A DNA stretch of 64,000 nt from Gnetum montanum (Eukaryota; Plantae; Gnetophyta). A model generated the notes under the pieces. The model saw only the letters and a program-made list of their open reading frames with translations, was not told the origin of the DNA and made no database searches. The stretch lies in NCBI GenBank assembly GCA_015680685.1, contig MNCI01001539.1, forward strand, positions 580,387 through 644,386. The letters run 5' to 3'. A program made the translations under genes and the position numbers. Shown piece by piece: positions 1 through 64,000 of this stretch. Position 1 is the first letter of the stretch; each line of letters starts with the position of its first letter.

Positions 1-3000
1 ATCTATCCTTTTTCTATTGTTCTTGCTTTGCGAACTCCCTTTCTCTTTGTTCTTGTTCTTTGCGCTGCATCTCTTCCCTAATCTACTTATGCAGATCATC
101 TTCCCTTGCACATCTGATGGTCGCCTTGTGTAGGTCTCTTCGGTGTTGATCTTCCTTGGCCACCTTGTTGCGGCATTGCTCCTCTTGCTCCACCAGCCCC
201 TTGTACCCTAGCTCATGTGCTTGCCACTTTTCCTTCCACTCAGCTCTTTCATCCGACTGAACCTTCATGACAACTTCTTTAGTTGTCCTAGCTAGATCAA
301 CATCAAATTTGGCATGGAGCTCTCAACGAATAGTTTTAGTTGGTAGTAGGGTTATCTCCTGTGTATTGGGTAGCAAAACAGTATTCGACTCATGCTTGTC
401 TCTAGAACCCTCCCCCTAGAATCACTAGCACATTTTGCACCAAAGATGAGGGTGCTTCCTTCATAACCCACATTCTCTCATAGACCACTGTGAATGACAC
501 CTATCCAATAGCGGGCATGTCAAGCAGCCACGTCACTTTCCAAAGAGTTAGGATAAGCCCTAGATGATGACCTCTACGCTGCTTGCATAGTGAGGCTAGA
601 AAGCACTTGGGAAGGTTAACTTTGCGGCCCAGCTGCAAACATTTCATGAAGTAAAGTGTGCTCCCTACAACTTCTAGACGTTGTTGGATTGCAGAAAGAA
701 ATGGTCAATTAGCTTAGTTGCATCTTGCCACAAATGTGGCAGAGTAGACTTGGGCACCTACTTGCTACTAGTTTTGGGCGAGCCCATCAAACAATCCCTC
801 TACATCTTGTAGTCCCCTCCCACTAGGCAGCATCCCCTCCCAATCCGTTGGAACCCCAAGATAGTTAGCCAAGGCATATTCAGTGAGGTTAATGTGAACC
901 CCTTGGAAAGTAGTGGAATCAGCCCTTCACTTTTTTGTAGAATGCATCATTTTCCTGTTTAGGATTTGTCACTAGTTGAGGCAGAAGATCTACCTAGCCA
1001 GCCCTTGAGACCATGCCCCAAAGCACCTGGTTGCCTTGATAGGCCTTGCATGTTAGCTCAAAATTAAGGTCCATACCCATTGTAGCAGTTGCCTCTTGCC
1101 ACAACTGAAATCCATGAGCAGCAACTTGCATGGGAGGAGGGAGCAGCTCTAACCAAAAGATTAGTTCATTGCGAGCGTGCCACAAGCACCAAAGGACAGC
1201 GGTCGTAGGTGCATCCCCACCCAGTTGAACTGGTAGTGGGAGCACAACAGAGTGCTAGACATTAACTAAGAAAGGACATTGGTAAATAAAGTGACACAAT
1301 GATTTGACCTCTGACCCACAAAGGGGATAGGTGTCATTGATATTAATACTGCACATCTTTAGCAAAACATGCACCATTAGTGTTCCTTGGGACACAAGCT
1401 AAAGGAAAGACTTTATTTTTTCTGTCAGTGGCTTGCCCAAATTGCCTTCCATCACATGATAGTTGGGTATTTATTTTTAATGATGTCTCATGGCTACATG
1501 CCCTACATTTCCCATTGCAACATCGCATGCATATGCCTGTAGATATCATGCCAAACATGTGAGTCCTAAGTACCCACGATCCATATTTGGTACTTGTTCT
1601 ATAGAATAAGAATCCATTGAGCTGAATAATCATTCTGTTGCATTAGCTTGTTAGTGAGGTGTTGGTACCCCATCATGATGGCATCATTGAATTTCAGAAC
1701 ACCTAGACTCCCTACCGACTTCGGTCTAGCCACCATCTCCTAGCAAACAAGATGCATGCACTCATGTGCTCATCCCCTTTACCATTGGACTATATAAAAT
1801 TACACACTAGTTGGTCCACTTCGTAAATGATTTCTTTTTGGGGGTAGCAACAAATGCAGCAAATTAGGCGATGGTAGACAACACAAAAGTTGCAAGGACA
1901 ATTTTTCCTTTTCTAGTCAAGAAGCACATGGTCCAGTGCCCAATCCTCTGTTAGATTTTTTGGATTAACTTAAGCCATGACATCTTCTTGTTCCAGGCAT
2001 ACATTGACATACTCAAATAGGAGTCCTGCATTGTTCCATGAAGATTACGAAGTTCTTGGCAGACCTGACCCTTGATTCTATTATTCGTGTTAAAGAAGTG
2101 TATCTTGGACTTCCCTTTGTTGAGTTCTAGCCCCACCTCTTTCGCCATCTTGCATAACGTCCTATTCATGGCCTGGGCTTGAGGAATTGCAGCATGAGCG
2201 ACCATGATAGTATCATTCGCATAATGTTTTGCAAGACACTTCACCCTCACAATCTCCAACCCCCTCACCCCTTCATTTTATAGTATAGATCCATCGTGTC
2301 CATAGCTATAATAAATAGGTATGGAGAGAAGGGGTCCCCTGTCAGCCCTCTAGTAGGGGAGGAAAACCCCCAAAGTCTTCTATTAATATCAAAAGAATAC
2401 GCACTTGTAGCTTGTAAGTTAATGCATAAGTTCACAAACTTTTGGTGATCTCCCTTTCTTAGCATTATTTCTCTAAGAGCGTTCCAGTGGCCTGTATTGT
2501 GTGCTTTAGTGATATCAAGTTTGATACACATACCTAGGAACTTAGTTTCCTGGATGGAGTGCATAATATCCTGTAATAGGATGATCTAATCTTGAATAAA
2601 TCTTTCTTTTATAAATCTAGCTTGTTGGGCACCTACCAAAGTTGGCATTAGTGGTTGCATCCTTTTGACCAAAATTTTTGTGAAGATTCACAAAAGGGTG
2701 TTGCAAACCCTAATATGCCTAAAATGGGACAACTTGGTAGGATTCATGGTCTTTGAAATGAGCACAATTCTAGAGAGTTTAACTCACGCTGAATCTATTG
2801 TCATTTAAGTATAAGGCTAAAGGCATCTAAAATGTTCCTTCCCAGTATGTTAGCATATTCTCTGAAAAATTCGATGGGTGACACATTGGGCCTTGGAGCC
2901 TTAGTAGATTTTAGCGACACCATGGCCCACTCCAGTTCTTGCTAGGTGATGGATGCAAGAAGCCTTTGATTCTCCTCCTCCCCAACCACCTATTGGATTA

Positions 3001-5500
3001 GGGCTGACATAGGGGGGCTTTCTCTCCTACTTTAGCTGTCAGTCCATTGGTTGTGCATTGCTTAGGCAATGTCATTGGTATCATGGATGATGGTGCCCTC
3101 ATGTATCAGGTGATGGATTCTCTTAGATTCATTGTTGGCTTTTGTTTTAGCAAAGAAAAATGGGGTGTACCTATTGCCATCCTTCAGCCCAAGAACTCTT
3201 GAACATTGCCTCCAATACTAGTCCTCTTTAGTCAACAACTCCTGGAGCTCAGTTAACAATTGTTGTTCTGCTTCTTCCAATGACTCACCCATCTCTTGTT
3301 TGGCCTGGATTTTTGACAATTTCTCCTTTAGCTCCATTTGGATTGATCGAAAGGAATATTTCTTGGTAATTTTTCTAGAGCAAATCTCTATCTTGAGCTT
3401 GGTGATGCCATGCTTCAGAAAATCCCGAGGATCCATTTGAGATAGGTAGTCAACCTAGATGCTATTGACCATAGGCCACATCCAGTGTTTAGACAGCTAA
3501 GACCTCTCAAAACGAAAATGAGTGGATGTATGTTGGGTTAGTTTCCACACATGGCACACCAGAGAGTGGTGATTAGAAGCTTGCTGCTCCCACCCATGAA
3601 CTTGAACCTTGTAGCTCACCAGAATGTTAGTGCTAACCCAGACCCTATCAACCCTTGACATGACCTGGTTATGCCCTTGCCTCCTATTGCTCTGTGTGAA
3701 AAGCATCCCTTGATGTCCATGTTAACTAGGTCATGATATTGGAGGAAATGTAGGAAGTATTGACTTCTTGGTGGAGATTCGGTACCCTCTCCAGTTTTCT
3801 CCCAAGTGTGGAGTCTTTGATTGAAATCTTGAATCAGAATCCATCATCTCCTGTCTGGAATATGTTGTGTGATCCTTGTTAGCTCATGTAGCCATTCCCC
3901 CTAGTCCTGCGGTCCATAGAAGTTGGTAAGCCAAAACCAAATCAAATGGTAGATGCAATAGAGTTGCAAGTTTGCCTACCCTACCCTTACAAGCCACAAA
4001 GTGGGCCTGCTAATTGGTCCAATGTGGTATGTGACATTCTCTATGTTGTAGTTTGGTTTTCTGCAAACACACCACATTGTAGTCTTCATCACACACAATT
4101 TCTTTTAGGGTACTTCTTTTATAGGGTGTACCTTGGCCTCTGCAATTCCAGGAAGGAATTCTCATGGTCTACTAGTAGATTGCTTTTTGTAAACCCCTTT
4201 TAGGATTGTTTGAGAACCTAAATCAATTTCCAGCCATGTCTTCGTGCTTTGAGATACTAGCCTTGGCAGCCACCCAACCTTCCTTGGCATGGACACCATA
4301 GGGAAACCCTGGTTGTTAGCCACAGCAGCCGTCACCGAAGCCTCCTCCATTCTATACATTGTCAAACCTCTTACTACCAAAACCTAGTCCCCCATTGGGG
4401 GAAGCTTCCCCCTCTTTTCATATGGAGTGCAACCTTTAGGGTTAGGAGGTGATCGTAGGCCCTTATCACCCACTTGACTCAAAGGTGGGGAAGATGGCCT
4501 TGACAACGGGACTACAGTAGCAGACATGGTTGCCCCCACCGGTCCACCAACATCCAATCCTCTGCAGTCCTCTACTTTGTTTAGTTTCTTTAGGGTGAAC
4601 CCTACATTCCTTAGACTTATGATTGCTTTTCCCACAAACGGAGTGGGAAGTAGCAGCCATATTCCTCCCTATTATGGGCTTATCTGTTGGCACGTTGTCA
4701 TATTCTACTTGAACTGTTCCTTCTCTAGGTGGTTGATCAAGGATAATCTCCCGTATCAGATCTTTGGTTGACAACGACCTCCAAACACAAAACCTTGCAT
4801 ATCGCATTCTTTCTTTGGATTCGGTAAACCTTTAGAAGGTAATGAACTCTTCGAAGAAGTCCCCAAGGGTTTTCAAAAACTTTGTTGTCTAAAGCTTCCA
4901 TGGCACGCTTGAGACACAGATCCAAACATGTGCCTGCAAGAAAAGATTTGGAGCCTTGTGCGCCCTTGGGTGTCAATGCGTGAGGGCCAGGCCCCTAGCT
5001 CTGAAGAACCATGGGCCTTCCAATAGCACCTTGTCTCGGTTGTTTGACAACTAGAACGCAAACAACAGTAGATCACTTGTCAAGGTTTGGATTTGCATGT
5101 CACTAATCCCGTAGGATGCTACAAACCACTTCTTAATCAATTCCATCCTAGGTTGCACGCCTGATGAAATGAACTGCCCCACTAGGCTTAACTCTAGAGT
5201 GCGTAGCCCCTTAGTCGGTGCTCTTTGGACTTGCAACCTCATGGTCCTTTCACTACGGGAACAAGTGTCTATCCCCTCATCATTGGGGTACTAGCTTGCT
5301 AGTCCATCCTTGCGGCCACCAGATCCTATGGCTCCACCTGCCGTCCTTGGCCCCCTATCACCCTTTGGAGGCCATGCAGCCCTACCCTATGAGTCCCTGT
5401 TCTCCCCCTCACCACTGTGCTGCTCTGCAGTCCTGCCTACCTCCGCAATGTCAGCTCCTAGACTCAGGTTTGCATCACCCGGGTGAAGATTAGCAGATTA
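1..5500 (-). mobile_element. Degenerate L1-type LINE (LINE-A): ORF1, ORF2 (endonuclease, RT, zf-RVT) plus C-terminal extension
   Basis: ORF1 fragments (PRMELIKKWF, RYARFCV, CGKSNHKSKEC knuckle); endonuclease (MSRVDRVWVS, SNHHSL); RT (IKLDITKA, RGLTGDPFSPYLF, HYANDT); post-zf motif LWCLWHARNELIF; many stops and frameshifts. Confidence 0.9.
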
Positions 5501-5504
5501 AGAG

Positions 5505-6683
5505 AGTTTATTTTTTGTTCTTTACTTTCTGCTCAGCATAGGTAGAAGATCCAGGGCCCTTTAGTTTACAGTTTTCAATTGGTATCAGAGCTAGGTAGCT
5601 CAAATTCTTGACAACAGATCTCTCCAGGATGGCCCAAAACAACGGGCCCAAAACAACGGATCCGTGTCTCTCCAAATTCCTGTATTCAATGGAGAAAATT
5701 ATGAATATTGGGCAATCAAGATGAGGACATTCATGATCTCACAAGATCTGTGGGATATTGTTGAAGGTGGCTTTCAAGATGCTGATCAAATTACATTCCA
5801 AGCCTTGACAGAAGATGAAAAAAATGAAGTCAAGAAGCTTCGGAAAAAGGATGCCAAAGCACTTTTCATCATTCAATCTGGGTTAGATCTGACAGTCTTT
5901 CCCAAAATAGTCATGCATCACACCAGCAAAGCTGCATGGGATGCACTGGAGATTGCATACAAGGGATCTTTGAAAGTTCGTGTTGTCAAGTTACAAGCCT
6001 TCAGGAAAGATTTTGAATCTCTGCAAATGCTAGATTCAGAAAATATCGAGCAATACATCAGCCGATTTCAACAAGTTCGAAATGGACTTGACTCCTGTGG
6101 AGAAACGCTTGAGGAAAGGCGTGCTGTTGAAAAGATCCTTCGAAGTGTGACCCGACGCTATGATCCCCTCGTCGTGGCTATTGAAGAAGCAAGAGATCTC
6201 GATAAGATGACCATGGTTGAGCTCGTAGGAAGCCTGAAGACATACGAGCAAAGAATTGCTGATCGTGAAGATACACCAGCCAATGCATTTCACACGCAAT
6301 TCCAGAGATCATCCAATCAACATCAACAATCCTCAAGTGGATCCTCCTTCAGAGGACGTGGACGCGGTCGCGGCAGATCTGGAGGTCGTGGTCGTGGACG
6401 ATCACCTCAATCAAATGATGGTAAGCATTGTGATTTCTGTGGTACCAACACCCACAATACTAATGAATGTTGGTCTAGGAAAAAGCATGAAAAGAAAGGC
6501 AAAGCAAAAATTGCCGAAGATGAAGGTCACCAACAAGGTGAACAATTGTTTTATACCGAAGAGGAGGAAAATCACCTCCTGCTCTCTACCAAGGCAACCG
6601 ATGCAAGCGACACCAACACGTGGTATGTGGATAGTGGGTGCAGCAATCACATGAGTGGAAACAAAACTCTCTTAATCTGCTAA
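5505..6683 (+). mobile_element. Truncated Ty1/copia: LTR end, PBS, gag and start of protease
   Basis: CA at 5576-77 then PBS TGGTATCAGAGC at 5580-5591; 339-aa ORF with FNGENYEYW, UBN2-like gag, CDFCGTNTHNTNEC knuckle, WYVDSGCSNHMSG. Confidence 0.92.
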
Positions 6684-6773
6684 TCTTCAATCTATGTATT
6701 ACTGAAAATGTGCTGCTACAAATATATAAAGTTGGATTCTTCCAACAACATTCTAGAATGTGACAATCATAGG

Positions 6774-6858
6774 AATGGATAAACATGAATATGGATAAGC
6801 TTGGATATGGATGGATATGGATAAGCTTGGATATGGATGGATATGGATAAGCATGGAC
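6774..6858. repeat. ATGGAT-based minisatellite
   Basis: Repeated atggataagcttggat / atggatggat blocks. Confidence 0.85.
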
Positions 6859-8027
6859 AACTCTGATCTCATCTTATTAGGAAGGGATAAACGGATGAGA
6901 TCAATCTCCTAAATTTGTGGAATGTCTACTCATCATTTTCCACACCGGGTTCCTACCCATTGTCACCCTTCAAAAATAGCTCCTTGCTGTTTCATTTTTG
7001 GCCAACTTTTAAAGCTACCGATAGATATGTTTTGCCAACTTCTTGATCTTTGGTTTCAACAAATTTTATAATCCCACTCAGCAGTATATATAGTAAAGCA
7101 AATGATGTTCATAACTACTGTAATGAAAGTTTATAAACTGTGATCATACTGTGCAATTTGTGATATTTTTGGCTTTGACTGGATTAGCAGAAAGCATATG
7201 CAGATTGTTTGTTTCAGTTTACATGGAAAACATGGAAAGGCACAATATGCATAATAGCATTTTGTAATTTTTCCAGATGCCACAAGCAAGGAAGAGCAAA
7301 ACATGACTGGTGTATATGGTTAAAACTTTTAAATGCTGGTCTATATGGTTAAAACTTTGAATGCTGGCTTGTTTGATCAAATTATAGCTGCTTAGTTTCC
7401 GTCAACGGTAACTGTATGGCATTTTATTATTGTTTTCTTTACAATGAGTTTACAGCAAGCAAGGAGTATAGGAACAACAAAACCACTGTATGATATTAAA
7501 AGAAAGTTATCTCTTGCTTGAAGTACTGAATTGGCATGTGTTACTCTAGATGATATAGACCCATTTGTATATTATTCGTTGCTTTTATCAAGTATTACTT
7601 AAACATTTGAATTTTCTATGAAAAAATTGGCATTCATCAAACAGTTTGTTATTTTCATTATCTCTTATACTCCAAAACACATTAATTTAACCAGTCAATG
7701 GGTGACAATGAATAAATTCATTTTTAATCTTGTAGAAGACATAATCCAAGCATTCTTTGTACGGTGAAAAATCAAATGCTGTATAACCATTGGCATAATC
7801 AAATAATCAAATTTCATTTTGAAGAAATGATTAGTCTTTAATCTCAGGTGGTCCTATGTAGATTTTTATAATCCCTGAATTTGGTTTGAATCACAACACC
7901 TTACGTGAAGTACTATGAGATTAACATTATTATTAAACTTACAATGCATGGGTTCTGATTTAGTAGTTTAATCAGCTTTAATTTGACTGCTGGGAAAATT
8001 TATAATGAAAATCAATTCTTATGCCAG

Positions 8028-8127
8028 GTATACCAAATACTCTAAATGTCATCTCAAATTTTCCTTTTCTGATTATTGGCACTATTGGACTTGTCTTTTG
8101 CTTTTTCGGCAATCGGTTTGGTCTAAG
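8028..8127 (+). CDS. SAG18: Exon of SAG18/alkaline phytoceramidase-like gene (first visible coding exon)
   Basis: AG acceptor 8026-27, GT donor 8128; translates (G)IPNTLNVISNFPFLIIGTIGLVFCFFGNRFGL, matching the GIPNALNVISNFPF motif of plant SAG18/aPHC proteins. Confidence 0.93.
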
Positions 8128-8223
8128 GTATTTCTGATCTCACCCTCACAAGGTTCTCTGTGCATTTTGTTTTCCATTTTTTAATGCTAATCAGTGAATT
8201 CTTAATGATTTATTTGCATCAAG

Positions 8224-8344
8224 TTCCCCAGCAGAAACATGGGGATGGGCATTCTTTTATGTAGGAGTTACAGCAACAGCCTTTGGATCTGCTTATTACC
8301 ATCTTCATCCAGATGATGCACGACTGGTTTGGGATCGACTTCCT
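8224..8344 (+). CDS. SAG18: Exon of SAG18/aPHC-like gene
   Basis: AG acceptor, GTAAGT donor, phase-compatible; SSPAETWGWAFFYVGVTATAFGSAYYHLHPDDARLVWDRLP contains the CREST SxxxH motif and the WDRLP aspartate. Confidence 0.95.
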
Positions 8345-8929
8345 GTAAGTACTGCCTTACTGTTGTCTCTAGTTTTTAATCTGTGCCAGTTAAAAGTGAA
8401 TTGCAATTTGCAAGTGATAGTCTTTTTAGTCTTGTTGCAGCTAGTAGAGGGCCAACTAACCAATGTTATCTGTTAGTTCTTTTTCAATATATCACACAAA
8501 TGACACGCTCTCTCTTTTTTTTAATCAAATGTACATCCCTGGTTGTATAGTGACTAGGTTATCAAAAAGATAATTCCATTTATAGAAAAACAAACCAAAC
8601 ACAATATAAACTATTTTCCATGTTTCTCTTCTAGAGATATAAATAAACAGCATTGTTCCAATTATAATTCCTCCACAATCTAAAATTTCATTCTTGTTAT
8701 GCTACAAACTGAAAAAGCTATGGGAGTGCTATCCACACCTAATTTTGCTGTTCTTTATAGTGATGCTGTTGCCAAGCCAACAAAAAATCATTAAGAGAAT
8801 TAGCTGCAGATTGTAACCTATGAGCATTACGTGTATGCCTATTCCGAATTTTCTGAATAAATGAGCAAGTTATAAAAAGATGATTAGCATTTTCTGTTGT
8901 TGAAGAATATAAGACACAACCTAGATTTT

Positions 8930-10378
8930 TTATAATGTTCTTCTATGCAAAATTGATTTGCGCATAGTTTTCCATGAAGCATCTTATTAGCAAAGAGACA
9001 AATGTGAGGAGTGAAAATAGGATTCTGAATGTCTACTGGATATTGCACTCTTTCCACGGGGCATAAAAGTGGTATAAGCAGTCTTTGTGAAGTATTTTGA
9101 TTTGTCACACTATTTCCACTGCTGATTGTACCAAGAAACATGCTAACAAAACCAAGGTCTTATAGATTGAAGCCCTCTCCAAATTCAAGACGGATTAGTA
9201 ATAGTAAGAGCCTTAATAAAGTCAATTTTCTTTCTCTTTAATATATAAAAGAGCATTTTATAAAAATTAACTGTTTTGGAGTACAACAATGGGTTTCCAG
9301 GGATGTTATATCAATTTAGGAATATGGTACACAAAATATTAAAATTATTGCATTTATGGTACCAACCCATTCTTATCAATTTACAACTTTTTAATTTTGG
9401 TAGCTTCAAAGGCTTGGGCAGTTGATTTCGATTTGATAAATGAGGCATTGAAATTAAGAGGAGAAGACTTATTCTTTTGTGCAAAATAACTAGTGGGTAG
9501 GTTTCTTCTATGCAAACTATTCCATAATGTTCTTTTGTGCAAAATATTGGCTAGTGGGTAGTTTTCCACGAAGCATCTTATTAGCAAAGAAACAAATGTG
9601 AGTCGTAAAAATGAAATTTTGGATGTCCACTGGATATTGCACTCTTTCCTGATCTATTACCATTTCCATTGCTGATTGTGCAAAGAAACATGCAAACAAA
9701 ACCAAATGTCTTATAGATTGAAACCCTCTACAAATTCTGGAGGGAGTAATAATAGTAGGAGCATTAACAAAGTAATTTTTTTAACATGTAAAAGAACATT
9801 TTATGAAGATTAAATGTTTTGGAGTACGACAATTAATTTCTAGGGATATTAGATTTAAGAATATGGTAGAGAAAATATTAAAATTATCGCATTTAGGGTA
9901 CCAACCCATTCTTGTCAGTTTACAACATTTCAATTTGGCTTCAACTTGGCTAGCTTAAAAGACTTGGTAATTGAATTCCATTTGATAAGTTAGACATTGA
10001 AATTAAGAGAAGAAGACTTATTCTTTTATGTCAAATATTGACTAGTGGGTAGTTTTCTTCTATGCAAAATATTCCATAATATTATTTTGTGCAAAATATT
10101 GACCAGTGGGATTTTTTCTTTTGTGTAAAATATTTCATAATGTTCTTCTGTGTAAAATATTGACCAGTGGGTAGCTTTCCATGAAGTATCCTATCAGCAA
10201 AGAGACAAATGTGAGGAGCAAGAATGAGATTTTGGATGTTCACTAGATATTGCACTCTTTCTATGGGACGTAAAAATGGTATAGGCATTCTTTGTGGAGT
10301 ATTTTGATCTATAACACCATTTTCACTACCAATTGTGCAAAATTACATGCTAACAAAACCAATGTTTTATAGACTGAA
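8930..10378 (-). repeat. About 600-bp tandem repeat (about 2.5 copies) derived from a LINE ORF2 3' region
   Basis: ccatgaagcatcttattagcaaagagacaaatgtgag-like block recurs near 8970, 9565 and 10180; minus strand gives PHICLFADRILHGKLPT (zf-RVT-like). Confidence 0.7.
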
Positions 10379-11760
10379 TGTCATGTCCCTATTCCCGAAT
10401 GGTGCTGTTACATAATGAAGATGGTATCCCCTCATAACTAATGATGTGATTATTGTAATAAGACCTCAAAGGGCAAATTGTAATTAAGAGTCAAAAGGGT
10501 GCGTTGTAATAACATGCATGTCTCTCAAGGTAATGTTTGGGGGTTTGACCTAAGGTATTTATACCCAACCATTAGAGGTCGTATAAGCATGGAGTTGTAG
10601 AGTTGATAAAGGTGAATAACAAGTGTTGTGTGAAGTGGGATAGGAAAAGGATTGACCATCCCTTCTGGTCGGTTGCAAGCCTAATCGTGGTGGTAGTGCA
10701 AGATAACCTCTAAGGGATGGATGCCTAAGGAAGATAACCACAAGGAATACTCAGATCATGACCCAGATACACTATTTCACATCAATAAAACATTCTTTTC
10801 TTTTTCCTTTTGCATTTTCATTGTTGTTTTCTTTACGCATAATGTTGAATGTTACACATTTGACATTTGCCATCTCATCTTCTTATGCATAATGTTTAAT
10901 ATAACGTATATTTGACTTTTGCCATGACATCGGGGAATGGGATGTCCCATTTTGTATCAGAGCAAATTGTGACACAAGGGCTAATCAGAACTAAGGGCCA
11001 ACTACAACTTAATGATGAACCATGGAGTTATGAACTAGGGAGAGTCATGGATCACCATTAGATGTGCCTTATATCCAAGATAATCCATGTAATCCATCTA
11101 AGCTAGAAGATACCTTTTCAGTGATTTTCATTGGCAAATGAGTTAGGACCACACATCTACAAGAGAACCATAACGTGTATCATGTCCAAGATAGATCCCA
11201 CTAACCAACAAGCTTCTTTCATGGATATCATCGACCAAAGGAGATTTCATTATGCCTCACCAAGATTCATCGATTGCAAGAGACATTGGTGAGACAAGAA
11301 TGCTATAAATGTTAATTAATTAAGGTCATTGTTAAGGTCCTCCCAGAAGGTTAGTAACTATGGCCTAAGTTGAGACTTATTGCCCCTAAACACCTAACCC
11401 TTGTAATTTAGAGTTATTCATTTTACCTAAGTCTTATGTATTGGTAAGTTTAATGAGGTGAACCTAACCATAAGATTATTTTATCTCTACCCAATTGATA
11501 AGGGTTATTTTCATGAGACTCATAGGGAAACCAATTCTTGGTGGTTAATATTGTGATGTCTTCCTTTGCTAACCCTACCCTTAGTACCTTGCTAGGGTAT
11601 AAACATGATCCAAGAGAATAGGCCTATATTATACTTGCCAAATAACAAGGTAAAAGTATTATTCTTGTCCAAGGATTGGTACATCATTTATAATCAAATC
11701 TAAGTAATCTCAAAGTCATTAGGTCGCCCATACGTCAGCCTAGTAATGTTAGTACAACAA
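10379..11760 (+). mobile_element. LTR (10379-10949), PBS and degenerate internal sequence of an LTR retrotransposon
   Basis: TG...CA ends with imperfect terminal inverted repeat (tgtcatgtccctattcccga / tcggggaatgggatgtccca), followed by ttgtatcagagc (tRNAi-Met PBS variant). Confidence 0.7.
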
Positions 11761-11985
11761 AATAGGCTATTTTGGTCCTCTCAATTTTAATGAGTGGGAG
11801 TTTCAAATTTTGAAGTACTATTTTGTTGAGCGGGAGTTTCATATTTTGAAGTACTATTTTGTTGGATGAGTGGGGTCCGCTCAAATTTTAATGAGCGGGA
11901 GTTTCAAATTTTTGAAGTTGGGACACTATTTATACATGTACCGGCATGCTCATTCCCTTGCCTTTGCAACTTCGGCTACTTGGTC

Positions 11986-12043
11986 GCATTGCCTAAACAC
12001 ACTAATGAGGGGTGAAAGTCCCCGAAAACATTTTGTATCACAA
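11986..12043 (+). ncRNA. Minimal type I hammerhead ribozyme motif, copy 1 (degenerate)
   Basis: ACACA-CTAATGA-GGGG TGAAAGT CCCC-GAAA-ACATT-T-TGTAT; core G5>A, stem III palindrome mutated. Confidence 0.75.
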
Positions 12044-12623
12044 NCTTTCTGTTTTTGGTTAGGTTTTAATCCTTTTGCAGGTTCTCCACGGGTTCTGATC
12101 ACGTTGCAGGATTATGCGGACCACAACATGTTTCTTCTTGATCCATGTTTTGACAACCGCCTTGCTTACGTTGGTCTTCTTGGTTGTGGTTTCTTTTGAA
12201 GCTGTTTTCTTCAGCTTCTTCACAGCCTCTAGCTGTTTCTTCTCCGGCGTCGTTGCAGCTCGTCACTCCGTTGCTGTTGAAGATCTTGTTCGTTGCTGTT
12301 TTTCAGCTGGACTTCTGCGTGCATGACATTCTCTGGTGTCGGACCCCTCATGTCCACCATTCAAACATGAGGGTTCCCCTAAACCCTTAGGACCCTTCGA
12401 CTCTTCCTTTAGATTCGATCTGTTGAATGTTTCATGTTTGCCTTTGAAATACTGCTTTGTAATAGTTTTGTCAGTACATTGTCCCACCCCCATCTCACCT
12501 TTGACGAGTGGGGTCCGCTCAAATTTTAATGAGCGGGAGTTTCAAATTTTTGAAGTTGGGATACTATTTATACATGTACTGGCATGCTCATTCCCTTGCC
12601 TTTGCAGCTTCGGCTGCCTGGCC

Positions 12624-12698
12624 GCATTGCCTAAACACATTGATGAGGGGTGAAAGTCCCCGAAAACGTTTTGTGTCATAATAGACGTTATGCAATGC
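12624..12698 (+). ncRNA. Minimal type I hammerhead ribozyme motif, copy 2 (C3>U)
   Basis: ACACA-TTGATGA-GGGG TGAAAGT CCCC-GAAA-ACGTT-T-TGTGT; stems I and II and palindromic stem III intact. Confidence 0.85.
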
Positions 12699-13748
12699 TT
12701 TGAGCTTTCTATTACTTTCTGTTTAACAATGTTTCTGTTTTACAGTATCTGCAATATTTCTCTCAGCCTCCCCGTTCTTTTCTTTGACGCACGAGATCAA
12801 ATTTCTAAAATTCTAATGTTTTTCTCTCTATCTCATTGCCTTGGAATTGCAGAGCCTTGCCTGACAGCGTCTTTCGCTATTCTTTGGATTCTAACCATTT
12901 TCAGATCTTTTTGTTTTTGGTTAGGTTTTAATCCTTTTGCGGGTTCTCCACGGGTTTTGATCACGTTGCAGGGTTATGCGGACCACAACATGTTTCTTTT
13001 TGATTCGTGTTTTGACAACCGCCTTGCTTATGTTGGTCTTCTTGGTTGTGGTTTCTTCTAAAGTTGTTTTCTTCAGCTTTTTCACAACCTCTGGCTTTTT
13101 CTTCTTCGGCGTCATTGCAGCTCGTCACTCCATTGCTGTTGAAGATCTTGTTCGTTGCTGTTTTTCAGCCAGACTTTTGCATGCATGACATTCTCTGGTG
13201 TCGGACCCCTCATGTCCACCATTCAAACATGAGGGTTCCCCTAAACCCTTAGCACCCTTCGGCTCTTCCTTTAGATCCGATCTGTTGAATGTTTCATGTT
13301 CGCCTTTGAAATACTACTTTGTAATAGTTTTGTCAGTACATTGTCCCACCCCCATCTCGCCTTTGATGAGTGGGGTCCGCTCAAATTTTAATGAGCGGGA
13401 GTTTCAAATTTTTGAAGTTGGGACACTATTTATACATGTACTGGCATGCTCATTCCCTTGCCTTTGCAGCTTTGAAAAACTTAATTATTTATTTATTTTT
13501 AGGACATTTAATAAAAAACTTAGAACGACAATATATTCCTAAGCATAAGTCCGATTGGGACAAAATTTGTACTGTTGGAATCATCTCAACAAGTACTGTG
13601 TTGGACATGGTTTTAGGGTCTTTTAGAATTTTAGAATTTTAGAAATTTGATCTCGTGCGTCAAAGAAAAGAACGGGGAGGTTGAGCGAAATACTGCAGAT
13701 ACTGTAAAACAGAAACACTATTAAACAGAAAGTAATAGAAAGCTCAAA

Positions 13749-13823
13749 GCATTGCACAATGTCTGTTGTGACACAAAACGTTTTCGGGGACTTGCACCCG
13801 TCATCAGTGTGTTTAGGCAATGC
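13749..13823 (-). ncRNA. Minimal type I hammerhead ribozyme motif, copy 3 (intact CUGAUGA/GAAA core, stem II closing mismatch)
   Basis: Minus strand: ACACA-CTGATGA-CGGG TGCAAGT CCCC-GAAA-ACGTT-T-TGTGT. Confidence 0.85.
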
Positions 13824-14610
13824 GGCCAGGCAGCCGAAGTTGTAAAGGCAAGGGAATGAGCATGCCAGTACATGTATAAATAGTGTCCCAACTTTAAAAA
13901 TTTGAAACTCTCGCTTATTAAAATTTGAGCAGACCCCATTCATCAAAGGCAAGATGGGGGTGAGACGATGTACTGACAAAACTATTACAAATAGTATTTC
14001 AAAGGCGAACATGAAACATTCAACAAATTGGATCTAGATGGCAGAGCTGAAGGGTGTTTAGGGTTTAGGGGAACCCTCATGTTTGAATGGTGGACATGAG
14101 GGGTCCAACACCAGAGAATGTCATGAACACAGATGTCTGGCTGATAACAGCAACGAACAAAGATCTTCAACAGCAACGGAGAGACGATTTGCAACGCCGC
14201 TGGAGAAGAAACAACCAGAGGTTGTGATGAAGCTGAAGAAAACAGCTTCAGAAGAAACCACAACCAAGAGGACCAATGTAAGCAGGGCGGTTGTCAAAAC
14301 ACGGATCAAGAAGAAACATGTTGTGGTCTGCATAATCCTGCAATGTGATCAGAACTCGTGGAGAACTTGCAAAAGGATTAAAACCTAACCAAAAATAGAA
14401 AGATCTGAAAATGGTTAGAATCCAAAGGACAGTGAAAGATGTTGTCAGGCAAGGCTTTGCAATTCCAAGGCAAAGAGATAGAGAGAAAAACATTAGAATT
14501 TTAGAAATTTGATCTCGTGCGTCAAGGAAAAGAACGGGGAGGCTAGGAGAAATACTGCAAAAACTGTAAAACAGAAACACTGTTAAACAGAAAGTAATAG
14601 AAAGCTCAAA

Positions 14611-14685
14611 GCATTGCACAACGTCTGTTGTGACACAAAACGTTTTTGGGGACTTTCACCCCTCATTAGTGTGCTTAGGCAATGC
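14611..14685 (-). ncRNA. Minimal type I hammerhead ribozyme motif, copy 4 (degenerate)
   Basis: Minus strand: GCACA-CTAATGA-GGGG TGAAAGT CCCC-AAAA-ACGTT-T-TGTGT; G5>A and G12>A. Confidence 0.75.
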
Positions 14686-17600
14686 GGCCAGGCAGCCGAA
14701 GCTGCAAAGGCAAGGGAATGAGCATGCTAGTACATGTATAAATAGTGTCCCAACTTCAAAAATTGGAAACTCTTGCTCATTAAAATTTGAGCGGACCCCA
14801 CTCGTCCAACAAAATAGTACTTCAAAACCATGTCCAACACAGTACTTGTTGAGATGATTCCAACCGTACAAATTTTGTCCCAATTGGACTTATGCTTAGG
14901 AATATATTGCCGTTCTAAGTTTTTCATTATATGTCCTAAAAATAAATAAATAATTAATATATTAAAATTGTTTTTGGCATAGGCTCTAATCATGAGGTAA
15001 AAATGCATTAAATGCTACTGGTTAGTTATAGCATTAAATGCAGTTATTTTTGTTAAGGTGAAAATGCAGTTGTAGCATAAAGAAGTCAGCAATCATCATT
15101 GCTGTGCTAGCTTGTATTTCTTTGAATGGATTTGCCTATATCCAATTTTAAGGATCACCATTGCATTTGTTGACTTTGTTCATTTTTGGGGTTAATGGTT
15201 AGCATGAGTGGGCAATGGAGGATATACATTTCAGTAATGTGGTGAATGGTGCTAAATCTATATGTTTCCATTTTGGTTTTATTGGTATATGTGAGCTTAC
15301 ATTTCAAACTTAAATTGTTGTGGCAAGAAAATAAAAAGGAGTTGCAACTTACAAATCTTTCAATGTGTGTACATGGCCAACGAAGATGGTGCCAACCTTG
15401 GCAGAGTAAAGGAGAGACTCTATGGCTTTGCACATGGACTAGCCCTCTCTCTGATACGGTTCATAAGGGGGCCATAATTTGGGTTTTGGAAGGATTGTAA
15501 GGATAAGCTCTAGGTGATGATGGATCCATAACATGGCAAATGGCGAAAACGAAAAGATAAATGCATAGCAATTGGCAAAGCATATATATACTTGAAGCTA
15601 AACATATTGAGTAGAGTCATGGTCAAAGTTTGTGTAAGAACCTAGCATGATAACGTGGACAACAACGACATCAAAAGAGTAGTAGAGGTTGGAGGTAGAG
15701 TTGCAGATTGGTAGGGCATGCACCATCAAGCATTGTAGGCTTTCAATGCATGGGGCATGAGAATGGGTATGCTTTCCATCTCATGATTTTTCACTATAAC
15801 CATCCATGGCTGATTGTTGGTAGTGCTTCCCATCGAGTGGCCAAATGAGTTTCATAGCAGTTGCTGGCTATTGGCATACGACAGGTCCCTTGGCAACAGA
15901 AACACATCGTGTGCTGTTGCCTTCACATGATTCAATGTGCTCTCGATCCTCTTATGACTTGCTGTAGCACCTATGGCCCTCCTATTACCTTCTACAGCTA
16001 AATGAAACCCTTGCCATTGCTCTGTGTTGCCACTCATATAGCACCTTGTTCACTGCGTTTGCCTTGCTTGCCATGCTACTTTATGCCCTTTTGCATGCCG
16101 CTACACTGTCTCTCCTGTGCCGCCCTTGTTGGAATCAAAAGCCCTTGTTGCATAACCAAGACTGTTGCTCCCTTCCCTTCCTCCAACATAATAGAGAAAG
16201 CCACTATGTTCCCAAAGATTTTAGGATGTTGTTCTCCTAGGACAACACGGTGACTTCTCATGTGCCGGGATTGGAGCAATCAAGAGCCTAGTTCTTGCTT
16301 GTGGAGAACAATTGGGCCCTGTCGTCCACCAACCTATTGATTGTTCTTGCAACTTCGTTAAGATGGTTGATGGTTGGATAGTACACTGAGGACTTGCCAC
16401 CAGCCTTGGAGGCTTGTTGCTATTGCTATTGTTCCTTAAGTTTCATTAGGCATTCAAACGCTTCTACCACCTTTGGTATCATCTCGAATGTTGGTGGTGG
16501 TAGTGGAGGTGGTGCTTCTTCTTGGAGCTTGGCAAGGGCATTATTCTTCATCATTTTCTACCAAGATGCGGCAAGGGCCTTGTGGATTATATTGTTGGAG
16601 TAGGACTTGTAGGTTCTGGATCGGGAGATCTAAGTTCTTCCCCGTCTTCCTCCTCAAGAATTAGTGGTTCATGCAAAGGTTTGCAAACAGAGGCTTGAGA
16701 TTGTTCAACCTTAGTCCTCCTTGGTCTATAGAGCTTGGATCACAATTGCCCCAACATGATAAGCTGTGAAATCTCCTAAAAAATTAAGTGAGTTCCCCTA
16801 GGCATCATACTACCTTTGCAAAATTTCCGCATGAAAACAACGATAAGTACATACTTGGGGGACACTTGAAAAAAGCATCCTCACAATCATTGAATCATGG
16901 TGTGCATGGGAATGTATGAAAAAGGTAGAAATATTTAAATAACTACCAAATACACTACATGCATACCTAAATTGGTGTTTGTCCCATACGACTAAGTTAC
17001 AAGACACCAGGCTTGAATAATAGCTAGAACACCAAGGATAGGAAGAATTGTAAAAATATTATCAATATGTTCATTAGGGTAAAAAATGATAAAGTTTCGC
17101 TTGTTTTTGAAGACTAGAGGCAAGGAAAGCAAGAAAAATTAGAGAGGGCAAAGTGTGGGATGTGTTTGGGAGGCCCCCACACTTTATAGTGGCCTCTTGC
17201 TGTAGGGGGTTCACTAGTGATGCCCCTGCATTGATGTAGGGGGTGCATCAGCACACCCTTCCAAGCAAAGGAAAACACCAAACTTCTCTCTCTTGACCTC
17301 AAACTTACCTTTTGCCGCCTCTAGAGCTTCACACAAGGTCCTCAACATGCTAAATTCATCCTGAATTGACCTCACAAGACATACAAGGAGCAAGGCAACA
17401 AGAGCATTGTAAACTTATCTCAAATGACATCATAGATCATGGGAAATAAGTTGATTGATCAATATATGCATTCCATGATCCCAATACTAGAAAAGAGGGG
17501 TTAGAACAACTAGAGAACGGTTATAGCTCCAAAAATAATGAAATAGAGGCACAATGGAGGTGAATCGATAGGGGTTGTCATGATCAAACCTTGGAGAACA

Positions 17601-18689
17601 AAGAGTCAAGACTCATGCAAGTGGAAGATCAATCAAGTGCTGTATGCAATGCAACCCGCACCATCATGGAGAGATAAGCTTTAGCTTACTTGCCTATGAT
17701 GCCAAGCCACCAAGGATTCACAAGTGGGTCCTCCCTAAGGCAAGCACTTGCCTTCCTTGCCCTTGTGAAACCTGTTGATGAGACATCTATAGATTTTCAA
17801 CAATTCAATGAGATAGTAGCATCAAATGTCAGTCTGTATGCTTGGATGGCTAGATCTCATCCTTGCCTTTGCTTGATTGCCCTCCTACCACACACAACCA
17901 TGGACAAGAATGGAAATAGAAGAGATGGAGAATGAATAATGGATGAGAGAGAGAAAGGAAGAGAGTGCAACATCATTAGATCCCTAGCCAACCATTTAGT
18001 TAGCTCATGGAGCACATGAGCATGTCCTCCACCTCACAAGAGATCTGTTGTCGCATCCTTTCACCGCTACTCATCCATACAATAGGGATTGACCTCCAAG
18101 TCTTCCTTCCAAGTGCAAGGTCACACTGACGACATTCAGTGCCATCTATCCTTGATTGTTCCATGGTCTAACCATTGGTGTGAACCAACCAAGACAACGT
18201 GCCACTGAGCATCTATAAGTCAAGATTTTGGTTTGGCTTTCCTCCATCCATGCACATATGCACGACAAGCTTCTCGAAATTTGCTCTATTGAAAACCTCT
18301 CATCAATCCCCTTGGTTGTGCTAACCAATCCTCCATTTCAACAAAAAACACAATACCATGACCATCAAGAGAAAATTTTCTAGGTTTGAATCTAGTCAAG
18401 GCTTGGGTCAAAGATGAAGATTTGTGAACCTTAGACCAAATGATTAGGGACTTGGGTGGAAACAAGAAATGACATAACCAAGGTTCATTAAGAAAGAGGC
18501 TTTTGGGCCTCCATGGCCATGGATAGGGATGAGTAAAAGATTGTTCTAGATTGCAACATTATGGAAAGTCAAGTGATCTAGACATTGGATCAAACATGAG
18601 AAAAGTTTGCATAGATATAGGTTCAAACAATGATTTGATCTTGGATGTGAGTAACTATGAGATCGGTTTGGATGGTAAACATACTAATT

Positions 18690-21425
18690 TGTACAAACAG
18701 ATAATTGTGGAATTACATTGCTCTTCCCATAACCTCTTCTCTCTTTTCCCTTTCTTCTATTCTAAACACGAAGGAGAGAAGAAAAGATTGGAAAAATAAT
18801 TGTCTCTCTCTCTCTCACATTCATTTTGAATCAACAATTACAACAATTTATAGGAAAGAATTACAATAGGAAATCTACTAAATAAGGAACAAGAAAGCTG
18901 GAAAATAACTGACAGATATTGATGATAGAAATTGATTTAGAGAATCAACTAATTTTGGTAAGTTAACCCATAAAATCAGGCCCTAATTGATCAGACTTTA
19001 TTCTGACTTTCTAACACTCTCCCTCAAGTTGGTGAATAGATATGTATCCTCCTAGCTTGCTAACAATAGAATCAAAGCTTGGTTTGCATAAGGCCTTCGT
19101 GAGAATATCAGCTTTTTGCATCTTGGTAGAAATCTAGGATAGAGCAAATGTTCCATTGTTAACTTTGTTTTTTTATGAAATTCCTATCAATTCTTACATG
19201 CTTCATATGATCATGTTGGATTGGATTTTGGATGATATTGATGGTAAACTTACTGTCGCTAAACAACCTCATCGTACCACTTTGGGGTATCTTGAGATCT
19301 TCCATCAACCTTTGTAGCTAAATGAGTTCACAAATTCCTTATGCTATAGTTGTATATTCAGCTTCTGCCCTACTACGTGCGACAACAAATTATTTTTTGC
19401 TTCTCCACATTACTAAGTTTCCCCAAACCTTGGTACAATACCTTGTAGTAGACTTGCTGTCTTCAATTACTTTGGCCCAATTTGCATCAACAAAACCAAC
19501 AATGTTCCTTTTATTGTACTTCTTGAATAATAGTCCCTTCCATGGGTAGCCCTTTAGATACCTTAGAATCTGATTTACAACATCTTGGTGTCTCTTTGTA
19601 GGAGCATGCACGAACTGGCTAACAATACTTACGCTGAAAGCAATATCTGGCCTAGTGAGAGACAAATAGATGAGTTTATCAACCAAGCGTTGATAGCTTT
19701 CTCGATTTACAAGAGGATCTTCTTTAGGAGTCTTTTGTTTCTAGTTTCATTTGCTAGTCTACACCTCATCTTGCCAGTCTCTTTGAGTAAATCCATGATA
19801 TATTTCCTTTGGGAGATGAAAATCCATTTCTTGCTTCTAGTAATTTCCCTTCTCCAAAAATACTTCAGTCGACCAAGATCTTTGACTCTGAACTCTGCTT
19901 GGAGCTTTCTTTTGAGATCTTCAATCTCATGATCATCATCTCCTGTAATCACTGTATCATCAACATAAACAATAAGGGTTGATCTTTTACCATGCTTCCC
20001 TTCTTTAACAAATAAAGTATGATTGGCTTGTCCTTGTTCATATTGAAGTTGCTTAATCACACCACTAAATTGAGTAAACCAGCCTTGGGGAGATTGTTTG
20101 AGTATGTAGAGTGACTTTTTTAATCTACATACTTTACCCGTACCTTCTTGAGATTCAAAAGCAGGTGGTATCCTCATGTAAACTTCTTCTTCCAATGTAT
20201 CATTTAGGAAGGCATTTTTGATGTTGAGTTGATGTAGCCCCCAATCCAGATTTGCAGCTAAAGACAACAAAACCATAATAGATTTGAGTTTTGCCAAAGG
20301 AGCAAATGTTTCTGCATAGTCTATCTCATACATCTGGGTGAACACTTGTGCCACAAGTTTGGCCTTGTATCTTTCAATGTTGCCATCATGACCATACTTG
20401 ATAGTAAACACCCATTTGCTTCCCACAAGTTTCTTTCCTTTAGGTAGGTGGACTATTTCCCATGTTTCATTGTCTTCCAAAGCCTTCATTTCCTCCATCA
20501 CAGCTTCCTTCCATTTGGAATCTTCCAAAGCCTCAAAGATATCCCTCGGAAATTGTGTCTCGTCAACCTTTGAAAGAAATGCTTTGTAATTACATGATAA
20601 CTTGGAGTATGTGAGATAATTAGAAATGAGATATTTTACACATGACCTCACCCCTTTTCTAACCGCAATTAGAAGATCCAAGTCATCAATCTCTTCATGA
20701 TCATTCACCACCTCAAAATGCTCTTGTATGCCTCCATTAGTTGGGTCTATCAATGGTTTGGGCTCTTGGTTTTGTTGAGGAGCTTGTGGCCATCTATAAT
20801 GTCCCAGAAAGTTGGTTTTGGGTGTGATTCTCCCCCTAGATTCGAATGTGACTCTTGGATTGATTTGACATGAGGTGTGACATGATTTTCTGATGTGAAC
20901 TCAAGCATAGCAATTGGTAGAGATATGATTGAATCCCAATGTTGCTCTTTTGTAGGTTGATTCTCCCCATGAAGAGTAACATTGGGATAAAAGAGTTGGT
21001 GTTCAAGAAATGTGACATCACATGATACAAAAACATGTTTTAAAGGAGGGTAGTAGCATTTATACTCTTTTTGTGTAGTAGAATACCCTAAGAATACACA
21101 CTTGAGAGCTTTTGGATCAAATTTTCCATGATTTGGTTGAGTATTGTACATATATGACACATCCAAAGATAGGAGGTGGAAGAGTGTTGAGAATTCGTGT
21201 AGAAGGAAAGGCTTATAAGAGAAGACTTAGTGGAGTTTGATATTGAAGAGTTTTAGATGGTAGTTGATTAATGATATATGCAGAGGTGAGAATAGCTTCT
21301 CCCTAGAAGGATTGAGGAACATAGCTAGTAAACATAATTGATTGAGCTACCTCTAGAAGATGTCTATTTTTTCGTTTTGCAACCCCATTTTGTTGGGGTG
21401 TATAGGCACAAGAACTTTGCAGGAT
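18690..21425 (-). mobile_element. Degenerate Ty1/copia 3' half (INT, RT, RNase H, PPT, 3' LTR)
   Basis: YTPQQNGVAKRKNRHLL, KCVFLGYS, LHQLNIKNAFL, LIVYVDD, TRPDIAFSVS, GFVDANWA; PPT gagggagag followed by TGTT at 19016. Confidence 0.92.
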
Positions 21426-21838
21426 AAAACAACAATAACAAGAAAGACAAAAGCCACAACCCTCAAAAAAAGAAAAAAGAAAAAAACTCACCTAGCCACA
21501 CCAAACAAAAGTTGACCCACCTACAAACAACCTAAAGATGCATAGGGAGCATCGAGCATCTATAGTAGCACCTCTCTTGGTTGTGAATGGTATCTAGCAC
21601 AACCCTATTGCGCTCCATGGCCACAAAGGTCGTCTTCCACTGAAATTCCTTGAAGCTTGCTTCCTTCCTTGCCCACTCCTCAGCATTCCACTACTCATCC
21701 GGATGCAGTTTTTAACTCTGGTGTTGGATATGCCTCCAGAGTGTGGCCCATGGAGTGCTATGCCTGATGTCCAAAATCATGTAGGGGCATCTCCCCTCCC
21801 GTAGCCATGCCTGTGTATGATCTTTGTGGGCTTGATCT
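21426..21838 (-). mobile_element. Probable 3' end/UTR of LINE-B, separated from its body by the copia insertion
   Basis: Same strand as LINE-B; coding-like sequence ending in a T/GT-rich tail that abuts the copia integrase near 21425. Confidence 0.5.
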
Positions 21839-24800
21839 TGTTATAATTAGATCTGAAAACACACTACAAATGCTCTAGAGAAATTATTAGAACCCTACAG
21901 ATCTGAATAAATCATTAGAGGTAAAATATTGCATTGTAGCAGGTCAAGAAACACTATAAATCACTCTCAAAACGTTTTAAACTCTAGCAAACATTTGCTA
22001 TGATAACGAAATGAAAGCAGAATGAAAACAGTAAAAATAGCACAAGAACACAGAGAGTTATGTGGTTCGGGCCATTTTTACCCTATTTCCACAACAATGG
22101 TGATCTGCTTTCTATTCTTCTCAAATCTTCAGGACACAAGCCATCCTTGTAATTTTTCCAAACACCCAATCTGTTATTCCAACAGATCTCAAATCAACAC
22201 CAACAAGACTTATGTCTCCAAGGTAAAATCTTGATACAATGCTTTCACTTCAAAGTACACCCAAAAGGCTACTCCAAGCCTTCTATTTATGAAGAAACAT
22301 GAGGACCAAACCTCAATTCTAATACATGTGGGATAAAACACATCCCCACATCAAATGCAACATAAAAGGAAATACAACAATTAATGTATTTGTCTTCATT
22401 TTTCCAACAAACTCCCCCTTGAAGACAAATCCAACCAACCTTTAAAAGATGTGCACTTCTGATTAAACTTCAGTTATCTCAAGCTTCTTCCTACAGAAAA
22501 TGTGTTTTTCAGCTATCACTGGTTTTGTTAAAGCATCAGCAACGTTGAGCTTTGTATGGACCTTTTGAACATGCACCAAGCCATCCTCTATGATTTCTCT
22601 TATGAAGTGGAATCAGACATCTATATGTTTTGTCTTGGCATGAAAGGCAGAATTCTTTGCAAGATGGATTGCACTCAAACTATCACAAAACACAGCATAC
22701 CTTTGTTGTTTTAATCCAAGAGACTGCAAAAATCTCTTCATCCATAACATCTCCTTGCATGCTTCTGTGAGGGCTACGTACTCTGATTCAGTTGTAGATA
22801 AAGTTACTAGTGGTTGTAGACGTGACAACCAACTCACTGCTGCACCACCAAAAATAAATGTGTACCCTGTAGAAGATCGTCTTGTATCATGATCAGCAGC
22901 AAAGTTTGCATCTACAAAACCTTCAATGTGCAGATTAGCATCTCCAAAACATAAGCAATGCGCTTTTGTGCCCTTTAAATATTTTAAAATCCATTTGACA
23001 GCTAACCAGTGATTCCACCCATAGTTGGTCATAAATCTACTAACTACTCCAACGGCATAAGCAATATCAGGACGTGTACAAACCATGGCATACATCAATG
23101 ACCCAACAGCAGAAGTATATGGGATATTTTTAACCTTTTCAAAATCCTCTTTTGACTTTGGACAGTCCTTCTTTGATAAATTAAATTGTGCTGAAAAAGG
23201 TGTACTTACAGGTTTTGCATCCTCCATGTTGAAACGCTTTAGAACCTTTCCAATGTAATCTTCCTGACTCAACCACAGCTTCTTCCTTTTTCTGTCCCTG
23301 TAAATATTCATACCAAGAATTTTCTTTGCCTGTCCCAAATCCTTCATAGCAAATTCTTTGCCCATTTCCAATTTTAAATGTTTTATCTCTGCTATATCAT
23401 TTCCAGCAATTAGCATATCATCAACATACAACAACAACACTGTAAATTTACCTGAAATATCTCCAGAAAAATACACACAGTGGTCTAGGTTGTTTTTCTG
23501 ATAAGATAGCTTCTTCATGAAAGTATCAAACCTTTTATACCACTGCCTAGGGGCTTGTTTCAAACCATATAAACTCTTTTTTAGTCTACAAACCAGACCT
23601 GAACCTTGTTGTTCTTCATACCCTTTTGGCTGTTTCATGTAAATTTCCTCCTCCAAATCTCCATGGAGGAATGCTGTTTTTATATCAAGTTGTTCCAACT
23701 CTAAGTCCATGCAGGCCACCAATGATAGCACTAAACGTATAGAAGACTGTTTTACCACTGGAGAAAAAATTTCTTGAAAGTCAATACCTGGTTTCTGTGC
23801 ATAGCCTTTCACCACCAACCTAGCCTTGAAACGTTTTTCCCCATTTGCCTCTGATTTAATTCTGTATAGCCACCTGCACTCCAAGGGTTTTCTCCCTTTT
23901 GGCAACTGAACTAGCTCCCAGGTTTTGTTCTGTTGGAGTGATTCCCATTCATCATTCATAGCTGCCTTCCACTTTGTGGCATCAACACATGTCATGGCTT
24001 CCTTCACTGTTTCTGGTTCACCACTATCGCTGTAAAGTACATAATTCAATGAGGGAGAGTACCTGTCAGGAGGTCTGGTAGTTCTGGTTGACCTTCTAAC
24101 CCAATGAGACACATCTGTAGCTTGTTGTTCATCATCTTCTACCTCATTTTCTTGCTGTCTTGCATTTTCTCCTTGCTGTCCTAAGTTCTTAGCTTGCTGC
24201 CATGTACTTTCAGCATGTTGTCCAAAGTTTCCAGATCTGGAAAATCCATGAATTTCATCATTTTCAATTTCTTTAGTCACGCTAAAAGGAGTCCTTATGC
24301 TTTCTGAGCCATTTCTGTCCTTGTCTTTCTTTTGCAGCTCACTAAACATCACATTTTCTCTGAATTTAACGTCCCTTGATCTCACTACACGTTTCAATTC
24401 AGGATCCCAAAGTCTGAATCCTAACTCATCTTCTCCATATCCAACAAATATGCAACTTTTAGCCCTGTCTTCCATCTTAGTTCTGTTTTCCTTTGGAATA
24501 TGCATAAATGCCTCACATCCAAAAACTCTTAAATGACTGTATGAAACGTTTTTACCTTTCCAAACAACTTCTGGAACAGCATTATCAATTGAAGAATGTG
24601 GAGACCTGTTCACCAAATATGCAGCAGTCATAACTGCCTCTCCCCAAAATGTCTTAGGTAGGCCTGCACCTGAAACCATTGTTCTAGCACGATCCAGCAA
24701 TGTTCTGTTGCATCTTTCAGCAACTCCATTTTCCTGTGGTGTACTAGGAGGGGTACGAATGTGCCTAATTCCTTTGATGTTGCAAAAATCAGCAAATACT

Positions 24801-25625
24801 TTAGAAGTGTACTCCCCACCATTATCAGTTTGCAAACATTTTATTTTCAGACCTGTTTCATTTTCTACTCTTGCAACAAATGTTTTGAAAACTGAAAACA
24901 CTTCATCTTTTGATTTCAGCATATAAACCCAAACCTTCCTTGTACAATCATCTATGAAAGTTACAAAATAAATAGATCCACCAAGAGAAATGGGATTCAT
25001 AGGACCACAAACATCAGAATAAACCAATTCTAACTTATTTTTCTTTCTGTTGTCCAAATCCCTACGAAAGTTTACTCTCCTAGATTTTCCAACTAAACAG
25101 TCTTTGCAATCAGTTTGAGCATAAGAAAATACAGGAATGAGAGTTTGATTTTGAAGTACCTTTAAGCTTGACCAGCCAATGTGTCCAAGACGTCTATGCC
25201 ACACTTCAGAATTTTCTGTATCAGAAACTGTTGCAATAGAGTTGCATGAATCTGCCATCAATGTATATAAGCTGCCCTCCTTCTTTCCTTTCAGAATGGT
25301 CATGATTCCCTTGGAAATCCTCCAATGTCTATCTCCACTACTAAAATTCAGACTTGAATCATCCAGTTGTGGAATTGAAATCAACTTCTTTGTACCACCA
25401 ACTTAGATTAGATCTGAAAACACACTACAAATGCTCTAGAGAAATTATTAGAACCCTACAGATCTGAATAAATCATTAGAGGCAAAATATTGCGCTGTAG
25501 CAGGTCGAGAAACACTATAAATCACTCTCAAAACATTCTAAACTCTAGCAAACATTTGCTGTGATAACAAAATGAAAGTAGGATGAAAACAATAAAAATA
25601 GCACAAGAACATAGAGAGTTATGTG
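21839..25625 (-). mobile_element. Ty1/copia with near-intact pol (GAG-pre-integrase, INT, RT, RNase H), 3' LTR 21839-22409 and partial upstream LTR about 25407-25625
   Basis: 923-aa ORF 22613-25384 (WHRRLGH, SDVCGP, TDNGGEY, YVDDML, DANFA); PPT aagggggag; LTR TGTT...AACA; LTR sequence repeated at about 25407-25625 up to the N at 25626. Confidence 0.96.
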
Positions 25626-25626
25626 N

Positions 25627-28600
25627 ATTTGGTTCCTCTTCCTCTCATTGTTGCCATGCCTCCCTCATGCTCCTCCTAGAGCTCCTCTTGTATTTGTTGT
25701 CATAGCTCCTCTTCTAGCTCTTGCCTAGTCGTTGCCTCTGCCAAATTTCGTTGCACCCATTTTGCCCTCGCCACCTCCCTTAGCTGTTCGAGTTCTTCGC
25801 TGGAACTCCTCCTTCCTCCATCTCAGCCATTCTAGCTCCAGTTGAAATTTGTCCTGTGCTTCTCCTTATGTGCTCGCTCTACTACTTCCAAATTTGCCAA
25901 CTGCCCTATTGTTCTTGACATCCCCACTCTTTCATCCCCTCTCCCTTGCGCATTCAAAGTTCTAGCCCCCCCCACCCACCCCCTGTCCTTGGGGCCCTTC
26001 TTGCCTCTCTTGGGGCCGCAACGACTTGCCCACCTTCTTCGCCCTAGTAACCGTATGGTTTGTGCTCGTCTTTGAAGCCACCTCCTTCGACTCACTCAAA
26101 TCGATAGAGGTATCTACCACCGATGGTGGGACGCACCACCTTTGTTGTCATTTGTACACCGCCTGCACCATTGGAGCCCCAGGTGGCCCTAGGACCCTCC
26201 TTGGTGGTGCATGTCCCCTCACCGCCTACCAAAGCACAAGAATGAGCCCCGAGTGGGGCCCCCACCTTCTTTGGTGCAACACCCCCAAAAAGTAACGAGA
26301 CAGGTTCACCACAATTCCCCTCTAAAGGCACTGCAGGAAGCCAAAATGCATCCCCAGCAGCTTTCACGTGTTGCCCGAGTGGACGAAAATTCGGTCCACG
26401 AGCATCGCAGCGTCCTACTACATAAGCTCCAAAGCAAACTTAGGGACTTGTTCACTAGCCGTCTTGGGCATTATCCTTCGGAAGAACTCCCGTGCATCTT
26501 GTAGTCCTCTTACCTGCAAGTACTTGGCGATGGTTGCCTTAATGAGCATAGTTATCACCCCTTGAAACCAAGTGATATTCCCAAGCCAATTGTTATAGAA
26601 TGGCCCGTCCTCTAGGTCAAGGTTCCCTCGGCTCTAGCATTGGGGCCCAACCCATCTTGTCCACTAGATGCCACATAACCGAATTAGTGCAGTAATTCTC
26701 ACATGATGACTCGTATGTTGGAGTTACCCCCATGGCCACCTGCGCTTCCCTCCATGCTCAAAAACCTGTAGTTGCCACCTGTGCCAGTAATAGTGGAGCA
26801 ATGTCCTTGAAAATTTGGAAGTTTATGGTTTGCCACAATTGCCAGAGGATGGTTGCGGTAGGTGAGTCCTTGTCTAGCATAATCGGTAGCGAAATTCACG
26901 CAGCTTGCTTCACCCATGCCAAATAAGTACACTACCATGCAAGATGTTCCACTATTTCCTCCCTTGCCATGCAGAGGGGACATGTGGCGTTCACCCGTAA
27001 CCCCCTCCTCCACAACATGTGTTGCACGAGGATAGCACCATGTCTCATTAACCATAGAAAAAATTTAATTTTTTTAGGGAGCTTGCCTTGCCATAATTGT
27101 TGCCACCCCTTGACAACAAGGTATTGATGCTTGATTAGCTGCGTTGGCTATGCATTCATTAGCCTCAACAGTAAAATCCTTTGCATGTGCATCACTAAAG
27201 AGCACCAAAAACTTGAATCACTACTCACGGCCTTCCATTGCTGGTACTTCTGACGCGTGATTTGCACCCGCTAGGCCGGGTAACGATCTTGATCACAAAA
27301 TTGTCGTAGCAACCCTTGAAGCCCCATGGGCTAGACATTAGCAAAGCTTAGCAGTCCTAGACCTCTCGCTTGCTTTGGTCTTGCCACGGTACCCAATGCC
27401 ACTAGATGCATCCTACCATTCCCTTTACCCCCTGACCATGTGAAATTCCGCACAATGCAGTTGACTTTCTTTGTCACCTCAATCGGAAGGGAGGTGGTAG
27501 ATGCAATGAATCTAGCCATAGCCTACAGAATTGATGAAGCTAGAACCAACTTCCCCACCCTAGAAAGAAACCGAGTAGTCTAGTGACTAACTCTTTTTTG
27601 CATTCTTTTGATTAGGGATTCCCAAACCTATTTTCTGTGCCAATCATAAAGAGGTAATCCTAAGTAGGTATCCTCCCTAGACCCCAGTAAGACCTCCAAC
27701 AATTGGACAATTCTCCACCGTATTGTTTGCTCAACATTAAGCAAATGTACCAGGGGGCCCAATCTCATCGGCCATTTGGAGGAGAGCCTAGTTAATAGCA
27801 AGTACTTGGGGAATCATTACCCTAGTGAACAAGAACATATCATTAGCATAGTGTTCTACCAGGCAGTGCACACCCCCAATGATTAGGCCTCTAACCCCTT
27901 TTGACTTGCAATATGTGCTCATGGCATTCATCACAAGAATGAACAGATAGGGTGATAGGGGGTCCCCTTGTCTTAACCCCCTTTTGGGGGACGTGAACCC
28001 CCATAGTCCTCGCGCCCCCCTACCCACCCAAAATCCAAGAAGAATGCACTTGATTGCTATATATGTAGGCACAATTTCACAAAACGTGGGTGAAATTCTT
28101 ACATAACATGATTTGCTATAGGGCACTTTAGGAAACTGTGTCATACACCTTAGTTATGTCTAATTTCAAACATATGCCTAGAAACCTCGTTAATCGAAGT
28201 GAGTGCAGCACCTCCTGCACTAGAAGAATTTGATCTTGCAAATATCTACCTTTGACAAAACCAACATGTTGTTTTCCAACTAGGTGCTGCAGCATGGACG
28301 CCAGCTGTGCCACCAACATTTTTGAAAGGAGTTGGATCAAAGTGTCACACACCCCAATAGGATGAAAGTGTGTTGGGCTTAAGGAGTTTGATGACTTTGG
28401 GATCAACACCAGTTGTGAGTAGTTAATCTCACATCTCACTTGTCCCCAAAATAACATCTCATTGAATGCTTCCAAGATATTTTCCCCCATCTCATTGTAA
28501 AATGTCCGAAGAACTTCATCGGCCACCCATTAGGACTTGGTGACCTTCCCCGCTTCATGGATGCCAACGCCCCCTCCAACTCACCGCTAGTAAAGAGCAT

Positions 28601-30330
28601 CAACAACTTGTGATTGTCCTTCTCCCCAAGTACCCGCAGAATGTCGATGGAGATCAACTTCGTCTCTCACTGTTGCCAAATGGTAGACCAGTATTCCAAC
28701 AGAGCCTAAGCAACCACATGTTTCCCCTCTACAGTTTTCCCTCCATCCTCAATACAAGGTATCATCTTAGCCAAGTGAGCTAAGCGAGTTGTTGCAAAAA
28801 AGAAATGCGTATTCCTATCCCCTTCATGTAGCCATCTTACCCATCCCCTTTGCCTCCAATAAGTCTCCTCTTCTTTTTCAAGCTCATGGAGCTCCCCCAA
28901 CACCTTCCCCTTGGTCATCTTCTTGAATTTGATCTAGCTCTTAGTTCCTTTGGATTAGCTCTAGACGTTGCAAGAGCTGCCTCCTGCTGTACCGAAAGGA
29001 AAATTTGTCCTCCAACCTGATCCCACGAATGTGGTGCTTGAGCAAAGTCAACCCCTATTTGAGGAAATCTTTGGGGTCACTATCTAGACAGTAGGTCCCC
29101 CAAATATCCTCCACCAATGGTCTTAGCCATGGTTTCGTCAACCACGATTATTCGAATTTGAATGGTTAGCGTACCCTATTTTCTGGAGGTCCCAGCATAT
29201 AGACAAGGGGCCAATGATTTGATGCAACTCTTTCTTTTCCATTGATGATCACCCCATACTCGATCAACTCAACTCTGGTCATGAGCCTGTCATGCCCTTG
29301 TCTTTGCTTGTACCATGTGAATTGACACCCCCTAATCTCCACATCCACCAACCCATGTGCTGTCAGGAAATTCTGAAACTGTTGCCTCCCTTCAGGGTCC
29401 GACATGTCCCCATCAGACTTTTCCAACGAATGAAGATGCTGGTTGAAATCCCCCACCAAGATTTATTGTTGCTCGTTAGCAATGAGGGGCACACTTTGTT
29501 CTAGCTTTAGTAGGCGTTCCTCCCATTGCTAAGCCCCATAGAAGTTGGCAACCCATAAACCTTGCTGGTGGAGCTGGATATTGACACTCCACCAGCATTC
29601 ATCCACCACCCCGAAAGGCCACTTAAGACAAGGTTGCCAAGCCTCTAGCCCTCCCCTGACATGGCACACAATGGGAGTGCCAACTTGGCCAGCGCAATCA
29701 ATGAAATTCATGCTGTTGAACTTTAGTCTCTTGTAGACACACAACTTCGTAGTGCTCCTTAGGCACCATTTCCAGTAGGGTACAACGCTTGAAGGGGGTA
29801 CCTTGTCCCCTACAGTTCCATGGGAGAATCCTCATGGTTTACTGAAAGATTGACACTTATACATATGCTGGATGGTCCATTGGACCCCAGGTCAATATCA
29901 CGTTGTGCCTGCTTAGTGCAAGCCTTGGAGCCCGTTGGCCACCAACCTTTTTAGACTCTAGGGAGACAAGAAATCCCTCTGCCCTCTATGAGAAACCCCC
30001 ACATAGGATCTCTTCCATAGTTGGCAAGGGACTCCCCTTGAAAAATGATGCCCAACTCTCCAAGGGTGGGAAACCAACCCGACCCCTCGACATTTCAAAG
30101 GGTCACAGCGGCCACTTCACCAGGTGACCTTGGGGAGGCTAGACCCAAGGGGGCACTTTTCGCCCCCAGCACAGGACCGCCAAAAGTACCCGTATCAAGA
30201 CCCAAAGCACCATGAATGGGGGAAATTGGCCCCTCCTTCCACATGGCTGTAGCCAAGCAAACCCCTTCTTTGGCATTCCCTTTCTTGGCGAGAGCCCCCT
30301 CCCCAGCCATGGGCTAGGGCTGACCCTTAG
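25627..30330 (-). mobile_element. Degenerate 5'-truncated L1-type LINE (LINE-B) with C-terminal extension
   Basis: VGDFNQ, SNHWPL, WLHEGDRNTHFF, LKLDITKVYD, RGLRQGDPLSPYLF, HYANDM, RGLGL motifs. Confidence 0.9.
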
Positions 30331-32665
30331 CTTTTTCCTAAATGTTTACTGACTTTTTAAATTTTTTGACTTTTTTAGGAAGTAGAAAAAATTATTCATT
30401 GGTTCTTAGTAAGTAAGAAATCTGAGCAAGAAGGTAAGATGAATCATTCTCTTACTTTATGGTGGACAACATTGGTTAATTATCGTAATTTCTTTGTCTT
30501 GAAGATTATTTGGTGCCTGAATCAACTTTAACAAGATTTGTTGTTAAGATCTTTGGTTGTTGAATCCTTGCTTTTGTTGTTGGACCTCTCCAATCATCCT
30601 CAACACTCTTAGCTCAAAATGGCTTGGATGAGAGTTGTTTTTGGAATGATTGAAAAACACCCGTAATGAATTGGGGCATTTTTAAAACATAATGATTTGC
30701 CAACAAGGGCCAAGGATCCATGATAGAGGATTGGTTCTATTGGTAGAAAGTAAGAGCATCCTTGGGCCCATGTCTATTTTATGATTTTCTGAAATTTACA
30801 GGATTGTTGAATTCTTGATTTTTGGTTGGCAATTGGCTTCATGATTCTCTTGACTGCTAAATCCTTGGATTTGAATTTTGATTCTTATCTGTGTACCTTC
30901 TTAGGTCTGATTTTGTTATCTTTCTATGAGTCTAATTGAGTGGGAAAATCTAGGATGTAAAATGATGACTGTTAAATATTAGTGAAGTTAGTTAATGGTT
31001 GATGTTAATTTATGGTTGTTATGGTAGTGTTGTGCATCGTATTATTTTAGGTTAGCAGAGTTAAATTGAAATGAATGTTATTGTGAGTGTTCAGGAAAGA
31101 AAATACAATAATATTGTTATGCAGTTGAATGGATTTGAAATTATTGATTTATATGTTTATTGTAGCCAACTGTTGGGTGGAATGGATTTATTGATGAACA
31201 ACATCATACATATTTTATCGTTTGAGAAAAATAAAAATCTGATCCTTAAATATAAAGAAAATCAGATCTGTACATCATATTAGAGAAATCTTCCAGAGAT
31301 TTTTGCGATTGCTATTTGCTTTTCATGGTTGTCTTTTCTCAAAAATGGTTGAACTAAAATCTGATTATGGTTATGGTATTTTGTGCTGATTAGGCATGAT
31401 TTTTTGTTGATGCTAGAATGTTAGAGAATCAGAAATTATGGTTGACGAGCATTAGAATTTATTCTAGGGTTTTGTTCAAACCTTATGTGGTTGTCCATTA
31501 GAACATTAGAATTCATTCATTTATTATCATAAGCAAAATCCATGGCAGCAAAGCTGGTACCCTATTTTTTTACTAGTAGCTAAAGTATATGTGATATTAT
31601 ACACCCCAAACATTAGAAAAAGCTATAAAATTATTTGGTTTTTTGATTGATGCTGCTTATAGTTGTTTTTGTTTCTTTTGTTAAGAGTGTCGATAATTTG
31701 ATTCATGAACCATTGTTTCATAGGATTCTTGTGGTTGCTGTCCAACTGTCTGTGTAAACAAGTTTATTAATGTGCACTATCTAGTTTCTGATTTTTGATC
31801 TTACTGAACCCTGAATATTCTATCTTTGGCAATGATATTGTGAATAAATGTAGAGACTGCTATATTATTCTATATTTCAATTTGTAATTTATGAGGTACA
31901 TGTATAATATGTTTTCCTGCAATTTGATTTTTTTTATGACTATTTATGTTTTGGCTGTGCATAATTTAAGATTGTTAAGGTGAAGTAATTTAGTGAACTA
32001 GGTCATTGCTGAGGTAGAAGGCATTGGATATGATTGTAAGTTAGTTGCTTAGGACATTTGTAGTGCATCTTGGATGCATGGTATATGTGTCAAGAGATGT
32101 CAATCATAATATTGGCATTCTCTTCCTGCTAGATCATTGGGCTACTATTGCATTATACAATTTTCTGTGTTATGCTTTTGCCCTTTTTAAAAAAATGCAA
32201 ATTGATTGTTGTCCATGCTGATTTATATGCAAGTTGAATTGTTGATAATTGATTAACTGTTTGAAAAAGAAATTTCACCCTTACATTTTCAGCCAGCATA
32301 TTGGGAGTTTCAGGTTTTTAACTCTTGCTCCCTACGGTTGATATATTACAGTTACACTAGAAACTTAACAGTTAGATTTCAGCATCCTTATACATCAAAT
32401 CTTATTTCGAACAAATTCTGATATACTAAAAAATTGTAAGAATAATAAGAAATTCTTTTCAAGGAGGACTACTAATCTTTAATCACATAATAAACTTTTT
32501 TCTCTCGTTGGTCAGTGTATTGTTTTATTATATAAATCTTTCCAAACTTTACCGTATTGAATGATTTTTTTAATATTCTATTTATAAGATACGTAATTTT
32601 TAATTAGTGTACACAGACCAATCTTTATACCTTACTGGTTGGTTTGTTCAATATGGTTAATACAG

Positions 32666-32787
32666 ATGACCATAGCATTCACTTCTATAATGGCTGTATT
32701 TATCATAGAGAGGATTGATGAAAGGACTGGTGCCATGTCACTTATCCCTCTGGTAATGGTAGGCATTGTCAGCATTGCATATTGGAG
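32666..32787 (+). CDS. SAG18: Exon of SAG18/aPHC-like gene
   Basis: tacAG|ATG acceptor, AG|GTA donor; MTIAFTSIMAVFIIERIDERTGAMSLIPLVMVGIVSIAYW continues WDRLP-MTIAFTS in phase 0. Confidence 0.95.
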
Positions 32788-32880
32788 GTATACATTGTTC
32801 TTCACCTGGCCTGTTGTTAATTGTACATATGGCCTGTAAATATTAACAATTCTGATCTCAATGAAGTTTTCATATTATAG

Positions 32881-33002
32881 GTATTTTGAGGATCTTCGTC
32901 CTTATGCATTGGTGCAGTTTGTACCATGCATTGCTATTCCAGCAATGACAATTTTGCTACCTCCAATGTATACACATTCAAAATATTGGCTTTGGGCAGC
33001 AG
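32881..33002 (+). CDS. SAG18: Exon of SAG18/aPHC-like gene
   Basis: (R)YFEDLRPYALVQFVPCIAIPAMTILLPPMYTHSKYWLWAA(G); canonical splice sites, phases match neighbouring exons. Confidence 0.95.
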
Positions 33003-33789
33003 GTGCTGTTGAAAGCGTTTTTATGTTTTGCCATTTTGAGTTCCTTTTATATTGAGTAGACAGATATCTGGTTTACATAGGTGGGAAATAATAATATTAT
33101 TTTTAAGCTAGAATTTTCAAAAGCTTAACTTTCTACATGACAGATTTAATTTAAATTTCCAGGTTCTATTTATATTAGATTTTTATTAAACGTGTAGTTT
33201 GTTGGTAAGACTTTTAATTTGCATCCTTTAAGTTATAAATTTGATATCACTGGATTTTGTTAAAGCGAAGAAATTAGGTAGTAGTTATGGTTGAAATTGA
33301 AGGGGCTATCATTTGGAGTGATGGTAAGGGATTTGTTTCTCAGGTCATAAAGTATGGGTAGCATGGGCTATAGTGTGGGTGCAGCCACTCTTAAACAGGT
33401 TACACTTTAGCCCATCCACTGACCTTTTTAGGACCCTACTAGTTGGGATGAGTATTAAGCCTTTAGGTGATGATCCTCTTTTGATGGGTGAAAATGAATT
33501 TATTTTAATAAATTCAAATGAGTCTCTTTGCAAATGCAGAAAGGGACATAGTTCTAGTAAAAGGATCTTTGTTTCATTTGAACATACTTTATCTGGTGAA
33601 TAAAATGTAAATATGTATTCTCAAATCCTTCATGCAGAAAATTCTACCAATATTTCACTGGATTTTTTGATTAAATAATTGTCCTACAAAATTTTAGTGA
33701 CATTCCAAAAAACAGAATATTTTTATTTTCTTAAGAATATACATATATTTTTTCATTTAGACTTGATTAACTTTTAGTAACTCTATGTA

Positions 33790-33960
33790 ATGGGCATCTC
33801 TGAGCAGTTATATACATTTTGGCGCATTGCATGTTGGTTGGATATGCCCAAAACACCAACTGCTATAGAGTCTTGAATCTACAGTCGCAAAAGTTAGTAA
33901 TTTCTCTTAATGTATTTTGTTATGAAATCACAGTTAGAAAGAACAGTGAACGTGGTATTT
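33790..33960 (+). mobile_element. Small copia integrase C-terminal (SH3-like) fragment
   Basis: CMLVGYAQNTNCYRVLNLQSQKLVISLNV resembles the CxFxGY..KGYR..K..ISRDV consensus. Confidence 0.6.
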
Positions 33961-35239
33961 TTGTGTTGCCCATAAACTTGTTATGGTACTTGATAGGAAA
34001 GAGGAAAACACATGCTTAATATAGGAAACCAGGAAATCTGAGAAGGAAGGATCCCTCTAGGTGATGGGTGGTGTTGTTGGAACATGCCTGTAATAAAAGA
34101 AGAAAAAGGAAAATAAAAAGAAAAAACAGAAAAAAAAAAAAAACTCTTAACATATCTCTAATAACAGAAATAGAGATATATTATTTCGAAACTGAACTAT
34201 TGTTTGGTCCATCTTAAGCCCTTCGTATCTGATGGACCAGTTCAGTTTTGGTTCCGTGTCTGTTGCATAATGGCTATATATTTCAGACACAACAGATTTG
34301 GATCAAACCTATGATTTGGAGGATACAATTTTTGTGCCTTGACCAATAAGTCACAGCTCTCTGATAATTTAATTACTAGCTCTAAGTGATCTGCAGCGAC
34401 TAACTTTTCCCCTCTCTCAACGTTAAAAACAACTTCATGGACCACTTGAGGAAATATGAAACAGCTGCTAGTTGTTATCAGACACTAGCTTTGAACATGA
34501 ATTACAGATAAATTCATGAGGCTTGTTTCCTTCCTGAAACAAACGAAGGATCAGTAATCACTGCAAGGATTCAATTGTCTGGTATCTATTGAGTGATTGA
34601 GAGTTTATTTTATGAAAGTATAAGTGAGGGGTACATCAAATTTGTGTCATTGCTGCGATGAAGAAAATGCAGGCTCTGAAGTGTTATTTCCTTTCTGTTC
34701 TAAGATAGCAGGGCTTTCTTCATAACAGTTTGTTAGTCCCCAAAATGAGACCTGAACTAACCTGAATTTAAATGGTGAATTTACAGTTCAATAACCGGAC
34801 TTGCTAGATGGTTGCATACTAGTACAGCTTCAATGTTAATAATATAACAAATTAACAAATTATTGATGGTTGTAAAACTAATGAGTAATCTGGAACAAAC
34901 CAATAACTATTATAATTGATAGGGACAGAATCTGTAATGAGCACTAACATCAACACTAACAAAAATTCAGATAAAGAACTAAATTATAACTAGATCAATC
35001 AGTAGAAAACATGTTAGCCCCTATTCTCCCACCTGCATAATGGGCAGCCTTTTTTTGGTCGCTTTGCCTATGGGCTATGGTTTAGGATGCTTGGTTTGGT
35101 GGGCCCCTCAAGCCACTCTCTTTATGTCAAATCTCAGTTGATGCGAATGGTACATTACCACACTGTTTCTGTTTTCTTTGTTTCTTCACTTTTCTTTCCA
35201 ACCTTGTGAAAAAAAAATAAGAAAAAAGGAAACATGTCA

Positions 35240-38200
35240 CCAGCAAGAGGTGATTCATTTACAACAGCGGAAGGATGAGCTTAGGCATTGGATGGCAACC
35301 TAGGAACAAATGTGTTGCATAGAAATGCCAGAGCAACATGCTTGAAGGGAGAGGCACAGGAGAGCCCTAGAGGAAACAACTAGGTATTGGCTAAAGTTGG
35401 GCAACTGCTCTTATCTTGTTCTTGGCCTAAATCCCAAGACTGCTTCACATGACATTAACATGTTCGTGAAGAACAAAGCTTCTATCCTACATCTAGACAA
35501 GGGTAACTGCTTGTCACTTGAAAAGTGTGCTGAATGGATTTTTTCAAAGGCTGAAATATATGAGACAAGGTGATAAGAGTGTAACTGAATATTACATGGA
35601 TTTTTTCAAAGGTTTTCATCAAACTAAAGTCCATTGGATGAGTATGAACAAGCTTCAAACTTCTAAGGTGGATTAAAAAAGGAATTCCAACAAGAGCTTA
35701 CCTTCTATAAACTCAAACCTTGGATGAGGCTTTTGATTTAGCTGTAAAAGCTGAGAAGAAACCCCATGGCTACAACAAAGGTCCCAAGGTTTCCAAAGGC
35801 AAAGACTCCAAAGCTTCTAAAGGAGACAAAGGAGCAAAGGATAAGAGTAATGATAAAGAAGACTTACATGAAATCACTCGGAAAGGGGGCGCCCCCCCAC
35901 TCGGAAAGGGGGCGCCCCCCCACTCGGAAAGGGGGCGCCCCCCTCCCCGAAGGACAAAAACTCCACACCCCCTTAGGGGTTCGTGGGAAGCTGCCTGCAG
36001 GCACAGTCGGGGCGAATCAGCTCATGCAGAAGATCCAGAGTATTTCGGTGTTCTTTCGTGTCCATGAAACTGGTCGCCTGCTGGATACCCTGCATGGCCG
36101 CTTGCCTTCTGTTTCTGTCATCATTGAAGATGTTATTGAAATTAATTCATTTATGGGAAATGTCAATGTTAATGAGGATCCTTTGAGGAAAATGCTCTTT
36201 AGAATTGGAGCTAGGTGTCTCTCTAGTGGTCATTAGATAGACATCTTGATAGATGGTGGTGCACAAGATAATGTTATTTTTTCTAAGGCTATTGATAGAC
36301 TTGGCTTGAAGAAATTTCCTCATCCTAAGGCCTATAGAGTGTATTGGATTGCTAGAGATAATTTTCAAGAAGTAAAGGAGAGATGCATTTTTTGATTTAA
36401 TATTAGTTCTTTTAAAGATCAAATGCAATGTGACATTCTTCTCATAGATAGTGCTGATTGCATACTTGGCAAACCTTGGAATTATGATAACAAGGCTACT
36501 TATAATGAAGTAAGGAATATTTGTTCAATTCTTAGGAAAGATGAAATATGTTAGTTGATTCCTATGACATTGCAACAATATAAAGAGAATGAACCTATTA
36601 ATGATTCTTTGATTTTACTTATTGAGAAACAATATCTCAAAGCTCATGAAGGAAATGGACATGGTTTTAGTATTGTTTCCACTATAACAATATGTGAAGA
36701 GGAGTCACAAAATGAACTTCTGGCAATAGTGCAACCTTTGACACAAGTGTTTGTTGATGTCTTTAAAGGTAAATTGGAAGGGCTTCCACCAATGAGATCT
36801 ACCTAGCACCAAATTGATTTCATGCTTGGAGTAACCATTTTAAATGAGATAGCATACCGGATGACTCTACATTAGAGGGAGGAGTTACATAAGCAAGTGA
36901 ATTGCTCTCCAATGATTTTATTAAGAAGTCTATTTCTCCATGTGCTATTCCAGCCATTCTTGTTCCCAAGAAGGATACCAATGGAATGAGAATGTGCATC
37001 GATTATAGGGCTGTTAACAGGATTGCTATTAAGTGTAGATTTCCTATCCCTAGAATGGATGACATTCTTAATGTTTTGGCGAACGTTGAAATATTTTTGT
37101 AGATTGATTTGAAAAGTAGCTATAATCAAATAAGAATTAGATTGGGAGATGAATGGAAAATAACATTTAAAACATCTGATGGTTTATATGAATGATTTGT
37201 CATACCTTTTGGGCTAACTAATGCTCCGGTCATATTCATGAGGCTTATGCATAATGTTTGAGAGATCTTCTTGGAAAATGTAGCATTATTTTCTTTGATG
37301 ATAGTCTTATCTATAATTATAATAAAGATGAACATGTGAAACACTTGAGGATGATGTGCTTAAAGTTGCATGAAGGTTAATTCGTATTCAATACCAAGAA
37401 GTGTCATTTTATGAAGAGAGAAATTGTCTACCTAGGGTTATGTTGTCTCTAAGAATCAAGTCAAGACGGAGCCAAGCAAAATCAAGACAATCAAGAAATT
37501 TCCTTCACCTAAAGATGTGTGAGAGGTGAGACTTTTTTTCCTGGTTTAGCTAGTTTCTATAGAAGATTCATTAGGAATTTTAGTTCTATGGCATGATCTA
37601 TGTTTTGTTTGAAGAAGATTTCCACTTTTGTGTGGGATGATGCAAAAGAGAATTCTTTTCAAGCTCTAAAGGAGGATTCGTAGTGCTTCAGTTTTGGCAA
37701 TTCCGGACTTCTCCAAACTTTTTGAAGTGGAGGTGGATGCAAGTGGGCTTGCTATTGGAGGTGTCCTTTCTTAAGAGGGTAACCCCATTGCATTCTTTAA
37801 AAATAAAAATAAAAATGAATGAATCTAGACAAAAGTATAGTGTATACGAGAAAGAGCTATATGCTATACTTCAAGCTATCAAGCATTAGAGATATTATTT
37901 GTTGCGATTTTAATTTTATCATAGAGCACTTCAGTTTTTGAATTCTCAGAAGAAGCTAAATGCTAAACATATGAAACAGGTTGAGCAACTTCAAGAATTT
38001 CATTTTGTTTTGAAACATAGAAGTGGTAAATCCAATGTAGTTGTTGATACTTTGTCTAGAATTCATATTGCTCATTCTTGTGTTGATGTTAATGGCTTTG
38101 ATTCTTTTGCCAAATTGTATCCCAATGATACCGATTTTTGCAATATTTGATAAAAATTGAATTCTCCATTGCTAGGGAATGCTAACAAGTTAAAGACATC

Positions 38201-40200
38201 ATATCAACAAAGTTGTTTTTTTTGGATAGGACAATTTTTATTTCCAAATGTGATTTCAGATTCAAGATCATGGAAGAGAAACATAATAGTGACATGGTTG
38301 GATATATTGGTAAGGCAAAGACATTGGAATTAGTAAGTGAGAATTATTTTTAGATAAGTATATATATAAATGTTAAAGTTATTAGGAATGCTATGTTTGT
38401 CAAAAGTTTAAATGAGGGAAAGGTGTTGATGGGCATTATATGCCTTTGCCAATTCTAAATTCTCTTTGGGAGAGTGTTTCTTCAACATTGTTTGTGGCAT
38501 TCCAAGAACAAAATTTAGTCATAATTCTATCCTTCTTGTGTTAGATGGATTTACCAACATGATTTATTTTATTCCATTTAAGAGGAGTAGTGATGCTTCT
38601 TATGTTGCTCATTTATTCTTTTAGCATGTTGTGAAATTGCATGGCATTCCATTGAATATTGTGAGTGATAGTGATGTAAAATTTACAAATCACTTTTGAA
38701 GATCAGTTTTGAAATTTGGAACAAAGTTGTCATTTTCTATGGCCTCATTCTCAAACTGATGGGCAAACTAAAGTTGTCAATAGATCTTTGTTAAAGATTC
38801 TTAGGTGATCTTTGTTAAAGATTCTTAGGTGTTTATGTGAGGATCAGTCTCAAAGATGGGATAATATGCTAGTTCATGCTGAATGCTCATATAACAATGC
38901 TTTCCATACTAGTATTGGTAAAAGTCCTTTTGTCGCCAATTATGTTTTTTTGACCAAAGATGGTTGATGAGCTGAAGAAATTTGATGATTGTGCCTCATT
39001 GAGGACTGATTTCATTGAATAAATGAAACAATTGCATAAACAAGCCAAATCTCACTTGTAGAAGAATACAAAGGATGTATCTTCCAAGGCCAATGAGGGC
39101 AAGAGGACCATTAAATTTCAGATCGGTGATTATGTTTGGATCTATTTGAGAAAAGAAAGGTAAAAGAGTTTGCACTTCTACAAGCTCAAGTCAAGTAGAA
39201 TTGGTCCATTTAGGATTATGACGAACATCGATTTCAATGCTTATGAGATTGATTTGCCTAATGATTTGTGTATTTCTTGTGTTTTCAATATTTCAGATTT
39301 CAGCTCATGGCAATGTTCTTGCATCAGTTTTGGAGGATAGTCTTGAAGTCCTGAAGGATGTAGTTGAAAGTTAAATTTCATTGAAGCCATCAAGGAAGCC
39401 AATTATGTTAAAGTAAGAGAAGCAAGGAGCACAAGAGGCAAAAAGAGACATGAGTACTTGATTCATTGGAGTGATGAAGGGCCTGAGAATGCCATTTGGG
39501 TTTGTGGGATCTTGATGCTATTGCAAATTTTTTGCCTAAATGATACAAGCTTCTTTTGAAGGGTGAGGGAGATAATGAGAATATTAACCTACTTTTTAAG
39601 GTAATTCTCATCTTCAAGGTATTCTAAAAGTACTGAGATACTTGTATTTGTGATTCAGAGTCTTTTAGAGTTGTTTGTATATTTTTTAGGTTGGGCAGGT
39701 AACTGTGAGTTGCAATTAGTTGTAGTTTGCCTTTGTGAGTAGTTTGAGTCGCAATTTGCCATAGTTTGTGTCTTTTATCAAATTTGCATATTTTCTGAGT
39801 TGGGTAGCAAGTTGCAAGCCATTGCAAGTTGGAGTGAGTTGCAATCTGAAGAATGCAAGCCACAGCATGTTCCAATTGGTAGAGAAACAATGGTTGAAAA
39901 TATTCAAAGTTTGCTAGTAGGATGAGGTGAGAGTCATAGTTTGGTTGTAGTCATTTGTAGTATGAAAATAGTTAATATTTTGAAAAATGTGCAAATTTTA
40001 AAGAGAAGACCAATGGTTGGGGTAGCCAAGGATCATCCCTAAAGCTATAAAAGGCAAGATGACCTTAAGAAAGAGAAAGAAAGTGGTATTTGCGAGAGAG
40101 GGGCATTTGCGAGAGTGGCATTTGGCATTATACAAGCTTAAGAGTGAGAGCTTTCTTCTTGAGCATTTGTAACACCCATTCATAGGGAGCAAGAGCTAGC
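35240..40200 (+). mobile_element. Degenerate Ty3/gypsy element (gag, PR, RT, RNase H, INT, chromodomain-like tail, probable 3' LTR)
   Basis: ILIDGGAQDN, MRMCIDYRAVN, FPIPRMDD, YEKELYAIL, HSQTDGQT-like segment, EYLIHWSDEGPENAIWV near 39450; PPT-like agggtgagggaga near 39560. Confidence 0.88.
35875..35943. repeat. Perfect 23-bp GC-rich tandem repeat x3
   Basis: cactcggaaagggggcgcccccc at 35875, 35898 and 35921. Confidence 0.95.
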
Positions 40201-42708
40201 ACCCAAAGCCCCCTAGAAAGAAAGCTAGTTGAAAGAAAAAATGCCCAAGTGGCTTTCTTTCTACAACAATCAAACTAGCATTATCCTATAAAATTAAAAT
40301 GAGATCAACAATGCCTAGATCTAGCTTTAAAATAGGTCCATCAATATTGATTTTTATGAATCAAGATATAATTTTATAAAGAAATAGGCATAGTAAAATA
40401 TTTGTGCAAGATTTCATTAGATTAAAAAATAAAAGCTTTTTATTATTCAACCTAAAAAGAAATATTTAATCAGGATCATTTGCACATTTGAAAACCAAAG
40501 AAATGACCACAAAAGCAGATAAATTAATAATCTCCTATTTGTTCAATCACATAATAATATTTTATAATTTTCAACCACACAAAAACAAGATCTGAATTTA
40601 ACTCTTGTAACCCTTTTGCTAGTAATCATTTAATCAGGAAATTCATATGCTCAGTAGCAGAGAATAGATAGATCACAACCATAAATTAACAACCTAGGTT
40701 TTCCCCCACTCTATCAACTTATAGAAAGATATTAAAATCAAACTTGAGAAGGTATAGGAAAAACGTATAATTCAAGATTTAGATCCAAGATTTATGCATT
40801 CAAAGGAGGAGGGTTTATCAACAGAAATCCAACTGAAATCCAAGAATTCAACAATTCACAATTATCGATGGGCCCAAGGATACTCTCACTTTCTGCCGGC
40901 GGTACCAATCCTCATATTAGGGATCCATAGCCCCTGTTGGCAATCCTTTGCCAAAAATGCCTCAAATCATTATGGGTGTTTCTGAATCGTTACAGAAACA
41001 ACCTCATCCAAGTCATTTAGGTGTGAGAGTGTAGAGGATAGGCGGAGAGATCCAAAAAAGGGTAATAAAGGATTTCAAAAAAAAAATCTAAGCTTACAAC
41101 AGCAATTTTGATATTTTCATACAAGCATTGTGAAGGTGGTTAGACAAGCAAGAAGAAAAAAGTTTGAGAAAATCAGCCCTTGCTAGCCATTATCAAACAT
41201 AATAGAGATGGATCATTTTACCTCCTTGCTTAGATATCTTGCTTACTAGGAGGAATTATCAGAATATTGGATTGCTATGCCACCCTCGATTTTTTTTTTG
41301 CTATCTCTTGTAGTAGCCACAGTCTTTTCTCCCTTCTTAGCCACACTCCTTATTGCTGTATCCCTATTTTTTTTGTGTTCTGCACAGCTACTTTTGCCTT
41401 TTGTGTCCTCTTTTTTCATCTCCTCCTCTTTCTATTTGTAGGTGGAATAAGGGATAATGAATGGTTTCTTGTAACTGACTTCTTGGGGACTGTTCATATT
41501 CTTCTCTCTCTCTCTCTCAACAATGGATCATGAGTTCAATTCTCTTCATGATCACTATAAAAAAATTCAATAAAATATGTATATTCATAGGTTGCATATT
41601 CAATTCCTAGGTCAACAATTTTTGATATTTTAGAATTCAGATTTTGCTAGATCTCAGGTTCAGTCCCTCTTGATAATTACAAAACATTCCAGCATAATAT
41701 CTATCTCTTTATCATTCAGAATTGTCATAAGATGCAAGGAAAGAGTTTTCAAATAGATTCATGATAAAGGCAGTTCAAGATACATAATCAAATAAGGCAC
41801 CTTCTTTTTCAAGTCATCAATGATGTCAATTTCCCCATCGTCTTACGAGCCTTGAAAGGTCATCAGATGACCTTTCTACAAAAATGGAGAGGGTACCTAT
41901 ACTTTGCTATTTTAAACTAAAAAGAGAGCAATGCATCACATTTAGATAAAAAAAAATAAAAAAAAAAAATATAAAGCTACAGTATTTGCACACGATTTCC
42001 TTGATTCATGGGTTAGGCTCCTCCGACTTGATTCATAGGTCAAGTTCCTCAATATGAGCATTCTTTTGCATCTCAACATACTTGTTTTAGCTCTTGAGGC
42101 ACACCTTAGAGCATTGTCCTATGTTTTTCAGCATCTCTGTTGAAATAGAACAGAAAATATTTTGTTTCCCATATATCATTTATTATTATTATTTTAAAAC
42201 TTTCCTAGCATGTATTTTAAATCATATTTCTTATGCATAAAGTATTTAAACATTTAATCATAATACATATAAAAATATGGTCAACAAATTTATTACTATT
42301 CCAATTAGCCATTTCCACCAAAGTCCAAACAAAGCACACACACAACGTGTCAACAAAACATGCACACAAACACACCAAAAGACTATTACAATTGTTAATG
42401 CAAAAACTCAAGGAGAAGTGGTTCATTACAACATTGGAGTGTGAGATCATCTTCTTGATGATTCTCCTTGTATTGTGAGAGTGGTGTGAGGATTTGATTG
42501 ATTGATTGGTTTTTTTTTCTTTGGGAGTGTGTTGTTTACATTTGTGCATTGTATTCCTTTCTTTTAAAGAAGATAAAATTTTCCTTTTTCTTTTCTTATT
42601 CAATTGAGAGTTGGGGTGGATCTTTGCACTTGAGTGACCTTGGATGGTGGAATCCAAGGGAGCTTTTCATCATTCTTCTTGTCCTAGCTTTGTTTTCCTT
42701 CTTGGCTT

Positions 42709-43112
42709 TGTTAGCTATTGTATTAATGGGATGTTCATTACATTCTTATGTTTGTCTTTTTATTGCTTTGGCATTCGTAGTTTTGAGTTACTTAAATTTT
42801 GAAGTTTAAAATCATGGTTATGGCAATAGCTATGTACCATGTAATAAAACTTTCCATAAATGGAAAATGGGCCTAGTGTATATAATGGTTATGTAACATG
42901 CTCAAAATGACATAAAAGGGTTAATCAAAGCTTTAGAGGTGCTTACCCTTATACCATAGGTTGGCAGGTTCATTTTCAAATTTTATTATTCAAGCTCATT
43001 GTAGATGATTTCCACTTTTAGCAATAGAGGAGATCTGAAGTTTCTCTTAAGAATGTTTCTCATTTCTTCATAATCTTCCACAACTCTCACACATTTAATT
43101 TTACAAATTCAG
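42709..43112 (+). mobile_element. Copia-type LTR fragment homologous to 54547-54975
   Basis: Shares tgttag...aatgggatgttcattaca and tatgtaccatgtaataaaactttccataaatggaaaatg with the 54547 LTR; cut by LINE-C near 43112. Confidence 0.8.
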
Positions 43113-46100
43113 GAAGCATAGGCGGGAGATGGGTGGAAGCGTAGGGAGTGCAAGGAGCCTAGGGGGTGTCGGGGCGGAGAGTTTGAGCAGGGGGAGGTGA
43201 AGTGCTGGTGGTGGTGGTCTTGGTCTAGGTGGAGAAGCAGTAGGCTTAGTTGGTGATGGTGAAGATGGTCTTTTCGATCTCGATGTAGGTCTCAGCTTGG
43301 ATGAAGGTGGGGTTCAAGGCAAGCTAGGTAATGGGGGCATGGTGGATTGTGCACTCAAAGCAATTTGAGGTGTTGTCGCGTCTGAGTGATGGGGGTATAG
43401 ATGCTTATTCCTATCGGGAGGGTGTCATGCATTTGTAGGTTCATTAGATGCTAGAGGATGGGCTGCGAACCGTGAAGCTTAGCTTGGTGGAAAAAATTGT
43501 TTCTAAGTGGGCTCGGCCCAAAATGGAACTCATTAAGAAGTGGGCAACCACAAATAGATTTGTAGCTTGGTGGACAATCTGCTACCAATGCCTTCATGGT
43601 TTGGAGAAGTATGGGGGTGACGTTGATGACCCTCTTGGTTGTCAACATTTTTTGCAGTTCCTTTAGGATCATGATCTGGTTGATGTGAAACTCAAAGGTT
43701 GCAACTTCACTTGGTGCAACCAACGCTAGGGGAGAGAGCAGATTATGACTTGAATTGACAGGGTTTGGGTTAGCACCAACATCTTTATGAATTGGGAGGT
43801 TGTTGCTTTTGGTCAAGAAAGGTAGGCCTATGATCATAGGTTAGTGGTGTGTTAGGTGGACACACCTTCCTTCTGTGGGTCTAGTCCTTTTAGGTCTTGT
43901 GCAGTCTTAGTTATCCAAACCTTGGTTGTAGTCATTGGTTGAAGACATCTAGGCTAGTTATCCAAATCGAATGGACCCACAGGGGCTTTCAAGGTTGAAG
44001 TAGGCGATTAAGTCCAAGAGGACAGTAGAGAAATATTCCTTTTGGGCAATCAAGCTAGTGTTGAGAGTGAAGCTCTTTGCTATTCAAGCTAAGTAGGAAT
44101 ACAAGGATCAACTTCTAGAAGAAGAACATGTTGTGCTATAGGAACTTCAAGAGATCTCCATTGAGGAGGAACTATACTGGTAGTAGATGTCTATGGTCTA
44201 GTGGCTGAAGGATGGCAACAAGAACACTAGGTTCTTTTTCACTAAGGCTGAGGCTAACTATGAATCTAAAAGGATTCATCAACTCCTACACAGGGAGAAA
44301 GCTTCATGAATACCTCCAATATTGCTCAAATTATGCAAGAATACTAGATTGGCATATGAAGTTATAGGAAAACCTTGTTCGTCTTAGCGCCAATCCAACT
44401 AGTGGTGGATGTAGAAGAGAATAATATCTTGATTGCCTTGTTCACTATGGGTGAATTGGAATTGGGCATGGCCTCCCTGAGAAATGCTAGCGCCCTAGGT
44501 CCTGATGGTTGGAATTTTTTAAGGATTTTGCTAACATCTTAGGCGACAATATCCTTGATGCCTTCACTTTGATGCTTCAATGGTAGTAGGTGAGTCATGA
44601 AATCAATTGCTCTTGCATTGTGCTCATCCCTAAGGTCTCGAATCCCATAGATCCTTCCTAATTTAGACTAATTGGGGTGTGTAATACACTGTTGAGACTT
44701 TTCACAAAGGTTCTTGTTTGTAGATTGGCACCATTAATGCCAAAATTGGTTGGAGCACAACAAATGGGATTCATTAAAGGTCACTTCATCTAGCATCACA
44801 TTATTCTCCCCCAAGAAATCTTGCACTCCCTGAAGGAGACTAGGTACCTAGGCATGTGTCTCAAGCTTGATATAGCATATGATACCATTAATTGGATGAT
44901 GCTGAGATATATCATAAGTAAGAAGGGTTTGTACCTGAATTTCATTAATCTTTGCATACAACTCCAAGAGTATGGCACTTCTCTTTTGACATTAGTGGTA
45001 AAATTTGGAGGTTTTCTTCTCTTGGACGAGGATTAAGACAAGGAGATCCCTTGTTGCCCTACCTCTTCATACTAGCCATGGACATGATGTGTATGTACTA
45101 TAAATGTGAAAGGGTTAGAGAATTGCAAATTGCAGAGTGGAGTGCCTGGTGGAGCACCATGTCAATGATACCATCCTGCTCTCTAGGGCGGAAATTCCCT
45201 AGCCTCATGCGCTGAACAGAGTTCTTAGCAGGATGGCCACAGAGATGGGACAAGAAATAAATAGAGGTAAGTTTGCTTTGCATGTTTTTAATGTTGATGG
45301 TAGTGTTAAGGGTTTGGTTGGACAGGTTCTAGGCATTCTTCCTAGATCGTTAACAGAGTCTTATTTGGGCATACCATGTATGCTTGGAATCAAAAGGGTT
45401 CCTAGTCCAACTTGATCCAAAAAATCCAGCAATGAATTGGGCATTGGACTAATTGGTTCATCACTTGGAAGGGATGAGTTATCTTAGCAACTTCGGTTCT
45501 CTCTACCATTGCTTGCTTAACTGCTTTTGTTGCCAATCCCTCGATGGTTGTTATTCAGTAGGTGGATCAATTAATTTGGAATTTCATTTGGGGGCAAAGG
45601 AGGAGAGCACATGCACCTCATTTGCTAGGACACGATTACGAAATCAAAGGCGGCTAGGGGCATGGTCTTGAAGTTTTAGGATGCCATCACCATGGGGCAT
45701 CAACACCTCATTAATTGCCTAATATAGGCCAATGATTATGCAACACAATGGGTTCTTGTAATAAGAACTAAATACCGACAATGGAGGGCAAACACCCGAG
45801 ACTCTTATGTTTGGTAGGCCTTATGTAGGTATGCCAATATAATGTCCCAAAATAACTAGATGGGAGCACATTTGTGGGACATTCTAAAACACAAGTACCC
45901 AGTGGTTGAGGGCTGGAAGTGCATTTGGGCAGGGAGACTTCCAGAGAAAATAAGTCTTTTTGTGGTTAGCATTGCATGTTGCTTTGCAACTCCGCTATTT
46001 CCTCTATGCATGGGGTATAAACATCCCTGTCGCTTGTCCTCTTTGTTCTTCTATGTCAGAATCAATCTGTCACTTCATCTCCTAGTGCGCTTTCTCTGGT

Positions 46101-47110
46101 GCTATTTGGCATGTGGTGGCTTTGCATCCCACTATTGCCTTGAACGGAGATTCTTAGGCTATGTCCATGCTTTGGTGTTTGTGGAAGGCATGCAATGTGC
46201 TGATCTTTCTATCGATGTTGCTTCTTCCTCCTGCATAGATTACGACACTTGGGGCTTAGATTGTGGCACGAAGCTTCAAACACAATGGGGGCCACTCCCA
46301 TGTTTGAGCCCACTTGCCAGGGATATTGAGGAAATTAGGTCCTATGAGGTATGGTTTTATGTGTGGGTTGGGCAGACCTTCCATTAGTAGAAAGGGATCC
46401 AGAACTAGTTGATAGGGCCTTCTTTTGCAATTGGAGAAATGACTTGACTTTCTATTGCGGGGTGTCGATTACCCTGACCAAAGCTGCCATTTTTGGTTAC
46501 CTGGACATTTCCATGTTGGGAGAGGTTATCCTTCCTAGGGGGTGGGGTCTCTAGGATGTGGCGGAGTTTTTTTAGGGCCCCTAAAACTGGAAGTGGGCAA
46601 GTTCCTAAATTAGCCTTGTCACTGATGTGGTAGGATGCTATTGAGTTGGTTGACCAGTTCTTTATCTAGTCTAGTAATGTTTGGAAACTCAAAGGTTTGC
46701 ACTTTCACTTCTTGAAGTGCCTTTGGTAGGGATGTAGTGTGAACCTTCCAAAATTTTTTCTGGCTACTCTACAACATTAGAGATAGGGCTGCCTTTTGGG
46801 GCTCATTCTTGCTCTGTGGTGGGCGACACACCCTTTGACTCCATGGCTGGATTGGCCTATTATTGCTGTTTGTGGACATTGTTGACTCATTGTGCAACAC
46901 CCCATGGAGGATGAGGTCCGGGTTGAGGTTGGCACAAGATCCCTTGCTAAGGAGCCATAGGGTCAAATCTTTGTTGCGGATGTCATTAAGGCCATGGAAA
47001 GTGGAGTTGGAGCTAGCTCCAGTGGACCGTCCTTGGTCCCCTGGGAGTTGCAAGGGGAGTTTCATCAAAATTGGTAGGAGGTGCTATAGGTTTTGGGGGT
47101 TAGCACCTTT
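43113..47110 (+). mobile_element. Degenerate L1-type LINE (LINE-C) with internal ORF1/endonuclease deletion and C-terminal extension
   Basis: WARPKMELIKKW joined directly to endonuclease sequence; LKLDIAYD, RGLRQGDPLLPYLF, WKCIWAGRLPEKISLF. Confidence 0.9.
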
Positions 47111-50100
47111 GAGATGGAGGTATTGAGTCAGCATAGCTAGAGTTAGGATAATTGCCCATTTAGATGAATCAAGGTTAAGCTAATGGGCCTGGAGATTCTC
47201 CAATAGAGTCTAATTGAGTGGTTTGTTTTTGTTGGGGCTTGCCCCAGGATTGACTCCATATAGTCGTGGGTGGCTTCCTCTTGGGGTGTTGTTGAGGTGG
47301 AGGTTTTTCCCCTCCTTGGATATTTACTACATTGTTTTCCAGTTGGTTGAATATTGGAAAAAAACCTTGTAGGGGGCTCCATGCTTTTTTGTTGCCTGAA
47401 CACTCTAGCACCTATGGGTCCATAAGGACCTTGACTTGTTCACTAGGATTTTGATTTGGATTAAAGTTTTAGGGCTTGCTTGGGAGTTTTGGATAGAAGA
47501 CTTCCTCAAAGCCCTTGTCAGGTTCTTTGGCGAATTCATTACATTTGAGAAGTTCATAGCTTCACAGGACTGGACGGGCTTTGTACATTTCTGTGTCTAG
47601 TGATCACTCAACATGGCAATTCTTCTACGTGAGGTTCGTATAGTGCTTTTGTATAGAGGAAGTTCTCACTGTGGAATACAAGAATGTTCCCACCAAAGGG
47701 AAACTCTAAGCCTCCACTTAGAGTTCTAGGTGTGGCTTTTGTGGGAAGGTGGGCCACTGGGTGAAGGAGTGTAGGGTTCTGATATAGAAGAAGGCCCAAA
47801 ATTAGAATTCTAATGCATCAGAATGGCACATTGTGTGGAGGAATGATAAAGCTATCCCCTAGGCCATAAATGCCAAAAGAGTTTACCAATGCAAATCTTG
47901 CTACCAATATTAGAATAACACGCTATTGTTAGGAATTTGATGAACAAGAAGATTGAGTATTCAGCTAGGAATGCTCTTGTGAAGTTAGAGGACAGATTTT
48001 CTCTCTTGCATGATGTTGTGGAACCCTTCCAACTAGTGGGGGAGGAGACACCTTTGCTTGTTGCTACACTTGACAAGGAAGGTCAATGGGTGTCCAACCC
48101 AGAAAAAGGGGAAGGTCATAAAATAGAGAAGTTAATAGATGGGGATTTTCCTCCCTTTGGACAATGGGTAACCCTCTTACAGGATTCTTCCACCCCACCG
48201 TCGGAGCCAGTGAAAAGGTAGATGCTAAAGGAGCATAATGATAGTTTCAAATTCTATCCTAAAACCAAAAAGCCTGGTAGACTAAGTTTTCAGTATCTTC
48301 AAATCAAAAAGACTAAGTAGGAGTTAGCTTTAAGTATTCAAGGGAGCTTGAGGGAGGTCTATGAAAAATAGTATACCAATAGACCATGAAGATTCTCTCT
48401 TGGAATTGCAAGGGAAAGGTTACCCTATGCAAAAGAAACACCGTAAAAAATTTAGTGAAGGGAATTGTGATGGTGTATGTCTTCAGGAGATAATGTTGCA
48501 AGCTACCCAACACGACTTTTTGCATTAGAAGTGCTAGACTTCTCACTTTGTGGATTGCAAAGGTCAAGTGGGAGGGTTGGTAACTCTTTCCAAAATACAA
48601 GTAGAGCTTCTTTGGAGCTTGAGCTGGAACATCACTATTTGTTTATCAAGCTATGGCCTCTATTGTACGAATATTTATTGCCCTCAAAGTTGGACCGATT
48701 GTCTTCATGAACTATATTAGATTGCTGCCAGAGTTCCAAATTATAATGCTTGGATTCTAATTGGGGATTTTAATCAAAAATTGTATGAGTGGGAAAAGCT
48801 TGGAGGTGAATGCACAAAATAACAAGGAAGCCAAGATTTCATGAAATTTCTTAATGACTTTGGCTTGGTTGACTTGGATATACAGGGATGCCATTACACT
48901 TGGAGCAACAAGAGGAAAGAAGTGGATAGGGTTATGTCCAGAATTGATGGAGTTTGGGTTAGTTCACCATTGGTTGTCAACAAATATTTTTCCATCACAT
49001 CCCTTGAGTAGAGGGCTTATGATCACCACAATGTTGTTTTGCTCTTTTCAAAATATTGCACATACTATCCCCCAATCTTTTCAATTTGATTGGACTTGGA
49101 TTAAGAAGGGATGACTGAAATGGTTGGTGACAAATATTTGGAAGCCTTAACTTGATCATGAGGACCCATGAGATTTTCTTAAGTGTGGTTTGCAACTATT
49201 TAAGAAGACCTAAGGAACATTGTTAAACAAGACAAGTACTTATTCAAAGTTTTGAAAGAAGAGTTGCAGAGGAAACTACATGTATAGGAACTGCAAGAAT
49301 AAGGGCAAGATTTGGATGAGGAGTATAGCATATCCTCCTAGAAGAGGTTCACCAAATATCAATGAAAGAGAAGGCCTATTGGAAAGAAAGATCATGAACT
49401 AGATGGCTGAAGGAGGAAGACCAAAATACCAAGTTCTTCTTTGCTACTGCCAACTTTGCCAAAGGGGCCAAAGCTGGGCATTGTCTTTGCTATTGCCAAC
49501 TTTGCCAAAGGGGCCAAAGCTGGGCATTGTCTGAAGTATGGGGACTAGATTATCCACGACTTTGAGAAGATAGCCTAGGCGATGCAAAATTTTTGGAATA
49601 TTATTTGAGGGAGGGGAGATTCCAATCCTATAATGATTCCTAATCAAAGGGTCCTTAGCCAAGAGAATAACTATAGGCTTCTCATCCCCATCACGAAGTA
49701 GGAGAGCTTTGTTGCTATCTCAACGATGAAATCAAGGAAGGCCCTTGGGCCTGATGGTTGGCTGGTCGAATTCTTTAAGGAATTCTTTGACCTTATGGAG
49801 GACAATCTTCTAGGTTCCTTTAGCCTTATGCTTAAGTGGGGCCAAATGAGGAGAGAAATCAAATGTTTAAGAATTGTTATTGTACCAGAAGCCAGAAACC
49901 CCTCCTAACCTTTGGATTTCAGACCAATTGGGATATGCAAATAGACTATTCACAAAGATTCTTGTTTGAAGATTGCAACCACTGATGCCATCTTTAGTGG
50001 GAGTGGAACATGCAAGGCTCATCAAGGGCAGATACATCTAGGATCACATTTTACTACATGAGATTATGCGTTCAGTCAACAAGGCCAAATTCCTAGATAT

Positions 50101-51240
50101 GTTCGTTAAGCTTGATATTGCCAAGGCTTATGACACAATAAGCTCAAAATTTCTTGCAAAGATAATGTTTAGAAAAGGAGTCCAGCTTTGATTTATTGAC
50201 ATGTGTATCCACCTCCAAAGTATAGGAGCAATTTTCTATTGACATCAATGGATGTCTTTAAGGGGTTTTCCTCCTCTAATCGTGGGTTATGTTAGGTAGA
50301 CCCACTTTCGCCTTATCTTTTCATATTGACCATGAATACTATGAATTTGTATTACATGTTCGAAGAAGACAAGGGGTTGGAGATCAAAGGATTTTCTTGC
50401 ATAGCAAAGCATTTGTCCATGCCATCCTTGTCACTAAAGTTATGGTGCCTCAGGTGGATGCGATTGCTAGGGCACTTGACTACATATGTCATGAACTAGT
50501 CTTTGCTCTCAATTGGGGCAAATCAGCTGTCCACTTTGTATAGATTGATGCTTTTACGAAAGGGAGAATTTGCAGAAATCTTGGGATTGGCTAGAGGACT
50601 CAAGGAGATTCCTACCTTGGAATACCTATGCATGCTTGGAGATGTAATGCAACCTTGACACATTTCATGTGAAGATTACAGACCATATGTGAACACTGAA
50701 GCTCCAAATTTTTTACAAGCAAAGAGAAAGACCTACTTGCTTCTTCTCTTCGCTTGACTATGGCTTGGTTTGTTGCTTTCATTGCCTTCCCCCAAAGCAA
50801 GTTGTCAACAAAGTTAACCAAATTGTACAACCTTTCATTTGGTTTGGTGGGAAAGGGGGTTCTAGAATTCATCTTGATTGTTGGGAGAAAACTACAAGAC
50901 CAAAGCTTGCTGGTGGTCTTAGAGTCATTTTCTTTGAAGATTCAATCATGCTTGGCCATCAAAATCTCATCAGGTGGATCTCTAGCAGTGACTCTTACAA
51001 AGCACCATGGGTTTCCATAATGAGGGGGAAGTATCAACCATGGGTTATGTCAAATAATGGTTCTAGTTGTTGGCGCAACATTTGTTCTTAGTACTATACC
51101 GTGCAATAGCTAGTTAAGGAGCATGAGACAAATCTAAAGGACATCTTGAATGGGAAGTACGGTCTTGTTCCCAGGTGGTGTATGATTTGGAAGGGAAGTT
51201 ACTAGAAAAAATAAAAATGTTTCTTTGCCTCATTGCACAA
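47111..51240 (+). mobile_element. Degenerate L1-type LINE (LINE-D), ending at the zf-RVT start
   Basis: ORF1-like region; ORF2 start MKILSWNCKG near 48386; KALGPDGW, KLDIAKAYD, RPKLAGGL. Confidence 0.88.
49441..49532. repeat. 46-bp direct tandem duplication inside LINE-D
   Basis: ttgcta(c/t)tgccaactttgccaaaggggccaaagctgggcattgtct x2. Confidence 0.95.
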
Positions 51241-51939
51241 AAGGCAAAAGGCAATGCCACACGATTCTCAAATGCAAAGAATAAAAACGCAATTCATTAT
51301 AAGACCAGCTGATGGACATGTAAGTCCACATGGTAGTGGTAAACAATAAGAAGTTGCAATTCATTATAAACTCTGAAGTCTAATCATGTTTTCTGATAGG
51401 AGTATGTTATAACACTGGACAATATATTCTTGTTTTGAAGAAAAAATCGAGGGCATATAATATTACAGAATGTACAAAGTACAAGCTAAAGGAGAGAGAG
51501 AGAGCTCCCAAGAAAAGAAAATTCAGTAGCAAACACAACCAAAAGCATGACGGTATCTCCCTGCTACTATAGTAGAGATTAGAAACAAAATAAACAGTGA
51601 CGATTTAAATGATCAGTGGGCTCCATTTCATGACCTAGATCTCCTACAAAACTGATAAACCTAACAATCATGCCTCTATCAAATTTGCAGTAAAGAGAAG
51701 TCATCTCGGAAAAAGGCAAAGTAATGCAAGGATAGTTAGCTTGCAACTCTTGATGAATTTCATTGAAAATATCTCTTTCCTCCTGTACTTGATGAAGTTC
51801 ACCACTTGTCGGAAGGTCTGGTATTTCTTTGTTCTCTGTTTTATTTCTTTTGCCACCGAGGCTTTAACCTTATCTAGTTGGTTGGCAAAGGAAACATACA
51901 TGATGTAAACTTTGAGATCAGTCCAAGCTGTGAAGCAAT

Positions 51940-53350
51940 TGTGATGAGAAGCTCCCTTGTATTCCCCAATCCAAGCTCACTGAATTTAAAATAAATCCAC
52001 AATTGAAAACAAGAAAAGAAACACAACTCTTTATTCTTGCTTGTAATAGTAGATGAAATACAAAAATGTTAGAAGCAAAGTCTCGAAGGACAGACAAGGG
52101 CTCAAGATCCCTTTATTATCACACTCACACACACCGAAAAGGCTCAAGTGACCTTCCTTTTACTCTCCCTCTCAATTCTCTTTTGGCACATACAAAGCTC
52201 AGGCACACTCACTTCTCTCTTTCTCTTGGACACACACATACCAATTGAAGGCCTTTGATGCCTAATAATAGCTTTTTGAGGGGCTCTTCGTCTACCCTCA
52301 GTGCCCAAAATATAAATTTTTGTTTGTTGGTCTCACCTAGGAAGACATCTTGGGTGTCTGAAAGGGGTCCTTCCTGAAATGAAAACATGTTCAAAAAGAC
52401 GTCTTGCACTAGGAGAAGATGTTTTTGTCTGCAGAGAAAACATTTTGCAGGGCTAGGAGATGTCTTTCTAGAGAGGTAGGCTTGATGTCTATAGAGAAGA
52501 TGTCTTGCAAGGTTGGGAGACGTCTTTCCAGAGATTCAGGCTTGACGTTTGCAGAGAAGACATCTTGCAGGGCTAGGAGACATCTTTCTAGAGATGTAGG
52601 CATGTTGCAGTAGACATCTTACAATATGAAAAAACATACTGTGGCCAGGATAAGATGTCTTTCCTATGAACACTACAAAACCACAAGTTGACAAGTTGGA
52701 CATCGAAACACCTCATTTAAGGTCCCATCAGTTTCTGAACCTCCTGAATGCATAGAGAACAGTCTGAATACACAAGATACAACACACAAACATCAAACAC
52801 ATAACACAATTGAGGACTGACACTTCATAGCTGGATGATATCTTCATCAAATTGACTCCTATCATGATGTATGGACATTTTCTATTAGTTAACCAGTCTT
52901 TGGAATTCTTCATGTGCTATCACTATAACTGCCTTTGGATTTCCTCTTGTTCCTTATTCTGCACCTCCTATCAGCTTTGCTCTTCTTCATCCCTCTGCAT
53001 GGCCTTCTCAACTTCTTGCATAAGCTTTGCTTTGATGCTGTCCCAGAGCTCTATTTCGATTTTGAAATGAAGTGCTTGCTCCTGAAGTTGCATCCTTTGC
53101 TTGGCCTCCCATTTACGGTGAACTTTGAGATCCTATGTTATTGCTTGAAGGTCCACCTTTGCCTTCTATTAGAGTTGTTTGATCTCTGCAACCCTTTGTT
53201 TAACCTCCAGCACCACTCTATCATCCACTTGGGCTCTTCAAGAGTCTTCCCAGCCTTTGCAGGTTTGTGTCATCTGCTCTTCAAACTCCAGAGCCAGCTT
53301 TTCTCTTTAGATGTATTTCAATATCAAACCTCATCTCCATGCTAGGCACA
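51940..53350 (-). mobile_element. Probable LTR-retrotransposon fragment with AGA(C/T)(A/G)TCT motif array and 60-bp tandem repeat (52430-52610)
   Basis: 60-bp periodicity over three consecutive lines; CA/CT-rich LTR-like segment; similar motifs at 59660-60240. Confidence 0.55.
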
Positions 53351-53369
53351 AGCAAATCGACTTGATTAA

Positions 53370-55070
53370 CCACTATGAAAGTTTACATTAAAGAATTAGA
53401 AGGCTTCGTTGTCAAAGGAGAAGAGAACAAGGTATGCAAGCTAACTAAAGCACTCTATGGTTTAAAACAGGCCCCACAAGAGCCAAGTCTCATAGAATAA
53501 ATGAATATCTCTTAATGGCTGGATATAAAACTTGCACATTTAAGCCCATACTACATTACAAACATGTTGGAAATGATTTTATCTTGGTTTCACATTATGT
53601 TGATGATTTGGTATTTTGTGGGAATTTTGAAATCTTGGTTGCTGAGTTCAAACATGATATGATGAAAGAATTTGAATTGAAAAACTTGGTCTTGCTTAAA
53701 TATTTTTTGGGAATTCAAGTAGACCAATATGAAGATTATTTGAAAATTCATCAAACTAAATATGCTCAAACAATTCTAGAAAAATATGGCATGAAAGATG
53801 AGAAAGTTGTTTCTACACCATTGACTAAAGATTGCAAACTCATTTTGAAAGACAATACTCCACTTATTGATGCCTCTCACTCTAGAGGAATAATAGGTTC
53901 ATTGAGATTTTTTTGTCAAAGTAAGCTTGATGTAGAATTTGCTACTTCCTAGTTATCAAGATATGTGAGCTTCCCATTTGAATCTCCTTAAGCATGTGTT
54001 CAAATTCATCAAATACAGTTTTGATTTTGGGCTGAATTTTGCGAAAGGTGATGGAAAATTTCATGCATATCTAGATGTAGACAAGGTTGGTGACATTAAT
54101 GATAGAAAATCTACTTTGGGTTCTTTCATTTTTCATGGGCTAAACCTAGTATATTGGAATGCAAGAAAGTAAATTTTATTTAGTTTATCATCATGTGAGG
54201 CCGAAGTTGTTTCAATGTTTGAATGTCTTCAACATATATATGGTTCAAAGAGCTTCTCACCCACATTGGCTTTGAGCTAAGCACTTCCACTAAATTGTTT
54301 GTTGATAATACAACAACAAAAAGTGAAAGCACATAAGCCTCATGGACTACTTCATAGAAGATGAAGTTAAAGAAGGCACCATCAAACCCACATATTTGGA
54401 GACTGAATATCAATTAGTTGATATACTTACTAAGCCCATTCATGCAATTAAGCTTCAGCAACGTATGGGAGAAATTAGCATCATAAAGATAATAAATGAA
54501 GACAGGTCTGTTTGTAATCATCCCCATTACACACTAAAGGAGGGATTGTTAGTTATAGTGTGAATGGGATGTTCATTACATTTTCAAGTTGATGTCTTCT
54601 TATTGCTTTTTCATTCCAAGTTTTTAGTCAGTTTAATTTTCAAGATTAAAGTCATGGATAGGTCAATAGTTATGTACCATGTAATAAAACTTTCCATAAA
54701 TGGAAAATGTATCGTATGTATATAATGATCACGTAACATGCACAACATGACATAAAAGGATCAATCAAACTTATAAATAGAGGCGCCTACCTTCATATTA
54801 AAGGTTCGCAAGCTCATTTATCTTGTTCATTTTTCTAGTTTCATTGTTCAAGCTCATTATAGAATACTTTCATTTTCAGCAATAGAAGAGAAGACTATCT
54901 GAAGTTTCTCTCAAGAATCTCTCATTTCTTCAGAGTCTTTCACAACTCTCTCACATTTACTGTCACAAATTCAGATTTTTTCATTTCTTTTATATCTCTC
55001 ATATTTCAATCTGATTTCACATTTCTTTCAGGTTAATGCTTTGGAGTCTCACATGTTTTTGCATATAACA
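53370..55070 (+). mobile_element. Degenerate Ty1/copia RT-RNase H, PPT and 3' LTR (54547 to about 55070)
   Basis: KALYGLKQAP, HYVDDL, LLKYFLGI, DRKSTLG, QLVDILTKP; PPT aaaggaggga followed by TGTT. Confidence 0.88.
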
Positions 55071-57485
55071 TTTCATATATCTATAGTTTGAGTAAATCTC
55101 TATAAGTTCGAAGAACAGTTATCATCAAAAGCATTAGATCTTATTATTTTCAAGTTCAAAGCTTATTTGCTTTGAAAATTTCAAGCTTGTTGAATTTCTA
55201 GCCTTTAGATTTACAATGAATTGCTCATTATTTGATCAGATCATTGCTAGTTTTTTGTTATCTTTGAAAATTTCATGTAGATTGAGCACAAGTTTGAAGT
55301 GAAATGGATTCAAATTGCACAATATTGGCTTCATAAAAATTAAGCTGTGTACCTATTGCTTGACATCACTCAGACATGACTTTAATTGATAAAGAATTAA
55401 CACTATTACCTGTTATTGCTTTGTGTAATCTCCAGTGATATGATTTAATTCAAAATTTGTGATCATTGCTATCACATTTTACTAATCTGGCAATCTGTAG
55501 CAATTAATAAGAAAACATTATCAATTATAATTGCAGAGTGCGACTATCACATCTTCTATCACAGGATCGATTTCCAGTGGCAAATAAATTCATAAGTGTA
55601 GATTCTAATCACTTCAAGCAATTTCCACCCATATGTTGGGCTTAATCAAACTTTTCTTGCTTCTGCTTGTCTTCAATAGGTTCTTGCTTTTTTGGCCAAT
55701 CTGGGTTTGCTTCTTTGGATCTTGCTTCTTGCAAGTACCACCATAGGTTTTTTCATCATATGAGGGAGTTGCTTCCATCCTTCCAAAAGTCTGGGCATGA
55801 TATTGCATGTAAAGATCTAATAAAACATTTACTAAGGTTTCAAAGTCCATACCTTTCAGCTTCTTGTTTGTTGATAGTGTGGTGATGCCTTGAATGTAGG
55901 CATGAATAACTTGAGCACTTTTGATGAGAAAGGCCCAAACAATGCATTGTTGCTTGTAGTCATTGTCAAGGATCTCTTTGATCTCTTCAAGCCCATTGAT
56001 GACTTTCAAATATTTTCCCTTGTCATATGAAGTTTGTTCCTCGTGTTCGAAAGGCAAATGCCTTATTAGACTTTTTGCTGAAATTTCTTTTGAACGTATC
56101 AACTATGTGCCATAGAGTAATACATTTCTGAACAATTTTGTAATGACATTCATCTATTACTAGAAGAATTGAAGAAGAATGAATCTTGTCCATAGCTTCC
56201 TACTTGTTCATCTTCTTTTAGTTGGATCTATCTACAACTAACGTGGTTGCATTGTGTGGTTGTTTTCTTGAAGATATCCTCTAAACATTTGATTTACTTT
56301 GGCTGCTAGGATAAGTCAATTGTGCCTTTTTTTCCAATTCAACTCTCCTTTTAGGATTGTTCTTATATTGTTCTTAAAATTGATTAACATGATTCTGGCC
56401 TAGAGGCCAACTACCACCTGACCAAAGAGGGCTTTCTGGTCATGGTAAATAATTTTTTGTCATAATGCCAAGGGGAAGATTCCTGTTCATGGTAAATAAT
56501 AAAAGTCAGTAATAATACGAGAGAGGAGGTGAGGGGGAGTTGTTTGCTCACGAGAAGATTTGATTTGTAGTAAAAGGAAAAGATCCCCTTGGCCTGTCCT
56601 TGGGGTCCTTCCCCACCAATGTTTCTTGTACATGTTTTTCATTTTAATATGATGCCCAACCTTTCTGCAACCAAAAAAAAAAAAAAAAAAAGCCCAAAAA
56701 TAAACATGGATATATAAAATAAATATATAGTTAATCTAGTGTCTAATTTCAGTGCTTTTCCAAAATCAGGAATGGAAGAGTAATAACTTGTTGATACATT
56801 TCTATGGTGGAAGTGAGGAGGGAAAAGCAATATAGTGTTGTCCTACTACTTAGACTTATTCTCATAGCACTTTCACCACCATAGACACCTCAAGTCCACA
56901 AGATTGCACCCTTTTAGGATTTTGGAGTTTCATGCCAATTGCTCAAAAGCCTTTCCTTTGGGACTGGAAAAGTAGTGTGAGGTCTAAACTTCTTCAATTG
57001 CATTCTTTCCGGGTTTCACAACCTACATAGTCACCAAGAGCAATTTTCAATGTGTTGGATAGTTTTGATTACAAAACAAGCTTCAGTTCTTGCATTGCCT
57101 ATATTACTTGCACCTATGAGTACGTACTTGTAATCCTTTTACACACCACTTGTAGCTATAGATTTGTGATTATGCATTTGGAATCCTTATGTACACTAGT
57201 TATGTTGCATAGATCAATGTGTACATTACTTGCGTTGTGCAGATCCATAAGCTTATTTTCTAAGATAGCTAATACTTTTGGTTGAGAGCTGGAATGAACA
57301 TGCTGGAAAACGTTTTTTATTTTATGTCAAAACATTTTTCCGTCTTTATCATGTAAAAAGGACAAGAATAATTTGAAATACATTAAAATTCTCTTTTTGA
57401 AATAATTTCATAATACTGCATGTTTTGTGGAGAAACTGACAAGACTTTTGGTGACAAATGATGTTTTACTTTCCAAAATTTTCAG

Positions 57486-57645
57486 GGTTTTACCTTTTGG
57501 CCAAACTGGAAGAAGCAACTGATAAGCCAATCTACAAATGGACTCACCATATCATTAGTGGCCATACATTGAAGCATCTTTGTGCTGCAATGGTCCCTGT
57601 CTTCCTTACGATTATGTTGTGCCGCAGAGATATTGAAACTGAAAG
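57486..57645 (+). CDS. SAG18: Exon of SAG18/aPHC-like gene
   Basis: (G)FYLLAKLEEATDKPIYKWTHHIISGHTLKHLCAAMVPVFLTIMLCRRDIETE(R); contains the HxxxH metal-ligand motif; ttcAG acceptor, GTAAC donor. Confidence 0.95.
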
Positions 57646-58940
57646 GTAACTTCTTTTTGTTCCTAATAATTCTGAATTTTACTTGACAACTGAAAAATAT
57701 TATTAAAAAGTTTCATACCTTATCTGTTTATGTTTTTATGGGTCAAAGCATAAATTCAAAATGTATATGATTACTTATTATAAGAAATGCTTTCAACCAC
57801 TGTACTTGCCCAGGGTTTTGCATATGGGCAACTAATAATGAAGATCTATTTTTGCAGTCACTGTAGATGAGATTGATTATTACAGTGAAATCCTTAGGGG
57901 TGAGTATTGTCTGATAAAGGAATCTTGTCTTAAAATACCATGAAGTACATCTACACAGGAAATTTTAGATAATTGTCTGATAAAGGAGGCGAGTTTTTAT
58001 TCAATCTAGAGTAAGCAATTTAGTGCATCCATCTATAGAGAGAAGTGGTGTTGTGCGTTGAATTCATTTGTTTGGATATTGTTTTTGTGCCAATTATATA
58101 GCGTTTTATTCCTTTTAAGTGGATATGTTGGCCAAATTGAGAGAGCCATCATTGTGATTCCTGAAGCAGACATGCTATCGATTTTGTCTCATATTTTGGG
58201 AGATGGACGATCTGCATTCTTGGGTTGATAACAAAAATTGATTTTGAGTTGCTTGGATTTTTATCGAGCATTTCTGCTTACAAGAATTTCTGATATTTTT
58301 ATTGCCTTTGCCCTTCAAAATAACTTATCTTTTCTCTTTCTAATATTCCGTCCTTAAAAACCTGGGCAAAATGCCTTTTTAAGATTATGTTGTCTAATCT
58401 GTTCAATAGTACAAAACTGAATGTTCTAAGAGTGCTTCCAGAAATTTCGTACTGAAATCTCACCTGGTTTGATATCCTGCATAGAATGATCTCCTGCAAT
58501 ACTGCTGATTCTAATACACCTTTGTTTTTTAATTGTCTGTTCGTCTTCCTTGAATTTCAATTTTCTTGGAATGAAACCTCAATTGTCTGTATTAAAACCC
58601 GCATGCTTTCGTTAGGATGCAAATAATAAAATGACAGAATTCTGATAATATTTCGGCTGCAAGCATTACACTCGCATGTTGTAGAAATATCTTTGCTACA
58701 CGATTTCATTTAACATCATGATTCTCTATCTGCAAGCAATATTTTATGCTTTGCACAATATTCAGTTTGATAACATTGTAAGAATATGTTGTTTTATATG
58801 ACATTTAAAGTAGCTGCAAAATAATTTGTAATGCAAAGTTTCTTGCTTTGAGCATGCTGAACTTTTATCATCAGTCTACTCCTCAAACAACAGTTTTTTT
58901 TGCATCAATATTTATGTTAGTTGACCGACTTTGTATGCAG

Positions 58941-59064
58941 GCAAAGTTTGTATCAAAAGTGGAGAGTCACCATCAAAATGTTATTTACGAGGAAACATTA
59001 TGGTCAAGAGAGGTTAGAACTGAAATATTCAGCGCTTCAAACTGACTCAGAGGAAGCTGCATAA
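58941..59064 (+). CDS. SAG18: Last coding exon of SAG18/aPHC-like gene
   Basis: tgcAG acceptor in phase 2; (R)QSLYQKWRVTIKMLFTRKHYGQERLELKYSALQTDSEEAA then TAA; resembles the ERxSLYxxW C-terminus of homologues. Confidence 0.85.
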
Positions 59065-59439
59065 ATTGTCTCATGTTTTCTTCATCAACAAAATGCTAAG
59101 GCCCTGAATAACACTTATTTCAACAAATAGTTAAATAACACTCATTTGTATAAATGTAAATGATAAAAATGATCTTGGAAATTTGCTCATCTTGTAAAGG
59201 AACTTTTTTATATACTTTGCTCTATTATTGCACGGGTTTGAAAATTTAACTTGGAACTTAAAGATTCAAAGTTACAAGTTTTAACACATGATATACAAAT
59301 GGCTCATGTTTTCCTTGTGTAAAACCATCACTCTCATCTTGAAGGCAAATAGATAAGAAATGAGACCACCATAATGAATGAACCCACTTGTTGGAGTGAG
59401 GCAAATCATTGGTCATTCACCACTTTGCAATGAAATAGG

Positions 59440-60260
59440 CTAATTGATTCTATTTTTCAGCTACAGGGATGATAAGGACATTACCCATCCCATGTGTAAT
59501 CTTCAAGGGGCTGTTTGTATATGTTTTTATTTGTGTATGTGTTTTCTTGTCTTGGCCTTGTTTGTGATGATTCCAAGGTTTTTCAAGGTCAAGGAGTGCT
59601 TGTTTGGGTGTATTTGGAGTTCTTGGGCTTCAACACAGATATCTTGTTCTTGGCTGTTTGGCTGACAAAGATGTGTACATCATGGAAAAAACATCTTTGC
59701 TACTGGAGTAGATGTCTACTCTTGTAGGAAGATGTCTACTATTCATGTGTTCTACTCTAGAAAGACATCTACTTTAGTGACAAGATGTCTTGCCTGCATG
59801 CCTTGCACTTTGGAAAGATGTCTCCTTCTCATCAAAGATGTCTACTCTAGTGAGAAGATGTTTTTGTTGGCAGATTTCATGAATATTAATTTGTATTTGG
59901 AATGCTAGGGGAGATGCTAGGGGAGTATAACTAGGCATCAAAGACTTGAGTTTGAGTAAGAGAGAGGGAAGAGAAGAGTTGAGAGTGTAAGAGAGAGAGA
60001 GAAGTGTGCAAGTGAGGGAGAGTGTGTGCAAGGACAAGTGTGTCCAATTGAGTGAGGCAAGGGTGAGGCACTTGAGAGAGGTTGAGGAAATCTCTTGTGA
60101 GTATTCTTGTCCTAAGCTTAGTGCTCCAAGTACAAGTAATTGATGGATTGAAAAAGGGCATGTGTGGCCTCTAAGATCTTTGGAAGGTTTGAGTTCAGCT
60201 TGGCTCCTCATCATTGATATTTTTCTCTATTTTGATCGTGGTTAAAAAAGAGAGAGTTTC
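59440..60260 (+). mobile_element. LTR-like fragment related to 51940-52700, in opposite orientation
   Basis: Repeated agatgtct/agacatct motifs followed by a GA/GT-rich tract mirroring the 52080-52240 CA/CT tract. Confidence 0.5.
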
Positions 60261-63200
60261 TGTAACAACGTTGTCCTAGTGAACGTTGTTCGGCACCCAT
60301 GGAGTTCCCCCAAGCAGATTCTGAATTGGGACGAAACTCAAGAGGAATACACCTCAGCAATCAACAATCCTAAAACACATGCCAACAAATAATGTGTTAG
60401 TGTTAGGATGTCTCCTGAGTGGTGTTTCAAATTCAATATTCGCAATATACTAACAAGCTAGATAGCGCTCCCTTGCTCCACTCACGTGGACACCACAGGG
60501 ACTACTAGCTGAACCCTTCAAATTCATCACCGTGTGCTAGTAGTTGGTGTTGTGCTCTAAAGAGTGCATACAACATCCCATAGCATGTTCCATGACACAC
60601 CTGGTAAAAACACCACAACGTAGAGTTGAACTACGCAACCCTCCTAGGCAAGGTCCTACCGAGTGGGGTAATGAGGTAGGTTGTAGCCTCCTCTTACTAA
60701 TGCATGGAACTACCATGCCAGTATGGTTCCGAAGATGCAAGGAGCGGAGGACTCCTTATGCCCCCACGACCCGTGAACCATGGGGGAGGTAGTAGGCCAC
60801 CACCAACCTTGCTACCTCTTTCACAATCCTCCCTCGTTTAAAACGAGTGACGACCTTAGAGCATGGCCTGGGTAACCCATGAGGTAGCTACATCAAAACC
60901 AAGGGAGGATTCCATCAATTTTGGGGAAGTAAGCCCATGCTATTCTAAGTCAAGTTTGAAGGGACCTTAGGTTCTAGAAGGTCCAATTGCTAGGGCCAAA
61001 GGTCGTAAAGCATTTTTATTGAACTCGATCGTCTTCCTAAGATCTGGACTTATCATAGCATTCGACACCCAAGTCAAGAGCATTACCCCTCAAGACTTGG
61101 CTTGTCCATCCTTCCATACTTGACCTGAAATGCAAGGCTATGGGAGGACATCAGGTGGCCTATCATTGTGACATGATAGAACACACCGACCTAGGGATGT
61201 ATGAGTTCTAGGGTGTTCCCTGACTCATTTGAATCCAAAGTTCTAGGGGTCTCAAGTTTAGCATAGCTCCTTTATATTTGAAACTTAAGCCCCATCGCCT
61301 ATAGAGCACTTCGAAAGTCTCTAGGCACCTTCCTTCCCTGTCTGATGCAAGCTCTCATAGGAATTCGCTCCTGAATCCCATAAGGCATCACATGCACTCC
61401 TGAATCCCATAAGGCATCACATGCCATGCCTCTTCTAATTTTTTTTTCATGAGAGGTTTCTCCATTCATCATCGAGGCAGCCAAGGTAGGAGGTTGATTG
61501 CTTGCTCTCGACAGAAGTCCAGGATCAAGTTTTCTTGGGATCTCAAATGCTCTAGTGGTTCCCAACTATCATCTGAGTTAGGATGGTGTTTCCAGTGGAC
61601 GAGGAACTCCACTTTCAAATCTACACCATGGTCAGTGGTTCGGAAGTTTCGGATGCAGTTTTCTCTCTTTCCTTGTATAGATTGTATACAAGGTTGCTCT
61701 CGGATTGAGAGACTTCTTTCTGGATACAGGATCCCATCCGACAATGGCTTCAGCATGTTGACATGAAAAACTGGATGGACTCAATTCATATTGATTGGTA
61801 GTTGAAGCTTATATGTCACAGGGTTAATTTTATCGATGATTTAGAAGGGACCATCATATTGCCTCATTAATTTGAAGGTAGTTCCCTGTTTCGGTTTGAA
61901 TTGACGTGGGTCCAACTTCAAGAGAACCTAATCTCCCACCTTAAATTCACGATGTTGGCGTTTTCAATCAGCATACTTTTTTATTCATTGCACTGCCCTC
62001 TCCAGATGATAGTTTGTAATTTCAACATTTTCAGACCACACCTTCAAGAATTCATCTGCTGAGGGATGTTGACCTTGTAGCGAGGGGAAGACCATATGAG
62101 GGGTAATGGGTTGCCTTCCCATTACTAGTTTTGTAGGAGAAAACCCAGTAGCTGATGACTTTTGGATCTTGTAACTTAGCTGGGCAATCCCTAACAGAAC
62201 AGACCAGTTCTTTTGGTCACTGCAAACATAGTGTCGGAGGTACTCTTCAAGTACCTGGTTCATCCATTCTGTTTGACCATTGGTTTGTGGATGAAAACTT
62301 GTTGATAATTTGAGGGTGGTACCTATCATGCCAAACAACGCTCACTAGAAAGCACTTGTGAATCGAGAATCTCGATCTGAAACAATGCTCATGGGTAACC
62401 CAAAATATCGAACCACCCTATCAAAATAGTATGTTGCAGTGTCCTTAGCTGAGCATTTTGATGGATAGGGAATGAATATGGCAAATTTGGAAAATTTGTC
62501 CACCACCACGATGATGCTGCTTAAGCCCTGAACATTCGGTAATCTTGTAATGAAGTCCATAGACATTGTAGCCTATGGAAATGGAGAGATTTCTAAGGGT
62601 AGCAGAAGACCACCTGTATGCTTCGTAGAACCTTTGTCCTACTGGCACACCAGACACTTCTGAATATAAGAAATCACATCCTGATACATTTTTGGCCAGA
62701 AGAAGGTTCTCTCAATGAGTGCCAAGGTTCTTTGCTGTCCAGGGTGCCTAGCCCACTGTGTGTCATGGCATTCTCGGATTATCTCCTTACGTAAGCCATC
62801 CCAATCCGGAATGCATATCTGATTATCATAAAACCAAAGTAGTCCATCCCTCATTTTGAACTATGGTGCTTGCCCAGTTTCTATCAGCTTCGTTAGATCA
62901 ATGACATGAGGATCCCTTTTTAAGCTATCTTGAATCCGAGTCAACAACACTTCATCACACTGAACATGTGAAATTTGTGGCTCAGTGATAGAAAAGAGCT
63001 GGGAGGCAGGCTGAGGATGGTGGCTTAATGCATCTGCCAGCACATTCTCTTTCCTAGGATGGTAGGTTAATTACAAATCAAATTTAGATAACATGGTCAA
63101 CCATTGGGCATGTTTGCGCCTCAGCTTCGTTTGGTTTAGTAGATAGCTAGTGGCCAAATTATCTGTCTTGACAAGGACACGACTTCCCAGCAAGTAGTGT

Positions 63201-64000
63201 CTCCATGCTCTTAAGCAATGGACAATAGCGAATGTTTCTTTTTCATGGATTGACCACCTTTGCTCTACTTGTTTAAGCTTCTGGCTCTTATAAGCGACAG
63301 AATGGCCTTTTTGTAGCAATACACCCCCGATTGCATTCTCACTGGCATTAGTATGAACCTCAAAAGGTTTCGAAAAATCTGGCAATGCCAACACTGGATG
63401 GGAGGTTAAAGCTTCTTTGATTCTATTGAATGGTTGCTGACAATTTGAATCTCATTGCCATGGGATTTCTTTCTTTTGCAAATTGGATAGGGGAGCAGCG
63501 ATAACTGAGAAATTTTTGATGAATTTCCAATAGAAGCTTGCTAACCCCATAAACTGTCTAACCTCATGCACATTAGTGAGAGCGCTGGTGCACCACCTCT
63601 ACCTTTTTTGGATTTGGCTTCACCTGCCCATACCCTACAAGATGTCCCAGAAATTTTAGCTCTGAGCAACAGAATTTACATTTCTCTTTCTTAATGTACA
63701 ACTAATTTTCTCATAGCTTTTCAAGGACTAATTGTAGGTGGAGGGCATGTTCTTCCATGGTTGGGCTATATATCAAAATATTATTGAGATAGATGACCAC
63801 AAATTTGTCTAGGAATGGTCGAAATATCTCGTTCATTAAGGTACAAAATGTAGCTGGTGCGTTGCAAAGCTCAAAGGGCATCATTGACCACTCGTATGAC
63901 TCATACTGGGTTACGCATGTAATTTTTTCTTCATCCTCTTTTGCGATGTGAACTTGGTAGTGCCCTTGTCGAAGGTCTAGTTGGGTGAAATATTGGGCCC
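60261..64000 (-). mobile_element. Degenerate Ty3/gypsy chromovirus (RT, RNase H, INT, chromodomain, 3' LTR region), runs off the window end
   Basis: LPDFSKPFEVHT, SMDFITRLP, VSDRDSRF, FHPQTNGQTE, chromodomain VEFLVHWKHHPNSDDSWEPLEHL. Confidence 0.92.

Follow-up and report, generated by a model that had tools for sequence, protein, structure and literature searches.

The first 5.5 kb on the minus strand of our window, a 64,000-nt stretch of Gnetum montanum DNA, correspond to a decayed plant L1-type non-LTR retrotransposon (LINE-A), in which the second open reading frame (ORF2) continues beyond its CCHC knuckle into an extra domain of ~160 amino acids. We could confirm that this fusion is real, old and held under selection, and that the observation is wider than first noted: four elements, namely LINE-A, two further LINEs of the window and an independent element on contig L001, have a colinear architecture and lack an RNase H signature. 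Linker and domain evolved under selection at the protein level, and in L001 they are read in a single frame with the knuckle. The architecture is firm, and a link of the domain to the Transposase_32 proteins of plant LTR retrotransposons is probable.

An additional domain at the ORF2 C-terminus in three LINEs of the window

The features of LINE-A and the corresponding regions of LINE-B and LINE-C are as follows.

4784..5152, minus strand: LINE-A ORF1, DUF4283 domain (Pfam PF14111, E 2e-15)
3718..4165, minus strand: LINE-A ORF2 start (ATG at 4165) and APE-type endonuclease region, decayed (from the sequence)
2289..2732, minus strand: LINE-A reverse transcriptase, matched part (RVT_1, E 1.4e-7)
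1264..1431, minus strand: LINE-A zf-RVT CCHC knuckle (PF13966, E 7e-4, under the Pfam cut-off)
1021..1263, minus strand: LINE-A post-knuckle W-x-x-W-x-x-R-N motif and conserved coding linker, in the knuckle's frame (codon-position test, p 2e-4 and 4e-5)
about 535..1020, minus strand: LINE-A extra domain of ~160 amino acids, in the slot of RNase H in Ta11-type L1s (alignment, profile search, codon-position test)
1..420, minus strand: LINE-A charged tail (frame translation; the element leaves the window at position 1)
26226..27132, minus strand: LINE-B knuckle, linker and extra domain (Pfam, alignment)
45951..46822, plus strand: LINE-C knuckle, linker and extra domain (Pfam, alignment), with LINE-D directly behind

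DUF4283 is given as the dominant ORF1 domain among plant L1s in the available text of PMC5203782, in keeping with a plant host. In the endonuclease region of LINE-A, an Exo_endo_phos_2 match at 3927-3718 stays under the Pfam cut-off (E 0.007). The earlier note had described an extra segment at 530..1245 from a series of quoted peptides, and all of these were recovered in our minus-strand translation. A GTG-to-TAG ORF at 1245-994 (minus strand) carries LWCLWHARNELIF at ~1194 and continues into GNQVLWGMVSRAG followed by a stop; FQGVHINLT...GRGLQDVEGLF is reached via a +1 shift near 937, PKTSSK...GAHF lies past a frameshift near 779, and YFMKCLQLG...GLILTLW past one near 653. The continuity after the knuckle stood, and the bounds were refined, with motif and linker at 1263-1021 and the domain at about 1020-535. 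The knuckle's frame extends across the W-x-x-W-x-x-R-N motif and the linker to about 937, and the domain is interrupted by stops as well as by the frameshifts near 937, 779 and 653. According to the frame translation, another frameshift near 430 opens the tail, whose proposed charged character is borne out by its composition over 340-2 (K+R 25%, D+E 23%); from this stretch of sequence we infer that it may form a coiled coil. Over positions 1-1267, 7 letters and 2 gaps distinguish the window from the contig of the best-matching public sequencing run, so that some of the breaks in LINE-A may be allelic or assembly errors.

A translated self-search of the window revealed three further LINEs (B, C and D). 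The extra segment is present after the knuckle in both LINE-B (about 26-30 kb, minus strand) and LINE-C (about 43-47 kb, plus strand), and the zf-RVT matches of these two copies are above the Pfam cut-off (E 9e-15 and 6e-10, respectively). LINE-B is open in one frame from 26615 to 26226, with a 33-nt in-frame deletion, and a charged tail runs after its domain up to an N at 25626. LINE-D (47-51.3 kb, plus strand, about 47000-51250) lies directly behind the LINE-C domain; it stops just before the knuckle and thus cannot be scored for the extra domain. The adjacent LINE-C and LINE-D both lack 3′ ends.

From knuckle to domain end, the DNA alignment of LINE-A, LINE-B and LINE-C is colinear. Mean amino-acid identities over the matched segments are 41% (A-B), 50% (A-C) and 42% (B-C), indicating that the three are separate old families and not recent duplicates. 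The listed indels are each restricted to one copy, with the exception of the site near A 779, at which both A and C show an offset relative to B. Tails of different copies do not align to one another; the 3′ end of A is outside the window, that of B falls at an N, and C is abutted by D.

Coding constraint and an independent element with a DnaJ end

The codon-position test counts the alignment columns that are invariant in A, B and C at each codon position, with the C-half of the domain phased on the open frame of copy B. The following counts were obtained for positions 1, 2 and 3.

Knuckle: 17/52, 25/52, 8/51 (p 0.0014)
Post-knuckle: 14/47, 23/46, 5/47 (p 2e-4)
Linker: 23/50, 22/51, 6/50 (p 4e-5)
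Domain N-half: 20/43, 23/44, 7/43 (p 2e-4)
Domain C-half: 40/81, 50/81, 15/81 (p 2e-8)
Downstream of the domain: 5/37, 1/37, 8/35 (p 0.99), bias absent

The 287 codons hold 30 stops, none of which is common to all three copies (0/287); at four codons a stop occurs in two of them, and half of the stops (15/30) are a single C>T or G>A change away from a sense codon of another copy. One two-copy site (A 1107) falls between knuckle and domain, with a different stop codon in each of the two copies, and LINE-A and L001 read sense there. Codon-position bias and stop pattern together indicate that, in the frame of the knuckle, linker and domain have evolved as protein.

An unfiltered HMMER search of 1.84 billion representative proteins with a profile built from the window only returned a single match (P0002, E 1e-5). 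Its contig L001 carries a full-length LINE (34% GC) with DUF4283, endonuclease, reverse transcriptase and zf-RVT matches in Pfam, of which endonuclease and knuckle are above the cut-off, and it shares 34-37% identity with the window copies. Between 4808 and 5941, knuckle, linker and domain of L001 are read in one frame, which contains 4 stops in 378 codons compared to 22 and 40 in the other frames, and all six landmarks fall in this single frame. Frameshifts between reverse transcriptase and knuckle mean that L001 is not an intact ORF2, and no intact copy of a domain-bearing LINE was seen, every copy in the window and in L001 being broken. The distance from the motif to the domain end is 639 nt in L001, 631 in A, 595 in B and 626 in C. 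Searched alone against the six frames of the window, the L001 domain found copy C (E 2e-8) and copy B (E 5e-6); the pieces of LINE-A reached only E 0.02 and 0.06, with a best E of 3.6 in the reversed control. Among PDB sequences, the best matches of the L001 reverse transcriptase were human L1 ORF2p, an assignment by PDB search and not by a tree.

Thus, the in-frame fusion of an extra domain to the C-terminus of a LINE ORF2, as the earlier note had claimed, is upheld by the codon bias across the linker and the single frame of L001, and we found no shared stop or element boundary between zf-RVT and domain. Alternatively, the domain could belong to an ORF3 of its own, or be left over from an LTR element that inserted downstream of ORF2, with an in-frame junction that is apparent only. 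All copies are broken, the codon of 1107 is a stop in two of the three window copies, and nested elements abound in the region, which speaks for this alternative. However, when read in the frame of the knuckle, the linker has the same codon-position bias (p 4e-5), L001 has its single frame, the spacing is near-constant in the four elements and the 1107 stops of the two copies are not the same codon, all of which renders a separate ORF or remnant very improbable.

The tail of L001, reached after one further shift, spans 658 codons, is charged, and contains 9 stops compared to 37 and 76 in the other frames. It ends in a DnaJ domain in the tail's frame (7540-7780, plus strand; PF00226, E 8e-9, above the cut-off), which also matches PDB J-domains (E 2e-6). 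In this decayed copy the position of the HPD motif reads YLD, and a short A9 run is located downstream of the DnaJ domain near 8010. Neither the J-domain nor the tail of L001 had a match in the window, where A, B and C all lack their 3′ ends.

A search for proteins of near-equal length yielded no more than two pieces, which stem from a single 13.4-kb contig, and word-indexed protein searches, a weak line of evidence, gave no match among longer proteins. Such long ORF2s are apparently missing from protein databases, which suggests that standard annotation overlooks them. Pattern scans were likewise negative for the copy C domain in metagenome contigs, for the L001 knuckle-domain region in viral contigs, and for the L001 reverse transcriptase in genome and viral contigs.

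The stretch is wholly or partly present in 12 of 24 listed public runs from 5 studies, with at least half of its words in 6 of them; contigs or reads were aligned to it for four of the 24 runs. Two DNA runs, one from each of two organisms, have a summed contig depth of 45-81 over 562-1122, compared to about 7-10 for the contigs of the locus itself, which shows that further copies at 80% identity or more are present in both organisms, the depth being no copy number and the best run possibly the source of the window itself. Single contigs of two DNA runs bridge the knuckle side to the linker, the linker to the domain, and the domain to the tail. The LINE-A shift at 936 is absent from two contigs, and that at 779 is absent from the contig of a related organism. 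None of the indexed runs listed as carrying the stretch is an RNA run; raw RNA reads (296 in X17, 231 of them less than 90% alike, and 23 in X14) reach a depth of at most 1 over the domain and were not used as evidence.

Relation of the domain to RNase H and to LTR-element accessory proteins

In descriptions of plant L1s, ORF2 terminates either with the knuckle or with an RNase H. Ta11-type L1s, as far as they are covered in the available parts of PMC5348765 and PMC5203782, share with the present elements a DUF4283 ORF1, an APE endonuclease, an L1-type reverse transcriptase and a CCHC knuckle plus an added C-terminal domain; in Ta11-type L1s, this domain is an archaeal-like RNase H that follows the CCHC motif at the end of ORF2 (PMC5348765). 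In contrast, the added domain described here is not RNase H by any test, and it is followed by a long charged tail, with a terminal J-domain in L001.

The absence of an RNase H motif that had been noted for LINE-A holds for all the elements. Pfam gave no RVT_3 or RNase H match in the domain at E up to 10 (up to 1 in one of the searches), PDB profile searches with the domain listed no RNase H chain at E up to 10, and an RNase H-type motif after the knuckle was found in none of the four elements. Moreover, the domain profile listed neither the Ty3 nor the Copia RNase H regions of the window, and the conserved positions of the domain are mostly hydrophobic or aromatic. These observations largely refute the idea that the elements are ordinary Ta11-type L1s that have kept a strongly diverged RNase H at its normal position; the domain does sit in the RNase H slot (PMC5348765) and most plant ORF2s combine RVT_1 and RVT_3 in the accessible text of PMC5203782, but we regard that idea as exceedingly unlikely. 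A domain other than RNase H that is kept across 35-50% protein identity indicates that the C-terminal slot of ORF2 is swappable.

The earlier note had compared the domain to Transposase_32. Pfam HMMs listed no family at E up to 10 for the domain pieces, including the least decayed one from L001 (the queries being pieces with X at stops), so that Transposase_32, ATHILA and PMD were all missed and the gathering threshold for PF20167 was not reached; we do not file the domain as a member of PF20167. In the ESM Atlas, when the query was the C-half of the L001 domain, which is free of stops, and the search was restricted to named clusters, Transposase_32 (PF20167) accounts for 26 of 30 named neighbours, with a best score of 0.91, 153 of 256 shared features and a recognition of 2368, and ATHILA reaches 0.86. 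The 153 features shared with the first match are fewer than the 170 typical of true family members, and the scores obtained lie where shuffled proteins get 4-10 times in 100. An unfiltered Atlas query with P0002 gave a list headed by unnamed clusters, with Transposase_32 in 14th place (0.89, low recognition). Both Atlas queries overlap, cover the C-half only and come from L001 and not from LINE-A, and they are counted as one weak line of evidence. This result gains some weight because Transposase_32 had been named in advance from the motif.

AlphaFold2 models are of low confidence (pLDDT 45 for the domain and 55 for its C-half, from alignments of 8 and 5 rows), and fold searches with them returned nothing in BFVD at E below 1, nothing in the PDB with Foldseek at 0.001, and generic helices in a wide search with VIA (best Z 5.3). 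Neither PF10536 (PMD) nor the VANC entry 9LNK was matched in sequence or fold searches, the models being too poor to exclude them. The resemblance to Transposase_32 thus keeps weak backing from the Atlas and gets none from Pfam HMMs or the low-confidence models.

The domain alignment used (A7) has imperfect gaps in its N-half; the misaligned versions A2, A4, A6 and A8 were discarded. An apparent internal repeat of the two domain halves derived from misaligned alignments (hhalign probability 0.1) and was rejected. PDB sequence matches to L22 and Dps (E 0.02-0.05) were treated as chance, and an env-like reading was dropped, since transmembrane segments are not apparent (the highest 19-residue hydropathy is 0.8 in L001 and 1.3 in B). 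A Transposase_32 protein was not found among 48 other ORFs scanned (47 from the window, one from L001).

Transposase_32 may be linked to the PMD/VANC fold, and the N-half motif of the extra domain may resemble PMD. Transposase_32 is related to Athila ORF1, as stated in the available text of PMC11728184. By language-model features, Transposase_32 (PF20167) and ATHILA ORF1 (PF03078) of plant LTR retrotransposons (PMC11728184) are the nearest named neighbours of the domain, which is probably a remote relative of these accessory proteins. An extended coiled coil is predicted for the Athila protein (PMC13547354), a likeness to the charged tail that follows the domain here; the Transposase_32/ATHILA proteins differ in being encoded by a free-standing ORF of an LTR element, whereas the domain here is fused to a non-LTR reverse transcriptase and lies under Pfam detection.

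A second possibility is that the fusion is real and the domain unrelated to LTR accessory proteins, being instead a lineage-specific C-terminal extension of L1 or a captured host domain that binds element RNA or scaffolds the ribonucleoprotein. It would account for the lack of a Pfam match, for the single match in 1.84 billion proteins, itself another LINE, and for Atlas scores that shuffled proteins reach 4-10 times in 100. On the other hand, 26 of 30 named Atlas neighbours belong to one plant transposon family that had been named beforehand from the motif, and we consider an unrelated domain somewhat unlikely.

Possible role of the domain and neighbouring features

On balance, we lean towards an L1 lineage with a fused, likely Transposase_32/ATHILA-type, chromatin-facing accessory module that acts in cis. 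One ancestral ORF2 frame would have comprised endonuclease, reverse transcriptase, CCHC knuckle, linker, the extra domain of ~160 amino acids and a variable charged tail, and the product was very probably translated as one polypeptide without later cleavage. L1 ORF2p binds its own RNA and is present at the target site during target-primed reverse transcription. By analogy, the ORF2p proposed here might bind its own RNA and carry the extra domain to the target site in the course of this reaction, and the domain might there bind DNA or chromatin factors and shield the new copy from silencing or steer insertion; such a chromatin-facing role in anti-silencing or targeting is a tentative suggestion, and its main rival is a role in RNA binding or scaffolding. 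Equally tentatively, the charged tail may oligomerise and the terminal J-domain of L001 may recruit Hsp70. Most non-LTR elements rely on host RNase H, and the present element would do so as well.

Precedents for parts of this model come from other elements, as far as the available portions of the sources go. In PMC13547354, coiled-coil pentamers are predicted for the Athila domain and for VANC, and numerous host partners for accessory proteins; VANC, a factor that counters silencing, is there related in structure to MAIN, a PMD protein. PMD is fused to transposases in some MULEs, for which an anti-silencing use was speculated (PMC5418596). The PMD proteins MAIN/MAIL1, the PMD-MULE fusions and VANC (PMC5418596, PMC13547354) thus provide a precedent for a chromatin-regulator domain on the core enzyme of a plant element, with anti-silencing proposed; in contrast to these DNA transposons or Gypsy elements, the carrier here is a LINE without a PMD Pfam match. 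Insect R1 LINEs with a viral SF1 helicase at the ORF2 C-terminus (PMC4686597) likewise have an extra ORF2 domain, discussed as counter-silencing, but differ from the present LINEs in clade, host kingdom and domain. With most subscription journals and Repbase outside its scope, the search of full-text literature brought up no LINE whose ORF2 carries a Transposase_32-like domain or a J-domain.

Taken further, an old plant L1 lineage could have swapped its RNase H for a Transposase_32/PMD-superfamily chromatin module that serves as a cis anti-silencing factor, with a tail that keeps gaining host modules such as the Hsp70-recruiting J-domain; we regard this scenario as speculative and rather doubtful. 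A domain that is kin to Transposase_32/ATHILA could also have its source in a host gene or in an element of another class, or have been passed on by the LINEs themselves as donors, and it might aid nuclear import or particle assembly instead of anti-silencing. In the accessible text of PMC7264820, functions of additional ORFs are given as unknown and nuclear roles as proposed, and PMD has moved between genes, Gypsy and MULE elements in a direction left unresolved in that of PMC5418596. Both points fit such another origin, and nothing speaks directly against it, but we judge it to be unlikely.

Under the favoured reading of a fused Transposase_32-like module, the lineage may link non-LTR elements to LTR accessory proteins. 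Since L1 proteins preferentially act on the RNA that encodes them, a fused copy permits a clean deletion test of what the Transposase_32-like domain does.

Further features were observed outside the LINEs. A stop-free ORF of 162 codons at 55617-56102 (minus strand) has a faint likeness to the domain (profile E 0.11; hhalign probability 4.7%) and no Pfam match, and is possibly a free-standing remote relative of the domain, or a chance similarity. A charged, helix-prone frame at 52950-53330 (minus strand) resembles the LINE tails and adjoins a Copia reverse transcriptase fragment at 53449-53949 (plus strand). At 51582-51863 (minus strand), a weak match to the C-terminal region of exocyst Sec15 (E 0.0012, under the cut-off) may mark a host exon, in which case the LINE cluster could lie within long introns. 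A Copia gag at 5595-6680 (plus strand) adjoins the 5′ end of LINE-A, and a long Copia pol ORF (929 codons) together with a second Copia reverse transcriptase lies behind the LINE-B tail at 19710-25402 (minus strand). Beside the N at 25626, a direct repeat of 219 bp occurs at 21846-22064 and 25407-25625. The region 11774-14957 is a nest of direct and inverted repeats of 0.1-1 kb that are 91-97% identical, and a Ty3/Gypsy element with reverse transcriptase, RNase H and chromodomain is located at 61472-63998 (minus strand).

Follow-up and report, generated by a model that had tools for sequence, protein, structure and literature searches.

A tandem and inverted array of 862-bp repeats in Gnetum montanum as the probable remains of a hammerhead retroelement lacking a reverse transcriptase

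The question raised by this locus is what kind of element left behind four old copies of a non-coding repeat of about 862 bp, all of them mutated and each bearing one motif resembling a hammerhead ribozyme. The copies make up a block of about 3.2 kb (positions 11774-14967) within a 64-kb stretch of Gnetum montanum DNA, hereafter the window. Minimal type I hammerheads, in which helix III is absent or palindromic and which act as dimers, have been described from tandem and inverted insertions of Penelope-like elements and from non-LTR retrozymes (PMC4209133, PMC7761336, PMC7229834, PMC8557442). We consider the block to be probably (at roughly 0.6) an old, dead and rearranged insertion of a hammerhead retroelement without a reverse transcriptase (RT), akin to these Penelope-type or non-LTR retrozyme elements.

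The block is built from two arrays lying tail to tail, together with a duplicated segment termed X. The plus-strand array (11774-13472; pairwise identities 93.6-98%) was delimited by blastn of unit B against the window and by the repeat families D1 and D3. It starts with partial head repeats (11774-11852), followed by unit A, in which 11862-12043 (unit positions 1-182) and 12045-12499 (unit positions 408-862) are separated by a 225-nt internal deletion and an N at 12044, then by the full-length unit B (12500-13361) and finally by a third unit truncated to unit positions 1-111 (13362-13472). Segment X (13471-13614, plus strand) is unrelated to the unit body and bridges the truncated plus array and the minus array, with a filler at 13615-13630 preceding the latter. 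The minus-strand array (13631-14827, read from 14827 to 13631), defined by the inverted-repeat families I1, I2 and I4 and by blastn, contains a leader (14827-14810), the full-length unit D (14809-13948) and unit C (13947-13631), which is truncated at unit position 317. Directly 5' of this leader in the hammerhead-sense orientation lies X' (14824-14967, minus strand), an inverted copy of X with 94-96% identity to it (inverted-repeat family I7 and blastn).

The plus and minus arrays are 91-94% identical, and the units diverge by 6-9% from one another. The unit has a period of 862 bp and a GC content of about 42%, and its hammerhead-like motif occupies unit positions 136-177, a location that is identical in every unit copy long enough to include it (2.1 units on the plus strand and 1.4 on the minus strand). 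Successive motifs are spaced 862 and 638 nt apart, the shorter distance being due to the deletion in unit A. The repeat search and blastn thus confirm the tandem and inverted 862-bp repeat reported in an earlier note on this DNA, with two of the four motif copies on each strand.

Each motif is 42 nt long, and a 35-nt pattern allowing up to three mismatches matched exactly these four sites, against an expectation of 0. Pattern search and alignment recovered the anatomy given in the earlier note. The topology is type I with an open-ended helix I (ACACA/UGUGU, 5 bp in motifs B, C and D, including a G.U wobble in D), helix II is GGGG/CCCC (4 bp, with the 7-nt loop UGAAAGU, in A, B and D), and helix III is the palindrome AACGUU (in B, C and D), with UUU as the cleavage triplet. 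Motif B (12635-12676, plus strand) has C3>U (UUGAUGA) as its sole defect, with helices I, II and III intact, and is predicted to be cut after 12671, the same position as predicted before. Motif C (13812-13771, minus strand) retains all 11 core bases (CUGANGA ... GAAA) and carries G10.1>C, which gives a C.C mismatch at the closing pair of helix II, as well as A>C in loop 2; its predicted cut falls between 13776 and 13775. The core is changed by one or two substitutions in each of A, B and D. The changes in motif A (11997-12038, plus strand; predicted cut after 12033) are all G>A: G5 in the core, one base of the helix III palindrome (now AACAUU) and one base of helix I, on its 3' strand. In the core of motif D (14674-14633, minus strand; predicted cut between 14638 and 14637) both G5 and G12 are replaced by A, and A>G at the outer pair of helix I leaves the wobble.

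Measured against a hammerhead descriptor, the number of defects is one in B and in C, two in D and two to three in A. The strict form of the descriptor (core, helices I and II and U16.1-H17, with no defect allowed) had no match in the 64-kb window, and these four sites were the only matches there when up to two defects were tolerated. The lesions are expected to impair or abolish activity, so that the locus should not self-cleave efficiently; all four local ribozymes look non-functional.

The lesions are nevertheless informative with regard to what the copies descend from. They are copy-specific, and six of the eight are G>A or C>T, mostly at CG/CHG sites. Since the lesions vary from copy to copy and are predominantly of the deamination type, the ancestor that we infer is a complete type I hammerhead, and it is very probable that a complete minimal motif of this type, with a dimer-type palindromic helix III, was present in the ancestral unit. 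The same spectrum prevails over the whole unit, where singleton changes comprise 34 G>A and 29 C>T versus 6 A>G and 7 T>C, and where sites that split 2:2 show star-like patterns (AD 2, AC 2, AB 1). Taken together, the deamination-type singletons and the star-like patterns support independent decay from an intact ancestor. The complete consensus core claimed in the earlier note holds for this ancestor, reconstructed from four sequences with one core position tied, but not for the plain majority consensus from MAFFT, which reads CUAAUGA. The tied position is G5 (G in two copies, A in two), which has to be polarised by the mutation spectrum; this favours an ancestral G over A by roughly 30:1. Within the motif, 8 of 42 columns are variable, compared with 7 of 57 upstream. 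The motif is thus no better conserved than its flanks, and there is no sign of selection at the locus. As all four ribozymes are damaged and the units are 6-9% apart, the locus represents a fossil and not an active source.

With regard to coding capacity, no Pfam domain, including RT and GIY-YIG, was found in unit ORFs of at least 70 aa on either strand, nor was any RT remnant detected in any frame, which agrees with the previous statement that the unit lacks RT and GIY-YIG ORFs. The ORFs that do occur are low-complexity products of a T-rich strand. One of 123 aa, open in both full-length units, had no homologue in a protein search and looks like such a by-product. A tRNA search of the unit gave no tRNA and no tRNA-like part, the unit contains no tRNA-Met primer site (the nearest tRNA-Met-like sites, at 5580 in a copia element and at 10952, both lie outside the repeat), and no LTR pair was found around the block; an LTR-retrozyme reading was rejected on these grounds. 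The units do contain a telomere-complement block, (CCCTAAA)x2, at 14057-14070 on the minus strand, which is the hammerhead-sense strand of unit D, and a pattern search gave 12/14 versions of it at 12377-12390 and 13239-13252 on the plus strand. These are the only such matches within the window. The block lies about 573 nt downstream of the predicted cut site, and its candidacy as a Terminon-type priming site was rejected because it is not adjacent to that site (PMC6431247).

One close likeness in motif anatomy and layout is to the minimal hammerheads that Penelope-like elements and Terminons carry (Cervera & de la Pena 2014, PMC4209133; PMC7761336, PMC6431247). These are likewise of type I with a 5-bp helix I and a further closing stem, their helix III is absent or a small palindrome so that two copies are needed for activity, and they occur both in tandem and at distances of a few hundred bp on opposite strands, within complex tandem or inverted insertions; the head-to-tail plus inverted layout of the present block resembles Penelope-like insertions (PMC8557442). 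The differences are that helix II is a canonical 4 bp here, whereas metazoan minimal hammerheads typically have 6-8 bp and a bulge, that the motifs are neither separated nor flanked by an RT or GIY-YIG ORF, that the telomere-complement block of Terminons is immediately downstream of the cut site whereas here it is about 570 nt away, and that the host of this minimal motif is a seed plant. In plants, Penelope hammerheads have been described only as canonical, non-minimal motifs in Selaginella (PMC7761336, PMC4209133). The unit lacks both the RT ORF and the placement of the telomere-complement block expected of an autonomous Penelope-like element or Terminon.

The units could instead be terminal pieces (pseudo-LTR or 3') of an autonomous Penelope-like element, forming a severely 5'-truncated array in which the motif would be an ordinary pLTR hammerhead. 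The pLTRs of Penelope-like elements do contain hammerheads, and insertions of these elements form partial tandems accompanied by truncated copies in inverse orientation (PMC4209133, PMC8557442); tandem and inverted partial units are what the locus displays. We nonetheless regard such an origin as unlikely, since random 5' truncation would not be expected to yield shared unit boundaries and an exact 862-nt period, since not even a remnant of RT was detected in the unit frames, and since in endonuclease-less Penelope elements the telomere-complement block follows immediately 3' of the hammerhead (PMC6431247).

A second alternative is that the repeat is an ordinary satellite, foldback or unknown transposon that resembles a hammerhead by chance, and that 'repairing' the motif across four diverged copies overstates the match. 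None of the present copies is free of defects, and by chance about 0.2 matches with at most one defect are expected per 64-kb window. The relaxed descriptor, when defects are disallowed, gave one match in 40 Mb of Markov-random sequence, which extrapolates to about 3 chance matches over some 57 Mb of sequence from this genome, and G5 is tied. Moreover, the covariance-model check suggested in the earlier note came out negative, as the Rfam hammerhead models gave no match in the whole window at the gathering score, in a 3.8-kb region at E<=10 or in two 76-nt slices. Minimal Penelope-type motifs were themselves first found by relaxed RNAmotif descriptors and not by models of the Rfam type (PMC4209133). 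The local folds are not significantly stable either (z-scores of -1.7, -1.4 and +0.6), the natural copies being no more stable than shuffled sequences. Against this, the ancestor is a single sequence, for which a defect-free match is expected only about 0.003 times per window, and the requirement for a 6-nt palindromic helix III lowers the chance rate about 70-fold further; none of the Markov-random matches had a palindromic helix III of at least 6 nt. The motif also occurs once per unit in a tandem repeat, is flanked by a perfect 7-bp closing helix, and has lesions that match the general deamination spectrum. A chance resemblance therefore appears improbable.

The predicted folds place motif B in an extended RNA domain (12604-12698, plus strand). 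This domain contains the hairpin GCAGC-UUCG-GCUGC (12604-12617), a side hairpin of 5-6 bp with one compensatory pair between copies, and the 7-bp closing helix GCAUUGC/GCAAUGC (12624-12630 with 12692-12698), which encloses the hammerhead and is predicted in all three of the copies that retain it. As helix III is a bare palindrome without a loop, a single motif cannot close it alone. RNAcofold gave -26.5 kcal/mol for a domain-swapped dimer of the inferred ancestral motif versus -22.0 kcal/mol for two monomers (2 x -11.0). A monomeric helix III formed with a second ACGUU downstream was rejected, as the cut site and the helix I strand then fall in the loop, or position 17 becomes a G. The natural monomer of 862 nt folds with its 5' and 3' ends paired through helix I and the closing helix, at a z-score of -3.4 that is not strand-specific (-4.8 for the antisense).

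Drawing on this anatomy and on what is known of Penelope-type and retrozyme hammerheads, we propose that each unit of about 862 nt originally bore one complete minimal type I hammerhead on the same strand. Two motifs on a multimeric transcript would pair via the palindrome and swap the 3' strands of helix I, giving a double hammerhead. In the resulting monomer, helix I and the closing helix would juxtapose the ends in a geometry favouring circularisation by the host tRNA ligase, and an RT acting in trans, most plausibly that of a Penelope-like element, would copy the RNA into head-to-tail cDNA arrays. The earlier suggestion of a non-autonomous, ribozyme-bearing retroelement is supported in part, by the very probable ancestral hammerhead, the lack of an ORF and the Penelope-like insertion layout (PMC8557442); the present copies are all defective. 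Among the features that count against the proposal, tail-to-tail arrays with a duplicated X differ from the typical head-to-head layout of Penelope elements, and a unit of 862 nt is two to five times the size of described non-LTR retrozymes. Integration of cDNA copied as a multimer from an exogenous viroid-like or satellite circular RNA (retroviroid-like) and later rearranged would also account for head-to-tail non-coding units with one ribozyme each and a highly self-paired monomer, but is very improbable, because plant viroid-like RNAs and retroviroid-like elements are much smaller and use type III motifs, often in both polarities (PMC7761336, PMC11722881), whereas the motif here is of type I and on one strand only, Rfam finding no ribozyme on either strand in the same searches.

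The proposed retroelement shares with metazoan non-LTR retrozymes (Cervera & de la Pena 2020, PMC7229834; Li et al. 2026 preprint 10.64898/2026.07.22.740005) the RT-less, non-coding head-to-tail repeats with one same-strand type I hammerhead per unit and neither LTR nor tRNA-Met primer-binding site, and with those of amphibians a weak helix III that makes dimeric motifs necessary. The route proposed for them leads from multimeric RNA through self-cleavage and circularisation by tRNA ligase to tandem cDNA, with Penelope-like elements as partners (PMC7229834; 10.64898/2026.07.22.740005). They differ in being confined to animals and in their length of about 150-450 nt, a range that both the 862-nt unit and its deleted 638-nt form exceed. 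Circular RNA has been shown for the animal elements and is a prediction for the plant unit. The newt satellite 2 and Schistosoma SM-alpha repeats (PMC7761336) are likewise tandem in the genome, and their type I hammerheads have an unstable helix III and undergo double-hammerhead cleavage. Their motifs, however, are canonical, with contacts between loop 1 and loop 2, and of proven activity, and their units measure about 330 nt and are present in very high copy number. Plant LTR retrozymes (Cervera et al. 2016, PMC4918200; PMC11722881) have in common with the present unit a plant host, non-autonomy, ribozymes 600-1000 nt apart and an RNA predicted to be highly self-paired. In contrast to the type I motif, the absence of LTRs and of a tRNA-Met site and the lower GC content seen here, they carry type III hammerheads in LTRs of about 350 bp, a tRNA-Met primer site and a polypurine tract, with GC above 55%, and complete elements occur in dicots only.

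Described genomic hammerhead retroelements are thus divided into type III LTR retrozymes of dicots and type I non-LTR retrozymes of 150-450 nt in animals, and seed-plant Penelope elements have been reported only in conifers (PMC7761336, PMC11722881, PMC4209133, PMC10473749). We tentatively raise the possibility, which we hold to be somewhat doubtful, that a gnetophyte-like seed-plant lineage hosts a family of RT-less non-LTR retrozymes of about 860 nt whose minimal type I hammerheads are of the dimer type, that endonuclease-less Penelope-like elements mobilise this family, and that younger copies elsewhere in the genome still yield unit-length linear and circular RNAs. If so, a retrozyme class so far described only in animals would extend to plants, and among them to a group of gymnosperms from which Penelope elements are said to be absent. 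An 862-nt type I unit in a gymnosperm would blur the above division, would support the notion of retrozymes as reduced Penelope-like derivatives, and would suggest that large circular RNAs processed by ribozymes have a source in plants. The locus by itself being a fossil, its value lies in providing a probe sequence for intact family members. A degenerate 28-nt motif pattern had no match in metagenome and viral contigs, and an invariant 22-mer taken from immediately 5' of the motif was not found in contigs of metagenomes and prokaryotic genomes.

As to the surroundings, for which the earlier note gave an intronic location, no exon-like ORF with a Pfam match was found between 6.7 and 19.5 kb of the window. 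The RTs present in the 64 kb are of the copia RVT_2 and LINE/R2-like RVT_1 types, and none is a Penelope RT; RVT_1 fragments at 27.8-28.5 kb, considered as a nearby Penelope RT, matched R2 and LINE-1 ORF2 best and were rejected. The neighbours of the block are copia and LINE elements, and the copia proteins of the window are most like Welwitschia transcripts, as in a gnetophyte-like gymnosperm.

The map of the block (11774-14967) is based on a reading of positions 11500-15300 and on a comparison of unit B, the full plus-strand unit used as reference (12500-13361, +), with the whole window. The plus array opens with two partial head pieces (11774-11852, +), followed by unit A, in which 11862-12043 (+) corresponds to unit positions 1-182 and 12045-12499 (+) to 408-862; it has an internal deletion of 225 nt and an N at 12044. 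After unit B comes a third plus unit that ends at unit position 111 (13362-13472, +), then a 144-nt segment unrelated to the unit, termed X (13471-13614, +), and a filler sequence of 16 nt. On the minus strand lie the truncated unit C (13947-13631, unit positions 1-317), the full unit D (14809-13948), whose short leader extends to 14827, and X', an inverted copy of X (14824-14967, 94–96% identical). Repeat finding concurs: spacings are 862 and 638 nt, and the arms are 91–95% complementary. Together with the unit B comparison it bears out, on both strands, the 862-bp tandem and inverted repeat described in the earlier note. The same comparison revealed no further family members outside the block in the 64 kb.

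With regard to the array edges, TRF reports a 36-bp tandem repeat (11784-11864, 2.2 copies) made of unit-head pieces at the 5' edge of the plus array. A leader, 'TTGAAGTACTATTTTGTTGGA', is common to this edge and to the start of the minus array, and the 3' end of X is similar to it (AAGTACT...TTGGA). Read in the hammerhead sense, X comes after the truncated plus array and, as its inverted copy, before the leader of the minus array, so that the order is leader-units-X in the plus copy and X-leader-units in the minus copy. The differing placement of X could be explained equally by a DNA-level rearrangement or by a longer composite repeat consisting of X, leader, two units and the 111-nt stub.

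A 35-nt pattern allowing up to 3 mismatches found exactly four sites in the 64-kb window, against an expectation of 0. Including helix I, these are motif A (11997-12038, +), motif B (12635-12676, +), motif C (13812-13771, -) and motif D (14674-14633, -). The layout, ACACA / CUGAUGA / GGGG-UGAAAGU-CCCC / GAAA / ACGUU / U, predicted cut, UGUGU, is by its sequence that of a putative type I hammerhead, with helix III reduced to the loop-less palindrome AACGUU and UUU as cleavage triplet, just as the earlier note had them. In motif B the cut is predicted after position 12671. The lesions it reported in each copy are also seen. Motif A has G5>A plus one G>A each in the palindrome and the 3' strand of helix I; motif B has C3>U alone; motif C has an intact core, but G10.1>C produces a C.C mismatch at the closing pair of helix II, and loop 2 has A>C; motif D has both G5>A and G12>A. 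A strict descriptor found no defect-free copy in the window, and a descriptor tolerating up to 2 defects returned the same four sites only (B 1, C 1, A 2, D 2). The four-copy observation is real, with the two caveats that every copy is damaged and that position G5 is tied 2:2. The covariance-model scan proposed in the earlier note was negative: on both strands Rfam was blank for every ribozyme class, in the whole window at gathering score, in a 3.8-kb region at E<=10 and in two 76-nt slices. Scans for relatives came back empty, both with a degenerate 28-nt motif pattern in metagenome and viral contigs and with an invariant 22-mer just upstream of the motif in metagenome and prokaryotic genome contigs.

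The claim that the consensus core is complete stands only after G5 is polarised by the mutation spectrum, since the plain majority consensus from MAFFT reads CUAAUGA, G5 being split between A+D and B+C, a point absent from the earlier note. Over the whole unit, singleton differences comprise 34 G>A and 29 C>T as against 6 A>G and 7 T>C, and transversions number 16. Spread evenly over AD (2), AC (2) and AB (1), the 2:2 site patterns indicate a star-like history of the units. Of the eight changes within the motif, G>A or C>T account for six, of which five lie at CG or CHG sites, the methylated contexts in plants. Because two independent G>A changes at G5 are ~30 times likelier than two A>G on a star tree (calculated from the singleton counts), and the functional base is favoured 3:1 at the remaining five lesioned positions, the ancestral motif is accepted as very probably complete.

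RNAalifold on copies B, C and D predicted both helix I and helix II; in addition it gave a closing helix of 7 bp (GCAUUGC/GCAAUGC) that embraces the entire motif, and a side hairpin in which one pair is compensatory (C-G to U-A). When the natural copies were folded, the closing helix was predicted in all three and an upstream GCAGC-UUCG-GCUGC hairpin in B and D; local fold energies were not better than those of shuffles (z -1.7, -1.4 and +0.6). Cofolding two inferred motifs gave a domain-swapped dimer at -26.5 versus 2 x -11.0 kcal/mol, in which the palindromes are paired and each UGUGU pairs with the ACACA of the other copy; the modelled dimer would have double-hammerhead geometry. In the predicted fold of the natural 862-nt monomer, which runs from the predicted cut in D to that in C, the two ends are brought together by pairing in the closing helix and in helix I (z -3.4), but this is not strand-specific evidence because the antisense folds at least equally well (z -4.8). 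A TATA-like TATTTATA (12565-12572 and equivalents), a possible internal promoter, is conserved upstream of helix I in each of the five unit heads, at a distance of ~63 nt.

Could the resemblance to a hammerhead be due to chance? The present copies are not individually compelling, because random 64-kb sequences yield 0.2 matches at up to 1 defect and 1.45 at up to 2. For the ancestral motif we used a relaxed descriptor (helix I 5 bp, helix II at least 4 bp, 0-10 nt from GAAA to U16.1, H17) on 40 Mb of random sequence from a first-order Markov model of the window. It gave 1 defect-free match, or ~0.003 per window, and zero when a palindromic helix III of at least 6 nt was required. Over ~57 Mb of this genome, chance would be expected to supply ~3 relaxed matches, and ~0.04 with the palindrome requirement. 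In view of this Markov rate, and since the motif occurs once per tandem-repeat unit with a perfect 7-bp helix around it, we consider a chance resemblance improbable.

All unit pairs differ by 6–9%, tandem neighbours included, and X and X' by 4–6%, which indicates that the whole structure is of similar age throughout, with neutral decay ever since. Conservation is no higher in the motif than in its flanks (variable columns 8/42 vs 7/57). An assembly foldback artefact is excluded by the divergence between the arms.

No Pfam match was obtained for block ORFs of 70 aa or more, in agreement with the earlier statement that the unit contains no RT or GIY-YIG ORF. A 123-aa ORF open in both full units had no detectable homologue; its translation is hydrophobic and of low complexity, from a strand with 39% T. 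The unit contains no tRNA-like part. Near the block, between 6.7 and 19.5 kb, no exon-like ORF with a Pfam match was found that would back the intronic position given in the earlier note.

Minimal type I hammerheads with helix III absent or a small palindrome, active as dimers, are known from Penelope-like elements and Terminons. They are placed there in pLTRs and occur in tandem or, at distances of a few hundred bp, on opposite strands as well (PMC4209133, PMC7761336); Penelope-like insertions also take the form of partial tandems accompanied by truncated copies in inverted orientation (PMC8557442). In animals, non-LTR retrozymes lack an RT and form tandem units of 150-450 nt that bear type I hammerheads; they are expressed as circular RNA, and Penelope pLTRs are their presumed source (PMC7229834; preprint 10.64898/2026.07.22.740005). 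By analogy, the Gnetum element would work in the manner of Penelope elements or non-LTR retrozymes, but differs from them in host, unit size (862 nt) and its canonical 4-bp helix II. Among plants, canonical Penelope hammerhead motifs are described in Selaginella (PMC4209133), and seed-plant Penelope elements are reported in conifers only (PMC8557442, PMC10473749). Plant retrozymes, which have high GC and a tRNA-Met site, bear type III hammerheads within LTRs (PMC4918200, PMC11722881), and the Gnetum element does not belong with them: no LTR pair was found flanking the block, and no tRNA-Met primer site inside the unit. The best available reading is a non-autonomous hammerhead retroelement, to which we assign a probability of about 0.6. 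Within this reading, cleavage, circles, retrotransposition and a Penelope link are inferred. The locus itself is a fossil, and the interest lies rather in the wider family to which it points.

On the hammerhead-sense strand, a (CCCTAAA)x2-like block is reminiscent of the telomere-complement stretches in Penelope elements that lack an endonuclease. Unit D has it as a perfect CCCTAAACCCTAAA (14057-14070, -), units A (12377-12390, +) and B (13239-13252, +) as a 12/14 match, and the window holds no other match of this sort. The block, which is in a hairpin-rich stretch, is simply recorded here because the predicted cut site lies ~570 nt upstream of it, whereas in those elements it comes immediately downstream (PMC6431247).

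Upstream of the block are unrelated repeats (8895-10378; periods 61 bp and ~600 bp) and a tRNA-Met-like site with one mismatch (10952-10963). No Penelope-type RT was detected in the 64-kb window, which is rich in transposable elements, with copia gag and pol and a LINE/R2-like RT. The latter is a fragmented RVT_1 reverse transcriptase (27788-28526, -), whose closest solved relatives are R2 and LINE-1 ORF2; the ORF pieces adjoining its fragments yielded no endonuclease domain. Ty1-copia elements lie at 22613-25384 (-), 19707-21166 (-), 5664-6683 (+) and 53515-53952 (+). Taken by themselves, the copia proteins suggest a plant host, probably a gnetophyte-like gymnosperm: among 5.8 billion proteins, the top matches of a 923-aa copia pol ORF were two transcriptome proteins of Welwitschia mirabilis (identities of 72% and 56%), as compared with ~52% identity to angiosperm proteins.
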